Part shown: positions 1 through 64,000 of the stretch, one piece after another
Numbering within the stretch: the first letter of the stretch is position 1
Layout: every line of letters begins with the position of its first letter
NCBI GenBank assembly: GCA_001661245.1
Contig: KV454013.1
Coordinates: 1,086,502-1,150,501, forward strand
Direction of reading: 5' to 3'
Length of the DNA stretch: 64,000 nucleotides
Origin: Pachysolen tannophilus NRRL Y-2460
Lineage: Eukaryota
Translations under genes and position numbers: made by a program
The notes under the pieces: model-generated
The model's input: only the letters and a program-made list of their open reading frames with translations
What the model was told of the DNA's origin: nothing
Databases searched by the model: none

Positions 1-931
1 CTGAATCCAAAACCACTTTGAAAATGGCACCACCTAAATCTCCAGGTTCACTTGCAAGTTTATCAACATCATCTAGATGTAAATCAGCGCTTGTAACAAA
101 CAACTCATTAAAATTTTTACCTCCAATTATTGGACAAGTTACTCTTTTTGCAGGAAAGATAAATTTTTCCATTAATTTTCCTTCAAGATTGAATCTTAAA
201 ACTTTCCCTGTAGACCAGACAGCTGTATAAATATCACCATTCAGTGCCATGGCAAATCCATCTGGTTCTGGAGATTCATCTTCTGGGCAAAAATCTTTCA
301 TATTTATAAGAGGTTGCTTATTAGAAATTTCCCCAGTATTGGAATCATAATCAAATTTCCAAATTGTATAAGTACCACTATCAGTCCAATAAAACTTATT
401 ATCTTTCCAAGCCATACCATTTGGTATATAACAATTTTTAATTAAAGTATCAATTGAAAAATCTTTATGATTAACTCTATATTGAAATCCATTTGGTCCA
501 ACAGAAGGTTGATCAAAATTGTCCATTGTTCCAACCCAAAAATTCCCCTTATCATCAATTGATCCATCATTTGATCTTAAACTAATATTATATGTTTCAG
601 AGGGGAAAAATAATTTGTATTTAAATTCTTTTGTCTTAAAATTAACAAAACCAACTCCCTTTTGACAACCAACTATATAAATATCATTATCTGAAGTAAG
701 ACCAATCACACCACAAGAATCCTCAACTTTGACAACTTCATGAGTTGATAACATCTCTTTAACATTTTCTTCATCATTCAGCGGTAAAAAAACTCTATGT
801 ACTTCACCAGCTATAATATCAACCCATAGAAAAGAATGATTTAAATGATTATAAGTTGCACCTTCAGGTAATCTCGAACCTTTTAAACTAATAAATGGAA
901 CTTCAACTTTAACCAACTTGACTGAAGACAT
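1..931 (-). CDS. SMP-30/regucalcin/gluconolactonase family protein, 3' end runs off the window
   Basis: Not in the ORF track. Read by hand from ATG at 931: MSSVKLVKVEVP...LPEGATY...LWVDI...RSNDGSIDDKGNFWVGTM...IPNGMAW...FYWTDS...PDGFAM, which are the typical family motifs. Confidence 0.9.
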   Translation of the reverse strand, partial: MSSVKLVKVEVPFISLKGSRLPEGATYNHLNHSFLWVDIIAGEVHRVFLPLNDEENVKEMLSTHEVVKVEDSCGVIGLTSDNDIYIVGCQKGVGFVNFKTKEFKYKLFFPSETYNISLRSNDGSIDDKGNFWVGTMDNFDQPSVGPNGFQYRVNHKDFSIDTLIKNCYIPNGMAWKDNKFYWTDSGTYTIWKFDYDSNTGEISNKQPLINMKDFCPEDESPEPDGFAMALNGDIYTAVWSTGKVLRFNLEGKLMEKFIFPAKRVTCPIIGGKNFNELFVTSADLHLDDVDKLASEPGDLGGAIFKVVLDS

Positions 932-1366
932 CCTTCCCTTCTCAAACAAACTGATATTACAATTACAATTGGTAAATTCAAATGATTAAATTAAATAACT
1001 TTTACAAAAGATTTGATCCTTTATCTTTTACGCCTAAAAACAAAAAAAAAAATTATTTTAATTATTTACAACCAATTTGAAGATATAATAATAAGTTTTA
1101 ATACTAAAAGCTAATAATTGAAAATATGGAAACTAATTAAACTGAACGATATAGTAAATACGGATATGGAGTTAATCGATAGTAAACCCAAAGAAACAGC
1201 TAATAAAAGATATAAAGAAAGAAAAGAAAAGAAAAGAAAAGAAAAAAAAAACGAAAAGTATTAGTTAATTGTAATTAATTAAATTTTGATGAATGAAAAA
1301 AAAAAAAAAACACACACACAGATCACTTGTGATGGTGTCTTTTGTTAGTACTGTTTGAAGACCTAT

Positions 1367-2515
1367 TTATTCTTCTTCAATATCACCATCTCCTCTTTCG
1401 AGTCTTTGTTGGACGATTTCTTTTATTTCGTCATTACTTTCTAAAGGACCAAATTTTCTAAACAATTTAATATCTTGAGCAACGTTACTTGAACCTTTAG
1501 ATATTTTATTTTGGAAAATTGATTCAATTTTAGAAATATAATCATAATTTAATTTGAATTTGTTTAACTTTCTCATTTTTTCTAAAGTTAAAGCATTTTT
1601 TTCTTCTTGAGTTGTTGGGATTTTTGTATTAAAACCTTCATCTTTACCTAAATCAACACCTGTTCTTCTTAATCTTCTCAATAAACCAGATTTGTTGGCC
1701 TCAACAACACCACCAGCTTGTTTAATTTTTAATTCTCTATAATATTCCTTATATTCATCAATAGTTCCCTTTTTCGATCCAGTCCATCCAATTGATAATA
1801 ATTCATCTTTTGTAACATCCAGCTTTTTACCTATAATATCTAAAGGATTTAAAGAATAAGGATTAAATATACCAGAATACAAGAAACCAAACACAAATAA
1901 AACTTTTAATAAATGCAATGCAAAGAAAAAGCATTGTCTCGGTATTGAAATTATTTCAATAGTTTCCAGATATAAAGATTCACTTAATCCTTTATTATCC
2001 AATAAAACCAACGCCAAATAACTAAGTACTCTTGAAATTTGATTTGTTAAACAAATTCCTGGAGTTGGAGATATGAAATCAGGTAAATCTGTATATAACC
2101 AACCAAATAACAATGAAGCTATAGTAAAGACTCTAGCATTACTTACTTGCCAAACAGGAAATATTAATTGTCCTGGCCAACATTTTTCACCAAGAATATC
2201 CTCATTATCAACCTTAACCAAATAATTTTTTTTGCGATTATCAGCTTCATAAGAAAATAATAATCCACCATTCTCCGTTAAAAACCCAGGAGCTGTAGAA
2301 ACTTCAAATCCAATAGGATATTTATCATAAAAAATTGATGGAGTCAATTGAACAGGTAACGTTGAAAAAATCTTAAACAATGATTGAAAAGTTTCCGAAG
2401 ATTTAAAATTAAAACAATAATCTTTCTCCAAATCAGCATTCATTCTAACATATATTTCCAATATATCATTTTTCTTACCACCCTCCATGGTAACCTTTTC
2501 CTCAGATATCGACAT
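1367..2515 (-). CDS. GSF2: ER membrane glucose signalling factor Gsf2
   Basis: EIYVRMNADLEKDYCF, WLYTDLPDFISPTPGICLTNQ and IGWTGSK resemble Gsf2. First ATG at 2515. Confidence 0.85.
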   Translation of the reverse strand: MSISEEKVTMEGGKKNDILEIYVRMNADLEKDYCFNFKSSETFQSLFKIFSTLPVQLTPSIFYDKYPIGFEVSTAPGFLTENGGLLFSYEADNRKKNYLVKVDNEDILGEKCWPGQLIFPVWQVSNARVFTIASLLFGWLYTDLPDFISPTPGICLTNQISRVLSYLALVLLDNKGLSESLYLETIEIISIPRQCFFFALHLLKVLFVFGFLYSGIFNPYSLNPLDIIGKKLDVTKDELLSIGWTGSKKGTIDEYKEYYRELKIKQAGGVVEANKSGLLRRLRRTGVDLGKDEGFNTKIPTTQEEKNALTLEKMRKLNKFKLNYDYISKIESIFQNKISKGSSNVAQDIKLFRKFGPLESNDEIKEIVQQRLERGDGDIEEE

Positions 2516-2759
2516 ATTCTTACTTGAAATCAATTCAATAATTAAAAAATTGATTTCAACTAATTTATGGTATTAAATATATAAATGGCTCCATAAATAA
2601 TTTTTTATTTTTTCTATTTTATTTTTCACGGACATAAACATTTAATGTGTGGAGTAAAAAACCATTGAATTCCGAGGTACAAAAGTTATCATCAACTGAT
2701 ATATATTTATAATCATATTTATAATCATAATTATCTATCTATATATATATTTGCTATAT

Positions 2760-5700
2760 CTATACAGAGTTATCTTTGCCTTTTTCCTTTTCTCTTTCTT
2801 TTTCGTTCAAGTTTCTTAGTTTTTTGATGTGTTTGACTCTACGGGACCAGTTAGAAACGTATTTTCCTTCACTTATGTTCCAAACGTTTGAAAATTGGTT
2901 ACATACCAAGACCAAGTTTCTAATGAAAATGGATAATTTATCTTCTGAGATTATTTTAAAATGACAAGCTGAGAATATAGCCGGTATGAGTTTTTTCCTA
3001 TAAACTTTAACTTTGTAATATCTCTTTGTATCAGTTTCTTCGATATTGTTTTCGAGATAAGGTGAAGATGATACAACAATGGGTGAGATCACTATATTGA
3101 TGAAATTGAATTGACTCTTTATCACGTTGAAATTAAATGGAAGTCCGCTTTCATCGTAGTAGATGTTTACGTAATTGTTTCCAACATGTCTTTTCTTGTT
3201 GTACAAGAATTCATCATTAGCAAAATTGTTTGGCATTAAAGTAATAATATGGAAAACCATTTGATTAATCTTATCATTCCAAAAATAGGTGAATTTCCCA
3301 TCTGTTGCATTTGAACCAATATCTAAACCTCCAGTATAATTTTCAGTATTATTTAATAGATCAATCTTATAACCCAATTTGTTTAAAAATTTTAAATAAT
3401 TTTTTGAACCAACAGTATTAGATAAGATATCCAATTCTTTTGATTGATTTGGTCCAATATATATGATTCCTGCTTTATGAAATTCAATTATGGGTATCCT
3501 ATCAAGATTATTTATACCTCTTACAATTTGATCATTTCCACATAATAAAGTTGGTTTAATGTCATCATGTTCGTTAATGTTGTTTCCACTCCTAGTTATT
3601 AAATCATTATTATAAAATTCTGAAACAAAAAAATCCGGTGTAAAAAAATATTCTTTTAAAGTTGATAAATTTAAATCTTCAGTGGTAGCATTTACATGAC
3701 TACTAGAATAATGAAAGGAATTAATATACTCAGGTAACATTATTGGGTCCGGTTTAATTTTCAAAATCGTTATTCCCGATGGTTTCCTTATAACTATTGT
3801 TGAATGACCATTTTTCACGTTAGTTTCAATCGAAATTATACTGTATCCAAATATCCATCGCGATATCAAAATAGCGTCTTCTTCTTCTTCTTTTTCTTTT
3901 GTTAATACTTTTTCTTCTGCATTAATCTTATTCTGTTCTTCATGAGAGGAGAAATTTATCAATTTCAAATCGATATCTGAATATGTGAATCTAGATATCA
4001 AATCTAAAAAACCAACTATCTGATCATTATTATCCTCTTCATCTTCATTTTTATTTGAAAAAGATGTCAACAAGACTAAATTTCGTGTAATAAAAGGGGA
4101 TAGTTCTTTTCTTTCATCCATTTTCATTTTTAAAAACCAACTTGATATGACATTATAACATAATGCCAACAAATATTGTGAAATTGCAGCCGTTATTTCA
4201 TAAGTTTGAGTAGAAGGCAGATTCCCAACTTCCACATCTACACCATGTCTTTGAATTAATCTTTGATTTTCAATGGATTCCCCATTGCTATGTTCATTGA
4301 TTCTCATTAGCTTACCTTTATTATAATCATTCAAAAATTCGATAAATTTAAAACATATACCAAATATTCTTCTAAACTCCTCTATACTGAAATTTGTGAT
4401 TAATCCAGGTAAATGTGATAAGTTGATTAAAAATTCTAAAATATGAGGACTTGTAAATATAAAAGAAATTCTTATAGTTAAATTATTCAAAATTAATGAC
4501 AAGTATTTTTTGATACTTAATGGTAATTCGTAACAGCATAGGTTTAAGCAGTTTATCGCAGGAATGGCAGTTTTCTCCCATGATGTCAGCAAACACATAA
4601 TTAAAGAATTTATTAATTGATCTTGATCATTTTTAGTTAAAAATGAATTATACGGTATTAATGATGTTAGATTCCTTATGATACATACATGTAAATCAGC
4701 TCGTGTTACATTTGATGGCAAGTAAATATTTTTTGGTTTTTTAGTAGCTAATAAATTGCAAAATATCTCTTTCAACTTCAAGATAAAATTTTTATTCTTT
4801 TGCAATGATGATGGTGTTGATGATGTCAAAAAATAGTTTAGATTAGTCAATTGGGGACAGAAATGCGATAATATAAAAGAGTATATTTCTAAATGATAAA
4901 AATTTTCATAAACTTTTATGACAATATCCAACCATTTCCTAATATCTAAAATAAAGTCAGCATTATTATCTTTTTGATCATCAATTTTCAAAATCTTGGA
5001 TTGAATATTTATTAAAAAATCGGGAATATAATCAACTTTTTCTGGATAATACCAATCAAGAGTGTCTTTGTTAACACTAACTTCAGCATCTTTCCTATCA
5101 CTTTCGTATTCTTCAGAGAAATTTCGGTTAAAAGTAGCTGTTAATCCATCAATATCAAAAGGATGTGTTATAAAAATTTCATTTTCCTGAGTGAATCTTA
5201 ATCTAACCAAAGTTTTCGAAATACACAATAATAATTTATAATAATTCAAGTTACTGTTCAAATTATTTATAGCAAAATTTGAAATTTTAATTAAACAATC
5301 ATCGTAAATCTTCAAGCTTTTACTTCCATTGTTCAATTGGATTGATAATACAATAAAAATCTTACAAAGACTTTTAGTAATTAATAATAATAGTTCAAAT
5401 GGTACTTTGTTCAATGGGTCAGTTTTATTTGTAAAAGAACTTTGAAATGATCTTATACTTTTTTTCCTTTCTGTAATGTTGTACTCTGTGGTATACTCAT
5501 TGCTGAGTGATTGAGGATCACTAAATAAACTCATTATAACATTATCTATTAAATAGTTGAAAATATCATCGTTTTTCAAACCTAATGCAATTTCTTCAAA
5601 ATACACATTGATCAACTTTTCCAACACATCTATGTTTTTTTCAAAAACAATGTTTCCAAAAAACCAATTAATATATTTGAAATACAGTTCGTTGCTATAA

Positions 5701-7388
5701 CTAACATCATAATCATTTTGGAAAAAATCAAAACTTTCTTTTATCATTTCTAAAGACAATAGTTTAACATCAACGGAGAATTCACTATTTACTAAAATTG
5801 TTTCACTTATATAGTCACAGTTACTTACCCAGTTTCTATTAAACGGTAAGCAATTATAATTTTCCTTATAATGATTTAAAATAAAAATCATAATCTCATT
5901 GTTTTCTTGTGAAATTTCGGTTAAATTTGAAATGTAATCTTTAAGAAACTCCACTAGTTCATCTTTATCTCCTAAAAACCTATTATTTTGTATTAATTTC
6001 GTTAATTTTATTAAAAGTTTTGTGAATAAGGTTTTATTTTCATCTATTTGTTCTTTTAAATTGCCTTGATCGTTATTAATGAATACATTTTTCAGTAAAT
6101 TTCTCAAGATATGTAAAATAGAATAATCTTCTGAGAACCAATATTGAAATTTGAATACTTTGGAGTAATTTTTATCAGAAACTAATAATTCATTGAAAAA
6201 TTTCAACAAGTGAATAATTATTAGTGATTCCTTACATTGACTAGCAATTTCCAAATTTTCCAATATAGTATACATAGAGTTGTCTAATAAATCTCCAGAT
6301 ATATCATCTGAATCCAGAGCTGTCATTATGAATTTTTGTAAAAGCTGTATAGATCCAACAATGACGTAGTTGTTATTTCTTGTAGCATTACTTTTAATTA
6401 AATTTTGATCTTTCGATAGTATATTACATAAATTGTTTATTGTCAACTGGTGAAGGAAAACATTTCTAGTCAAATTTTCAAATATTTGCCAAACATAATC
6501 TTTTTCAATGTTATAAGAACCAGCTAAAACTTCTATTGTATTAGGAAATAATGCTAATGGTAAGATCCTATAGATTATTAAGATATCCATGAAGCTTAAA
6601 CAATTTTTTAAAATACATTTACTTGCTGTTATATTTGATAATAAAATAATTTCTTGTAAAAACTTGGTAACTTCACTTTCATCAAACATGCTAAAATTGA
6701 GTTTAAAACAATTTATAATAAATTTAATCAAATCATCAAGATTAACTTCAATAAACTTACTATTATCATAGTTTTTCACCAAGAGTCTTAAAGAAAAATA
6801 AAGAAAATCTATTAAAGAAATAGATTCATTTAAACAAAAATCTCTTATATCAGATCCATTATTAGTTAAGCATACCAATGCTTTTAAAAAAAAATTCAAA
6901 CTCTGATCTATAGAGTTGAAATCAGTAAAATCATTGCGACAGTATTGAATAATATCATTATAATAAGTTAACCTTATAGATACCGAATTAAGATCATCAT
7001 TCTTAATACAATTCTCTAATAATTTCAAAACAATCTCTCTATTTGACTCATTATTATCTTCAAGTAAATCTTTTGATGCATACCAAATCTCAGGAATTGA
7101 ACTAATGGAAAATTTATTTAATGAATCTGTCAATATTTTAATAGTCTCTAATCTTTCACTTATACTTCTATTTGATCTGTCTAATTTTTCAAATAATTCT
7201 TGTTGATTCGAAACTCCCCCAACAACTGTTGGATTTATCACTATTGGTAAAGATTTATATTTCTTATTATTACTCTTGGTTTTACTCGTGGTGAATGATC
7301 GGAACACATTTGTAAAACCTCCTATTGATCCTTTGCTACCATTATTACCAACACTAGATGCTGACTTTGTGTTATGATTCATAGCCAT
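2760..7388 (-). CDS. TSC2: Tuberin (Tsc2), Rheb GAP
   Basis: 1542 aa. C-terminal Rap-GAP domain (FHKAGIIYIG...YTGGLD...VFHIITLM...KKRHVGNNYVNIYY) preceded by a helical tuberin region. Confidence 0.85.
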   Translation of the reverse strand: MAMNHNTKSASSVGNNGSKGSIGGFTNVFRSFTTSKTKSNNKKYKSLPIVINPTVVGGVSNQQELFEKLDRSNRSISERLETIKILTDSLNKFSISSIPEIWYASKDLLEDNNESNREIVLKLLENCIKNDDLNSVSIRLTYYNDIIQYCRNDFTDFNSIDQSLNFFLKALVCLTNNGSDIRDFCLNESISLIDFLYFSLRLLVKNYDNSKFIEVNLDDLIKFIINCFKLNFSMFDESEVTKFLQEIILLSNITASKCILKNCLSFMDILIIYRILPLALFPNTIEVLAGSYNIEKDYVWQIFENLTRNVFLHQLTINNLCNILSKDQNLIKSNATRNNNYVIVGSIQLLQKFIMTALDSDDISGDLLDNSMYTILENLEIASQCKESLIIIHLLKFFNELLVSDKNYSKVFKFQYWFSEDYSILHILRNLLKNVFINNDQGNLKEQIDENKTLFTKLLIKLTKLIQNNRFLGDKDELVEFLKDYISNLTEISQENNEIMIFILNHYKENYNCLPFNRNWVSNCDYISETILVNSEFSVDVKLLSLEMIKESFDFFQNDYDVSYSNELYFKYINWFFGNIVFEKNIDVLEKLINVYFEEIALGLKNDDIFNYLIDNVIMSLFSDPQSLSNEYTTEYNITERKKSIRSFQSSFTNKTDPLNKVPFELLLLITKSLCKIFIVLSIQLNNGSKSLKIYDDCLIKISNFAINNLNSNLNYYKLLLCISKTLVRLRFTQENEIFITHPFDIDGLTATFNRNFSEEYESDRKDAEVSVNKDTLDWYYPEKVDYIPDFLINIQSKILKIDDQKDNNADFILDIRKWLDIVIKVYENFYHLEIYSFILSHFCPQLTNLNYFLTSSTPSSLQKNKNFILKLKEIFCNLLATKKPKNIYLPSNVTRADLHVCIIRNLTSLIPYNSFLTKNDQDQLINSLIMCLLTSWEKTAIPAINCLNLCCYELPLSIKKYLSLILNNLTIRISFIFTSPHILEFLINLSHLPGLITNFSIEEFRRIFGICFKFIEFLNDYNKGKLMRINEHSNGESIENQRLIQRHGVDVEVGNLPSTQTYEITAAISQYLLALCYNVISSWFLKMKMDERKELSPFITRNLVLLTSFSNKNEDEEDNNDQIVGFLDLISRFTYSDIDLKLINFSSHEEQNKINAEEKVLTKEKEEEEDAILISRWIFGYSIISIETNVKNGHSTIVIRKPSGITILKIKPDPIMLPEYINSFHYSSSHVNATTEDLNLSTLKEYFFTPDFFVSEFYNNDLITRSGNNINEHDDIKPTLLCGNDQIVRGINNLDRIPIIEFHKAGIIYIGPNQSKELDILSNTVGSKNYLKFLNKLGYKIDLLNNTENYTGGLDIGSNATDGKFTYFWNDKINQMVFHIITLMPNNFANDEFLYNKKRHVGNNYVNIYYDESGLPFNFNVIKSQFNFINIVISPIVVSSSPYLENNIEETDTKRYYKVKVYRKKLIPAIFSACHFKIISEDKLSIFIRNLVLVCNQFSNVWNISEGKYVSNWSRRVKHIKKLRNLNEKEREKEKGKDNSV

Positions 7389-7832
7389 TTTTGTACATCA
7401 GGTTTATTCATTATTCAATTTCATAAATACTAAATACCTTTTTGTATACAATTTTATGAAAAAACGCTTTAAAAATTATATGCACATTATGCAAAACGTT
7501 ATAAATTCAAATATTATTTTGATATATCAACATGAACATTGATTAGAAAACAAGTTTTATTTTTATTACAAGGGCAGATGGCGAATTCAGTTGTTGAGGG
7601 GTGGATTAGAAGATATGGAATTGTTGGTTTTTGGTTTTTGCTTTTTAAAAGAAATGAAGATAAAGTTGATATATCGTAAAAGCAGGAGTATTAAGGAGAT
7701 GTGAAAATATACATCAAGATTATTATTATAAATTGGTTGAAATCAGCTCTCAGGGAATTATGGTTTTTAAGTTGAAGGAAATGGTTATATTTTGCAGTTT
7801 TATTCTCGGAGGTTGAGAAGGTTGAGAAGGTG

Positions 7833-10403
7833 ATGAATAATATCGAAGATATGGCTCATAGATTTATGACTGCGGTCACTCCAATTGTCCGCAATGTGAA
7901 TTTCCATAATATTCTCTATGGAGTTGCTAGAACAACTGGATATTCGTTTATTTTCTCTAGTAGTTCCATGTTGATAAGCTTTGGGATATACCGTTTATTA
8001 TTTAGAAGTGCACATGAAGAGAGGCCACATTTTGAGACTGAAGATGAATATTGGCAGTACATGATTAGGAAGAATAATTCTTATTATAATGCAATGCCTA
8101 TGCCTAAAACTATACCGCCAGGAATTGAGTTCCCCATTCATATTAAACCTGAAAGTTCTTTTGAATTTATTAAAGAAAATCTTTTACGTTATTTATTTGA
8201 TAATTTTTCAGGAATTATTGTAGGTTTTCTTTTAGCTTTCTTACTTGCTTCTTTTAAAATTTTAGTTTGGAAGAAGAAGAAAAATATTAAATTAATCCTG
8301 AATGATTTTACAAAATTACAAAGAACTTATAAATTGAAATTAAATGAGATTGTGAAAGAGACTTCAAAGCTTTTAAAAAAATTTGAAAACTTCAATTATA
8401 ATACCAATAATATTGATGTTATTAATTCCAATTTTTTGGATTTTACAAACCAATTGAATGACAATTTTTTGATATTGAAAAACTTTATTATATCAAAATG
8501 TTATTTTTTGAAAACAAGCGCTTATGAACAGAATGCTAAAGATATTGATTTTGATTTTGAATTGGTTGAAGAATTTATGCAAAAAGTTGAAATTCAAACA
8601 AATAAATTTATTAAATCTTATATTGAAAAATCTATGAAATTATATTTACAGAAAAATAGAGAATTGTCAAAATATTTGGATAATTCAGATGATGATCTAA
8701 TTGAAATTAGTAGTCACAACTTGAAAGGTAACGAAAGGGAAAAAGAAGAAAAAAAAGAAGTTTTGAATGAAGATTTAAAGTCGATTAAAATTAATTCAAG
8801 TCCAGAAAAAAGCTTAAAACCGTTAACTTTGTCAAATTTGAAATCTTGTAATAGATTGTCAAAATCTCATCGTTCTCTTAGTCATTCACCGGGTAGTTAC
8901 AGTGGTAGTGGTGTACTTTCTCATATTCAACTATATTTTGATGATGATTCAAAAAATAGAACCAATGGTGCGGCATCAGGTATTTCCACTTCCACTCCAA
9001 TTCATAGCAGCCGAGATAGTGTTAGTGTCAATGCCACTGGTAGCTCTGATAATTTTATCAACATTTCCATGAACTCTCTTAATGAGTCAAGGGAGCTGAT
9101 TGACCAGTGTGAACAAAATATTTTTAAGATTGATTCTGAGTTAAAAAAATTAAAAGATAAAAGTAATTCAGTGCCACCAATAAGTGGTAATAGTAATGGT
9201 GTAAGAAAATTTGAAGATATTAATAAAGATTTGGAAATAAATGAATTGAGATTGAAAAATATTAAGTTTGATTTAATTAATGAAAGTTTACTTATTGATC
9301 AAAATGAAAAAATGGAAGATGAATATGCTCAGCTAAATTCCCCTACTCCAAAGTCTAAAAATGGTTTACAACAAGAAGTTTTTAAAGACTTGGTTACAGT
9401 TGATGAATTTAAAGATTTGAAAAAAGAGAATAAATTTTTGTTGAACAAATTAGAGTCATTAGAATTAAAGATTTCTGAACAAAAACAACAAATTTTTAAT
9501 AAAAACTCTGAATTTTTCAAGAATTTAGATTTCATTTTAAGTGATAAATTAAAACAAGAATTTAACCTTATAAATGAAAAATTGATTGAAAATAATTCTA
9601 TAACTCAAAGTAAAAATAATAAAAAAATTCAAGAATTTGGTCAAGATCTCAAGATATTGAATAATTTTAATAATTTCAATTTTTCAATAATCAAGAATTT
9701 AAATAAGAAAATTAATGAAGAATTATCATTAATTGAAAAAGACTTGATTTATGACTTACAATCAAGTTTCAAAGCCATTATTGGTAAATCTAGTTTTCTT
9801 GATGATTTAACTATCTTTGAATATACTGATACTGATATTATAAAAGCGTTAAATGATGCTAAACATAATGCGTTAAATGATTGTAATCTTTATTTTATCG
9901 AATATGCATGTTTTAGTGGAGGAAGTCAAGATATGATATTTGAAGATAAAATTACATTTGAACAAGATAAACTTTCTCATAATTGCAAAATTATAATAAG
10001 TCAAGTAATGTTTAAAGCTTTTAATAAAATTATAAATCAATTAAACAATTTTATCAAATTAGAAGAGAATTATAGCAATACTAATGATGGTAAAAATGGT
10101 GAAAAATTAAACCTATTGATACAATTTAAAAAACTACTTTTAGAATTTGAAAGCAAGATTATACCAGAAATTGTTCAATTAAACGAGAAAATTATAGGTA
10201 ATTTAATTACTGATTTTAAGAAACTTAACATTTACAAAAAATCATGTCTTGAAGTCTCATCCACAGGAACAACCTCAACCAAGAAAAAAGAATCCCAGTC
10301 TCCAATTAAAAAAGTCTACGATAAAGTCATTAGCTGTCTCTACGATGACTCACTAGAAAATGTATCCTCTGGAATTGGAGACATCAATAAAAACAAAACT
10401 GTC
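7833..10403 (+). CDS. Uncharacterised membrane-anchored coiled-coil protein; native last codons (LNPFEI*) inferred at 11050-11030 on the minus strand
   Basis: Long open frame with a hydrophobic segment (GIIVGFLLAFLLASFKILVW), a Ser-rich linker and K/E/N/L-rich heptads. As assembled it runs to 10475, but the last 23 aa look like the Pff1 C-terminus. Confidence 0.75.
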
Positions 10404-10475
10404 ACCCCAGATTATATTACTCTTACGAAAAGAACAACTGGCTTGGTGAATGTTAAAAGATACCTCGAATTATAA
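10404..10475 (+). CDS. PFF1: Displaced C-terminal 23 codons of PFF1 (inside inversion 1)
   Basis: TPDYITLTKRTTGLVNVKRYLEL* fits the recalled Pff1 ending (..EL.xY-x-P....T....GLV.V....L*), which is missing after IPAYDELLEY at 11051. Confidence 0.75.
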   Translation, partial: TPDYITLTKRTTGLVNVKRYLEL

Positions 10476-10849
10476 ACTACTTCAAAACTAAAACTAAATT
10501 GCTCATATGACCATTATTTATACCCTTGTTACCTTATTTGTTTTCCTATACTTTTTTTTTTATTATGATCTTAATATCCTAATTGTAAATTTACTAATGT
10601 TAATAATACTAATGGAAATAATATGACTTGACTTGAGATTTTATGTAGACACACAAGCGGTAAGCTTTTACCTTACCACACTGCAAACTATCACTGTTTA
10701 AGATAACACTTTAAGCGAGCGGTACTAATGTTATAAGCGGTACTAAAGAAAGAAAGAAAAAATAAGCACATAAAGGTAGTGTACTGAGCGCGAAATAAAC
10801 CAAAAGAGTAATAGTAAAAAGGAAAAAAAAAAAAAAAGAACGCCGATAT

Positions 10850-10942
10850 TGACATGGACAGGAATTGAACCTGCAACCTTTCGATGACACTGCCAGAAGT
10901 TTTCAATTGGAGTCGAAAGCTCTACCATTGAGCCACCACATC
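10850..10942 (-). tRNA. tRNA-Trp(CCA) with 21-nt intron (10886-10906)
   Basis: GATGTGGTGGCTCAATGGTAGAGCTTTCGACTCCAA-[intron]-ATCGAAAGGTTGCAGGTTCAATTCCTGTCCATGTCA. Acceptor stem pairs, A and B boxes present, oligo-T terminator at about 10837-10823. Confidence 0.95.
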
Positions 10943-11050
10943 ATTCGGTAATGCAATCGGAAAATATAAGTGTTAATATTAGTTTGGGATTATAGGTAGC
11001 TTGGTAACTTTGCAACTTAGTAACTTAGATTAAATTTCAAATGGGTTCAA

Positions 11051-14000
11051 GTATTCCAACAACTCATCGTAAGCTGGAATCTTTTTCCTTGTAATGTAGT
11101 TGTTCTTCTTGTCTTGAATGACAGAGATTTCGTCATATTCGTTCCAGAAACATTGAACATTTAATCCTAAATCTGGAACGTTGTTATCTTCAAAATTAAA
11201 ATCAAAACTTGGTAACCATTCTAATCCAACATGATAAAAAGGTGATGAAAAATTCAATTTGTATAATAATACTTCATCTATACCTTGCAGTATTTTGAAA
11301 ATATGTGCATTTTTGTCTGGGTCATATGATGGACCTGATGGAGTAGCAAAGATTTTAGAACCATTTGATGGTGGATATTGATCTCCGTCATGGTATATAG
11401 TTATCGATTTCACAGGTGAGAGTAATTTCTCATCTTGTTGTTTTTTAGTTAAATCATAAGTTGAGGTATTAAACGAAAGTAAGCAATTTCTATTTTTGGG
11501 AGCCCAGATTCTAAATTCTGCTGATAATAAATAGTAAGGTGATGAAACAGAAATTTTATCCTTTTTGTTATCGTCTTTTAATAGTTCAATTCTTGTATAA
11601 TTTTGGAAATCATTTTCCTCGATTGAACCATCAATTAACCAAGGTCTCAAAGGATCAAAATATGAACATGATTGTTGACCAGTTGAAAGCTTATCGCATA
11701 GAACCTTGAAATTTCTTGATTCCTTTGATTCCTTGAGGGATGGAAGATCGTTGATTGCAGACTCAAGAAAGTCACCATATCCAGTTAAAGTAACAGAATC
11801 CACAGATTTATCCAGATCAATTGTTTGTAAAAAAGATAATTTCAGTGGGTTTTGTAAAGATACTGCATTTTGTGAAATTGAAACATAACCACTAATGATA
11901 AAACTCAAGATTAAAACAACAAATATTAAAAAATTCAACCTGTGAACAAATGGTAATAACGGTAACCCTAATAAGACGGCAAAACAAGCTATCATATTAA
12001 ATGCCGCTTTTTGCAAAAGATCACTTTCTTGTACAACGTTATGTATACCTTCCATAATTAATTCTCCTAAATCATAAACTATAAATGTTGTAATTGGTAC
12101 AAATATTAAGAATTGAATTGACCAGTCATATGAAAAAGATTTCATAGCAGCTTTTTCTAATTTCTTGTTAAAATTTTCTTCAGATGCTTCAAATTCAGTA
12201 TCAAAGTTATCATGTTCATGTTCATGTTCATGTTCATGTTCATGTTCTTGTTCTTGTTCTTCAATCTCGGCATTTCGATTTGCTGTAGAAGTTGCTAATA
12301 GTGGAACATTTTCATCTGCTTGAATACCATTTACATTTTCGGTTTCTGTGGTTTCTGTACCATTCTCCAAATTTTCAACATTTTCAACATTCTCAACATT
12401 TTCAGGTTCCGTTCTATTATTACCAGTAGCTTGAGTATTAGACCTTCCATTATAATCAGTAGAACCATAATGTTTAATGTTCTCATATTGATTGTATTTA
12501 GGATTAGACTTGAATGCCATCCCCAATAATCCAAATAAGCTTGCTCCTGATATTAAAATGTAAACAATAATTATAGAATATTCTCCAATATTATCCTGTG
12601 AATGTAGTCTAGCTGTACTAATTATACCTGATATCCAAAAAATAAAACTTAACTCTAATAGTATAATTAATTTTTGATCATGAACTGGGAATAACCAATC
12701 ACAAAAATTTAAAACCAAGTAATTTATTATAATGGCAAAACTTGAGGTAGTTATCAATACTGCAAACCAATTATTATTAAGTATTATCGGATTCATCAGA
12801 TTGATAAAATTTGTTAATGAAAAAGTCAAGAATGATGACAGTATTATACTAATTGGTAATCTGAACCAACCATGAATACCTTTAAGATGCCATGTTTCCC
12901 TCTTTATAACAATGATTAATAATAATATTGTGAAAATTGGTATTGTTGTTAAAATGAAAATGTTTAGTGCGTATAATTTACTCACTGGAAAACTGATAAA
13001 CCAATAGTTTAAAACATCAAAAAACACTGAAATTGAAGTATCACTGTTAATCTCTTGACTATTACTTAAGGCATTTAACAAGTCTAAAGTATTTGAAAGC
13101 ATACTCCATAAAGAATTCTTTGAACTTGTTTTAATATTGTCAAATTCAGTATGATATAAAGATCTTGGTCTGTAAAAAGCTATATCAACACCTCTTAATC
13201 CTTTCAGTGAATAAATCTTATAGTCAGTTTCAGATTTAATTAATCCACTTTGGAAACCTTGCTGGAAAATAGAATTACCATATGGTCTTCTAACTTTCTG
13301 ATAAAAATTCACAACTCCATAATCAGTACCTCTAAATAATATAGATCTTCCTCCAGCACCTGTTCCTTCTAAATTAATAAAATATTTAACTAAATTAGCC
13401 CATTCATGATTGGAAAAAACTTCTGCTCCCATCAAACCATCTTCTTCGTTATTATTAAAATTGAAAATTATTGTTCTCAAAGGTTGTTCCACATCTTTAG
13501 ACATCAAATTTTCTAATATCCCAAGCATTGAAGCAACCCCCATCCCATCATCTGTAGTTCCATAAGAACTTGAAACAGAGTCATAATGTGAGCTGATTAA
13601 TATTCCATCTAAACTTTGATCTTTCCCAGTCACTTTCACCAATATATTCCCACTTTCAAAATACACAATTCTATTATCATTATTATTAAACATATTCTGT
13701 TGCTTAAAAATAGATCTTGAACCAAAATCATCATAAACTTCTGTATATTCTACTTTTAAACTAACAAGACTTTTAACTTTTTTCAAAATATAATCATGTA
13801 CAACATCATTCGCATGAGAAGAATAAGGATGAGGTTTCAAACAAATCTCTTGTAAGTCCGACCAAGCACTCGTCAATATCAACTGTGACAGTTCATCCGA
13901 TGGCAATCTTAACGATTGATATTCAACATATGAAGGTAAAAATATTGCAAAAAAATAAGATAATACAACCAACAAGCTTAAAGTTGTCTTTCTAAAACCA

Positions 14001-14065
14001 AATGTAGACCTTATAAACGATACAATTATACCAGGACCATCATCCTCTTTTGAAACACTTTTCAT
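11051..14065 (-). CDS. PFF1: Vacuolar membrane M28 metalloprotease Pff1 (main part)
   Basis: HPYSSHAND, SSHYDSV, GTTDDGMG, NNNEE.GL.GA, FINLEGTGAGG, YHT, then multiple TM segments and an EH repeat. ATG at 14065. Confidence 0.9.
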
Positions 14066-14306
14066 CTTATATCGATTCCAATGACAATTCCAATGACAAT
14101 CAACCAATTAATCACCTGTATATCGTCGTTTTTGAAATTGGAATATCGTTTTAATTGATATATTTTATAAAATGTAAACGGTATAATATACGGGCCCTTA
14201 ATAATAATAAAGAAAAACAGTACTTAAAGAATTTTTCAGTTTTTAATAATAATGTTCACAATTAAACAATTAAAAGAGAATTAATTATTTGAATTTAAAT
14301 TACAAG

Positions 14307-14379
14307 ATGTCTGTTGATGAAGAGTTTGCTCCGTTGAAGAATGATTTGATTTTGAGAGCTGCAAGAGGTGAAGTTGTTG
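14307..14379 (+). CDS. HEM12: Uroporphyrinogen decarboxylase, N-terminal piece
   Basis: [24 protein letters not shown] matches the Hem12 N-terminus. Confidence 0.9.
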
Positions 14380-15327
14380 TTGTACAAGGATCCAAATTTC
14401 CTTGTAAAGTGACTCTACCATTGTTTAATGCAACTGCATCTTCAGGTTTATATAACCAATCTAATGAAACACAAGAATAACCTGAATCACATAAGTTATC
14501 TAATGCGTACCATGAACCTTTAGCAAAGATAGTAATTGGAATTTTTCTTTAATTCCTAATTCTTTTAATTTTAATGGTAATTTAGAACTTATTTGTTTCA
14601 AATAAGGTAATGAAAATTCATTAAATTCATTTGGACCTAATTCTCCACCCCAAGATTCGAAAACTTGTAACATTTGAGCACCTGCTTTAACTTGATGAGC
14701 CAAGAAATCAATAGCAACATCAGTAATTTTTTGTAATAAAACATGTGCTTCTTTTGTATATTTATAAATCCATTCTTTAGCGAATCTAAATAATTTAGAA
14801 CCACCTCCTTCAACCATATATACTAATAAAGTCCAAGGACCACCACAAAATCCTAATAACGGTACTCTACCATTAAGTTTTTTCTAGTAACTGTAATTGA
14901 TTTTAAAGCCCAACCTAATTCTTTTTCAATATCAACTTTCTCATTTAATTTCAATAAATCTTCTGGTTTTCTTAAAGGATCAACAAAATGTGGACCTTGT
15001 TTTTCAATCATTTCAACTTCCATACCCATTGCTTGAGGAATAACCAAGATATCACTAAAGATAATCGCAGCATCAATTAAACCTTCAAAATGTTCAATAG
15101 GCTGTATGGTGATCTCAGAAGCTATCTCAGCATCACGACAAGTCTCAAAGAAATCACGGCCACCTTTAACTTCATGATACTCTGGCAAATAACGTCCGGC
15201 TTGTCTCTATAATTCAACAAAAAAAAAAAAAAAAAAAAAAACAAATCATCATCGTTAATAATAAAACTTGGAAATCTTTATATAAAGAAAATAAAAAGAC
15301 TTACCATAATCCAAACTGGAGGTCTCT
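14380..15327 (-). CDS. HEM12: Uroporphyrinogen decarboxylase, inverted middle piece (inversion 2, 948 bp) with one intron and two 1-nt homopolymer frameshifts
   Basis: (E)RPPVWIM-[intron][10 protein letters not shown]...[15 protein letters not shown]...[20 protein letters not shown]...QVFESW...[10 protein letters not shown]...LDW...LQGNLDPCT. Confidence 0.92.
15207..15304 (-). other. HEM12: Spliceosomal intron in HEM12 (98 nt)
   Basis: GTAAGT donor, TATTAAC branch (15260-15254), poly-T tract, TAG acceptor. Joins WIM to RQAGRY in phase 0. Confidence 0.9.
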
Positions 15328-15497
15328 TGTATGGATCAAAAGAAGTCATTACTCAAAAAGTTGCAAATATGATTAAAGGTTTTAATGGTGGTAAAAAAAA
15401 TTATATCATCAATTTTGGACATGGAACTCATCCCTTCATGGATCCAGAACAGGTTAGATGGTTCTTACAAGAATGTCATAGACTTGGATCCTTATAA
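15328..15497 (+). CDS. HEM12: Uroporphyrinogen decarboxylase, C-terminal piece
   Basis: (M)[55 protein letters not shown]. Confidence 0.9.
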
Positions 15498-15687
15498 ACC
15501 TCTTTTTCCAAATAATTGAAGTTATTTAAAGTAATTGGGAAAATTCCATTTTGTATAGTTAATTCTTAACTTTTTTTATATAAATATTGTTTTGTATTAA
15601 TTTTTCAGTAAATTTTTCATGTTTTAATTAAAAAGAATTTATATGATAATTAAATTAAAAGAATAAGAACAGAAGTAAATAGGTTTA

Positions 15688-16746
15688 ATGTCTAAGATAA
15701 AGAAGGAGAATATCTCACAGTTTCAATCCAATGAGCTTTATATATATCATTTGTCAAGAGATGTGCTAAATTCATTAGAATTGTTGTATTTTGATTCGTT
15801 AACTACAGAGGCAATTTCTCCAAACAGTATTGTTTCGTTAACTTCAAAATCTTTGGAACAACATAATGAACAATTGATGGATAATGAACAATCACAACTG
15901 ATTTCTAATGTTTGTCAAACTTGTGGTTCAAAGTTAGATGGACTTGATGTTAAGAAATCACATTACAAGAGTGATTTTCATAGATTCAACCTCAAGAGAA
16001 AATTACAAAAAGTACCTCCAGTAAGCGAGCTGGAGTTTGATAAAATTATTCAAGATTTGGATGAGAGTATAAGTGGTTCAGATTCTTCAAGTCAAGAAGA
16101 TGATAATGATAGTTATGATGATGATAAGGAAAAAAGGAACTTGGAGACAATATTTGAAAAAACAGATCGTTCTTTGAATAATCTTTCTATTCAAGACAAT
16201 GAACAGAGTGTTCATTATCTAAATACAAAATCACCATTTGTACTCTTCAAATCTAGTCTATTATCACCGGAAAGATGTTTTGGCATATATAAGTCTTCTT
16301 TTGATGTAACGGAATTACATTCGAATCCATTAGAAGCATTAAAGAATTGGAATAGTGTTGATCAATCAAAGAAATATTCAGCATTATTCATGATTGGAGG
16401 TGGGCATTTTGCAGGAGCAATTATATCTCATAATCCGAAACCAGTAAAGGGAAATATAAATGGTTCTTCGGGGGAATCTTTATTAGAGCAGTCAGTCAAT
16501 ATAATCGAACACAAGACATTCCACAGGTATACAACTAGAAGAAAGCAAGGTGGTTCCCAAGGAACCAATGATAATTCTAATGGTAAGGCTAACTCTGCAG
16601 GTTCATCTTTAAGACGTTATAATGAAGCTGCATTGGAGAAAGAAGTTAGAGAGTTGTTAAATAGTTGGAAAAATTATTTGATTAATTGTGAATCTATATT
16701 TATAAGAGCTAATGGTGCCTTGAATAGAAATATTTTGGTTGGATAT
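15688..16746 (+). CDS. VMS1: Vms1/ANKZF1, N-terminal part (C2H2 zinc finger and VLRF1 domain)
   Basis: CQTC...HYKSDFHRFNLKR, FMIGGGHFAGAII, HKTFHRYTTRRKQGGSQ, SAGSSLRRYNE. Stops abruptly after LVGY. Confidence 0.92.
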
Positions 16747-16816
16747 TAATTCAGACAGTAAAGGTAAAAAGTTTATAAATTACATTTTCATAAAAATTAA
16801 TAAAACAGAATTATAG
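16747..16816 (+). CDS. RDH54: Displaced C-terminal codons of RDH54 (inside inversion 3)
   Basis: (N)NSDSKGKKFINYIFIKINKTEL* is in frame with RDH54 once 16747-17751 is flipped. Confidence 0.7.
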
Positions 16817-16884
16817 AAAGATCTATTTATTTATTTAATTTTTTTCAAAAAAAAAAAGGTCAATTTCTATGTAAGCTAGTTTCA

Positions 16885-17751
16885 CTAATTCTTTCTATTC
16901 ATTCTTGCTTCAGCGGCTCTTGCTCTTTGTTCGCGCATCAATCTCATTTTTTGTTCATCAGATAACTGGTTCAACATTGATTGATTCGAAATAGAAGTCA
17001 TCACATTGCCTAGCGATTTTCCTGTTCCGTATTTCAGAACTCTTTCTGTTGCTATTTCCTTTTGGTACAGTTGCAACTCCTTCTCATGCAATAATTTTTT
17101 ATCATTTTCTTCCTTTGATTTGAGCTTTTCTTCTTCATCTAAAAACTCTTCTTTTGACTTCAGAGGTAAATTGACATGGGCATCTTCAACCCAGTTACAA
17201 TACACTTCACCTAAGTTATATCTTGCTATCTGAAATATTTTCTTGATTTCTTTATTAGAAGTTAATTCAAATGGTGTTTTCCCCAAATCATTTTTAATAC
17301 ATGGATTTGCCTTTAAATTGTTCAATAACACTTGTGTAATATAAGGTATATTATTGTATGTAGCGCAGTGCAACAAAGTTGGAGTCGTCAGGTACTCAGA
17401 ACTTGGTTTTAATTCAAAATCTGGTGAAAGTTTATTTTTCTTGATATAACTAATCAAAGCAGGTGCTTTGGATTTTTTTATAAAGCCAATCAATTCAATT
17501 GTATGCTTTTCATCTTCAGTCAACTCCTGAGCTGCTTCCAGTTTTCTTTCAGCTATTTGCCTTGAGTTTATCATATTTTGTTCTTGTTTCAAAAGTTTTT
17601 CTTTTAGTTTTTCATTAGTCTTTGGTAAATCCATTATATTCATATATGTCAAGTTAATCCATGCTTTTTTCAACTCAGACAGTGTAGCCCTCTTGGTGGT
17701 GAAAGGAAATGACTTAATTCTTTTGTCTTCATTTTTTAATACAGATCCTTC
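16885..17751 (-). CDS. VMS1: Vms1 C-terminal part (ankyrin repeats, coiled coil, VIM), inverted
   Basis: EGSVLKNEDKRIKSFPFTTKRAT.SELKKAW...TPTLLH...GKTPFEL...RLMREQRARAAEARM. Confidence 0.92.
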   Translation of the reverse strand, partial: EGSVLKNEDKRIKSFPFTTKRATLSELKKAWINLTYMNIMDLPKTNEKLKEKLLKQEQNMINSRQIAERKLEAAQELTEDEKHTIELIGFIKKSKAPALISYIKKNKLSPDFELKPSSEYLTTPTLLHCATYNNIPYITQVLLNNLKANPCIKNDLGKTPFELTSNKEIKKIFQIARYNLGEVYCNWVEDAHVNLPLKSKEEFLDEEEKLKSKEENDKKLLHEKELQLYQKEIATERVLKYGTGKSLGNVMTSISNQSMLNQLSDEQKMRLMREQRARAAEARMNRKN

Positions 17752-20381
17752 TTTCTAATTATATTTTCCAAGACTTCATCATAAGCAATAAATTCAGAGC
17801 ATACTTCAGGATCGATATGTTTGTAATCTTGTAAACTCTTAATTGCATTTTTCTTCTTTATCGGTTCTTGTGATACTTGCTTAAAATCTAATGCAGAAAT
17901 CCAGTCTGGTTTCGCATCATTAGATTTGTCTTCAAGTTCTTCTTTTTCTTCTTCTTCTGATTCAACCGGTTCAGAACCTTCAACTTCTTCTCCGGTACCT
18001 GTACACTTACATTCCAATAAGCTATGCGTATTACTTTTAATGTCTGCATCAACTGTGAATAAATCTCTTAAATCGCTGTATTCGAATAGGTCATTTTTTG
18101 AACTTGATTTATCGTCTAAAAACTTGTCACTCAAATTATTTTTCATTAGCTGTCTTTGGAAAATCTTTTCGTCAATTGCCCCAGATGTTAACAAACGATA
18201 TACAAAGACAGGCCTTTTTTGACCGTCTCTATGGATTCTTGCCATTGCTTGCAAGTCAACAGACGGATTCCAGTCATTATCAAATAAAATTAATCTCGAA
18301 GCACCTATCAAATTCAACCCGCATCCGCCTGATTTTGCTGATAATAAAAATACAAATGATGACAGCGATGATGAAGTGTTAAAATCGTTGACGACTTTAT
18401 CGCGGACCTTACTTTGCGTCGATCCATCCAATCTTAAATACGACATATTATGAGCATCTAAAATCGTTTGTAATAAATCTAACGTTTGAGTAAAATTTGA
18501 AATTAATACAACTTTCTCGTTAGACCCAAGGTCCCTAATACTGTTTAATAACTTGACCACTATTTTCATCTTCCCACTAGCTACTTTCTTAGATAAATCA
18601 TATTTACGTCCAGAATCATTCCCAGATATTTTGGTAAATATATCATCCTCATTGACTAATGCTGGAGAATTGCAAATTTTCCTGAAAACTGTAATCAAGC
18701 TCAAAGAATCACTAAAGTTATTTTTTTGAATCGTCTTATTGAACATTTGCGAATCCAAAACCAGGTTAAATAATGATAATTGCAATTTAGTCGGAGGAAC
18801 AAACAAAACAAGATCTGTTCTTGGAGGCAAAAATTTCGAAATAACCGTGTTGGTACGTCTCAAGATAAAAGTTCTAGTTATTTGGATCAACTCATCCGAT
18901 TTCTCGTTCCCCATTTCTATCACCTGTTTATTTTTACAATTCACTTCTCTAGCCCTCAAGATTGGATTAATAAAGTTTCTTTGAAATTTGTCAAAACTTC
19001 CAAATATACCTGGATTAACAAAATTAATTATATTATAAAACTCGGTTAAATCATTCTGAATTGGAGTTCCTGTTAACAATATTCTTTTCTCAATATCTAA
19101 AGTATTTAAAACTTTTAAAACTTTATTTTGAGAACTTTTTAATCTATGTCCTTCATCGCATACCAATAAATCGAAATCAACGGTTTCTAATTCATCGGCC
19201 ATAGTCAATACTTTCTCATAGCCTAATATCAAAACTTGATATACTCTGGTCCTACCAAAGCTCTTAATATTGGCTTTATCAGCTTTCAGGTTATTACTAC
19301 CATTTATTGTTAAGACACTTATTTTATTCATTCCCAACCATTTCTTAAATTCCTTTTTCCAGTTCCCAATCAAAGTAACTGGGCATACGACAAGTACTCT
19401 CTTAGCAACAGGAGATTGACTCAGGTAGGGAGATTGTCTTAACAAAGTCCAAATGAGGGTAATCGTCATTAAGGTCTTACCAAGTCCCATTTCATCAGCT
19501 AATAGAGCACCATTACCCCCATGATCTCTGAACCCCATTATACATTCATATAAAAACAAAACACCTTCTCTTTGATGAGGTCTCAAATGTTTTGATAAGC
19601 ATGGATCAACAACAACATCAACAACATCACTTTCAGGTTCATTTGGAGGACGTTTCATGACTAATGCTTCTTCTGCATTTGGATTATATAATGGTGGTCT
19701 TTTTTCCTTTGGTGGTCTACTAAGTGTATTTGCAGTAATAACTTGCTTAAATTTTGGTAAATTTATAGCTGGCTTTATAATTGGAGGTAAATATTTTATC
19801 ACTCTTGGAGGCTGTTGCTGAATTATATTTGTCTCTACATCCAGAGTATTCGAAGATGAATGTGACTGTAAATATCGCTGATATTTAGCTAATTCATCTG
19901 TATTAGTTATTTCATAATCAACTTCCATTTCATAATTACCTATCTTTACCAATCCTTCAAGATTTACCTTACCCAATGATCTGCATTGCTCTCTGTAATT
20001 TTCTCCCCCAGTTAAATCACATCTAAAAGTACCAGTCCCATCTTGATTCAAAATCAACAATCCATCACCATCCCAAGTTTTATTTTTTTTCATTGTTTTC
20101 TTTCTCCAAATGACAAAGAATATCTTAGAACCTCCTTGTCCTTCCCTTGAACTTATACACCTATCACAACTTTCAACCTGAACCTTCTTATTAACGGGAA
20201 GTTCAACATCAGAATGATGATGCGATATACTTCTCTTCTGTACCTCTTGTTCAATTACAACCTTGGCGTTTCCCTGATTTTTCAACTGATCAGTAATCGA
20301 ATTTGAAGACTTCATTCTCGGCGCTCTAAATGGCGTATTGAAAGAACCGCCAGAGTTCCCCCTCTGACTATTTCTATACAT
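17752..20381 (-). CDS. RDH54: Rad54-family SNF2 DNA translocase Rdh54/Tid1 (main part)
   Basis: WRKKTMKKNKTWDGDG N-terminal motif, LADEMGLGKT, CDEGHRLK, TGTPIQNDL, QAMARIHRDGQ. Confidence 0.9.
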
Positions 20382-20568
20382 CACAACTCCTATATTTCTA
20401 TTCCCATCTAATTCAAATAATTCTTCTCTTGTTTACAAAAACTGCAATTTTTGAAGTATTTATATTTTTTTATATTTTATTTTTTGGCGCGATTCCTAAA
20501 ATATACTACAACAACGAGAATGTTGTATTTTAACTATACTTTTCTTAAAAAGAATATACACAATTTAT

Positions 20569-22821
20569 TTATTGTTTCACCACAACCCCAGCATCGTTGG
20601 CATTTTGAAGAATGTATTTCTTGTAGTCATTTATTGTACCGTTGAATCTCTTCACGGTTCCGTTCTCACTAACCCAAATTTCTTTACAAACTTTATCAAT
20701 AACTGCGACATCATGGGAAACCATTAATACACCACCTCCGAAATTATTTAAAGCTTCAGCTAAAGCGTCCAAACCAAATGTATCCAAATGATTTGAAGGT
20801 TCATCTAAGATTAAGATATGAGGGTTTGTTAAACATAATGCAGCAAATGCAACACGAGATTTTTGACCTCCCGATAGTGATTGCATTTTTTGTAAACCTA
20901 AAGAACCGGTGATACCAAATGAACCTAGATGACTACGGTATTCCTGGTCTGATTTACCAGGGTAAGTTTTTGCCATCCATGAGACTGCATCCAACGATAA
21001 GTCCATGGCGTCAACATGGTGTTGAGCAAAGTATCCGATTCTTAACCTTGGGTTTTTTGAAACAGAGCCCGATAAGGGAGTTAATTGCTCCATCAAGAGT
21101 TTCAAAAGGGTAGTTTTACCACAACCATTACCACCTACTAAGGCAATACGAGAATCCATCTGTATATCCATGTCGACATCTTTTAATAATAACTTATCCG
21201 GACTATATCCAAATGTAACTTCTTGTAATCTTAAAATCGGTGGAGATAATTTCTCTGGGTTTGGGAATTTGAAACTTACAGATTTGATCTCTTCTGGTGC
21301 CTCCAAGACAGGCAATTTTTCCAATTTTTTAATTCTTGATTGAGCTTCTGAAGATTTAGCTGCATTATATCTAAATTTATCAATAAACAGTTGTAAATGT
21401 TTCCTATATTCCATTTGGTTCTCATATTCTCTTTTTTGATTTTTTAATCGTTCTTCTCTTGTTGCGTAGAAAGAATCAAAGTTTGCACCCCTATAATAAT
21501 CTAATCTTTCAGAGTGTTGATGAATAATATCAGTAGCAACTTCATTTAAGAAAGCACGATCATGAGAAACAACAAGAACTGTAGAAGGATATGTTTGTAA
21601 ATATTTTGCCAAATAAGTGATAGAAGGAACATCCAACATATTAGAAGGTTCATCTAATAACAACAAGTCCGGTTTACAAAACAAAGCTCTTGCTAATGAT
21701 AATCTCATTCTCCAACCACCAGAAAACGATTTTGTCGGTACGCTTTGAGCCTCTTTAGAAAAACCTAATCCAAACAAAATGGAAGCAGCACGGGATTCAG
21801 CTTTATCACTCTCCATTTCAGATAACTTGGAATGCACTTCTTGTAAATGCAATTCTAAATCACCTGCTTCATTATCCAATTTTTTAACTTCTAATGAATC
21901 TGCTTCAAATTCTTTTTTCAACTCCTCAATTTCATTAATTCTTTCTGTTATCTTACTTTCCTCTGATAATAATTGTTTTCTCCATACATCAGCATCTAAG
22001 ACGGATTGTAAAGCTGGGTTATCATCACCTACAATTTCTTGTTCAACATGCAAAATTGTAATATGTTTTGGAACATTTAATTCTCTTCTTGATAAAGCTC
22101 TTAACAATGTGGATTTACCAATACCATTTTGACCAACTAAACCATATCTTCTACCATAGGCCAATGTCAACGAAGCATCACTCAAAATACGTTGACCTTG
22201 ACCAACATATAAATCGAAATTATCAATCTTAATATCCTTGGATTTACCAGCAGATGATCCAAAATCAATAGGGTTAATCTTCAAGAAAAATGATTCATAA
22301 TCTTCTTGTGATTGTTCATTCAACAATTTAGATGCTTCATATTTAACAAATTTATTAGCTCTCTTGGAAACTTTCTTGGCAATTTTAGCCTCTGCCTTCT
22401 CCAATTTCTTCTTATCAACTCTAGATTCCATCTTTCTTCCAGTATGCTCAATATCATTTGTAGATTGCAATAATGCTAAAGATGAAGTAATATCTCTCTG
22501 TTGACTATGAATCAAATTAATATCCAACAATCTTTTTGAAGTATCACCTGTTACTGATAATTTTGCCATATTTTCATTCAACTTATTGGTCAAATCCTGT
22601 ATCACTTTAGACGTCAACAACTCTACTTTCTCATAAGAACCTCCAGCACTGATCAACAACTGTTTAATAAATGAAACTTCTTTTCGTATATCCAACCTTT
22701 GAGCTAAAACCGAATCCTCGGTTGAATCCGAAACATACTGTATATATCCAGTCGCATAATCCGCTACCACGGGATCAATTGAAGGAACAGCTTGACGAAG
22801 CTGTAATCCAAGATTCGACAT
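20569..22821 (-). CDS. GCN20: ABCF protein Gcn20
   Basis: Two ABC domains (GQNGIGKST, FSGGWRMR; GGNGCGKTT, LSGGQKSR), no TM segments, Gcn20-like N-terminus. Confidence 0.93.
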   Translation of the reverse strand: MSNLGLQLRQAVPSIDPVVADYATGYIQYVSDSTEDSVLAQRLDIRKEVSFIKQLLISAGGSYEKVELLTSKVIQDLTNKLNENMAKLSVTGDTSKRLLDINLIHSQQRDITSSLALLQSTNDIEHTGRKMESRVDKKKLEKAEAKIAKKVSKRANKFVKYEASKLLNEQSQEDYESFFLKINPIDFGSSAGKSKDIKIDNFDLYVGQGQRILSDASLTLAYGRRYGLVGQNGIGKSTLLRALSRRELNVPKHITILHVEQEIVGDDNPALQSVLDADVWRKQLLSEESKITERINEIEELKKEFEADSLEVKKLDNEAGDLELHLQEVHSKLSEMESDKAESRAASILFGLGFSKEAQSVPTKSFSGGWRMRLSLARALFCKPDLLLLDEPSNMLDVPSITYLAKYLQTYPSTVLVVSHDRAFLNEVATDIIHQHSERLDYYRGANFDSFYATREERLKNQKREYENQMEYRKHLQLFIDKFRYNAAKSSEAQSRIKKLEKLPVLEAPEEIKSVSFKFPNPEKLSPPILRLQEVTFGYSPDKLLLKDVDMDIQMDSRIALVGGNGCGKTTLLKLLMEQLTPLSGSVSKNPRLRIGYFAQHHVDAMDLSLDAVSWMAKTYPGKSDQEYRSHLGSFGITGSLGLQKMQSLSGGQKSRVAFAALCLTNPHILILDEPSNHLDTFGLDALAEALNNFGGGVLMVSHDVAVIDKVCKEIWVSENGTVKRFNGTINDYKKYILQNANDAGVVVKQ

Positions 22822-22989
22822 ACCAAACTCTTTACTCTAGATCGATTACAAACTATATATCTGGAATTTTAAAAAATATTTAAAAAATCAATAATTCTTC
22901 TTTTCAAGAAGCTATTTTTCAATATTTGAAAAATTTTTCTATTATATTTAAGAAAAAAAAATTACACGACAAATGATATTTCAACTAAA

Positions 22990-25932
22990 CTAAACTAAAA
23001 TTAACTGAGCTCTTCTTTTACCAGTCAGTTCGTCCAACTTTGATTTCACTTCTACTTCGCACTTGTCAAAGATGTGGACAGTGCGCATTTTACCATTAGT
23101 GTCTTTAAATTTCAAACTGTAGTTGTTTTCATCGAATTCACTGGTATTGGCATCATTTGACAATTGATCTAATTTGATCAAACTTTCAACACCAAATTTA
23201 GGAACTAGGACAACTATACCATTGCTAAATATCTTGATAATGTAACCTTCTTGTTTGGATTCGTTATTTCTCATGACCTGACCAACATAGTATTCAATTG
23301 AGGCCCTACCTGCAAATTGTGCATTTCTATGACGTTTATTAATGTTTCTGACAATTAACTCCATCTTGTTCTTATCTCTATGGGAAGGGTCTAAAGTTTC
23401 GTAGCCTATTGCAGCTGCCAATTGTCTATGAGCAACAACGTCACAGTATCTTCTGATTGGAGAAGTAAAATGAGTGTAAATGTCCACGGCTAATCCATAA
23501 TGGCGGAATTCTGGGTAACTGTATGACCCTGAAGAGAAATATTCAGCTGCCATCATACAACGAGTAACCATAATTCTCAATAAGGTATTGAAATAAGGAT
23601 CTTCTGGGTCAACACATCTATCCAAAGAATCTGCAAGTGCCTTGGAACTTTCCAATGAAACGTACATCTTCTTACGAATAGTTAACATATTATTCAACGT
23701 TTCAAAATTTGTTGCAGGAGGAGGTGCATGTCTTCTCAACATTGCAGTTTGAGGGAAAGCATCATAAATCTTTCTTGCCACGGAGATATTTGCCAACAAC
23801 ATAAATTCTTCCACCAAGGAGTTAGTATCCAATAATTTTTTAATTTCAACTTCTCCAGGATCAGCAGTTTCACTATCCATGTAAACTTTTACTTCTGGAC
23901 TTGCTAAATTTAAAGCTCCAGCGTCAAGTCTTTTCTGTTTTAAAATTTTTGAAAGTTTTAACAACACCCTCATTCCTTCTGTTAAGTCATCCTTTTGAGA
24001 TGGATTGTCAATTCTGAGTTGAGCTTGCTCGTATGAGAAAGCTTCTCTTGATTTTATAATAGATTTGGTAAAATTGACATTAACGATATCAGCATTTTCA
24101 TCCAACTCCCAAAGAACACTGAATGCAAACCTATCAACATATGGTTTTAAAGAACATAAATCAGTACCTAATAACATTGGTAACATATCAATACGTTTAT
24201 CGACAAGATAAACAGAAGTACCTCTATTAGCACCTTCGTGATCTAAAGCAGTACCTGATTTTACAAAATTTGTGACATCTGCAATATGTACACCTACTTC
24301 ATAATTTCCATTAGGTAACTTAACCGCATGTAATGCATCATCAATATCAACACATCCTGGAGGATCTATCGAACAAACTAATTTATCTCTCAAATCTTTC
24401 CTCTTTTTAATGAACTCATCTGCTTGAAGATCAACTGGAACTTTCCAATCATGTCCTTCTTTTGGTAAACAATCCAAAACATTTTTCGAAAATGGACTAT
24501 ACTCAACATCATGTTCCAAAAGTAATGCTTCAGTTTCTGCTTCTGCGCTTTCAATTTCTCCAAGTGTTCTTACAAAATGACCCTCTGGATACTTGGAAGT
24601 TGAAGGCCACGAATCAACTCCAATAACAATTCTCTTTCCTTGTAATTCTTTTGCTCTTCTAGTTCTAATTCTAATCTTTGGTAAAGTTCTATCCATTAAT
24701 ATAACAAAACATGATTTAGGAGCATTACCAGTATGGCTTTGATTAATAGAATTTGGAGCGATTTGACCAACATATAATCTCCAACTTCTCTTAATGATTC
24801 CAACAACCCTACCAGTTGGTTGAATCTCTTTACTATTTTGAGCTTCTATAGCTTCTTGAGTCAATAATCTTCTTTCTTGGTCACTTATTATGATTTCGTT
24901 ATCTTCATTATCGGCAACATCATTTTTATTAATGACCTCATCATCAACAATTGTAGATGATGGTTTCCTCCACTTGTCTCTAGGCAACAATTCAACCACA
25001 CATAAATCACCATTAAAAGCTCTATTCAAATTTTCACGTCCAATAACCAATAAAGGTTTAGGTAATGATGGTACTGAAACAGATCCTTCCAAGAAATTAT
25101 AGGATGAAATTGTGATGGATCCCTGATACAAAGTTCCATTTTTAATACCACCATTTATTCTTGATGTGGAAAAATATTCAGGATAAGAAACCTCATTTGG
25201 TCTAGAGAAATCGTTTGAAAATTCTGATGGAACTAAATCTCTCAATTCATCTGCATTGGGTAATAATTCAACATAATCTGATAAAGTCTTTGTTATTATA
25301 TTTTCATTCAATGCTTTTGATAAATTATTTCTATCGTTTGTCAATAATACAACATTTATCCCAACATCGCTTAAATGCTTCAGGTAAAACTTTGCCACTT
25401 CTCTAATCAATCTATCATTGTAATCATTAATCGATTCATCCTTATTTCTATTTAAAAAAGTCTCTTCTTTAAATTCATTATGGAAAACAATAAATCTTTT
25501 CTCTTCATTCTTACACAAAGCCCTAACTCTTAAATATATCGGAAAACTCTTATTCCTAACTTCTTCCAAAGCTGTTTGTGGAATAATAACATCATAAAAG
25601 GACAAATTACTTTCAATAAGATCAATAGCACTTAATATAATATTTGTGTCCAAAATCAAATAATGTTTTCCAATTTTCCCATTTTTCAAAAACAACGGAT
25701 CAGTTTCCAAAACAAAATTAGGAAATTCTCCTTGAGCATTCAGTTTAACAATATTAGGACATCTCTTACAACTCTTGGATAAGCACGGTATATCATTTCT
25801 TAAATAATGTTCTCTAACAACTTTAGTAGCACCACCATTTCTCGACCTCACAAAAACTTTTTGAGTTACAGTTAACCCAGAAGAAAGCCGTTTCTTAGGA
25901 TTACCACTAACCGCCGTCTCAATAGCTGACAT
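22990..25932 (-). CDS. DIS3: Exosome catalytic subunit Dis3/Rrp44
   Basis: PIN domain (LDTN), RNB domain ([24 protein letters not shown]). ATG at 25932; the longer ORF-track start is upstream non-coding sequence. Confidence 0.95.
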
Positions 25933-26402
25933 CTTCAATTTCTTTACCCTTTTCAAGAAACCTTTAATTCCAATATCATCCACAAGAATGAATAAATGAA
26001 TTTGAAAAACAGAGATGTGGTGAAAAATTCTAGCTATTACCTCTTTAAGACTTTGGTTTTGAAGCGCACGACAACTTTCATTTTGCCCATTTGACAAAGA
26101 CAGTGATAAAGACAATGATAACGAGTAGAAAAGAATTGGAAGATCATTCATTGAGAGATACCGGAATCTACAAGATATGTTTGTAAACAATGAGAGGTAT
26201 ATTCCAAATATATATACATGCACTTTCAGGAATACAATGTTGTTGAAAAAGGCAACAACATCAACAACAACAACAAGAACTACAATAAAGAAAAAAAAAG
26301 AAAATAAAATAAAAGGAAAAGAAACAACTAAAAAACATAAAGAGAAAACCACATAAAAGCAAGAGTCCAAACCCGATTATGAATGTAATGGCAGTTTAAA
26401 GA

Positions 26403-28055
26403 TTAATCTACCCATTCCAAGTATTCTTCTCCAAACTTTGAACCTTTAGTTTTTCTATCCAATACGTTGACAAGCTTTGTTCTGACACCGATTCTACCAC
26501 GGTACTTTTTGATAAAGTATTTGATAGCTTCTGATTTTGTGACTGAATACTGTCTATTGCTTCCATCGTTACCTGTAATGTAATCTTTGATTTCCAGTTG
26601 GGATGGTAAACCATTATGGAATGGATACTCGTTGTAAGTTCTGTGGAAATAATTTTCAATTCCTATACTTGATAATACTGCACCTCTAGCATTGGCATTG
26701 GAAGAGTCAAGTTCTGAATTTGATTTTTGTTTCAATTTTTCTGATGGTGATAATAAATCCAAATTATCAAACGAACCTTCTGAAAGTTTGATCATTTCAG
26801 GAGATACTGTCAATAATTTATTTAAAATTTCTGAAGGAACTTTGTCGACTGAAGGGTACTTAAATTTTGGAATTTTATCTTCTGGATTTTTTGACTTACT
26901 ATTAATCAATCTTTTCGAAATACATTCATTAAAATCGGATAATTCAGGGTTAATCATCATATTTGTTGCCAATATCAATTCATTCTTGATAGCTTCATAT
27001 ATATTTGTCTTTGAAGATCTTTTCAACATTTCGAAAATTAAGTTTAAAGAAACTGGTGATCTTGTTGAAAATTTTTGTAAAATTTCCTTAGAAAATTCAG
27101 AACCATCTTTTTCTAAAGATTTAATAACATCCACCACAGAATTATGTGTTGTTGGATTAAAACATTTTTCAATGGTTAACAATTGTTCTTTAGAATATTT
27201 AAATTGATAATCTTCAGGAATTGGGTCTACAAATTCTTCAATTGTTTCATTAATAATTGGATAAAGTTCTTTAATGTTTCTCTTTCCCAATTCAGATTCT
27301 TTCATTGGTTTATCTTTAGGGTTAACTTCAGGAGCAATAGCTGGTAATTCTAAACCTGTTAATCTTTCCTTTAACAGGTTAAATCTTTCAAAAGGTACAT
27401 AATGTGTACCAAACCCAGCCAAAAATGAATCAATACCATGTAATTCATCTCCTGTTAATGCCAAATAATATCCCAAATAACCATCCATTCTACTAAGATA
27501 AAAACTAGTACCAACATCTGAAAAAAATCCAATATTAGCTTCTGGCATGGCAAATCTAGTAGTTTCACATACAATTCTAAATGGATTATGTACAGATACA
27601 CCAACACCTCCACCCATAACTATCCCATTGACAAATGAAACAACTGGTTTATTATAAGTTGAAAGCAAAAAATTCAAATTATATTCAAGATTGAAAAATT
27701 CAACAGATTTCAAATTTTCATTTTGTAAATTGTCCTTTGCACATTGAATAACATCACCTCCAGAACAATAAGCCCTCTCAGAATTAGAATTAATAATTAC
27801 CAAATTGGCAACCTCAGAAACAGAATACTCCTTCAAACGTGGAGTGATCTCCTTGCACATCTGTGTGGATAAAGCATTAAGTTTCGAAACCCTATTCAAA
27901 GTAATAACTCTGGCCTGATTTTCATTATGAAATAAAACTTCATCCGATGCTAACATCTTGGAACAAGACTGGAAAAACCTCTTATTACAAATAACAAAAT
28001 TGCTTCTTCTAGATGTCAATAAAACAGGCTTCCGGAAAACAACTTGCAACATCAT
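26403..28055 (-). CDS. EHD3: Mitochondrial 3-hydroxyisobutyryl-CoA hydrolase / mitoribosomal protein Ehd3
   Basis: TLNRVSKLNAL, YCSGGD, GIVMGGGVG, FAMPEANIGFFSDVG; presequence-like N-terminus. Confidence 0.9.
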   Translation of the reverse strand: MMLQVVFRKPVLLTSRRSNFVICNKRFFQSCSKMLASDEVLFHNENQARVITLNRVSKLNALSTQMCKEITPRLKEYSVSEVANLVIINSNSERAYCSGGDVIQCAKDNLQNENLKSVEFFNLEYNLNFLLSTYNKPVVSFVNGIVMGGGVGVSVHNPFRIVCETTRFAMPEANIGFFSDVGTSFYLSRMDGYLGYYLALTGDELHGIDSFLAGFGTHYVPFERFNLLKERLTGLELPAIAPEVNPKDKPMKESELGKRNIKELYPIINETIEEFVDPIPEDYQFKYSKEQLLTIEKCFNPTTHNSVVDVIKSLEKDGSEFSKEILQKFSTRSPVSLNLIFEMLKRSSKTNIYEAIKNELILATNMMINPELSDFNECISKRLINSKSKNPEDKIPKFKYPSVDKVPSEILNKLLTVSPEMIKLSEGSFDNLDLLSPSEKLKQKSNSELDSSNANARGAVLSSIGIENYFHRTYNEYPFHNGLPSQLEIKDYITGNDGSNRQYSVTKSEAIKYFIKKYRGRIGVRTKLVNVLDRKTKGSKFGEEYLEWVD

Positions 28056-28294
28056 ATATATATATATACACCCGGTTGTGGCTTTTCAATTTTCAATACT
28101 AAATCTTAGTTTCTAACTTCTTAAAACTTGAGGAGTAAAAAACCACCACCTTCATTTTTTATATTTTCCATATTTTCCATATTTTCTCGGTTCAATGAAG
28201 GAAGTTTTGAAGAAAAAAAAAAAAAAAAAATTAAAAAAGAAAAATCAAGCAAAAACACGGTCAAACAAAGCAAAGAAAAAATGGCAGATAATAA

Positions 28295-28397
28295 AGTGGT
28301 GTGAGGTGTAAGTTAAAATGGTGCGGGACTTTTAGCTAGGTGGTGTAAGTGGTGTGGGATGCTACGTTTAAAGTGGTGTGAGTGGTGTAAGTGGTGT
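28295..28397 (+). repeat. Cluster of six GTGGTGT motifs (about 9-bp unit AGTGGTGTR)
   Basis: Copies near 28295, 28339, 28348, 28372, 28381 and 28390. Confidence 0.7.
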
Positions 28398-28505
28398 CAT
28401 AAGAAGGTAAGTATGCATATTATATATATATATATATATAAGTCTAGTTTGTTTTTATCTTTTTTGGTTTATTTATCATCTATAAGAGGGCATAAGCATA
28501 ATAAT

Positions 28506-29594
28506 CTAGTATGAGTTGTCGTTAAAGTCGACTTTTTTCTTTTGTGTAACGTCGAGGTTTGGTCTTTTGATTCTGTTGTACAATAAGACGTTTTCATCAA
28601 AAATGAAATCCCAAGTTACTTTACACCAACTTTCGTGTCTAGGTAATGGGTCATAGAATTCTCTTGCTAGTTTACGAAGTTGGGGTAACTTGGACCATGC
28701 GACAAAGGGGAAATCATGGTGCTCGTTGTGGTATCCGACATTCCATGTGAGCATGTTTAAAATCCCATAGTAAGAGTAAGTCTCTAAAGGTGGGACATCT
28801 TTATAATTTATATATGACTCTGGAGGATTAAAAATATAATGTTCTGCCACAAAATGTCCAGCACAAGGATGTAATGAACCTGCCAAAAATGAACTCAACA
28901 ATAAGTAGAGCAAGAAATTCCAGCCAAATAAGGAAACCACTATAATGTCAAATGTCAATTGTACCAAGACATTTAACAAGTGAATTATAGTGAATTGGAT
29001 CTGAGTAATAAACATTGGCCTTAACGCGTAGAAAAAAATTTGGAAAGTAGCGAAAAAAGCCTTCCCAAGTACGTTTGAAAAGAAAACCGCCTCGTAGTAT
29101 GTGGGTAAATCGGTGTCAAATAATTCATCACCTAAAAACTTGTGATGTAATTGATGATATGGTTGAAAAGAAGCACTATACGGTATACCAATAGGTAAGT
29201 TGACCACTATTGAAAAAAGCCTATTGTTAATCGGTTTCTTGAATCCCAAGTTATGGCACAATTCATGAATCGCCAAGAAACAATTTTGATTTGCAGTAGC
29301 ACCTATAACGTACAGTAACCCCCAAAATTTTAAAGACCAAAAACTCGTGTTTCGAAGAGAATAAGCAGTAACCATTTGTAACAAAACAACAAATATACAA
29401 ATATACTTTGTCATTGGCTCATGTCCACAAAGCTTTGTTACCTCTGGGTGTTTTTTAATAATCTGTTTCCTTCTCAAGACATGCGGTTCCGCATGTTTTG
29501 TCCAATAAAAATCTAAATTTGAAGAAACTGCTTCTGGCGGAACACCTTCATGAACTGTCTTCGAAGCCCTATGAATGATCTTGGATGAAGACAT
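28506..29594 (-). CDS. DES1: Sphingolipid delta-4 desaturase
   Basis: EPHVLRRKQIIKKHPEV and three His boxes HELCH, YHQLHH, HNEHHDFP. ATG at 29594. Confidence 0.93.
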   Translation of the reverse strand: MSSSKIIHRASKTVHEGVPPEAVSSNLDFYWTKHAEPHVLRRKQIIKKHPEVTKLCGHEPMTKYICIFVVLLQMVTAYSLRNTSFWSLKFWGLLYVIGATANQNCFLAIHELCHNLGFKKPINNRLFSIVVNLPIGIPYSASFQPYHQLHHKFLGDELFDTDLPTYYEAVFFSNVLGKAFFATFQIFFYALRPMFITQIQFTIIHLLNVLVQLTFDIIVVSLFGWNFLLYLLLSSFLAGSLHPCAGHFVAEHYIFNPPESYINYKDVPPLETYSYYGILNMLTWNVGYHNEHHDFPFVAWSKLPQLRKLAREFYDPLPRHESWCKVTWDFIFDENVLLYNRIKRPNLDVTQKKKVDFNDNSY

Positions 29595-30112
29595 CCTCAA
29601 AAAAAAAAAAAAGAAAAAAAAGAAGATAATAAAATGGATCAATAGAAGAATAGATATATATATTCCCAACACTGTAAAATATATATCACAACCACCTATT
29701 TACTATTTCTTATTTCTTATTTCTTATTTATATTTTATATACAAAATTGAAATTTTTGTCGTATACTGAAATTTTATCAAGTGATTTTTTTGCCAAAAAA
29801 TTTGTTTACGAAACCCATATATATATCTATATATATGATCAAATATTCACATAGAGAGTAGCTCAAGTAATCAATAAGACCTTTTTCCTATATCTTTCTT
29901 AACTAATTGAATCCAATTGTATTGATAGTAATATATCTTTGAGTACTTGTTAAATTTGTAATTATTCAAATTTGACATACATAGCCTGGAATATCACGTA
30001 TATATAAAAAAGAAAATTTTTCCATGTTTCTGCCCATAAGTTGGTTTCATTAATTAATTAATTAATTAATCTGTGATAGAAAAGAGATAGAGAGCGAGTT
30101 AGATAGTGGAAG

Positions 30113-30370
30113 ATGTTCATCACCAACTGTTACAAGTATTACTTTTACCATTTGCCATATTATATGTTGACCAAAAATGAAAGTTTGGTGTTGCATTTGA
30201 TTATTTGTTTATTGCTAATGTTAGTTCTGTATAGCATATTTAAACCGACTTATTTGATTTTGACGAACGTTAACAAGATTTCGAATGTTGCCGAATATTT
30301 ACATGGCGCTTATCTCAACAGTTATGAATTGAGTGCTCTTTCTGATTTTTTCTTTGAAACGGTGTATTAA
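30113..30370 (+). CDS. Probable serine palmitoyltransferase small subunit (Tsc3/ssSPT-like)
   Basis: YKYYFYHLPYYMLTKNESLVLH followed by a TM segment resembles the recalled Tsc3 core YWTYYIHLPFYLMASFDSFFLH. Confidence 0.65.
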   Translation: MFITNCYKYYFYHLPYYMLTKNESLVLHLIICLLLMLVLYSIFKPTYLILTNVNKISNVAEYLHGAYLNSYELSALSDFFFETVY

Positions 30371-30721
30371 TTTGATATTAGTAAGAACCAGAGTACTTTG
30401 AAGTACTTGCGGAAGTCCTTTTTTTTTTTTTTTTTTTCATTTTCATTTTGGTGTTTGATTATTGCTCGAATTAGAGAAGCGTTTTATCAGAGAAAGAAGA
30501 GGTGGATTCTGGAGAAGAAAAGATGATGTATATTAGTTAGTTTGCTTGGTTTACTTTTTTTTTTTTTTTTGTATTTATTGTTAAGCTTTTTATTTATTTC
30601 TAATCATATATATATATATATGTATATTGACATTTTGGTTGTCACCACTCTTTTGATAAATGCTATTTTGATTTTTAAAGAATTTAATTTCTACTGTAAG
30701 AAATCGGGAAGAAAGACATAC

Positions 30722-33700
30722 TCAGACATCACCGCTGTGATTATCAAAATCACTATCCGGTGCATGAGAATGTTTACCGTGTCTTGATCTTGATCTACTT
30801 GAGCCATGACCGATTTTCTTGAAATTAAAAGAAAACCTACTTTGTCTGTCTTTTGAAGACTTCTTTGTAGTGTCTTCTTCTTCGTCTGACGATAAGAACA
30901 CCATTGTTTCCTGCTCCAAATCTTGTGGTGATAGTGAATAGGTTCCTGGTTGCCTAGCGCTATTATCACGAGAAAGTTGAAAACTTCTTCTTGCTGGAAC
31001 CGCAGGTGCTGGTACTTGTTCTTGTGCCCGCGCCTGTGCCTGAGACTGTGCTTGAGACTGTGCTTGAGACTGTGCTTGAGTTTGAGTTTGAGTTTGCGCT
31101 TGCAATTGCGAGGCCGCTGGTGCTTCTGCAACCGCAGATGATTGTGCCTTCACAGGTGCTGGTATATGTGCGCCCACTGACATGGTCTCTGGCCCTTGCA
31201 AAGTTGATGCTATTGGTCTCTGGTCCAAAGCATCAAACGAACGTCTTTGAGACTCGATAGAATGACGAGGAGACGACTTCAGAGAGGAAGATTTTTTCAA
31301 TGATTGACGTCTGGCCGGTAGTTTCGGTGGCTTTGAATCAAATGGTGAATACTGTTCTTGCTCCTGTTTTTGTTGCTGCTTCAACAGCTCCTGATGTTTT
31401 TGCTTTTGCTTTTGTTGCTGTAACAGTTTTTTTTTCTGTTTCAATGACGACAAGCGCTTAGGAATAGAGCTTTTATTCCCTTCTTCTAACTCGTCTTCGT
31501 CTTCGTCTTCATAATCATCATAAAAATCGTGACCATAGTTACCTTCCTCATGTTCTCTATAGTTGTCGTTTTCAAAATCTTCATCAAAATTAACTGATTG
31601 TAACTCTAAATCAGTAGACGATAGAGGAAGTTTTTTAATGATCTCTCTTTGCATATTAGTTAATGGAATACCAATCTGATCTAACTCTTTATCAGTAACG
31701 TATTTTTTAACATTCTGCTCTTTTTGTTGTGATCCATTGTTGAAAGATTTATTATTTTGATAAAACGATTTGATATCGCTCTCATTAAAATTTTCTGAAC
31801 TAGATAACAAGTCTTTTTTCATTGAATCAGTCTGGTTTTTAGATAACTTTATGTTCAATTTGGCAAATGCATTATCCAACAGTGTATCTCCAGATAAAAT
31901 TGGCATCTCTCTAACTTTCAATTCAGAGCGATTATCATCTTCACTAGCATCTTCGCCACCAACAAAATCACTAGTTTCTTCATCACGAGAAATCAGAGAA
32001 ATATCGTCCGATTCTAATTCTTTTGTAGTTACATTAATATCGCTATTTTTCTTTTGCTCTTTGTCATCATCCTGCGAGGAAGACAGCTTGTTCTCGTTAA
32101 CTTTGTTACTTCCAGAATCTGGTACAACAAATGCTGGTGAATGCTTTTCCTGTAAAATAGGAGTGGCATTTTTATTAAGATTAGTATCAACCTTAGCCAA
32201 TTCAAGTCTATGACTTTGTTCAGGGGTCCCACTAACCGATTTGACCTTATTGCTGGCTACAGTAAATTGACCCCATGGATTCTTAAGCCCTTCATTAGTT
32301 TGAATTTGAACAGGGTTAGTTGGTGCATTAGTACTCGAATTTCTAGATAAATTATGCGAATGTATACCAGACTGTTGTTGTTGTTGTTGCAGCTGTAGCG
32401 GCTGTAACGGCTGTTGCTGAAGGTAGCTAGTACTTGAGTCCATAATAACTGATTGTGGTTGAGAATGTTGAGGTACTGCATTCGAAGGTGGAAAAGGATT
32501 ATATAACTTTCTTCTTGAAAATTGTGGGTCATTGACAAGTTGCAGATGTTGAGATTCGCCAGTTAAAGTTTGTTGATCACTCACGTCTTGGTCGAAATTA
32601 TTATTTCCCAGTGCCACAGCCATATTATTGCTGTTATTATTATTCATTTTTCTAGATTTAATGATATCGTCTATGAAATTAGCATTCACTGTACTAGGCT
32701 GTTGTTGTGCAGATTGACTAATATCCAGCAGTGTATCAAATGGAGAATGAGATTTTCTTCTCAGATAGGGATGAAGCGACGATGAAGACGACTCAAATTG
32801 AACGGGAATTACCGGTTGAGTTTGTGATGGTACTTGAGCAGAAGGTTGTTGTAACTCTTGATGAAACTGTTGGAGATGTTGTTGCATCCGTTGCTGTTGC
32901 TGAAGTTGTTGTACCTGTAGCATTTGTTGATACAGTAACTGCTGTTGTTGTAGCTGCAGATGCTGCAGTTGTTGCAGTTGTTGCTGCTTATATACTTTCT
33001 GCTGATACTGCTGATACTGTAATTCTTGAACTTGTTTTGGAGTCAATGTGTAAACTACAGGCTGTTGTTGAAGCTGTTGTTGTTGGGATACATTCAGCTT
33101 CTGTTCTTTTGGAGTATCTGGTATTTTGTCAAGTGTAGGAAATCTCTCTTCAATATCTTCTACGTTTTCTAAAGCATCATTGTCATCATCATTATAAACT
33201 TCGTTTTTGTTTTCAACTTTTTCTTTAAAATCATCATCATCATCATGTTCACTTCCCATATGAATCGATTTTTCTGATTTTCTACCGCTGCTCAGCATAG
33301 TTGTAGTACTGCTACTTCTTTCAATATTCAGTAATGTGGAAGCATTTTCCTCGACACTTCCTGATTTACTGACTTGCAAAGGAGGATTAGTAATTTCCAG
33401 CGAAATACTATGAACTGTATGTTGTGATGGATTGTATTCGTGCAGATAAAATTCCTGTTTTTGCTGTTGACTTAATTGCTGATAATACTCTTGTGGTTGA
33501 TTTTGTTTCTGCAGTTGTTGCAGTTTTTGAGATTGCAGATCGACTAAGAATTGTTCTGGAGGGGTATATTTGATTTCTGGGAATTTGTACTCTCCTAATC
33601 CATAGAAATCATCAATCTTTGCAACTTCTTCTTCTGGGAGCTTTATCATTTTTGCTATATCATACAACACTTGTACTATATTAGGCCTATGATCTGGATT

Positions 33701-34534
33701 CTCTTGTAACATTATAATGATCAATTTTTGTAAATCCTGTGTATAAACCGGAGTTTGTGGAAATTGAAATGCAGCATGTAAAATTGCCAACTCACCTGTA
33801 TGTTCAAAAGGTGTGGTATAATAGCAAAGTTTATAAAGGAAGACACCCAAAGCCCAAATATCTGATTTTTCATTTATTGGTAATCCCCTATATAAATCAA
33901 CCATCTCTGGAGATCTATATTGTGGAGTAGTTTGGTGCAAGACATCGTTATGCAAAAATTGGAATTCCTGTTGTGTCTTTGGAGGTCTTAACAGGTAAGT
34001 GGTTGATCCAAAATCACAAAGTTTGAAATCGTTATGACTATCAATTAATACATTTTCAATTTTAATATCCCTATGAATCAACTTCATCTTATGCATCGAC
34101 GCCACAGCTTTAGAAATATCCAACATAATCCCCAAGATCTCCTTCTCGGTCAATTTAGTAGTAATGCGCAGATTCATATAATCCAATAATGATTTATTCG
34201 GACATAACTCCATTAAAACCAATACCTCATATCCCGAATCCAATCTAGATGCATTTGAATCAAAATACTTGACAATGTTATCACCTTCAGCCAATTTCTG
34301 CATAACTTCAACTTCCGATCTCAACTGATTCAACCCCAGCTTATTGGGGACAATAACTCTTTTCAAACATGCGATAGTATCCAAATTCTCATCTCCTGTA
34401 TTATCTATCGAAGGGGATACTTTAACCGAATATATATGAGCAAATCCACCTTCCGACAAGTATTTTATTATCGTCGCTTTATGACAACCAACTTGTAACT
34501 CTGTCCCAGGTAAAAGCCTTTCCATATGATTCAT
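30722..34534 (-). CDS. AKL1: Ark1/Prk1-family Ser/Thr kinase, Akl1-like
   Basis: YLSEGGFAHIY, ACLKRV, IHRDIKIENVL, LCDFGS, TTPQYRSPEMVDLY; long Q-rich tail. Confidence 0.8.
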   Translation of the reverse strand: MNHMERLLPGTELQVGCHKATIIKYLSEGGFAHIYSVKVSPSIDNTGDENLDTIACLKRVIVPNKLGLNQLRSEVEVMQKLAEGDNIVKYFDSNASRLDSGYEVLVLMELCPNKSLLDYMNLRITTKLTEKEILGIMLDISKAVASMHKMKLIHRDIKIENVLIDSHNDFKLCDFGSTTYLLRPPKTQQEFQFLHNDVLHQTTPQYRSPEMVDLYRGLPINEKSDIWALGVFLYKLCYYTTPFEHTGELAILHAAFQFPQTPVYTQDLQKLIIIMLQENPDHRPNIVQVLYDIAKMIKLPEEEVAKIDDFYGLGEYKFPEIKYTPPEQFLVDLQSQKLQQLQKQNQPQEYYQQLSQQQKQEFYLHEYNPSQHTVHSISLEITNPPLQVSKSGSVEENASTLLNIERSSSTTTMLSSGRKSEKSIHMGSEHDDDDDFKEKVENKNEVYNDDDNDALENVEDIEERFPTLDKIPDTPKEQKLNVSQQQQLQQQPVVYTLTPKQVQELQYQQYQQKVYKQQQLQQLQHLQLQQQQLLYQQMLQVQQLQQQQRMQQHLQQFHQELQQPSAQVPSQTQPVIPVQFESSSSSLHPYLRRKSHSPFDTLLDISQSAQQQPSTVNANFIDDIIKSRKMNNNNSNNMAVALGNNNFDQDVSDQQTLTGESQHLQLVNDPQFSRRKLYNPFPPSNAVPQHSQPQSVIMDSSTSYLQQQPLQPLQLQQQQQQSGIHSHNLSRNSSTNAPTNPVQIQTNEGLKNPWGQFTVASNKVKSVSGTPEQSHRLELAKVDTNLNKNATPILQEKHSPAFVVPDSGSNKVNENKLSSSQDDDKEQKKNSDINVTTKELESDDISLISRDEETSDFVGGEDASEDDNRSELKVREMPILSGDTLLDNAFAKLNIKLSKNQTDSMKKDLLSSSENFNESDIKSFYQNNKSFNNGSQQKEQNVKKYVTDKELDQIGIPLTNMQREIIKKLPLSSTDLELQSVNFDEDFENDNYREHEEGNYGHDFYDDYEDEDEDELEEGNKSSIPKRLSSLKQKKKLLQQQKQKQKHQELLKQQQKQEQEQYSPFDSKPPKLPARRQSLKKSSSLKSSPRHSIESQRRSFDALDQRPIASTLQGPETMSVGAHIPAPVKAQSSAVAEAPAASQLQAQTQTQTQAQSQAQSQAQSQAQARAQEQVPAPAVPARRSFQLSRDNSARQPGTYSLSPQDLEQETMVFLSSDEEEDTTKKSSKDRQSRFSFNFKKIGHGSSRSRSRHGKHSHAPDSDFDNHSGDV

Positions 34535-35028
34535 TCTTTGCCCCCTTTAAATTATATATTCAAAACCCAAAAGGATTAAAAAAAACAATGTCTTAATTGT
34601 TATCTCTTTTTATCTTGTCTTGTCTTGTCTTGCCTTGTCTAATAATTATCTCTCAATGGCAAAAAAGAAAACCAACCCATACACATCAACAAGTGCAATT
34701 AAAACAACCAATGCAAGACAACAAAAAGAAAAAAATACCAGTTTATTAAGCAATTAGCAAAAGAAAATAACAATTTTGATATAAAACCACAATTTACAGT
34801 TAACACTTGTTTTCTCAATCAAAGGGTGTTTTAATAATGATTTAATTACTTATTACTATTAATATTATTATTATTACAATAGTGATTTTATCTATCTCTA
34901 CACATTAAATACTTTTATTTTTTTCACTACTTCTCTATAACCAGCCAAATACTATGATACGAGGAGGATTCTAGCGGTTCTAACGGTTCTAGTGGTTCTC
35001 GCCTCTAGATAGTTTGGAATTTGTAGTA

Positions 35029-36834
35029 TCAATCATCTAGTTCTTCTTCTAACAATTTTGCCATTTCTTCTAATCCAAATGGGACGTAGACAATTTCTGT
35101 ACCACTTCCATCTTTTACAAGATTACACATTTTGTGTTCGACAAATTCTCCCAAGACGGTTCTAAAACTGATTTCGTTACTTGCGATGAATTCCTCGAGA
35201 CATAAGTTGAATAGGTGTTTGAACTCTAGTCCATGTTTGATGTTTCCTACTAGAGATTGTCTTAATTGTGGGTTTGAGATGATTTCAGAGTCGTCTTCCA
35301 TGTTTTGTAGTTGATTTGAAATCAAGACTCTATATAATGATCTTGCATTTGATGTTAATGAGGTCAACACGTATTTTGCACCTTTTGAACCAACAAAATC
35401 GTTGGATTGGCCCAATGAAAGGATATCTTTAAAAGAAAGTTCAACGTTATAGTTTTCAAACGTAGTAAGATCGTGCCATACAAAATTGAATTCCGACATT
35501 TTGGAAGAATCCCACATGATGGGAGTATTTATATGATCCAAAGTTGAAATAAACCATAATTCATTAATAGTTGATAATTTGGATAAGATATATTGTGTTC
35601 GATCATCTCTAAGGGATTCACCATCAATATTATGAATTAATAATATTAATTTAGGTAATTTTTTAAAATTTAAAAAATTATGTTGTTGTTGTTTCTTATT
35701 CTTATCCAATTTCTTTTTAGTATGGAAATATTTTAAAATTGCAGAGATTAATTCTTGTGGTTGTCTTGGTAATTTCAATTTTTTATAATTGGGTATTAAT
35801 ATTGGTATTATAATATCCAAAATTTCTTTTAAAGATGTATCTGGGTTATAACCATTAACAACAACAGCTTTTGGTTTAATCTTAATAAATTCAAACTTAT
35901 TGGAAATTAAAAATTCTTTAACAAATTCTAATATTATTTCACGTTTAGAACCAACCCCATAAAAACCTAAACTAAAACCTTGCATTAATTCAAAATACCA
36001 CTGTGTAAACATTGATCTATGTAAATTAATTAAATTCTCTCTTTCATTATGAAAAAACAATTTATTCAACTTTGATAACATTAAAAAATCATGATACTCT
36101 AATTTTGGTGCTTTCACCATTGTATTACCAGAAATATTGGATTTTCTTTTCCTATTAGCATTATTATGTTGTTCAAAAAAACCTTCAAACCCATCTGTAA
36201 ATAAAGATTTACCATCATCCTTCTCTAATAACAAACTATCAAAATCATTTTTCTTAGGAATTGGTGTAGGAATAAATTTTTTCCTTTTCGAAGGAGATAA
36301 TTCAACTTCAATCTCTAATAATTTGTCTCTAACAGTTGGCATTTCATCAACTTCTGAATTCTCATCTGAATCACTCTCTCTCAATATAGGTGTTAATCCA
36401 TCTTTCTTAGAAGCTTCAATAATCTTATCAGCCAAAGATTTCTCATTTTCAGTCAATAAACCGTTAATATCATTATCATCTGATACCCCCATCAATTCAG
36501 AGAAAAGTGACCTTGTAGCTCTCTTCCTAGCACTTTGATCCAATTCAGTATACGATCTCTTCAAAGGTGAAGGAATCCCAGATCTACCATTCGGCGTCTT
36601 CAGCGGCGACAGCGATGCCAGTAACAACAACCTATCCTTATTAATCATCTTAATGATTCCTCTCTTATTCGGTGATATACTATGTGAAGGTGAACCTCCT
36701 CGCCCTGAACGTCCATTCCGTGATCTCTTACTTGGTGACAATATATTAATTATACCAGCTCTTTCTTTAGAACGCGAAGTGAATATCTCCTCATCGCTAT
36801 ATTTCGCCTGCTCCTTACCTTGCTCTTTAGACAT
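35029..36834 (-). CDS. ORC2: Origin recognition complex subunit 2
   Basis: QWYFELMQGFSLGFYGVGSKR, VVVNGYNP, IHNIDG, DHINTPIMWD, EFVEHKM. Confidence 0.93.
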   Translation of the reverse strand: MSKEQGKEQAKYSDEEIFTSRSKERAGIINILSPSKRSRNGRSGRGGSPSHSISPNKRGIIKMINKDRLLLLASLSPLKTPNGRSGIPSPLKRSYTELDQSARKRATRSLFSELMGVSDDNDINGLLTENEKSLADKIIEASKKDGLTPILRESDSDENSEVDEMPTVRDKLLEIEVELSPSKRKKFIPTPIPKKNDFDSLLLEKDDGKSLFTDGFEGFFEQHNNANRKRKSNISGNTMVKAPKLEYHDFLMLSKLNKLFFHNERENLINLHRSMFTQWYFELMQGFSLGFYGVGSKREIILEFVKEFLISNKFEFIKIKPKAVVVNGYNPDTSLKEILDIIIPILIPNYKKLKLPRQPQELISAILKYFHTKKKLDKNKKQQQHNFLNFKKLPKLILLIHNIDGESLRDDRTQYILSKLSTINELWFISTLDHINTPIMWDSSKMSEFNFVWHDLTTFENYNVELSFKDILSLGQSNDFVGSKGAKYVLTSLTSNARSLYRVLISNQLQNMEDDSEIISNPQLRQSLVGNIKHGLEFKHLFNLCLEEFIASNEISFRTVLGEFVEHKMCNLVKDGSGTEIVYVPFGLEEMAKLLEEELDD

Positions 36835-37111
36835 CTTTTAACTGTTTTGCAACTACACATTCACACACTCTATCTATCTCTATCTCTACCTCTAACTCTT
36901 TATCTGTATCTTGTAGCTTTACCTGACTTTATTATTAATTGCAATTTGATATTGATTTAAACATGTACAAACCTTCTTCCTTATTTATTGCACCAAAAAA
37001 AAAAAAGATAAAAAAAAAAAAAATTTCAAAAACTTTTCAAATTTTCATAAATTCATCAAAAATTATTGAATCGAAGCTACAAGAGCTGAAGACTATCTAG
37101 GATATAAGATA

Positions 37112-37509
37112 ATGTTGACATTCTGTCCATATTGCTCTAATATGTTGGTGGTAAGTTTGAGGTTCTTTTTTTTTTTTCATGTTTAAGTTGTTGAATACTA
37201 ACTTTGATATAGATCAACAAGACAGATGATAATTCGAATAGGTTTGATTGTCCAACATGTCCATATGAGTTTCCGATAGTTGGTTTACAGATGTTTGACA
37301 GGAAGGAATTAGAACGGAAACAGGTGGACGATGTGCTTGGAGGGGAAGGAGCATGGGATAATGTTGATCAAACTGCAGCTCAGTGTCCAGTTGATAGTTG
37401 TGGTGGAGACAAGGCATATTTCTTTCAATTACAAATTAGATCTGCTGATGAGCCAATGACTACTTTCTACAAGTGTTGCAAATGTGGGCATCAATGGAGA
37501 GAAAACTAG
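37112..37509 (+). CDS. RPC11: RNA polymerase III subunit C11; exons 37112-37150 and 37213-37509
   Basis: MLTFCPYCSNMLV / INK...CPTCPYEF...QLQIRSADEPMTTFYKCCKCGHQWREN. The 62-nt intron has GTAAGT, TACTAAC and TAG. Confidence 0.95.
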
Positions 37510-37636
37510 AAAGGGGAACCTGTTATTTATTTACTGTAATATTAGGAGTGTGTTTTTTTTTTTTGGATTTTGTATTTTGTATTTTGTTACTTTATATTTT
37601 GTTTTAATTACTATACGTTTGAATAAATATAATTAT

Positions 37637-39402
37637 TTACTCTTCTATATTAGATTCTTTCTTTTCATTTGGAATTTCAAATTCTTTAAGTTCATCTTTT
37701 GTTAATTTTTCAATTCCTTTTGCGGTTAAGAAACTAAAAATTTGATGATCACCATTAAATCCATCAATAAATGCAAAAAACCCATAAAAGACATTTTCCT
37801 GTGATTCTTCTTTATAAATTTTATCATATATATATTTCATTTTAAAATCTTGCATTTCCTTTTCATATTTGGTGAATTCTATAGGATTATAACCAAAACT
37901 TTCTAATTTCGAATTATAACCTTCATATACAGGTTGTTCTAATAATAAACCTAAAGCAGGAGCTTTTGGAATATTAATTTTATCTGGACCAAATGCTTGT
38001 GAGATTCTATCTAATGGGCATCCACAACGAACAACCAATGTTGCCATTGCAATCATTTTTCTAATTTGATGTAACATAAAAGATTGACCATGAATTTTAA
38101 TTGAACACCATTCTGTTCCTTCAATAACAAAAGGATCTGATACAGTAATGGATTTCATATATCTGTTACTACTTGGATCTTTAAAATGTTTTCCCAAGGT
38201 ATAATTATGGAAATTATGATGACCAATATATTGTTGCATTGCATCTCTAAGTAATTGTAAACGTTCTTGACTAATTCTATAAGATCTTCTAAATTCATTA
38301 TCCAATTTTTTAATTCTTTTAATTAATTTTGAAGTTTCTGTTTCAATCTTTGTATCTTCTTGATTATTAATTAATCCATTTAATGCAATTTCAATTTGTT
38401 CATCAGATATTGAATTTTCACGTAAATTAGTATATACTGAATCCCACCATTCTTGTCCCTCTTTATCATCTCTTGCCACTCCAGGAAATTGGATTTTTGC
38501 TTCAGTAACTTGTTTCCCCAAAGGTGAAGTAGGTTTTGGAGGTAAGAGTGAATAAGTTGGAAGTAAATATTCATAAATTCTTGAAGAACACATCTTTCTA
38601 CAATCAAAAGTTTTATTAACTCTTTCCATACCCCAAACTCTAATCTGATCTGGTAAATGACTATTAATCTTGGATAATACTTCAGGATCTTCAATTATCA
38701 TCTTAAGTGAAATAACATTTCCAGAAGCATGAACACCTTTATCAGTTCTTGCAGCTCTTTGGAAACTTGATTTTTTCAAATCATTTGAATTATCTCTTGA
38801 TATTGCTCCTGATTTCACAAAAGCATCAAACAAATCACCTTCAATAGTCTTATGAGGAGGATTCAACTGCATACCATGATACCCAGTTCCGCAATATCCA
38901 ATCAAACATGCAATTTTTTTCTTTGGTTTCCTCTCTTCTCTTGGCAATGGATTCCCATTTTCGTCTAATATACGACTAAATAAAATAAAAAATATATAAA
39001 AAATATATAAATTGTTAGTATCTTTCAACGCTATCCATGGTAATATCAGAAAAAAGGAAATCAGCAAATAAATTAAAAAAAAATACAGCCCCACAAATCC
39101 ACAAACCAATTCAACAGGTTATAAAATATGCTTTTTTTCCTTTCCTCTTTATTGTAAAAACATACCCACGAGTCCGTTCTCTCACGCCATTCTTTTTCGT
39201 CATCCCTATCTCGCTTCTGTTTTTTCTTTGGTTGGTATACGTAATCATCATTGTTTCTATCATTTTTCTTTTGTAAACCAATTGAATCAACTGGCTTTTC
39301 TGTAATTGAAGATGAAGTTGAATTTTCAATTTCTGGAGAAACTTGGGAACCATTTTTTTGCTCAAAAACTGTCTCCTCCAAAACTTTTTCTCCTTGTACC
39401 AT
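37637..39402 (-). CDS. PUS1: tRNA pseudouridine synthase Pus1; exon 1 about 39402-39166, exon 2 38975-37637
   Basis: GYCGTGYHGMQ, RAARTDKGVHA, GQSFMLHQIRKM. The intron has GTATGT (39165), TACTAAC (39020-39014) and TAG (38976). Exon phases disagree by 1 nt (see findings). Confidence 0.88.
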
Positions 39403-39594
39403 CTCTCAAAAGAAACCAATATCAAAAAAAACTACCAATCAAGTAACTCTCTCTCTCTCTCTTAAAACGATAAACTCCTCTAAACCTCTCCAATAATTAG
39501 GTATCCTAAAGGTATTTTATCTTATTATATCCATCTAACAAACTAACTAACTAACTAATCTTTAGTACCGCTTTTTTTTGGGTTTTTTCATGTG

Positions 39595-39631
<37 letters not shown>

Positions 39632-39832
39632 TTCTTGAAAATTTCCTTTTTGGGAACTTATTTCTATATTTGATTGTTGCGTCCCAATTTGGAAGTTCAA
39701 AGTTTTGTGTTTCCTTTTTAAGAACTAATTTCCTTATTTGATTTTTGTTTCCTAATTTAGAAGTTAAAGTTTTGGAAATTTTTCTTTTTTCCTTTTTGGG
39801 CAAAAGGTGCGAAAATTTCCTAATTTGGACGT

Positions 39833-39868
39833 GCTCATCTCTTTTCTCAATAGTAAAAAAATTTTTCA
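39833..39868. promoter_or_regulatory. PAC (GCTCATC) and RRPE (AAAAATTTTTCA) motifs in the divergent PUS1/NIP7 promoter
   Basis: Consensus matches upstream of ribosome biogenesis genes. Similar motifs at 22927-22937 (GCN20), 26012-26029 (DIS3) and 63104-63159 (PUS4). Confidence 0.6.
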
Positions 39869-40032
39869 CTTTCTTTTCCTGGGCCTATCTATCTATCTAT
39901 CTATCTATCAGAAAGATAGAACTTGTTAAAAAAGAAGGTTAAGCTGATAATCTGAAACTAGAAGAATAATCTAGTGTTTTTAGCTTGTTGTGTTGTTTCT
40001 TTTCTTTTTTTTTTTGAAAATTAGTTGTTATC

Positions 40033-40578
40033 ATGAGACCATTAACGGAAGAAGAGACAAAAGTTGTTTTTGAAAAACTTGCAAATTACATAGGTAGAAA
40101 TATTGCATTTTTGATAGATAATAAAGAAGATCCACATGTATTTAGATTACAAAAAGATCGAGTTTATTATGTTTCTGAGAGGATATCTAAGTTTGCTACA
40201 TCTGTATCTAGACCAAATTTGATGTCTTTAGGAATTTGTTTTGGTAAATTTACCAAAACTGGGAAATTTAGATTACATATAACTTCTTTAGAATATCTTT
40301 CTAAATATGCCAAATATAAAGTTTGGATTAAACCAAATGGTGAAATGCCATTTTTGTATGGCAATCATGTATTAAAAGCACATATTGGTAAGATGAGTGA
40401 TGATATTCCAGAACATGCTGGTGTGGTGGTTCTTTCAATGAGTGATATTCCATTAGGTTTTGGAGTAAGTGCAAAATCTACAAATGAAGCTAGAAATTTA
40501 CAACCAAATGGAATTGTTGCCTTTAGACAAGGTGATATTGGAGAATATTTAAGAGAAGAAGATACTTTATTCACATAA
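40033..40578 (+). CDS. NIP7: 60S biogenesis factor Nip7
   Basis: [21 protein letters not shown]...[11 protein letters not shown]. Confidence 0.96.
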
Positions 40579-40666
40579 GATGTATAGTTAGATAGATAGA
40601 TAAAAAGAAGCTTTGTGGAATTGAAAAAAAAAAATTTTAAAGTAAAAATTATAAAATGATTTGCTT

Positions 40667-42673
40667 TTAACGACGGCCTTTCTTTTTATTTTTCTTATTA
40701 CCTCCTTTCTTGCTTGTATTAACAGATGAACTGCTTGGATTTGCATTATTGTTATTTGCAATGTTAATCTCTGTAGTAGCATCTGCAGTACCACCTTGAG
40801 TAAGATTTTTTTTACCTCTTTTAGGTTTATAAGTACTTCTATCTTTTAAAGGTAACCATCTTTCAGGATCTGAAATCTTATTAACTAAATGATCTGGGAT
40901 TTTTTTATTTCTTTTTCTTTTTTTAATATTTGAATTAACAGATGGTAAAGAACGTTTTGGTAATGTTGTATTTGTTGAATCAACAATCGCTTCAGAATTA
41001 AGTAACTCATCAACATCTATATTACTCGTAAGTTCATCAATTGGTTTTAAAATTGAATCAAGATTATCATTAGTACCATTCAAAATTACTGAAATTAATT
41101 TATTATTTGGATTTGCATCATGTAATTTTTGGAAAATCCTATTATAAAAATTAGCATGATTATTGGTTGATAAAATTCTAAAACCTAAATCTTCAATAAT
41201 TTTATAATTATTTTCTAATGAAATATCAACTAATTTTAAAAAATCTTGTTCTTCTAAAATTTTTAAAAAGTTAGATAAATTTCTATCCATTTTTTCAAAA
41301 ATTGAAAGTAATAACAAGGCCAAATTAGGATGTTGAACTAATAATAAATCATTTTCTTTAAATAAACTTTCCAATATTAATAAACTATTGTTATAATTGT
41401 TTATACTATTATTATATTGAATGGCAATCAAAGATAAAGCTAAGTTATTTTTTAATTTAATAGCCAATCTAAATAACTTGGAAGCTATTGATTTCACATC
41501 TTCTTCTTCATCATCTTCTTCTTCTTGTTCAAATATATCAATTTGATATTTATACAAGATGGATAAAGCTGATGGTAATAAAGAATTATTAAAATTATGC
41601 TCATATGAATCTAATTTTTTCTTTTTTATATCCTTACCAATCTTATAAGATAATAAAATTTCATTTTTATCCAACTTATAAGTTTGAGATAAAGTTAATT
41701 TATTAGAAATATTATTGAGTATTGAAGGAAATTGTAAATTCTTATAAATTAAATTTGGATTTATCTTTTCATCTTGTAAATATTTGATATAGTATAAATT
41801 ATTCAAAATTATCAATTTTAAAGCCTTATCTTCATTATAATTATTCAGTTCTATTTCTTGCAATAATTCTTTCAAAAAAGACTCACCAGTGGCAATATTG
41901 TTTTTTTTCAAATAACAATAACTTATTTGTAAAATTATTGGTGATAATTCTTGAAATTTATCTTTACTAGAATAGTTTTTAACACTTAATTCACAAATTT
42001 CTTTAGCTTTTAATAAATCTTCAATTGCCCTCTCATAATTCCCTAGTCCAATTTCTATTAAAGCATTGTTAAACAACAAATCGTACGAGCTATCAACGTC
42101 TGAAGAGATTGGATTAGAATCTTTAATTGCAATCAGATCGTCTCTCAATAACAACGATTGAGCAATAACAGCTCTCTCATTTACACTTAAATCCAAAATC
42201 TCAAACGATGAAGACAGCGACTGTGATGACAGCGACTGCTGCTGCTGCTGCTGCTGCAGTGACTTGCCACTACTGGAAATCAAATCACGGTATATCTTCA
42301 ATGCCTTCTTATTATCACCAATCTTATAAGATTCCTGTGCTTGTAAATGTAACAACGCTACTTCATTGTTGAATCTATCTTCATTGGCCTGAAATAGAAC
42401 ACCTAATAAATCATGCTTGTTCAATTTGTAATAAATATAAGCTTTTTCCAATAACAATGATGGAGACTCAACTGACTCATGAGTACTTAAAAGCTTGAAT
42501 GCCGCTTGATACTTATCCAAATTAATCAACGATACAAGACAAGTCTTTAATACTTGAACATTTCCTGGCTGTTTTTGCAAGATTTTCAACGAATAATCAT
42601 ATACCCGTTGATGCTCTTCATTCCTAGAGTGCACTTCCAATTGCTGGAATAGATCTGCAAGAGATGGTGCCAT
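40667..42673 (-). CDS. SRP72: Signal recognition particle subunit Srp72
   Basis: TPR N-terminus (LEKAYIYYKLN) and the RNA-binding motif DPERWLPLKDRSTYKP, then TQGG. Confidence 0.92.
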   Translation of the reverse strand: MAPSLADLFQQLEVHSRNEEHQRVYDYSLKILQKQPGNVQVLKTCLVSLINLDKYQAAFKLLSTHESVESPSLLLEKAYIYYKLNKHDLLGVLFQANEDRFNNEVALLHLQAQESYKIGDNKKALKIYRDLISSSGKSLQQQQQQQSLSSQSLSSSFEILDLSVNERAVIAQSLLLRDDLIAIKDSNPISSDVDSSYDLLFNNALIEIGLGNYERAIEDLLKAKEICELSVKNYSSKDKFQELSPIILQISYCYLKKNNIATGESFLKELLQEIELNNYNEDKALKLIILNNLYYIKYLQDEKINPNLIYKNLQFPSILNNISNKLTLSQTYKLDKNEILLSYKIGKDIKKKKLDSYEHNFNNSLLPSALSILYKYQIDIFEQEEEDDEEEDVKSIASKLFRLAIKLKNNLALSLIAIQYNNSINNYNNSLLILESLFKENDLLLVQHPNLALLLLSIFEKMDRNLSNFLKILEEQDFLKLVDISLENNYKIIEDLGFRILSTNNHANFYNRIFQKLHDANPNNKLISVILNGTNDNLDSILKPIDELTSNIDVDELLNSEAIVDSTNTTLPKRSLPSVNSNIKKRKRNKKIPDHLVNKISDPERWLPLKDRSTYKPKRGKKNLTQGGTADATTEINIANNNNANPSSSSVNTSKKGGNKKNKKKGRR

Positions 42674-42877
42674 CCTCAAGTCGTAATTCTTCAGTTTAAT
42701 CTATATAATTTTGATGATTTTTGTCAATTTTTCATCGATTTTTTTTTGTTGTTGATGAAAAAAACAAAAAAAAATTTTTTTTTTTGGTTTAAATTTTGAC
42801 CATTTTGATAACACAATTATTGCAACAGTAATCGGTGGTAATCGGTGACGATAAGGTGACGATAAGGTGTGAGATTG

Positions 42878-44470
42878 ATGGATAGGATGGTCAAAGTGAT
42901 ACTGTGTAGAAGAAGTAATGGACTAGTGTCTGTGTTATGGTTTTTGAAGAGTGATTTTGTTGGTTCGAGTGGTTGTTTTAGCCGAAGTTATTCTACTAGA
43001 AATAAGAAGCTTGAAGTGCCCTCATCACGGCCTTCAGTTACTACTCCGTATAAGTTTGGTAGTTACCAATCGTTGAAGTTACCGGATGAAAAGAAGATTC
43101 AAGGATTGCATAAGTTGACTACTCAGATTAATGATTTTAATAGTTTAAAACTAATGCCCGAGATTAGGAATGCTTTAATTAATGAGATCAAGTATTCTAC
43201 AGTTTTAAGAAACCAGAATTTTATAAGTAATACTAAAAAAATTAAGAATGAATCTGAGTTAAATGGTTTGATTATAAGACCAACTCCAATTCAAATTGCA
43301 GCTATTAAATGTATACAAAATAAGAGGAAAATTCTGGCGGATTGTAAAGTTTTCACACTTGCAGCAGAAACTGGATCAGGTAAGACTTGGGCATACCTTG
43401 CACCATTAATGGATTGTTTAAAACAGCAAGAATATTCTGATGAATGGGTAGAGAAAAATTTGGGATCAAAGGCAATGATTAGATCAGTAATATTGTTGCC
43501 AACTCATGAATTAGTAGATCAGATTTGTGATCTTTTAAAGAACGTTGATAAAGAATTAAATTTAAAATTTTTTAAATGGGATACCAATTCGAATTTTAAA
43601 GAGTTTATGGAAGCTTATAAATCCCGGATTGATATCATGGTTACAACTCCTTCCAAGCTTTTGAGCTTAACTGGTTATGATGATATTGGGTCAGCTAGGG
43701 GTTTGTTTCATGGAGTAAAATTTTGTGCAGTTGATGAAGCTGATACTTTAATGGATAAATCTTGGGTCCAAGATACTCATAAAGTTATATCTTATATGCA
43801 AAGTTTAAATACTTTGGTTTTCGTATCAGCTACAATCCCATCTGATTTTAACAAGACGATGGAAAGGCTTTTTCCAGAAGCGATTCCAATTACAACACCT
43901 TCATTGCATCGGTTACCAAAGGCAATTGATTTTAAATTAATTAATGCAAGCGTTTCTCCATATAAAGGTTCCAAGATTAAAGCACTTGCTCAAACTCTTT
44001 ATGCAATTCATTGTGATGGTACTGAACAAGGTTACGAGAAAAGAGTTTTAATTTTTGTAAATGAAAAAGAAGATGTAAAAAGTATTACTGGGAAGTTAAG
44101 ACATGTATATAATCATGAATGTTATTGTGTTAGTGGTGATGATGATATTGAAACAAGAAAGGAAAAAATTCAAAATTTTATCAATCCACCACAAATATTA
44201 CAGAATGATAAAAATGAATTTGAAGGAATAAAAACAGGGTTAAAAATATTGGTTTGTACTGACTTATTGGCTAGAGGTTTAAATTTTTCTGGTATTAGAA
44301 ATGTTATTTTGTATGATGTGCCAAAGACTTCAATTGATTTAGTTCATAGAGCAGGCAGAACAGGCAGAATGAACCAATCAGGAAGAGTGTTCATGATTGT
44401 TACCGATAAAGACAAATCACATGTTAAAGGATTACCAAAAGTCATTAGATACGGTAGGAAATTGGGTTAA
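42878..44470 (+). CDS. MRH4: Mitochondrial DEAD-box helicase Mrh4
   Basis: AAETGSGKTWAY, DEADTLMD, SAT, KALAQTLYAI, HRAGRTGRM. Confidence 0.88.
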   Translation: MDRMVKVILCRRSNGLVSVLWFLKSDFVGSSGCFSRSYSTRNKKLEVPSSRPSVTTPYKFGSYQSLKLPDEKKIQGLHKLTTQINDFNSLKLMPEIRNALINEIKYSTVLRNQNFISNTKKIKNESELNGLIIRPTPIQIAAIKCIQNKRKILADCKVFTLAAETGSGKTWAYLAPLMDCLKQQEYSDEWVEKNLGSKAMIRSVILLPTHELVDQICDLLKNVDKELNLKFFKWDTNSNFKEFMEAYKSRIDIMVTTPSKLLSLTGYDDIGSARGLFHGVKFCAVDEADTLMDKSWVQDTHKVISYMQSLNTLVFVSATIPSDFNKTMERLFPEAIPITTPSLHRLPKAIDFKLINASVSPYKGSKIKALAQTLYAIHCDGTEQGYEKRVLIFVNEKEDVKSITGKLRHVYNHECYCVSGDDDIETRKEKIQNFINPPQILQNDKNEFEGIKTGLKILVCTDLLARGLNFSGIRNVILYDVPKTSIDLVHRAGRTGRMNQSGRVFMIVTDKDKSHVKGLPKVIRYGRKLG

Positions 44471-44588
44471 TGAACAAGTTTGTATATATATGTATATATA
44501 ATATATTAAAAAAAGAAAAAAGCTAAAAAAAAAAAAAAAAAAAAAAAATAGAAACTGAAACTGAAAAAGAGCTATTGGGTATATAGAT

Positions 44589-46451
44589 TTAATCAAAAAC
44601 ATGAATTGGTTCAACCAAGATAATTTCTTCTTTCAGGCTTTCTCTATTATAACTAATAGTGGCCAATAATTTCCCACTAATTATCAACTCTTTAATGGTC
44701 CATTTTCCCTTCAGGTAAATTTCCGGTATTCTATCAATCAAGTTTGGTAATAAGAAATCATACAACTCTTTGTAGTCTTTAATATCTTGTTCTGAAATAG
44801 TAATAGCAGAAGAAAACTGATCAAATAATTGTTGGATCCAAATTGGTAAGAATTCGACATTATTTGTGTCGTAATGATTTCTATTAAAGCAACGAATTAA
44901 CCAAAGAAGGAAAACTTGGTCTTGGAAATTTGAAGAATAAACATCATCAATAGACATTATTCCAAATGATAACATCAATGATTGTTTAAAAGCAATATCT
45001 TTTTTAAATATTTTTTTCAAATCTATCAAATTTGATTTGTAATAACCAAAATATTCTTTTTCCTTTGATTTAATTTCGGAAATTATTTTCAACAACAAGG
45101 ATTTTTGTCCATCACGATAAATAACTGCATTCTTAATATTTCCCTTAACTTCACCTATGCTAGTTAATGATAAATTCTCATTACTTGTCTTTAAGATATT
45201 ATATTTTTGTTCTACTGCTCTTCTTAATTTATTCAATCCTTCTAATTTCATTCTTAACGTCATATTTGTTTCTGAATCATTTTTAACTAAAAAGGCAAAT
45301 AAACTTAACAAATTTTTAGGTATCAAATTTGATTCATTACAATAATATAATAGTCCATCTTTATAATCATCAAAATTTTTTGTTTCATTTGCATTTGTTG
45401 ATTTTTTCGAATCTAATACAGAAAAAGTATAGTCATCCAAGTGTGGCAATTTAATTCCAAATTTTTGAATCAGTGGCAAAGTTTCTAAAGGTAATTTTAT
45501 CCTTAATGCAAGTGAATCTGCTTTATTACTTTCGATTGTAAAACCATAACCTAATAACAATTCTTCATTTCCCTTTGAACCATAATTATTAAACAATTCA
45601 TCACCCTGGTGCAATAATGATGACTGATTATTGGTTAATTTAAAATAAGGACAATTATCCTTTCCATCGGGAACAATTAACCAAGAAACATATGCACTAG
45701 GATCATGATTCAACAAGTCAATTATTGGTATTAACATCGAAAGATTATGATCTGCTTTACTATCTACTAAATGGTAAGGAAATGATCTTGATGTAAAGTT
45801 CAAATATGACCATAAATACATTGGAAACCCAGTCCAATTTTTGTAATTGTAATTATTATCAATCCAATTAATCAATGCATCCTCTTTTTCTTCTTCTTTT
45901 GGTTCTTCACTATCATTACTATTACCATCTTTAAGATTTTGATATATTTGATAAAATTTTGAATCTTCTTCAAATGTATCGGAACGTTTCTCTATAGGAA
46001 TTGAATTAATAGCTTCATACCATTCTTCAACAATTTGTTTAAATTTTTCATTTAAAGAGAATCCTAAATTAGTTCCATTTAAATATTTTTTCTCTAAATT
46101 ATTCCAAGTTAATGGAGAACCAATTTCATGTAATTGAGGTAAATGATGAATATATTGAAACCAAAAACTTTTATTATCTAACCATCTTTCATGACACAAA
46201 TACAATTTTGTAATTGGATTACTATATTTCTTGTTATTATCATTGAAAAAAAATTCATACGCCTTTTTTGGAGTTATAGCAATTGATATTGGTACTGAAA
46301 TATTTGGAATTGATGTATCTAACTTTTTTTCACATAATACAGCTGCTATACCTTTCTCCTCTGTATATTTAAATTCTATCGCAGGATTTATCTGTGAACC
46401 ATTCAGATTCGCCCATTCCACTAACAAATTCAAATCTTCCCCATTTGTCAT
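44589..46451 (-). CDS. SET-domain protein-lysine methyltransferase (Rkm1/Efm1 family)
   Basis: FTSRSFP, LIPIIDLLNHDP, ELFNNYGSKGNEELLLGYGF. Confidence 0.85.
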   Translation of the reverse strand: MTNGEDLNLLVEWANLNGSQINPAIEFKYTEEKGIAAVLCEKKLDTSIPNISVPISIAITPKKAYEFFFNDNNKKYSNPITKLYLCHERWLDNKSFWFQYIHHLPQLHEIGSPLTWNNLEKKYLNGTNLGFSLNEKFKQIVEEWYEAINSIPIEKRSDTFEEDSKFYQIYQNLKDGNSNDSEEPKEEEKEDALINWIDNNYNYKNWTGFPMYLWSYLNFTSRSFPYHLVDSKADHNLSMLIPIIDLLNHDPSAYVSWLIVPDGKDNCPYFKLTNNQSSLLHQGDELFNNYGSKGNEELLLGYGFTIESNKADSLALRIKLPLETLPLIQKFGIKLPHLDDYTFSVLDSKKSTNANETKNFDDYKDGLLYYCNESNLIPKNLLSLFAFLVKNDSETNMTLRMKLEGLNKLRRAVEQKYNILKTSNENLSLTSIGEVKGNIKNAVIYRDGQKSLLLKIISEIKSKEKEYFGYYKSNLIDLKKIFKKDIAFKQSLMLSFGIMSIDDVYSSNFQDQVFLLWLIRCFNRNHYDTNNVEFLPIWIQQLFDQFSSAITISEQDIKDYKELYDFLLPNLIDRIPEIYLKGKWTIKELIISGKLLATISYNRESLKEEIILVEPIHVFD

Positions 46452-46656
46452 CTTCAACCCAACTAATTATTATCTGTTTAAGTTTATGGATTTCATATAC
46501 TGATTAAAATAAATAATACCTGAAAAAAAAAAATTATGAAAAATATGAAAAAAAATGAAAAAAGCAAAATTCAAAAATGCACACTAAAAATTTTAAAAAT
46601 TAAAAAAAACACACAAAAACAACACAAAAAACAAAAAAATTCAATTTTTCCTTCAT

Positions 46657-47841
46657 TCATACAATGCTATATTTTGGGTTATTCCAATATACTTTATTCT
46701 TGAGTATCCAAGGATGGTCATCAATTTTGTCCAAGGGGTATCTATTTTCAGGATTATATTGTAATAATTTTCTTATTAAATCTGCAGCATCTTTATTAAC
46801 AAAATTTGGGATATTTAAATCTACTTTAGCAATTTTTTTATAAGTTGTATTTTTATATTGATCTTCAAAAGGAGGCAGTCCCACTAAGAATTCATACATT
46901 AATACACCTAATGCCCAAACATCTACTTTTTCATTATGTACTTTAGCTTCTACCATTTCTGGAGGTAAATAATCTAGAGTACCACACATTGTTGTTCTCT
47001 TATTTGAAGGGGTATGTACTGACCAACCAAAATCCGATATTTTTATAATATTATTAAAACCTAATAAGATATTTTCTGGTTTAATATCTCTATGAATTAT
47101 ATGTTTTTTATGTAAATAATTTAAAGCACTAGCCATTTGAGAAATATAATGAGAAGCAGCCACATCATTAAAAATTCTTTTTTGTTTTAAAAATCTATAT
47201 AATTCACCATGAATTGCATATTCTAAAATTAAATATACTCTTGTTTGATCATGGAAATAACCATATAATCTTAGACAATTTGGATGTCTTAAATTTGATT
47301 GAATTTCTACTTCTCTTCTAAATTGTTTTTCTACTTTAAATTCAGTTAATTCTTTCTTTTCCATAGCTTTTAAAGCACATATAAATCCAGTTTTTTTATC
47401 TCTAACACAATAAACTTTACCAAATTTACCTTTACCTAATTTTCTACCAATTTCAAAATCAGACAAAGAATATTTTCTTAATGGAATAGTACTATTGTTA
47501 AATGGTGGATAATTACCATTAATATTATTATTAACTTCAATATCACCATTTAATTGTGCTGAAATACTTAATCTATTTTGTAACAGTACAGAACCAGATA
47601 CTCGAGATAATTTTTTCGATAAAGGTGAACCATTTGAATTTAAATTCAAATTCGAATTGGAATTTGAAATCCTCCAAGGTTTTAAACTATTGTTATTATT
47701 CCCATTATTAGCGCCATGGGAACCATGAGCGCTATGACCATTATGACCATTATGAGCACCGGAAAGCTGTCGCTGCCCATTGAGCAGCTTCTGAGTTAGC
47801 GGATTCCTTTGAGTCTTTTTAATTTCAACTTTCGACGACAT
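46657..47841 (-). CDS. IPL1: Aurora kinase Ipl1
   Basis: [45 protein letters not shown]. Confidence 0.93.
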
Positions 47842-48340
47842 ATCTCCATATAGAATTATATAAAACAATTAACCGCCAATAGATTATAAACTTTCTTTGT
47901 TATATAAACAAAAACAAACAAAAACAAACAAACAAACAAACAGAAATAAAAGAATTACCAAATCGCCGCCCCTAAACAAACTTATTTGTTATCAATTGAT
48001 AACACCGCCCTAACTACTTCTTTTGGTACGTTGGTTTTGATCTGCACTACTTATTATTTTTTTTTTTTTTTAGGTTTTCCTCTTTTGTATATTTGTGTTG
48101 ATGTCGCACTACTGGTATTTTTTCCTTTTTCATCAAAAAGAAAAAATAAAAAATTTTTTTTGTTTTTGCAACTTGCATGCGTCTTCGGTTAAAATTCCTT
48201 TTTAGGACACCAAAGAGTTTTAAAGAGGTTTAAAAGGTATTTTTCCAATTTTTTGACCAGTTTCTTCTTCTTTTTCTTTTTTTTCAACAACGAAAAAAAG
48301 TTTATAGTTATAAATTTGATTTTAAAAAATATATGAGAAA

Positions 48341-49435
48341 ATGACTTATCCAGATGTTTTCCAAGGTTTTGGTGTTGGTGACGCAAAGAAATGGTCTACT
48401 CCTACTTTAGTGGAGTATGCACCTAAACCATTAGATTCTAATGATGTTGATATTGAGATTGAATATTGTGGGATTTGTTCTAGTGATTTACATACGATTA
48501 AAGGTGAATGGGGTCAATTAAGAAGAGATGATTTAGTTGTTGGGCATGAGATTGTTGGTACTGTTGTTGCAGTGGGTCCTAAAGTTTCTAGTCTTGTTGT
48601 TGGTCAAAGAGTTGGAGTTGGTGCACAAAATTTGGCATGTTTAAATTGTAATAGATGTCAAGATAATAATGAACATTATTGTATAACTAAAAATGTTAGT
48701 ACTTATAATAAAAAATTTCCTAATCATGATTATTTTTCTCAAGGTGGTTATGCTTCTCATCATAGATGTCATGAATATTTTGCCTTTCCAATTCCTGATG
48801 AGATTGAATCAAAATATGCTGCTCCTTTATTATGTGGTGGATTAACAGTTTATTCACCTTTAAAAAGATCAGGATGTGGTTTAAATACTACTATTGGAGT
48901 TATTGGTATTGGTGGTTTAGGTCATATGGCAATAATGCTTGCAAAAGCAATGGGTGCTGAAGTTTATGCTTTTTCAAGAAGTTCTGCCAAGAAAGATGAA
49001 GCAATTAAAATGGGTGCAGATCATTTTATTGCAACAGGTGAATCAGAAAATTGGAATCAAGAATTAACTGATAAATTTGATATGATTTTAAATTGTGCTT
49101 CATATATTTCTGGTATTACTTTAAATAGTTATTTATCAATTTTAAAAGTTGATAAATTTTTCGTTAATGTTGGTTTACCTTGTCTGGGTGATGTTTATGA
49201 ATTTTCTCCATTTACTACAATTTCTAATGCTGCAGGTATTAAAAGTTCAAAATTAGGTTCAAGAAAAGAAGTTTTAGAATTATTTGAATTATGTGCTAAA
49301 CATAATATAAAACCATGGATTGAAGAAATTCCAATTAATGGAAAAAATCTTTCAAATGCATTAATTAGATTGGATAAAGGTGATGTTAGATATAGATTTG
49401 TCTTGACTAATTTTAAACAATTTTTTTCATCCTAA
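48341..49435 (+). CDS. NADPH-dependent cinnamyl-type alcohol dehydrogenase (Adh6/Adh7 family)
   Basis: CGICSSDLH, GHEIVG, structural Zn Cys cluster, APLLCGGLTVYSPL, GIGGLGH, GDVRYRF. Confidence 0.9.
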   Translation: MTYPDVFQGFGVGDAKKWSTPTLVEYAPKPLDSNDVDIEIEYCGICSSDLHTIKGEWGQLRRDDLVVGHEIVGTVVAVGPKVSSLVVGQRVGVGAQNLACLNCNRCQDNNEHYCITKNVSTYNKKFPNHDYFSQGGYASHHRCHEYFAFPIPDEIESKYAAPLLCGGLTVYSPLKRSGCGLNTTIGVIGIGGLGHMAIMLAKAMGAEVYAFSRSSAKKDEAIKMGADHFIATGESENWNQELTDKFDMILNCASYISGITLNSYLSILKVDKFFVNVGLPCLGDVYEFSPFTTISNAAGIKSSKLGSRKEVLELFELCAKHNIKPWIEEIPINGKNLSNALIRLDKGDVRYRFVLTNFKQFFSS

Positions 49436-49544
49436 AAAAAAATTTAATCATTTTTTTATCCATTACTTCTTTTTTAGTCACTGGGTTGAAACCTAAAAGA
49501 GATCAATCTGGACCTGTTTTAAAATGGATGAAGTGGATGTACTG

Positions 49545-49720
49545 TTTGATGTTGCTGATGCTGCTGATGCCGTTGTGTTGGTGCAGCGGGAGCGGGAGAG
49601 GGAGAGAGAGCATAAGCGGTAGCGGCGGCCCGGAAGTAGTGGGGCGGCCTTGCAGTGGGGGGCTGGAAGTAGAGTTGGGGCCGGCGCTTTCTGTGGGATG
49701 TGTATGTGTCACTCGCCACG
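49545..49720. promoter_or_regulatory. GC-rich island upstream of the GNAT gene
   Basis: Abrupt G-rich stretch with GTGGGG, GCGGGAG and CGG motifs in AT-rich surroundings, followed by TA-rich sequence. Confidence 0.4.
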
Positions 49721-50053
49721 AATAGCCTAAAAAGGAAATTTTCCATTTATTTTTTTTTTATATAGTTTTCCGCGGTGCCTGAAGAGTTTTTATCAGGCTT
49801 AAATAGATAATACATATATTATATTGATTTATATATGTTAAGATATATATATATATTAATAAATATATATATATTTGTATGAAATAATTTATCGGGGAAA
49901 TCATGGAAATATATATTGCATAATAATAACAAGGTTGGAATAGTTAAACTGAGTTTTTTTTTTTTTTTTATTTTTTGTAATTTGATAATTGGTTTATGTT
50001 TTATCAGTTTGTTATTATTATTATATAATCTATGAAAAAATAATTGTATTAGG

Positions 50054-50800
50054 ATGTCAAAAGTTGAAATATTAACTACTGCTGATTATAAGAAAGCAGC
50101 CAAGACTTTATATGAGGCTTTTAGTGGGGACACTGACGATGTTGCCAATTATGTTTCTTATCATTTGAAAGGACAACCTGAGTTGAAGAAGAAAGTTGAA
50201 ATGTCACTTTATGAATGTTATGTATATTCACATATGTTAAAAGGGTTAGTTATTGGAGTTAAAGGTGAAAATCATGAATTTGAAGATAGTTTTGAATCTG
50301 TTGCTGTATGGTCAACCCCTCAAGGTGGTGATTTTACAGATCCATTAACCATGTTAAGAAGTGGATGGATAAAGTTTTCATGGCTTACTGGTTCTGAAGG
50401 TCGTCGTAGAGTTTTTAAAACAATGTTTCAAACTTTACATGAAAATCAAGTTGAAATCTTACTGGATGAGATTGAAAATTGTTATACTTTAGTTTATTTA
50501 GGAAGTACTCCAAAGGCAAGAGGAAAGGGAAATGTTCGTAAGATGTTTGATTTTATGTTTGAAAATTATATTGATAAGAATAATTCAATAAGTTATTTAG
50601 AAAGTTCTGCAATAATAAATATTCCAATATATACTAAATTTGGATTTCAACCTGTTAAAGATATATGGTTAGGTGATAAAAATGATCCAAATCGAGATTG
50701 TGCAAGAATGGACGTTATGGTAAGAGGTGCTAGAGGGAAACAATGGAACAAATTGAATCAAATTAGAACAAGTTGTAATTATCAGATTCCGGACTTTTAA
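50054..50800 (+). CDS. GNAT-family N-acetyltransferase
   Basis: YTLVYLGSTPKARGKG (motif A) and YLESSAIINIPIYTKFGF (motif B). Confidence 0.85.
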   Translation: MSKVEILTTADYKKAAKTLYEAFSGDTDDVANYVSYHLKGQPELKKKVEMSLYECYVYSHMLKGLVIGVKGENHEFEDSFESVAVWSTPQGGDFTDPLTMLRSGWIKFSWLTGSEGRRRVFKTMFQTLHENQVEILLDEIENCYTLVYLGSTPKARGKGNVRKMFDFMFENYIDKNNSISYLESSAIINIPIYTKFGFQPVKDIWLGDKNDPNRDCARMDVMVRGARGKQWNKLNQIRTSCNYQIPDF

Positions 50801-50940
50801 ATAAATATATTTTTTAAGGTAATTAATTAAATAGTTAAATAATTAAAAAATAAATAAATAAATAAAAATAAAAAAAAACAATAAAGTAAATAATAAGTAT
50901 ATATATATATATTATTATAAATAACTTGAATTCTTTTTCA

Positions 50941-52095
50941 ATGTCATTCTCAAAGGAAACTCAGGATTTTATAGATAAAAAGTTGAATCCTACAATTCCA
51001 GAAAATTTACTGAATGATAATAGGATTTCTTATGACCAAGTGCTGGAAAGATGGATTTTTGAAAATCCAAATACTGATGAAGAATTGGAATATAATTTAA
51101 TTTTACAAACATGGATAGCTAGGACAAAACAAGGATCAGAAACTTTAACTAAGAGGAAATTGGATGAGCAGCAAGATAATAAGGTTGATGATGATGATCA
51201 TCGTAAAGAATTTCAACTGTTGAAAAAACAAAAATTACAAGAATTAAAACAACTGAAATTAAAAGAAAAACTGCCTCAAAATAAAAATACAGGTATTTAT
51301 ATTTCTAATTTACCACCAAATATCACTAAAGAAGAATTGATAACAATTTTTAGTAAATATGGTGTTATAGCAGAAGATGTAATAACTGAAGAAAAAAGGG
51401 TTAAATTATATAAAGATGAAAAAGGAAATTTTAAAAGAGATGGTTTGATTGTATATTTGAAAGAAGAAAGTTGTTTTTTAGCAATTGAGATGTTGGATGA
51501 TACTAAGTTGAATGTTGGTGATACCGATACTATACGAGTTCAGCGGGCAGATTTTTCTAACAAAGAAAATAATGGGAACGGGAACACTGATGGTGGAGAA
51601 AAGAATGATAATACAGGATCAAGTACTCAAAAGAGACAATTAACAGATCGTGAAAAACTTTTAGTTAAGCAAAGATTAAACAAGTTAAATAAAAAAGTTT
51701 CTGATTGGGAAGGTAACGATGAAGATTTTTTCAATGAAAATTTAAATGTTGTTAAAAAAACACATAATAGGAAAAATAAATCTGCTGGAACTGGGCCCAA
51801 AGTTATAGTATTTGAAAATTGTTTTAATCCATCAGAACTAGTTTCCAAAGATGATATTGCAGATTTATATGAAGATTTTGTTGATGAAATAAAGGAAAAT
51901 TGCAATTGTGAAAATGTGGAACTAGAAATTTTTGACCAGGATGAAAAAGGACTTATTATTTGTAAATTTGATCAAACTGAAAGTGCAGATCTATGTGTTA
52001 AAATTTTCAATGATAGATACTTTGATGGTAAGAGATTAAGAGTTTATACAATGGATGAAAATAAAGATTTGGAAAAGAAATTAAAGCAAACCTAG
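50941..52095 (+). CDS. CUS2: U2 snRNP-associated Cus2/Tat-SF1
   Basis: RRM (NTGIYISNLP, VKLYKDEKGNFKRDGLIVYLKEES, VQRADF) plus UHM (FNDRYFDGKRL). Confidence 0.85.
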   Translation: MSFSKETQDFIDKKLNPTIPENLLNDNRISYDQVLERWIFENPNTDEELEYNLILQTWIARTKQGSETLTKRKLDEQQDNKVDDDDHRKEFQLLKKQKLQELKQLKLKEKLPQNKNTGIYISNLPPNITKEELITIFSKYGVIAEDVITEEKRVKLYKDEKGNFKRDGLIVYLKEESCFLAIEMLDDTKLNVGDTDTIRVQRADFSNKENNGNGNTDGGEKNDNTGSSTQKRQLTDREKLLVKQRLNKLNKKVSDWEGNDEDFFNENLNVVKKTHNRKNKSAGTGPKVIVFENCFNPSELVSKDDIADLYEDFVDEIKENCNCENVELEIFDQDEKGLIICKFDQTESADLCVKIFNDRYFDGKRLRVYTMDENKDLEKKLKQT

Positions 52096-52415
52096 TGAAA
52101 ATTCAATTCCAATTCAAACTTTTTTTTTCTTTATGTAATAATATTTAGATATTTTTTATGGATCTCAAACAGTTAATATAAACAAATTAGAACGTTAAAT
52201 TCAAAACAACAGGAAATATTTTTTTTTAAATGAAAAAAAAAAAAAAAAAAGAATAGAACTAATATATATATAATATTGTTTTTGTATAAAAAGATTTCTA
52301 GTGAAAAGGTTGGGGATAACTAATAACGAAAAAAAAATAAAAATGAAAAATGAAAAAAGAATAATAATAACTGAAAAAAAAAAAAAAAAAAACTAAAACA
52401 AGGTTACTCTTAATT

Positions 52416-55232
52416 TTAAGCAACACCATTTATGATAGCCTCACACAACTGTTCGTCTTCACCTCTCACCTGTGTCTTCATCATAATTCCTCTTGACGAA
52501 TTAGCAGCTAATCTAATGATACATGCAACTTTAGCAGAGTTCAAAATACTCTTACCAAATAACTTCAAAACATGAGTAGTTGAGTTTGAATCAGTAACTA
52601 TATCTGATCCATCTACTGGCATCATTGAAAGAACTCTGATCAATCTTTGAACAATTTCTTGTAAATCATTAGAATCAGATAAGTTGTAAACACCACTTTG
52701 TTCAATTTTAGAAAGTTCGTCCCATTGGTGGGTGAAATTCCCTGTGAATGAAGGAATAATGAAATCTCCTGGTGTCAATGATAATTCTTCAATTTGATAT
52801 TCATCTTGGAAACCTTCATCCCCTTCAAAAGATTCACCTGTAGTAGTATCAACTTCCTTTGATATAAATGAAAGAGTATTTGTGAATGAAGTCAATTCAA
52901 TTCCCGAAGGTCTTGTGAATGATACGTAAACAGTACCTTTTGATTGAGGTTTCAATTTTTCAATAGGCATTATGAATTCTTCTTCGTATAATTCATCTGC
53001 TTCAGGTGATGAAACCACTGTAACTTCATTTAATTCAGATTCTTCTAAAGTATTTTCAATATTGAATTGTAAGACCAAATGATCTTCAAAAACATGTTTA
53101 ATAACTTCAACAACAAATTCAATTTCTCTCTCTGTCAATTCAACAACTGAAGATGAGTGTAACAAGTTACCATAGTTTTTAAATTCTGGTATTGCCGATA
53201 ATTCTTGAGAATATTGTTGTTGTAATACTGTATTTTTGATGTATTGATTGCTTTCTTCTCTATCTTCAGCTCCATATCCATTGTTCTCACCATTTGTGTT
53301 TCTATTCTTATTTTGTTCTACATCTGCATTTGCTTCTTCTTCCAATAATCTTGTCTTTTCTCTGAATTCATAAGCTTTCAGTTCATCATCTGATATAGTT
53401 GGTACAGATTTGATATCAAATGATTGGATAAAGCTTTCCTTATCACCTTGCATATACAAACTTAATTTTTGTTCCAATACAGGTAATGAGTATTTTGTAT
53501 TTGGAGAAATAAAATCTTTTAATTTTTCCTTTTCATCTGGTGAAGACAATTCTTCAAAAGAAGTAATCAATTTTAAAGATAAAGCAGCTCTATCTCTAAC
53601 TTCATCATCAACATCATTTAAACATCTACTTAATAAAATCTTTATACTTTTGCTAATTGATTCATCACCAATCAATGCAAATTTAGACAATGCAATAACT
53701 GCAGAAGATCTAACAATTGAATTTTCCAAGACAACACGATTATAAATGTGTCTAATATATAAAGTTGGATTTGTTGTCTTTGGTCCCTCATTACCCAATA
53801 AATGTAAAATTCTTACAGCTAATTCTGTAAATTCACAATCTTCAATAAATTCACATAAATTTTCAAGAGCTAAATCTCTTGATTGAGGCACAAACTTAAT
53901 CATATCAAATAATGCTTCAACAATTGCATTTTTGAAAACAAATCCACCATCATCTCTAAGACAATCATTTAAGAAATTTAACATTGTCTTATATTTTTCT
54001 GGGAATTTTAAAGATAATGTTCTAATTGCATCAATTACAACAATTTTGAATTCATCTGAAATATCATTCATAAATTTCAATATTGTTTTAATCAATCTAT
54101 CAACATTATCTGAATTACCAGTTTTCAATAATGTGGTAATTGCATAAGTTGAAACAGATCTGTTTGAATCATTAATTAAATTTTCTAATTCCACATTACA
54201 TATAACAATTTTTTCTGGTGTTTTCATTGCAATTTTATTTAAAATTCTAACAGCGGCAAATCTTGTAACTGTTCTTGGAACAGATAATAAGATTTGTAAA
54301 CAATTTATTGCAGCTAAATGTTGTTCACTAGAAAAAGAAGAAATTCCTAATATTGTCTTTGCAGCTTCTAATTCAACCATATCTGATTTATTTCTTAACC
54401 AGTTATTTAAAACTGGGAATAATGGCTGAGCATATGAAGGAACATCTTTAATAATTTGACCAATGTAACGGATTAATTGAACAATTGCCAATGGACTTCT
54501 TAATGGAGAATTAGAATTACTCAATTGATTGATCAATTTCATAAGTGCCATCTTATCATGATTTCTTAAATGATATAACAATCCCAACGCGTGATATTGA
54601 TAAACATATGTACTCGAAGGCAATTTGTTAACACCATAATTTTCATGGGTTAAAAATTGTTGTGGAGGGAAAGTCTTTGTAGCGCTAATGGCTTCCTGGG
54701 TTTCATTTGTCCAACGCTTAACAACATCTTTCAGCACAGCTAATAAATGATATGATGAAACTAAAGTAGCCGAGGTAATACTTGGATTTCTATCAACAAC
54801 ACAATTCTTCATCAATCTTTCAGTAGCATGAACCGTGGAAGCATCCACAATTCTTGTTAAAGATCTTATAGCATTCGGCTTATAAATAGCTTCACCATTT
54901 TGAATATCTTTCATAATTGAAGAAGTGACCATCAATACATCCTCACTAATAACCGACAACTCCTTAATAGCCAAATAAACCATCTGTCTAAGAGAAGAAT
55001 CCTTATGTTGGAAGAGTTTTGAAATTGAGAAAAACAAAGTCGTAGCCTCTTGTGATGCAAAACTATCACCTAAATATAATAACCTCAATAATCTCGACAA
55101 CAATAACCGACATCTCTTGGCCTGAACTGGTGAAGTATTAAAAGCATGAAGACAATCCTGGAAAACAGTCATCTTATCCGGCAACGAGCCGGAATCAATG
55201 TCCTCAAATTTTTTATAAGATAGAGTTGACAT
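52416..55232 (-). CDS. SEC21: COPI coatomer gamma subunit
   Basis: MSTLSYKK...LPDKMTVFQDC, LCEFIEDCEF, IRHIYNRVVLEN, DDEVRDRA. Confidence 0.95.
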   Translation of the reverse strand: MSTLSYKKFEDIDSGSLPDKMTVFQDCLHAFNTSPVQAKRCRLLLSRLLRLLYLGDSFASQEATTLFFSISKLFQHKDSSLRQMVYLAIKELSVISEDVLMVTSSIMKDIQNGEAIYKPNAIRSLTRIVDASTVHATERLMKNCVVDRNPSITSATLVSSYHLLAVLKDVVKRWTNETQEAISATKTFPPQQFLTHENYGVNKLPSSTYVYQYHALGLLYHLRNHDKMALMKLINQLSNSNSPLRSPLAIVQLIRYIGQIIKDVPSYAQPLFPVLNNWLRNKSDMVELEAAKTILGISSFSSEQHLAAINCLQILLSVPRTVTRFAAVRILNKIAMKTPEKIVICNVELENLINDSNRSVSTYAITTLLKTGNSDNVDRLIKTILKFMNDISDEFKIVVIDAIRTLSLKFPEKYKTMLNFLNDCLRDDGGFVFKNAIVEALFDMIKFVPQSRDLALENLCEFIEDCEFTELAVRILHLLGNEGPKTTNPTLYIRHIYNRVVLENSIVRSSAVIALSKFALIGDESISKSIKILLSRCLNDVDDEVRDRAALSLKLITSFEELSSPDEKEKLKDFISPNTKYSLPVLEQKLSLYMQGDKESFIQSFDIKSVPTISDDELKAYEFREKTRLLEEEANADVEQNKNRNTNGENNGYGAEDREESNQYIKNTVLQQQYSQELSAIPEFKNYGNLLHSSSVVELTEREIEFVVEVIKHVFEDHLVLQFNIENTLEESELNEVTVVSSPEADELYEEEFIMPIEKLKPQSKGTVYVSFTRPSGIELTSFTNTLSFISKEVDTTTGESFEGDEGFQDEYQIEELSLTPGDFIIPSFTGNFTHQWDELSKIEQSGVYNLSDSNDLQEIVQRLIRVLSMMPVDGSDIVTDSNSTTHVLKLFGKSILNSAKVACIIRLAANSSRGIMMKTQVRGEDEQLCEAIINGVA

Positions 55233-55583
55233 TGTTTAAATAAATACCACTACTATAACAACAACAATAACAATAACAATAACAATAATACTGAGGAAAA
55301 TCCTCTCCTATTGGCGCTACGTCAAACCTTTTATAAAAATACAAAAAAAAAATAAAAAAAAAAATTCGATATTTCCAAAAGATAATACCTAACCCAATTT
55401 CCCTTGATTGGATTGTTTTTAATTGATTTTAACTGTTCTTGCTATGTTATATATATATTATTATATATTATATAGATAATAATACTTAACTACGTGTAGA
55501 TTCATTACTTGATCTTTTTTTTTTTTCCTTTGTTTGAAATTCTCAATGAATTTTTCTGCCAAAAAAAAAAAACCAAAAAAAAA

Positions 55584-55810
55584 NNNNNNNNNNNNNNNNN
55601 NNNNNNNNNNNNNNNNNNNNNNNNNNNNNNNNNNNNNNNNNNNNNNNNNNNNNNNNNNNNNNNNNNNNNNNNNNNNNNNNNNNNNNNNNNNNNNNNNNNN
55701 NNNNNNNNNNNNNNNNNNNNNNNNNNNNNNNNNNNNNNNNNNNNNNNNNNNNNNNNNNNNNNNNNNNNNNNNNNNNNNNNNNNNNNNNNNNNNNNNNNNN
55801 NNNNNNNNNN
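55584..55810. other. Assembly gap (N run)
   Basis: Run of n characters. Confidence 1.
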
Positions 55811-56500
55811 CCATTTTGGATATCCTTCATAATTGAAGAAGTGACCATCAATACATCCTCACTAATAACCGACAACTCCTTAATAGCCAAATAAACCATC
55901 TGTCTAAGAGAAGAATCCTTATGTTGGAAGAGTTTTGAAATTGAGAAAAACAAAGTCGTAGCCTCTTGTGATGCCAAACTATGACCTAAATATGATAACC
56001 TCAATAATCTCGACAACAATAACCGACATCTCTTGGTGAACTGGTGAATATAAAAAGCATGAAGACAATCCTGGAAAACAGTCATCTTATCCGGCAACGA
56101 GCCGGAATCAATGTCCTCAAATTTTTTATAAGATAGAGTTGACATTGTTTAAATAAATACCACTACTATAACAACAACAATAACAATAACAATAACAATA
56201 ATACTGAGGAAAATCCTCTCCTATTGGCGCTACGTCAAACCTTTTATAAAAATACAAAAAAAAAAATAAAAAAAAAAAAATTCGATATTTCCAAAAAGAT
56301 AATACCTAACCCAATTTCCCTTGATTGGATTGTTTTTAATTGATTTTAACTGTTCTTGCTATGTTATATATATATTATTATATATTATATAGATAATAAT
56401 ACTTAACTACGTGTAGATTCATTACTTGATCTTTTTTTTTTTTTCCTTTGTTTGAAATTCTCAATGAATTTTTCTGCCAAAAAAAAAAAAACCAAAAAAA
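55811..56500. repeat. Near-identical direct copy of 54895-55583 (SEC21 5' end and promoter) across the gap
   Basis: Same sequence on both sides of the N run. Mismatches are concentrated near the contig edge and in homopolymer lengths. Confidence 0.9.
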
Positions 56501-56811
56501 AAAAAAAAAAAAAAATAAAAAAAATTTCGCAGCAAAAAATCCGAAAATTCAACGTGTCAATAAAAACTTGTGCGCCCGTGTCGTATTTTTTCTTGACACA
56601 TTGCCGTGCTGTGTCGTGTCTTGCATTTATGTCGCAGTTCAAGTGCCACGACCAAAAGTGACATTTCTTTTGTGACATTTTATGTGACCATTTTCTTTGT
56701 GATACACACTATTATATGTCACTGAGCTGTAAACTATAGTGACATACGACATTCTTTTCTTTCAGTTGGTTTGTTTAATGTTCATTGTTCATCTTATACT
56801 ATAATATATTA

Positions 56812-58470
56812 TCATATATTGACAAGATTGACGATCCAACATAAAATTATTATCCATATTTCCATGTTAACCTGTTTAAAACCGAGATTTGCAGTAACAG
56901 CTCTAATCATCTTATTATTGGTGGTACTATCACTTGAAGTAGTTGTGGTACTACTACTACTGCTGCTAGTAGTACTTGTACTACTTGTACCATTGCTACT
57001 ATCTCCGACATAGTTGCACGTGACGTACTCACTATCAACATCATCCCAATAATAACTTAATTGAATACTTCTATTATCACTTGGACATGCAAATGAAAAA
57101 TCTGATGGGCAATCTCTTACAATTGCATGGCAAACGTTTAAACATGGGAGAACCTCGAAATAAGGTTGTGGGGGTACTATAACATCATTTATAAAACTAT
57201 TTCTAGAAGCTCCTTCTTCTCGATACTTGTAACCAGTTACATTTCTCGTTGAACATCTTGGTATTGTTACTGCACAAAGCCAATCTTTATAACTAGCTTT
57301 ACAATCATCACATGTTACTATGGGAGAATATCTAGCATCTAATATATCATCACACAGTATTATTTGTATTGCTTTTGCAAAACTTTCATATAATTTAGCA
57401 GTATAGTTATCATATAATGATGATAAATAATCCATATTTAAATATGCAGTTTCATTTGATGGATCTAAAAAACCTGTTGATACTGGGACACTATATGAAA
57501 CACCATCACAAAAGGATAAATCATAAATTAATTTACATGAATCTTCATCCATTGTTTCAAATTCAAATTGTTCAAAAATTGCACCACCAGAAGAAGTTCC
57601 ACTAAAATCTTGTGCAAGATAAACAATATATTTAGTAGATTTATTTAAACCTTCAACATAAAATTGTTGTTGTAATCCTCCATTTCTATGTTGTAAACTT
57701 CTAGTCATATTTTGAGAAGTTAATAATGCAGGACCATTTCTAACTGCACACCAACTTTTATTTAATCCATCAAAATAATCCTTATCTTCATAATCAAATA
57801 TATACAAGTCATATATGTCACTATTATAAGATTCACCATTCAGATCTACTGTTAAATTTCCAGTTATAAATAATGCAGAATTATCATCTGCATCAACCAA
57901 ATTAGCCCAAGATCTATCATCCCATTGGAAAACTAAATCATTTTGTGATATCCCAATCTCATAAGTCCAATTACTTTGTAAATCATCAATTATAGGAGAA
58001 ACAACCAATATATATAAATTTGAAAAAGGATCAGCTGTTGGATTAGATATTAAACCTTGTAAATAACCATCTGAAAATGAAAAATAATCCAAACCACTAA
58101 TCCCATTATCTACTGCAGTTTGATTAAAAGTATAATACACTTTTAATGTTTCGTCCAGTTCATCATCTGAAGTGGAACTTAAACCATTTGGTAAAGAACA
58201 TATATTTCCTGATAAAAAAATTAAAATCTCATAATAATCACCAACACCTGTATGCGTCGTATTAACTACAAACTCATAAAATTGTGTCTGATTTGATCCA
58301 ATACTACTGGATACAGGTGCCCATTCAGATAACGTATCAGCATCCTCCAATGAAGTTAACAAATCTCTTTTATCTATTGGATTCACCACCGTATATTGAC
58401 GATCTATTTTTATATCCTTAGCTACTAAAAGCTCAACCAACAATATCAATGCAACTATTATCGCATTCAT
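56812..58470 (-). CDS. MID1: Calcium channel regulatory subunit Mid1
   Basis: Signal peptide, IFLSGNIC, ISQNDLVFQWD and the Cys-rich domain (TCDDC..SYKDWLCAVTIPRC, EVLPC...C...VRDCP). Confidence 0.92.
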   Translation of the reverse strand: MNAIIVALILLVELLVAKDIKIDRQYTVVNPIDKRDLLTSLEDADTLSEWAPVSSSIGSNQTQFYEFVVNTTHTGVGDYYEILIFLSGNICSLPNGLSSTSDDELDETLKVYYTFNQTAVDNGISGLDYFSFSDGYLQGLISNPTADPFSNLYILVVSPIIDDLQSNWTYEIGISQNDLVFQWDDRSWANLVDADDNSALFITGNLTVDLNGESYNSDIYDLYIFDYEDKDYFDGLNKSWCAVRNGPALLTSQNMTRSLQHRNGGLQQQFYVEGLNKSTKYIVYLAQDFSGTSSGGAIFEQFEFETMDEDSCKLIYDLSFCDGVSYSVPVSTGFLDPSNETAYLNMDYLSSLYDNYTAKLYESFAKAIQIILCDDILDARYSPIVTCDDCKASYKDWLCAVTIPRCSTRNVTGYKYREEGASRNSFINDVIVPPQPYFEVLPCLNVCHAIVRDCPSDFSFACPSDNRSIQLSYYWDDVDSEYVTCNYVGDSSNGTSSTSTTSSSSSSTTTTSSDSTTNNKMIRAVTANLGFKQVNMEIWIIILCWIVNLVNI

Positions 58471-58767
58471 ATCAACTCTTTTAATTATCTCTTTCTTCGG
58501 GTCCACAATCAAACCCTAACAGTTGATCGTGATCTCCTTTTCTGCCAATGATCTATTTAAAAAAAAAAAAGATAGTTTTTTTCATATATATATTTATATT
58601 TATATTATATATATCATTTTATATATATATATTTTTCATCATTTAAAAAACTGAAAAATCCTAAAAAAAAAAAAATCAAATCACGTCTTTCAATATTATA
58701 AAAACTCAAATTTTTAATTAAAGATAAAAGAAAGAGAAAGGTTGAGTAATCTTTGAATATAGAGAAG

Positions 58768-59751
58768 ATGACTAGTGTGAAGTCACGGGAAAATTTGCCG
58801 TGGATTGAGAAGTATAGGCCTTCTAGTTTAGATGAGGTTTATGGTCAACAAGATGTTGTTGATACTGTGAGAAGATTTGTTCAAGAAGGTAAATTACCTC
58901 ATTTATTATTTTATGGGCCACCAGGAACTGGTAAGACATCGATGATTATTGCGTTGGCAAAGGAGATTTATGGGAAGAATTATAAAAATATGGTTTTAGA
59001 ATTGAATGCTTCAGATGATAGAGGAATTGATGTTGTTAGAGATCAAATTAAGAATTTTGCATCAACAATGCAAATTTTCAGTAAAGGTTTTAAATTAATT
59101 ATATTGGATGAAGCTGATGCAATGACAAATGTTGCTCAAAATGCATTAAGAAGAGTTATTGAAAAATATACTAAAAATACAAGATTTTGTATATTAGCTA
59201 ATTATGCTCATAAATTAAATCCAGCATTATTATCGCGTTGTACAAGATTTAGATTCCAACCTTTAAAAGAACTGGCAATTCATGAAAGAGTTTTACAAGT
59301 TATAACTAAAGAAAATTTACTTGTTTCTAATGAAGCTCAAGTAGCGTTATTGAAATTATCTCAAGGTGATATGAGAAAAGCATTAAACGTGTTACAATCA
59401 TGTTCAGCAGCTGTAAAAGAAGGTGAAGAAATTTCTAAAGAAATGATTTATGATTGTATTGGTGCTCCTCATCCAGAAGATGTGGAAACTGCATTGGATA
59501 TTATATTAAAAGAAGAATATTCTAACGCGTACGTTGCAGTTGATAAAATTAGAAAGACAAAAGGTTTAGCAATAGTGGACATGATTACTTGTTTTGTAGA
59601 ACTTTTGAAAAATTATGAATTAACAAACACTCAATTGGCACATATCCTGAAAGGATTTAGTAATATAGAATACGGAATCTCAAAAGGTGTCACTGATAAA
59701 ATTGCAACAACAGCTGTCATCGGTGTTTTGAAAGGTGCTTTTCTGGACTAA
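58768..59751 (+). CDS. RFC3: Replication factor C subunit 3
   Basis: LPWIEKYRP, GKLPHLLFYGPPGTGKT, LELNASDDRGIDVVR, LDEADAMT, SRCTRFRF. Confidence 0.93.
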   Translation: MTSVKSRENLPWIEKYRPSSLDEVYGQQDVVDTVRRFVQEGKLPHLLFYGPPGTGKTSMIIALAKEIYGKNYKNMVLELNASDDRGIDVVRDQIKNFASTMQIFSKGFKLIILDEADAMTNVAQNALRRVIEKYTKNTRFCILANYAHKLNPALLSRCTRFRFQPLKELAIHERVLQVITKENLLVSNEAQVALLKLSQGDMRKALNVLQSCSAAVKEGEEISKEMIYDCIGAPHPEDVETALDIILKEEYSNAYVAVDKIRKTKGLAIVDMITCFVELLKNYELTNTQLAHILKGFSNIEYGISKGVTDKIATTAVIGVLKGAFLD

Positions 59752-59759
59752 TTGGAGCT

Positions 59760-59825
59760 CAGAAGTTGTCATCAGAAGTTGCCAGAAGTTGCGGCAGTTG
59801 TGGCAGCAGTTGTGGCAGCAGTTTT
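59760..59825 (+). repeat. Degenerate tandem repeat (CAGAAGTTG/CAGCAGTTG) just downstream of the RFC3 stop
   Basis: About six imperfect copies visible. Confidence 0.6.
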
Positions 59826-60272
59826 GGAAGCTATTTCTCCTGCTATCCTTGATTCTTCATCTGCTGCTTCTGCTGTTTTGGTGGAAAAGATGGAGGAAAA
59901 GTGAAAGAAAAAAACAGGTCGTGTCGGCGCGTAACAATTAATTAAACCTTTTTTTTTTCTCCCAAAAAAAAAGTGTTGGATACGAAACTTGTCTTTTTTA
60001 CTATATATAATTAGTTAAATGATATATATATATATTAATTAATTAAATTAAAAGTAGAACATTTAAATATTGAGAATCGATTTGTATCAATCATCTATTT
60101 GGCGGATAGTATTGGTTTCTGAGTTAATTTAAGAACACTTTTTTTCATTTATTTATAAAGCATTTTCCATAAGGAAAAATTTAGCCAAAAAAAAAGGGGA
60201 AAGAAAAAGAAAGAAAAATTGACATTTATTTTTTTTTATATATGTATATATTAAAGTTGTAACGGTGAGAAG

Positions 60273-61469
60273 ATGTATCGTCCAATGTATAATGATGCCC
60301 AGCTACAGGCAGCACAGCTAGCTCAGCAAAGGCAGCAGCAGTTTACTTTACAGCAACAGCAGCTGCTGCTGCTGCAACTGCTGCAACAACAACAACAACA
60401 ACAACAACAACAGTTTAATAACATTGGTAATATCAATTTAAGATCCATGCCTCAACCACAACAGCTGCTGATACTGCAAGTATCTACACCTAGTGGCTTG
60501 AAGCCAACACAGCAAACTGCAATTCCACAACCAAATCAGCAACTGCAAATCAATACTGTACCTCAATTACAAACACCATTATCACAACAGGGACCTCAGG
60601 TTCAACAATTACAGCCGCTGCTGAATGGAACTGGTACGATAAACGCGCTTAACGATGAAAAAGTATATCCACATATTGTAGAATTAGTTTATGGAACTAG
60701 TCTGGCCAAAGAACAAGCATTATTGGAATTGGGTAAGAAGAGAGAACTTTATGATGATTTAGCCTTGGTTTTATGGAATTCTTTTGGGGTAATGACTTCT
60801 TTATTAGAGGAAATAATTGCTGTTTATCCTTTATTATCTCCACCTCAGTTGAGTCCAAATGCATCAAATAGAATTTGTAATGCATTGGCTTTATTACAAT
60901 GTGTTGCATCTCATCCTGAAACTAGAAATTCATTTTTAAATGCTCATATTCCTTTATTCTTATATCCTTTTTTAAATACAACTTCAAAACAAAGATCATT
61001 TGAATATTTGAGATTGACATCATTAGGTGTTATTGGTGCTTTAGTTAAAAATGATACTCCAGAAGTTATCTCATTTTTATTAACAACTGAAATAATTCCT
61101 CTTTGTTTAAGAATTATGGAATCTTCATCAGAATTATCCAAGACTGTGGCTATATTCATTGTACAAAAAATTTTAGTAGATGATTCAGGATTAAATTATG
61201 TTTGTGCCACTTATGAAAGATTTAATGCAGTAGCAACTGTTTTAAAATTAATGGTTGACCAATTGGTCCATCAACAAACTATTAGATTGTTAAAACATGT
61301 TGTTAGATGCTATTTAAGGTTAAGTGATAATGCAGATGCAAGAAAACTGTTAAGGGAATGTTTACCTGAACCATTAAAAGATGCCACTTTTAGTATGGCT
61401 TTAAGAGACGATACTGCTACGAAAAGATGTTTAGCCCAGTTGTTGGTAAATATCAGTGAGTCAAACTAG
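60273..61469 (+). CDS. CAF40: CCR4-NOT subunit Caf40/Rcd1 with Q-rich N-terminus
   Basis: [53 protein letters not shown]. Confidence 0.95.
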
Positions 61470-61854
61470 AATGTACAAAAATTATTGCTAGGTTTTTACA
61501 TCATTAGACCTCTTAGTTTGTTTTTTTGTTTGTTTGTTTTTTTGCCGTCTTGTTTTATCTTGGCTTTTCTTGCCATTGTATCATTTACTTCCCATTCGTA
61601 ATCTTTTTTTTTTTTCTGGTTCATATTCGTCATTAATATTTTAAGATACCTCATGCTTTAGATTTTTTTTTTTTTTTTATTCATTTTACTTTCTATTTCA
61701 TCACTTTTTACAGATTTTATTTATTTGTTCTTATATATATATATCCATTTTTATCAAACGTCTTGTGTTTTTTTATGTTCTCTTTTTACCTTTATAAAAA
61801 CTGCATGAATTAAATCAATTTTTTTAATTATACAAAAAAAAAAAAAAACATCTA

Positions 61855-63012
61855 TTACTGTTCGACCTGATCAATTTTCCTCCTTTTTGATGATGGTTCT
61901 TCAACTTGTTCTTCAACTTGTTCTTTTTCTTTATTGTAAGATTCTCTTGTTTTTTCAAATTCTTTTTCTAAATCTATTTCACTTCCTTCATCTAATACTT
62001 TTTTCAAAACTGGACCCCAAATTTCTTCTGGTTCATTTTCAAAATTTTCAATTTTGAATACATTTTTACCTAATTTCCATTCTGCTTGTTCTAATCTTAT
62101 TAACTTAACCATGTAAGCACTTGAATCCATAGCTTTCCCAAAATCACTTATCAAAGATCTTATATATGTACCAGAAGAAACTTTAGCAATAAGGTGTAAT
62201 AATGGAGCTTTAAAATTATCAGATTCATAAATAACATTTTCATCTTCAGAAATCAATTGAGGTTTAACTATATTGTTTTTACTTGGTTCAAGTCCATTTG
62301 CTAAACAATACTCTTTGGAAAAAAATAATTCATCTTTTTCCAAAGATCGACTTTCAGATAATTTTTTATCAATAGCTACACCATCTTCATCAAGTTCAGA
62401 TTTAATAAATTTCCAATCATGATCTTTAGTTAAATTATCATCACACACAGTTAATTCATAAACTTGAACTTCTCTAGGTTTTATCTTTGCAGGTAATGGT
62501 AAACCTTCTCTAGCATATTCATATAATGGTTTCCCATTCATTTTTAACAGTGAAAAAATTGGTGGAGTCTGCGTTATCTCTCCTTTAAACTTGAGTTTCG
62601 TTTCTTCAACAATCTTATCATTGATGTGATCAAATTTCGTCTTTGATAAAACCTGACCTTCTGAATCACCTGTAGTAGTTGATGCTCCTAATAGTGCTTC
62701 CGTTTCATATACTTTAACTGATCCATTAAGATAATTTTGTAATCTCTTGGTACCATTCCCAATACCCACTACTAAAACACCAGAAGCTAAAGGATCTAAT
62801 GTCCCACCATGGCCAATTTTCACTTTTATATTATTCAATTTCCTCTTAGAACCTTTATTCCCATTATTGCTATAATTCTTCAATCTGGTCGATTTCATTT
62901 CAGCCAAATCATTTGCAAATACTTTAGAGTTGGTGAAAATTCTTTGAACAAGTGACAAAAATTGAGCAGATGAAATACCTGTCGGCTTTTCAATGGCAAA
63001 TACTCCATTCAT
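61855..63012 (-). CDS. PUS4: tRNA pseudouridine-55 synthase Pus4 (TruB family)
   Basis: MNGVFAIEKPTG, GHGGTLDPLASGVLV, GKPLYEYAR, VSSGTYIRSL. Confidence 0.95.
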   Translation of the reverse strand: MNGVFAIEKPTGISSAQFLSLVQRIFTNSKVFANDLAEMKSTRLKNYSNNGNKGSKRKLNNIKVKIGHGGTLDPLASGVLVVGIGNGTKRLQNYLNGSVKVYETEALLGASTTTGDSEGQVLSKTKFDHINDKIVEETKLKFKGEITQTPPIFSLLKMNGKPLYEYAREGLPLPAKIKPREVQVYELTVCDDNLTKDHDWKFIKSELDEDGVAIDKKLSESRSLEKDELFFSKEYCLANGLEPSKNNIVKPQLISEDENVIYESDNFKAPLLHLIAKVSSGTYIRSLISDFGKAMDSSAYMVKLIRLEQAEWKLGKNVFKIENFENEPEEIWGPVLKKVLDEGSEIDLEKEFEKTRESYNKEKEQVEEQVEEPSSKRRKIDQVEQ

Positions 63013-63653
63013 CTTTCAATCAATGAGAACCTCTACTAATAAAGATCTTAAAAAAATTGTATAACAATTTTACTTACTTCTACTTGATTTTTCAAAAAAA
63101 AAATGAAATTTTTTTGATGGCCTTTTATTTTTTTTTTTTTGTATTTTTCATCTCATCTCTTTTAGCAGTAAAAGATAATTCAATTAATTCAATTACAGAA
63201 GTACAAAGGTTACATTTATTTGAATATCAACTAAGCTAGAATGATGGCATGACAAAGTAAAAGTAATGAGCTAGCCATTACAACTCAAAAAGAGAAATAA
63301 AAATTAAAAATTCTTTTCAAAAAGAAAACCCTTCTTGTAAGTACAGAAACATATACCATAATAAAAATGACATTTTTAAGATTATCTTGGGAAACATTGG
63401 ATAATATGGCAACTTACGATAAACCAACCATTCATGGAAACAATAAAAAAATCAAACAAACTTCAAATGGAACGATAATCGGAAAAGCAAGTAGGGCAAA
63501 AGTTTTAAAAAAACATTCAATATCAAAATTTAAAACCTACAGATTGTATAGTCCTTTTTTTTTTTACTTTTTTTTTTTATTTTTTTTTTTTTTTAATTCT
63601 TTTTTCTTTTCTTTTCTTTTCTTATCTTTTCCTCTGTGAGGAGCTTAAATCAT

Positions 63654-64000
63654 CTAGAAATCACCGAAATACTGCAGATAAGGGTCATCTCCTTGGGCAC
63701 CATAATCCAGCAGCTCTTCAGGATAATGGTCAAATAAGGAGGAGTCACCTACACCTGCTGTGATCGGTGGTTCATAAGGTGTTTCAATATCCTTCATCAA
63801 TAACTTTTCCCAAACAACTTCTGCAAACCATTGGTGGTTTCTAATATCAACTGGACCATTATGTAAATTACCTAATCTTCTGGATAAATCTGCAGTGATC
63901 AATTTGCTCAATAAATCACGAGCATCAGGGTTTATATGAGAAGGATAATGAACTTTTCCTGCTAAAATTTTTTCATAAGTTTTCATTGGTGTTTGATCAT
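63654..64000 (-). CDS. TPK2: cAMP-dependent protein kinase catalytic subunit, C-terminal part (Tpk2-like)
   Basis: [35 protein letters not shown], terminal F..F motif. The paralogue assignment is tentative. Confidence 0.8.

What the first reader, a model, noticed from the sequence alone, without database searches (positions are those of the whole stretch)
10404..17751. Cluster of three clean 0.6-1 kb inversions that scramble five neighbouring genes
Seen: segments about 10404-11050, 14380-15327 and 16747-17751 each read on the opposite strand from the genes they interrupt. All six breakpoints fall in coding sequence, and reversing each segment restores in-frame junctions with no base gained or lost. 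I see no flanking inverted repeats, shared junction motif, N gap or recombinase gene, and no similar break in the other genes of the window. Inference: misoriented small contigs or a locally corrupted sequence is most likely, because HEM12 would otherwise be dead. If the junctions are real, this is a local inversion hotspot or a reversible gene-scrambling switch, which I do not know from budding yeasts.
Basis: partly seen in the sequence, partly recalled or inferred. Interest (0 to 1): 0.8.

Follow-up and report, generated by a model that had tools for sequence, protein, structure and literature searches.

The report
Assembly error flips three yeast segments
The three flipped stretches that seem to scramble five genes of this yeast are in the genome assembly but not in the contigs of the four public sequencing runs checked, which show the normal gene order at all six joints, so this is an assembly error, likely made when gap-filling pieces were pasted in backwards.

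Summary
Segments 10404-11050, 14380-15327 and 16747-17751 lie on the opposite strand and cut an 880-aa ORF, PFF1, HEM12, VMS1 and RDH54. Contigs of 4 of 4 runs laid (two samples, two studies) change strand at all six junctions, at the predicted bases and at full contig depth; none of the 32 listed pieces crosses a junction in window order. All 4 indels against the runs lie inside the flipped 16% of the stretch; no difference is listed in the flanks. Two of them frameshift HEM12, so flipping alone does not restore it; in the runs' version it is an intact 364-aa, one-intron gene. There are no in-register inverted repeats. Best reading: error-prone patches spliced in reverse-complemented (inferred). 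The scan noted like flips elsewhere in this genome (ADE2, RPS22, REG1, a regulator); I confirmed two by sequence and found two more candidates (PSG1, MLH2-like). Contigs drop rare variants, so a rare second orientation is not strictly excluded. Not a real feature.

The parts
10404..11050 (.). Flipped segment 1 (647 bases): true end of PFF1, tRNA-Trp, true end of the 880-aa ORF; 5 T missing behind 10551 against the runs
14380..15327 (.). Flipped segment 2 (948 bases): core of HEM12 with its intron; one T missing behind 14541 and one behind 14877 against the runs (two frameshifts)
16747..17751 (.). Flipped segment 3 (1005 bases): 3' part of VMS1 and true end of RDH54; 2 A missing behind 16846 against the runs
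7833..10475 (+). ORF of no Pfam family, 880 aa as assembled with the tail of PFF1; 863 aa when segment 1 is flipped back
11030..14065 (-). PFF1 (M28 vacuolar membrane protease); PFF1_C profile stops at 230 of 246 as assembled; 1028 aa when flipped back
10849..10943 (-). tRNA-Trp(CCA) inside segment 1; holds the only substitution listed against the runs (10894, 2 of 4 runs)
14307..15497 (+). HEM12 (URO-D), only URO-D locus found in G000; in the runs' order and letters a 364-aa protein with one 98-nt intron, 86.5% identical without gaps to P0123
15688..17751 (+). VMS1; 353 aa as assembled, 641 aa when flipped back; one alignment spans the junction in 120 of 120 homologues
17736..20381 (-).

Best explanation
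The three inversions are in the assembly G000 but not in the contigs of four public runs of this yeast, so they are an assembly error, likely made by a gap-filling or patching step that spliced pieces of a more error-prone consensus into the scaffold at the right coordinates but on the wrong strand. Shown: opposite order in the runs, base-exact junctions, indels confined to the segments, no repeats or Ns at the ends. Inferred: the patching step and the read type (homopolymer shortening as a mark of pyrosequencing or early long reads is recalled, not from a call). In the cell the five genes would be ordinary and intact.
For:: 6 of 6 junctions appear as 'opposite strands' joints in 4 of 4 runs (X5; X1, X2, X3), at the depth of the contig that carries them; one contig per run of 10.9-13.8 kb passes three joints with contiguous record coordinates; 0 of 32 listed pieces cross a junction in window order; 5 runs hold 0.96 of the sampled words; 0.967 is expected if only junction and indel words are missing. 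Indels: 4 of 21 A/T runs of 5 or more inside the segments against 0 of 128 outside (Fisher p 0.0003; the two short coding runs alone p 0.016). No substitution is listed in the 13.4 kb of flanks, so runs and assembly are near-clonal. HEM12 in the runs' version is 364 aa and aligns across both junctions in 72 of 73 full-length homologues; as assembled the only URO-D locus found in G000 is in four pieces. Like splits elsewhere: ADE2, RPS22, PSG1 and MLH2-like; the PSG1 piece also has its likely start codon out of frame beside a T run.
Against: Only Logan contigs, no raw reads: rare variants are dropped, and 203 further pieces and 150 loose ends were not shown. It is not known whether any run is the DNA the assembly was made from. 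The step that made the error was not observed, and two paper searches for such a patching fault found nothing to the point (listing not read further). A long A/T run inside each segment (3 of 3) is weak support for 'gap at a homopolymer': the base rate for comparable segments is 0.56-0.61. The four other splits were not tested against runs.
Confidence: 0.96

Rival explanations
1. Real inversions private to the culture that was assembled: three blunt two-break inversions fixed in that DNA, absent from the cultures behind the runs.
For: The junctions are blunt with 0-1 base of shared sequence, as end joining could leave; it is not shown that a run comes from the assembled DNA.
Against: The culture would need three inversions in 7.3 kb plus four homopolymer shortenings inside them and no substitution in 13.4 kb beside them; its only URO-D locus found would be cut twice and frameshifted twice; ADE2 would be cut as well.
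Confidence: 0.015
2. A reversible gene-scrambling switch: cells flip these segments at low frequency and the assembly caught the minority state.
For: Flip/flop inversion exists in the species named for P0128 (PMC6692504, passage on an 8-kb MAT region flanked by 2-kb inverted repeats). Contigs hide rare variants.
Against: No in-register inverted repeat (longest exact match within 60 bases of the ends: 10, 7 and 6 bases; the 10-base one is out of register), no shared junction motif, no PF00589 recombinase in G000 (0 matches, controls 14 of 14), no branching of contigs at the joints in two studies, and a switch would not explain the indels inside the segments.
Confidence: 0.01
3. Same verdict, other cause: small contigs placed the wrong way round at scaffolding, or a misjoin in the assembly graph, rather than patches.
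For: Sizes of 0.6-1 kb suit small contigs; each holds a long A/T run or a tRNA where graphs break.
Against: No N, overlap or lost base at any of six joints; a graph misjoin would need a shared word at the ends, and there is none; the breakpoints lie in unique coding sequence, away from the runs. This is counted within the 0.96 for 'artefact', as about a quarter of it.
Confidence: 0.25

Closest known systems
Local misassembly: small false inversions in a draft genome (general class; the patch-on-wrong-strand cause is my inference, no paper found)
   Same: Present in the assembly and in protein records built on it (P0128, P0241), absent from contigs of public runs; breaks conserved genes.
   Different: Unusually clean: base-exact ends, no Ns, no repeats, so it passes for a real event.
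FF1 flip/flop mating-type switching of Ogataea polymorpha, Pachysolen tannophilus, Ascoidea rubescens (PMC6692504, PMC5720833; passages read)
   Same: A chromosome section in either orientation in a budding yeast.
   Different: There 8-44 kb or more with MAT genes between 2-kb inverted repeats, both orientations found; here 0.6-1 kb, no repeats, ends in housekeeping genes, one orientation in all runs laid.
Small evolutionary inversions in yeast synteny blocks (PMC1391921, passages read; Seoighe et al. 2000 seen only as a reference entry there)
   Same: Short segments reversed in place.
   Different: Those are differences of gene order between species; these cut reading frames and are not in other DNA of the same organism.

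Membership tests
Assembly artefact | Sequencing data of the organism contradict the assembled junctions | tested here: met
   6 of 6 junctions un-inverted in 4 of 4 runs, two studies
Assembly artefact | The assembly's own raw reads contradict it | not testable with these tools
   Runs are coded and kept as contigs; source of G000 not known
Assembly artefact (patch type) | Segments have a different error profile from their flanks | tested here: met
   4 of 21 A/T runs inside differ, 0 of 128 outside
Assembly artefact (patch type) | Segments sit over hard-to-sequence runs more often than chance | tested here: inconclusive
   3 of 3 hold a run of 10 or more; base rate 0.56-0.61
FF1 flip/flop switch | Long inverted repeats at both ends | tested here: not met
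   0-1 base in register; longest nearby 6-10 bases; none among the 25 longest pairs joins the ends of one segment
FF1 flip/flop switch | MAT genes inside the invertible region | tested here: not met
   Contents are a tRNA and parts of PFF1, HEM12, VMS1, RDH54
FF1 flip/flop switch | Both orientations present in DNA | tested here: not met
   One orientation in contigs of 4 runs; rare variants cannot be seen
FF1 flip/flop switch | Inducible by nitrogen starvation | not testable with these tools
   Needs culture and PCR
Site-specific invertase switch (features recalled) | Short inverted crossover sites shared by the ends | tested here: not met
   No shared motif at six junctions
Site-specific invertase switch (features recalled) | A recombinase gene | tested here: inconclusive
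   PF00589 0 matches in G000; none among 30 window ORFs scanned; serine recombinases and Flp not searched genome-wide
Fixed evolutionary micro-inversion | Carried by other isolates of the species | tested here: not met
   Absent from both samples laid

The most novel reading that the evidence does not exclude
A repeat-free, recombinase-free inversion process flips 0.5-1.1 kb pieces inside housekeeping genes at many loci in a small share of cells; the assembly caught the rare state, which contig cleaning removes from the public runs.
Probability: 0.01. Interest if true: 0.85.

Novelty: not a real feature. Interest (0 to 1): 0.05.

Why it matters
No biological novelty. The practical value is a warning: this assembly carries clean false inversions, likely some tens genome-wide (2 candidates in 400 kb outside the window, a lower bound), which spoil public protein records (P0128, a 267-aa HEM12 model that runs across the false junctions; P0241, a 514-aa MLH2-like model) and can fake gene loss, split genes or trans-splicing. 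Other split-gene findings in G000 should be laid against runs before they are scored.

Tried and rejected
Breakpoint search by longest total ORF does not fix the ends: many pairs tie, and it fails for HEM12 because of the intron and frameshifts; the ends come. Inverted-repeat scan of 10000-18200 gave 1452 weak AT-rich pairs, the 25 longest shown, none at both ends of a segment. No RNA holder listed. Two rows were dropped as chance matches of short side: joint 9427-20448 (side 21) and 20468-12807 in table 5c. Search for an intact VMS1 of the same species among longer proteins found none; best 55% identity. The HEM12 search found only P0128, whose first 15 residues match minus 15349-15305 across the false junction, so it is built on the same flipped sequence and is not independent; this also shows that the flip predates this scan. 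Homopolymer enrichment of the segments is not significant. The 464-kb codon-model survey is noisy and insensitive: the VMS1 piece of this finding scored below its cut, so counts are lower bounds; I picked two candidates by eye from 235 frames and left several same-strand frameshift-like pairs unexamined. Pfam did not recognise the minus pieces of PSG1 or MLH2-like, nor the PFF1 tail. Paper searches found no report of these inversions or of the patching fault (listings only); (HEM12 essentiality) was seen as a listing only, so the need for HEM12 rests on recall. Notes near the place and a word search of earlier findings were empty.

Full report
Observation. The window lies at G000:C3:1086502-1150501 and G000 has the same letters over the 1401 bases searched. 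It is an AT-rich (GC 0.30) budding-yeast sequence; a public protein named for Pachysolen tannophilus is identical over the matched part of HEM12 (P0128), and a second one reads 3 of 3 CTG codons as Ala (P0241). Three segments read on the strand opposite to the genes they cut. The URO-D profile falls into three minus-strand frames (positions 22-296) and one plus-strand piece (292-345), and these four are all the matches in G000. The bVLRF1 profile of VMS1 ends at position 103 on plus and resumes at 104 on minus. Flipping 10404-11050, 14380-15327 and 16747-17751 in a script swaps the tails of the 880-aa ORF and PFF1 (863 and 1028 aa), makes VMS1 641 aa and RDH54 899 aa; one alignment spans the VMS1 junction in 120 of 120 homologues. 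The ends share 0-1 base in register; the longest exact inverted match within 60 bases is 10, 7 and 6 bases, the 10-base one out of register. The only N run of the window is 40 kb away.

Test against sequencing runs. Five runs, of two samples and two studies, hold 0.96 of the sampled words of 9500-18500; 0.967 is expected if the words over six junctions and four indels are missing. I laid four of the five (X5, X1, X2, X3) on 6000-22000. In 4 of 4 runs all six junctions appear as joints to the opposite strand: 10402-3/11050-1, 10403-4/11051-2, 14379/15327, 14380/15328, 16746/17751, 16747/17752. Each has the depth of its contig (for example 126.6 in X5), and in each run one contig of 10.9-13.8 kb runs through three of them with contiguous coordinates. 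None of the 32 listed pieces crosses a junction in window order; 203 further pieces are not shown. X1-X3 are one sample and may be the source of the assembly; X5 is another study. Two short-sided rows (9427-20448, 20468-12807) were dropped as chance. Limits: these are contigs, which drop rare variants, and repeats were skipped.

What the differences say. One search lists four indels, all inside the segments (behind 10551, 14541, 14877, 16846), each a shortened A or T run in the assembly, and one substitution, in the tRNA-Trp gene in 2 of 4 runs (likely copies of the tRNA collapsed; inference). The 13.4 kb of flanks show no listed difference. Among A/T runs of 5 or more, 4 of 21 inside differ against 0 of 128 outside (Fisher p 0.0003); two of the four are long runs, which occur only inside the segments in this stretch, and the two short coding runs alone give p 0.016. 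In the runs' order and letters HEM12 is a 364-aa protein, 86.5% identical without gaps to P0123, aligned across both junctions in 72 of 73 homologues of 340 aa or more (72 of all 120). So the segments look like sequence of another, poorer source than their flanks.

Mechanism. Shown: wrong orientation, base-exact ends, no Ns, no shared words, indels only inside. Inferred: a step that replaces a scaffold interval by a patch using coordinates, with the strand not corrected. A misjoin in the graph would need a shared word, and a wrongly oriented contig would usually leave Ns or an overlap (general knowledge, recalled). That gaps arose at long A/T runs is plausible but weak: 3 of 3 segments hold one, base rate 0.56-0.61. 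I put artefact at 0.96, of which about three quarters for the patch route.

How widespread. Earlier notes of this scan report like flips in ADE2, RPS22/snR44, REG1 and a zinc-finger regulator of the same genome (unchecked AI notes). I confirmed two by sequence: the AIRC profile is split 2-78 on plus and 68-147 on minus on C4, and Ribosomal_S8 3-47 on minus and 40-126 on plus on C1. A codon-model survey of 464 kb around the window gave two more candidates: PSG1, with profile 28-186 on plus from C3:1011024 and an upstream part on minus that matches the paralogue's front (E 2e-4) and has its likely start out of frame beside a T run; and an MLH2-like gene whose minus piece weakly matches the C-terminal part of 12 of 21 homologues (E 5e-6 to 0.003, composition correction off). 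None of these four was laid against runs. Public models carry the error: P0128 begins and ends across the false HEM12 junctions.

Comparison with known systems. Reversible inversion is known in budding yeasts: in FF1 switching a MAT region inverts between inverted repeats, 8 kb between 2-kb repeats in P. tannophilus (PMC6692504, passages) and 19 kb in O. polymorpha, where no recombinase was found (PMC5720833, passages). The segments here fail on repeats, contents and mixture of orientations. No PF00589 recombinase was found in G000. Evolutionary small inversions (PMC1391921, passages) are differences between species, whereas these are absent from other DNA of the same organism. Four searches found no paper on these inversions or on the patching fault (listings only); no supplements were read.

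Verdict. Not a real feature; interest 0.05. The remaining novel reading, a rare repeat-free switch hidden by contig cleaning, has about 0.01 and would need raw reads or PCR.

Noticed in passing
window 54600-56500: The 5' region of the coatomer gamma (SEC21-like) gene is present twice, on both sides of the 227-N gap at 55584-55810, 97.7% alike over 695 bases with 6 gap openings; the second copy gives a degraded ORF at 55543-56145. Likely an unmerged contig overlap.
   Followed up: partly
   Followed up: partly
G000:C3:~1033255-1034295 (L026): MLH2-like gene looks split by a flipped ~1.04-kb piece; public model P0241 stops at 514 aa; the next 1888-codon frame lacks an early start.
   Followed up: partly
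G000:C4:35322-36267 (L006, L007): ADE2 AIRC domain split across strands, with a 23-base A run inside the flipped piece.
   Followed up: partly
G000:C1:1844620-1845356 (L009, L011): RPS22 exons on opposite strands.
   Followed up: partly
G000:C3 984474-985481, 990863-995636, 1179218-1183225, 1329284-1335427, 926089-928246: Same-strand neighbouring frames that abut or overlap and look like single genes broken by a frameshift or stop; may be further base errors or introns.
   Followed up: no
window 14380-15327, minus strand: HEM12 has a 98-nt intron after codon 32 (GTAAGT...TATAG) with a long T tract and no plain TACTAAC branch point.
   Followed up: no
P0241 versus L026:5210-6757: 3 of 3 CTG codons are Ala in the public protein, in line with the CUG-Ala clade; homologue columns in VMS1 were inconclusive.
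   Followed up: partly

What the first reader, a model, noticed from the sequence alone, without database searches (positions are those of the whole stretch)
14307..15497. HEM12 is split +/-/+ by an internal 948-bp inversion
Seen: junction 1 rejoins as GTT GTT G|AG AGA CCT (VVERP; 14379 to 15327 minus) and junction 2 as TGT ACA A|TG TAT GGA (CTMYG; 14380 minus to 15328). After intron removal and two 1-nt corrections the product is 364 aa, a normal Hem12 length. Established: uroporphyrinogen decarboxylase is required for heme synthesis. All three pieces look well conserved rather than decayed, so the break is very recent, reversible or artefactual.
Basis: partly seen in the sequence, partly recalled or inferred. 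Interest (0 to 1): 0.75.

Follow-up and report, generated by a model that had tools for sequence, protein, structure and literature searches.

The report
Flipped block in yeast HEM12 assembly
A 948-base stretch inside the haem-synthesis gene HEM12 of the yeast Pachysolen tannophilus is written backwards in the public draft genome, most likely through an assembly mistake and not because the gene is really broken.

Summary
HEM12 (uroporphyrinogen decarboxylase) starts at 14307 on the + strand. It continues on the - strand from 15327 down to 14380, through a 98-nt intron and two single-A undercalls in A-runs, then returns to the + strand at 15328 and stops at 15497. Read through, it gives 364 aa.

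The window is the JGI draft of Pachysolen tannophilus NRRL Y-2460. The public gene model ODV96229.1 (267 aa) is built across the same junctions.

- A second in-place flip of about 1 kb (16747-17754) lies 1.4 kb downstream. It splits the neighbouring gene VMS1 and rewrites the tail of RDH54.
- Neither flip has inverted repeats at its ends.
- Neither gene shows any decay: 0 of 135 conserved HEM12 columns and 0 of 80 VMS1 columns deviate.
- The only frame errors seen in about 46 kb of coding sequence lie inside flipped block 1.
- A scaffold gap in the same window is flanked by an error-laden duplicate of about 690 bp.
- The strain grows on glycerol in defined medium without haem.

The best reading is local mis-orientation errors in a draft assembly (about 0.85). 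A real, very recent double inversion is not excluded, because no reads or independent assembly could be consulted.

The parts
14307..14379 (+). HEM12 start: ATG plus 24 codons and 1 nt ([24 protein letters not shown] + G)
   Evidence: P0003 residues 5-24 align at 14319-14378, 90% identity
14380..15327 (-). Flipped block 1 (948 bp). It holds the end of HEM12 exon 1, the intron and most of exon 2 in reverse orientation.
15305..15327 (-). Rest of HEM12 exon 1 (..ERPPVWIM)
   Evidence: The same splice is used in public model P0008.
15207..15304 (-). HEM12 intron, 98 nt, GTAAGT...TATAG, with a T23 tract on the sense strand
14380..15206 (-). HEM12 exon 2, main part (URO-D profile 24-293), in three frames because of two 1-nt slips
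14878..14883 (-). Frame break 1: the A-run is one A short (relatives read ..TRKKLNGR..)
14542..14546 (-). Frame break 2: the A-run is one A short (relatives read ..GI.E.IP.T.FAKG..)
15328..15497 (+). HEM12 end: 2 nt plus 55 codons plus stop (URO-D profile 295-345)
15688..16746 (+). VMS1 N-terminal 353 codons (bVLRF1 profile 2-103), ending at a stop created by the junction. This is public model P0121.
16747..17754 (-). Flipped block 2 (1008 bp; the right end could be 17751). It holds the VMS1 C-terminal 289 codons (bVLRF1 profile 104-143), the stop and the 3' flank.
17736..20432 (-). RDH54-like SNF2 helicase gene. Its last 6 codons and stop lie inside flipped block 2, so its tail as assembled is probably wrong.
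55584..55810 (.). Scaffold gap (227 N). Sequence 54895-55583 is repeated at 55811-56515 with substitutions and homopolymer indels, an uncollapsed contig overlap.

Best explanation
The window is part of the JGI draft assembly of Pachysolen tannophilus NRRL Y-2460. HEM12 in the living yeast is most likely an ordinary, colinear, intron-containing gene of 364 codons on the + strand. In the deposited sequence a 948-bp block (14380-15327) was written in the wrong orientation, and the same happened to a block of about 1 kb (16747-17754) in the next gene, VMS1. Block 1 also carries two single-base homopolymer undercalls, so it comes from poorly supported sequence. Shown: the flips, their exact ends, the absence of decay, the second flip, the clustering of errors, and the presence of the flips in the public record. 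Inferred: that the cause is assembly or gap closure and not biology. The step that produced it (a mis-oriented small contig or a gap patch) is not known.
For: 1. The flips are in the public record. P0008 (ODV96229.1, PACTADRAFT_75390, 267 aa, on a 1,751,653-bp scaffold) starts at the - strand ATG at 15349, reads across junction 2, skips both frame breaks with invented introns, and ends in antisense of the true N-terminus. P0121, the 353-aa VMS1 stub, ends at junction 3.
2. There is a second in-place flip 1.4 kb away. bVLRF1 profile positions 2-103 lie on + (to 16746) and 104-143 on - (from 17754). tblastn with P0122 places residues 7-334 on + and 335-612 on -.
3. There is no decay. The HEM12 read-through deviates at 0 of 135 columns that are at least 95% conserved among 71 orthologues, apart from the X I placed at a break. 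The VMS1 read-through (642 aa) deviates at 0 of 80 such columns among 113 orthologues.
4. Frame errors are confined to block 1: 2 of 5 A/T runs of 5 or more in its coding part, against 0 of 342 in 45,173 bp of other open coding frames (one-sided Fisher 1.7e-4). Of the 65 other ORFs scanned, 31 matched a Pfam family. None shows a domain split over adjacent frames or strands, and the only cut-off match is the duplicate at the gap in point 5.
5. Another draft artefact lies in the same window: a 227-N gap flanked by a duplicate of about 690 bp that differs by substitutions and homopolymer indels.
6. The assembly is a draft, with contig N50 in the 10^4-bp bin and scaffold N50 in the 10^6-bp bin (PMC13232491, passages).
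7. The breakpoints carry no inverted repeat or microhomology beyond chance (6 nt; 66-67% of 500 controls are as long or longer).
8. P. tannophilus (CBS4044 is the strain named in that paper) was grown in yeast nitrogen base with glycerol or glucose and no haem (PMC3610204, passages). Liu et al. 2012, as cited there, title CBS 4044 and NRRL Y-2460 as one strain. No second P. tannophilus URO-D protein was among the 120 best of 1006 hits.
Against: No reads, no read depth and no independent assembly could be examined, so the artefact is inferred and not shown. The junctions are base-exact with nothing lost or gained (junction 4 only to within 3 nt), which is not what a carelessly placed contig usually leaves, and no N run marks them. 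Block 2 has no frame error in its 870 coding bases, so low sequence quality is shown only for block 1. The 'intact' comparison set was chosen as open frames, which favours zero errors there. The sequencing and assembly method could not be read because Riley et al. 2016 is not held. Any statement about 454 or gap-patching would be recall or guesswork.
Confidence: 0.85

Rival explanations
1. The two flips are real and very recent in the DNA stock that was sequenced: a complex rearrangement with two in-place inversions repaired by end joining. That clone would then lack functional HEM12 and VMS1.
For: The junctions are base-exact and carry no repeat, as end joining would leave. The structure is in the deposited assembly and was accepted by the annotators. 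The absence of decay fits a very recent event.
Against: HEM12 is the only URO-D gene seen for this species, and P. tannophilus (CBS4044, given as the same strain as NRRL Y-2460 in the title of Liu et al. 2012) grows on glycerol in defined medium without haem (PMC3610204 passages). Three lesions in HEM12 (one flip, two frameshifts) with 0 of 135 conserved residues changed is not how neutral decay looks. This rests on the recalled rule that substitutions far outnumber indels. Keeping both blocks in place and in order is one of many possible re-ligation outcomes. A further assembly artefact lies in the same window.
Confidence: 0.1
2. HEM12 here is a dead copy, and a second functional HEM12 elsewhere in the genome supplies the enzyme.
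For: None found. It is only that the window covers 64 kb of a 12.6-Mb genome.
Against: Among the 120 best of 1006 URO-D hits the only P. tannophilus protein is the model from this locus. No shorter P. tannophilus fragment was found either: 8 hits at E<=1e-30 among 173 candidates, the best at 73% identity. The locus keeps the conserved HEM12-VMS1 neighbourhood seen in the locus tags of at least 6 other yeasts and shows no decay.
Confidence: 0.03
3. The blocks are programmed, reversible DNA switches that turn HEM12 and VMS1 off and on.
For: The species does use a DNA flip at its mating-type locus: an 8-kb region flanked by 2-kb inverted repeats (PMC6692504, passages).
Against: Known flip switches need inverted repeats at their ends. 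Here the longest inverted match near either pair of breakpoints is 6 nt, no better than random positions. No recombinase or transposase domain appeared among the 65 ORFs scanned. The four breakpoints share no motif.
Confidence: 0.01

Closest known systems
HEM12 / uroporphyrinogen decarboxylase of budding yeasts (Pfam URO-D PF01208; S. cerevisiae YDR047W, name recalled and seen in the hit list)
   Same: The read-through is 364 aa and 85.7% identical to the closest orthologue, P0003. The URO-D profile is covered from 24 to 345. All 135 conserved columns are kept. VMS1 is the next gene, as in other yeasts.
   Different: As deposited, the middle 948 bp are in reverse orientation and two A-runs are one base short. 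An intron sits after ..PPVWIM.
Local mis-orientation and uncollapsed-overlap errors of draft scaffold assemblies (general knowledge)
   Same: There are small blocks of about 1 kb in the wrong orientation. Errors cluster in one neighbourhood. A gap is flanked by a near-identical duplicate. The assembly has low contig N50 but high scaffold N50.
   Different: No N run marks the block ends and the joins are base-exact. The responsible pipeline step could not be identified.
Flip/flop mating-type inversion of P. tannophilus (PMC6692504, passages)
   Same: It is a DNA inversion in the same species.
   Different: The MAT switch is 8 kb and bounded by 2-kb inverted repeats. The blocks here are about 1 kb, have no inverted repeats and destroy housekeeping genes.

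Membership tests
Uroporphyrinogen decarboxylase (URO-D, PF01208) / yeast HEM12 | Significant match to the URO-D profile over its whole length | tested here: met
   Four pieces tile profile 24-133, 131-234, 238-293 and 295-345 of 346, with E-values from 3e-35 to 5.8e-11. The first 24 aa are too short to score.
Uroporphyrinogen decarboxylase (URO-D, PF01208) / yeast HEM12 | Residues conserved in orthologues are retained | tested here: met
   0 of 76 invariant and 0 of 135 columns at least 95% conserved deviate among 71 orthologues of 340-375 aa. These are 71 of the 120 listed hits; 48 outside that length range and P0008 were left out. The only mismatch is the X I put at a frame break.
Uroporphyrinogen decarboxylase (URO-D, PF01208) / yeast HEM12 | One uninterrupted reading frame on one strand (a functional gene as deposited) | tested here: not met
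   The gene is split +/-/+ with two frame breaks. This failure is attributed to the assembly.
Uroporphyrinogen decarboxylase (URO-D, PF01208) / yeast HEM12 | Enzyme activity / haem prototrophy depends on it | not testable with these tools
   There is only indirect evidence: P. tannophilus (CBS4044 in that paper) grows in YNB with glycerol and no haem (PMC3610204 passages).
Programmed invertible DNA switch | Inverted repeats at both ends of the invertible segment | tested here: not met
   The longest inverted match within +-30 bp is 6 nt for both blocks; 66% and 67% of 500 random control pairs are as long or longer. No junction-spanning inverted repeat is among the 25 longest of 389 pairs.
Programmed invertible DNA switch | A site-specific recombinase encoded nearby | tested here: not met
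   No recombinase, integrase or transposase family was found among the 65 ORFs of 70 aa or more given to Pfam (65 of the 130 listed; those left out were the HEM12, VMS1 and RDH54 pieces scanned, the frames opened by the N run, and frames lying inside longer ORFs).
Assembly mis-orientation artefact | Reads and independent assemblies support the colinear order, not the deposited junctions | not testable with these tools
   No read archive or yeast contig collection is available here. The protein database holds no independent P. tannophilus HEM12.
Assembly mis-orientation artefact | Co-occurrence with other error signatures in the same assembly region | tested here: met
   There is a second flip in VMS1, frame errors only inside block 1, and a duplicated gap flank with errors.

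The most novel reading that the evidence does not exclude
The two in-place inversions are real in the sequenced stock of the type strain. A very recent complex rearrangement would have knocked out HEM12 and VMS1 and altered RDH54. This implies either a haem-auxotrophic subclone that was carried along in rich medium, or a mixed culture in which both arrangements coexist.
Probability: 0.08. Interest if true: 0.45.

Novelty: not a real feature. Interest (0 to 1): 0.12.

Why it matters
As biology it probably does not matter: the yeast almost certainly has a normal HEM12. It does matter for users of this reference. At least three public gene models at this locus are wrong. The HEM12 model (ODV96229.1) is a 267-aa chimera. 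VMS1 is a 353-aa stub of a protein of about 642 aa. The RDH54 tail is also probably wrong. Surveys of gene presence and absence that use this proteome could score haem synthesis or VMS1 as defective in the CUG-Ala yeast. Two flips within 3.5 kb also suggest the assembly may hold more of them, which would be worth a genome-wide check.

Tried and rejected
- Independent P. tannophilus sequence was sought in the protein collection. The 127-aa middle piece was searched against longer proteins (1006 hits among 1256 candidates, 120 listed; the only 100% match is the model from this locus). It was also searched against proteins of similar length (8 hits at E<=1e-30 among 173 candidates, best 73% identity). 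Nothing independent was found, so real versus artefact stays unchecked at the data level.
- Riley et al. 2016 and Liu et al. 2012 are not held, so the sequencing and assembly methods are unknown to me. The supplements of PMC4937558, which might list peptides, are not available.
- Literature searches for 'Pachysolen' with 'HEM12' found 0 papers. The search for 'Pachysolen tannophilus', 'misassembly' and 'inversion' gave only PMC6692504, which says nothing on this locus. The search for the assembler listed no paper that names the species.
- Other suspected frameshifts were checked and dismissed. The pair 37637-39118 / 39073-39405 (-) looks like two exons of a PUS1-like gene. The pair 40365-40685 / 40667-42700 was dismissed because the short frame overlaps NIP7 (40018-40575, +) on the opposite strand and matches no family, while the 677-aa frame matches SRP72 families. 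The frames at 49417-49757 are open because of a GC-rich island.
- Repeats at the breakpoints and base composition across the blocks show nothing.
- The bacterial contig, phage, plasmid and E. coli collections were not searched, because they cannot hold this yeast.

Full report
**What is in the sequence.**
- On the + strand an ATG at 14307 opens 24 codons plus one base, ending at 14379.
- The reading frame continues on the - strand at 15327 (..G|AG AGA CCT CCA GTT TGG ATT ATG).
- It then meets an intron with GTAAGT and TATAG ends (15304..15207, 98 nt) and resumes at 15206, running to 14380.
- It returns to the + strand at 15328 (A|TG TAT GGA) and stops at 15495-15497. The reversed block is 14380-15327, 948 bp.
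- Pfam URO-D (346 positions) is tiled without loss. Positions 24-133, 131-234 and 238-293 lie on three - strand frames and 295-345 on the + strand. The 24-aa N-terminal piece is too short to score.
- tblastn with the closest full-length orthologue (P0003, 364 aa) gives the same order of pieces.
- The two frame changes are each one A missing from an A-run (T6 at 14878-14883 and T5 at 14542-14546 on the + strand), at places where relatives read ..TRKKLNGR.. and ..E.IP.T.FAKG...
- Read through by coordinates, with N at both breaks, the product is 364 aa with a single terminal stop and no CTG codon.

**Where the window comes from.** A search with the 127-aa middle piece found one protein at 100% identity. 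It is P0008, 'hypothetical protein PACTADRAFT_75390 [Pachysolen tannophilus NRRL Y-2460]', accession ODV96229.1, 267 aa, on a scaffold of 1,751,653 bp.
- Its sequence is a - strand model. It starts at the ATG at 15349 and reads across junction 2 ([15 protein letters not shown]).
- It uses the true intron, jumps both frame breaks with invented introns, and ends in the antisense frame of the true N-terminus.
- The flip and both slips are therefore in the deposited JGI draft and were not introduced later.
- That assembly (GCA_001661245.1, LZCH01, 12.60 Mb) has contig N50 in the 10^4-bp bin and scaffold N50 in the 10^6-bp bin (PMC13232491, passages).

**A second flip next door.** The ORF at 15679-16746 (+) carries a zinc finger and bVLRF1 profile positions 2-103, ending on its last residue. 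The ORF at 16888-17754 (-) begins with profile positions 104-143.
- Full-length VMS1 orthologues align with residues 7-334 on + (to 16746) and 335-612 on - (from 17751).
- The block 16747-17754 (1008 bp) is therefore also reversed in place. Relatives lack one residue at the join, so the right end could be 17751.
- The public VMS1 model P0121 is a 353-aa stub ending at this junction, whereas the read-through is 642 aa.
- The convergent RDH54-like helicase gene (17739-20432, -) has its last six codons inside the block. As assembled it ends ..ENIIRKKDAY. With the block turned back it would end ..ENIISNSDSKGKKFINYIFIKINKTEL.
- HEM12 and VMS1 are neighbours in other yeasts, judging from consecutive locus tags in at least six species. 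The outer pieces here keep that arrangement.

**No sign of decay.** Among 71 orthologues of 340-375 aa there are 76 invariant columns and 135 columns at least 95% conserved. These are 71 of the 120 listed hits; 48 outside the length range and P0008 were left out.
- The P. tannophilus read-through differs at none of these columns, apart from the X I placed at a break. It is 85.7% identical to P0003.
- For VMS1, 0 of 80 conserved columns differ among 113 orthologues (113 of the 119 proteins P0122-P0240, chosen by length 560-623 aa).
- If the two indels were real post-inactivation mutations, many more substitutions would be expected. This rests on the recalled rule that substitutions far outnumber indels.

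**The errors cluster.** In the coding part of block 1, 2 of 5 A/T runs of five or more carry a frame error.
- In 45,173 bp of other open coding frames in the window, 0 of 342 such runs do (one-sided Fisher 1.7e-4). The comparison frames were chosen because they are open, which is a caveat.
- Of the 65 other ORFs given to Pfam, 31 matched a family. None shows a domain split over adjacent frames or strands, and the only cut-off match is the duplicated coatomer-gamma start at the gap.
- The suspicious adjacent ORFs turned out to be an intron, a short frame antisense to NIP7 with no family match, or a GC-rich island.
- Block 2 has no frame error in 870 coding bases.
- The window's single gap (227 N at 55584-55810) is flanked by a duplicate of about 690 bp. 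Sequence 54895-55583 is repeated at 55811-56515 and differs by substitutions and homopolymer-length changes. This also duplicates the start of the coatomer-gamma gene. That is a typical uncollapsed contig overlap.

**No mechanism for a natural switch.** The breakpoints cannot be shifted, because the outer and inner bases are not complementary. The longest inverted match within 30 bp of either pair of breakpoints is 6 nt, which 66-67% of 500 random control pairs equal or exceed. No recombinase was seen. The species' known DNA flip, at MAT, is 8 kb and bounded by 2-kb inverted repeats (PMC6692504, passages).

**Physiology.** P. tannophilus (CBS4044 is the strain named in that paper) was grown in yeast nitrogen base without amino acids, with glycerol or glucose and no haem (PMC3610204, passages). 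CBS 4044 and NRRL Y-2460 are given as one strain in the title of Liu et al. 2012, as cited. No second URO-D protein of the species was among the listed hits. A strain with its only HEM12 broken three times should not grow this way; this last step rests on established knowledge of haem biosynthesis.

**Verdict.** The most likely cause is local mis-orientation of two blocks of about 1 kb during assembly or gap closure, with block 1 built from poorly supported sequence (confidence about 0.85). Three things keep this from certainty.
- The joins are base-exact and unmarked by N.
- I could not read the assembly methods.
- No reads, independent contigs or peptides were available.

A real, very recent double inversion in the sequenced stock remains possible (about 0.1). 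A second functional copy (about 0.03) and a programmed switch (about 0.01) are unlikely.

Noticed in passing
window 15688-17754: A second in-place reversed block (16747-17754, about 1 kb) splits VMS1. The public model is a 353-aa stub of a protein of about 642 aa.
   Followed up: yes
window 17736-17760 and 16747-16840: The RDH54-like helicase ends inside flipped block 2. Its deposited C-terminus (..RKKDAY) is probably an artefact. With the block turned back, the frame stays open for 24 more codons.
   Followed up: partly
window 54895-56515: A 227-N gap is flanked by a near-identical duplicate of about 690 bp (92-99% identity by segment, with substitutions and homopolymer indels). It duplicates the start of the coatomer-gamma (SEC21-like) gene.
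   Followed up: yes
window 14379, 15327, 16746, 17754: All four breakpoints fall on window coordinates divisible by 3, so the two blocks (948 and 1008 bp) and the spacer (1419 bp) are all multiples of 3. The chance is about 1 in 27. No explanation was found, and the phase relative to codons differs between junctions.
   Followed up: no
window 49500-49750: A GC-rich, G-skewed island (up to 66% GC in a genome of about 30% GC) lies between an ADH-like gene and a GNAT gene. It is open in five of six frames. Rfam gives no match at the gathering score or at E<=1.
   Followed up: partly
window 37637-39405 (-): A PUS1-like pseudouridine synthase appears to have an N-terminal exon (39073-39405) separated from the main ORF by an intron. 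It is not a frameshift.
   Followed up: partly
P0001 (Wickerhamomyces ciferrii, 350 aa): This public HEM12 model lacks the conserved ..[17 protein letters not shown].. stretch at the place where P. tannophilus has its intron. That suggests a mis-predicted intron in that species' annotation.
   Followed up: no
window 10849-10943 (-): This is the single tRNA gene of the window, tRNA-Trp(CCA). It is 95 nt long, so it probably contains an intron.
   Followed up: no
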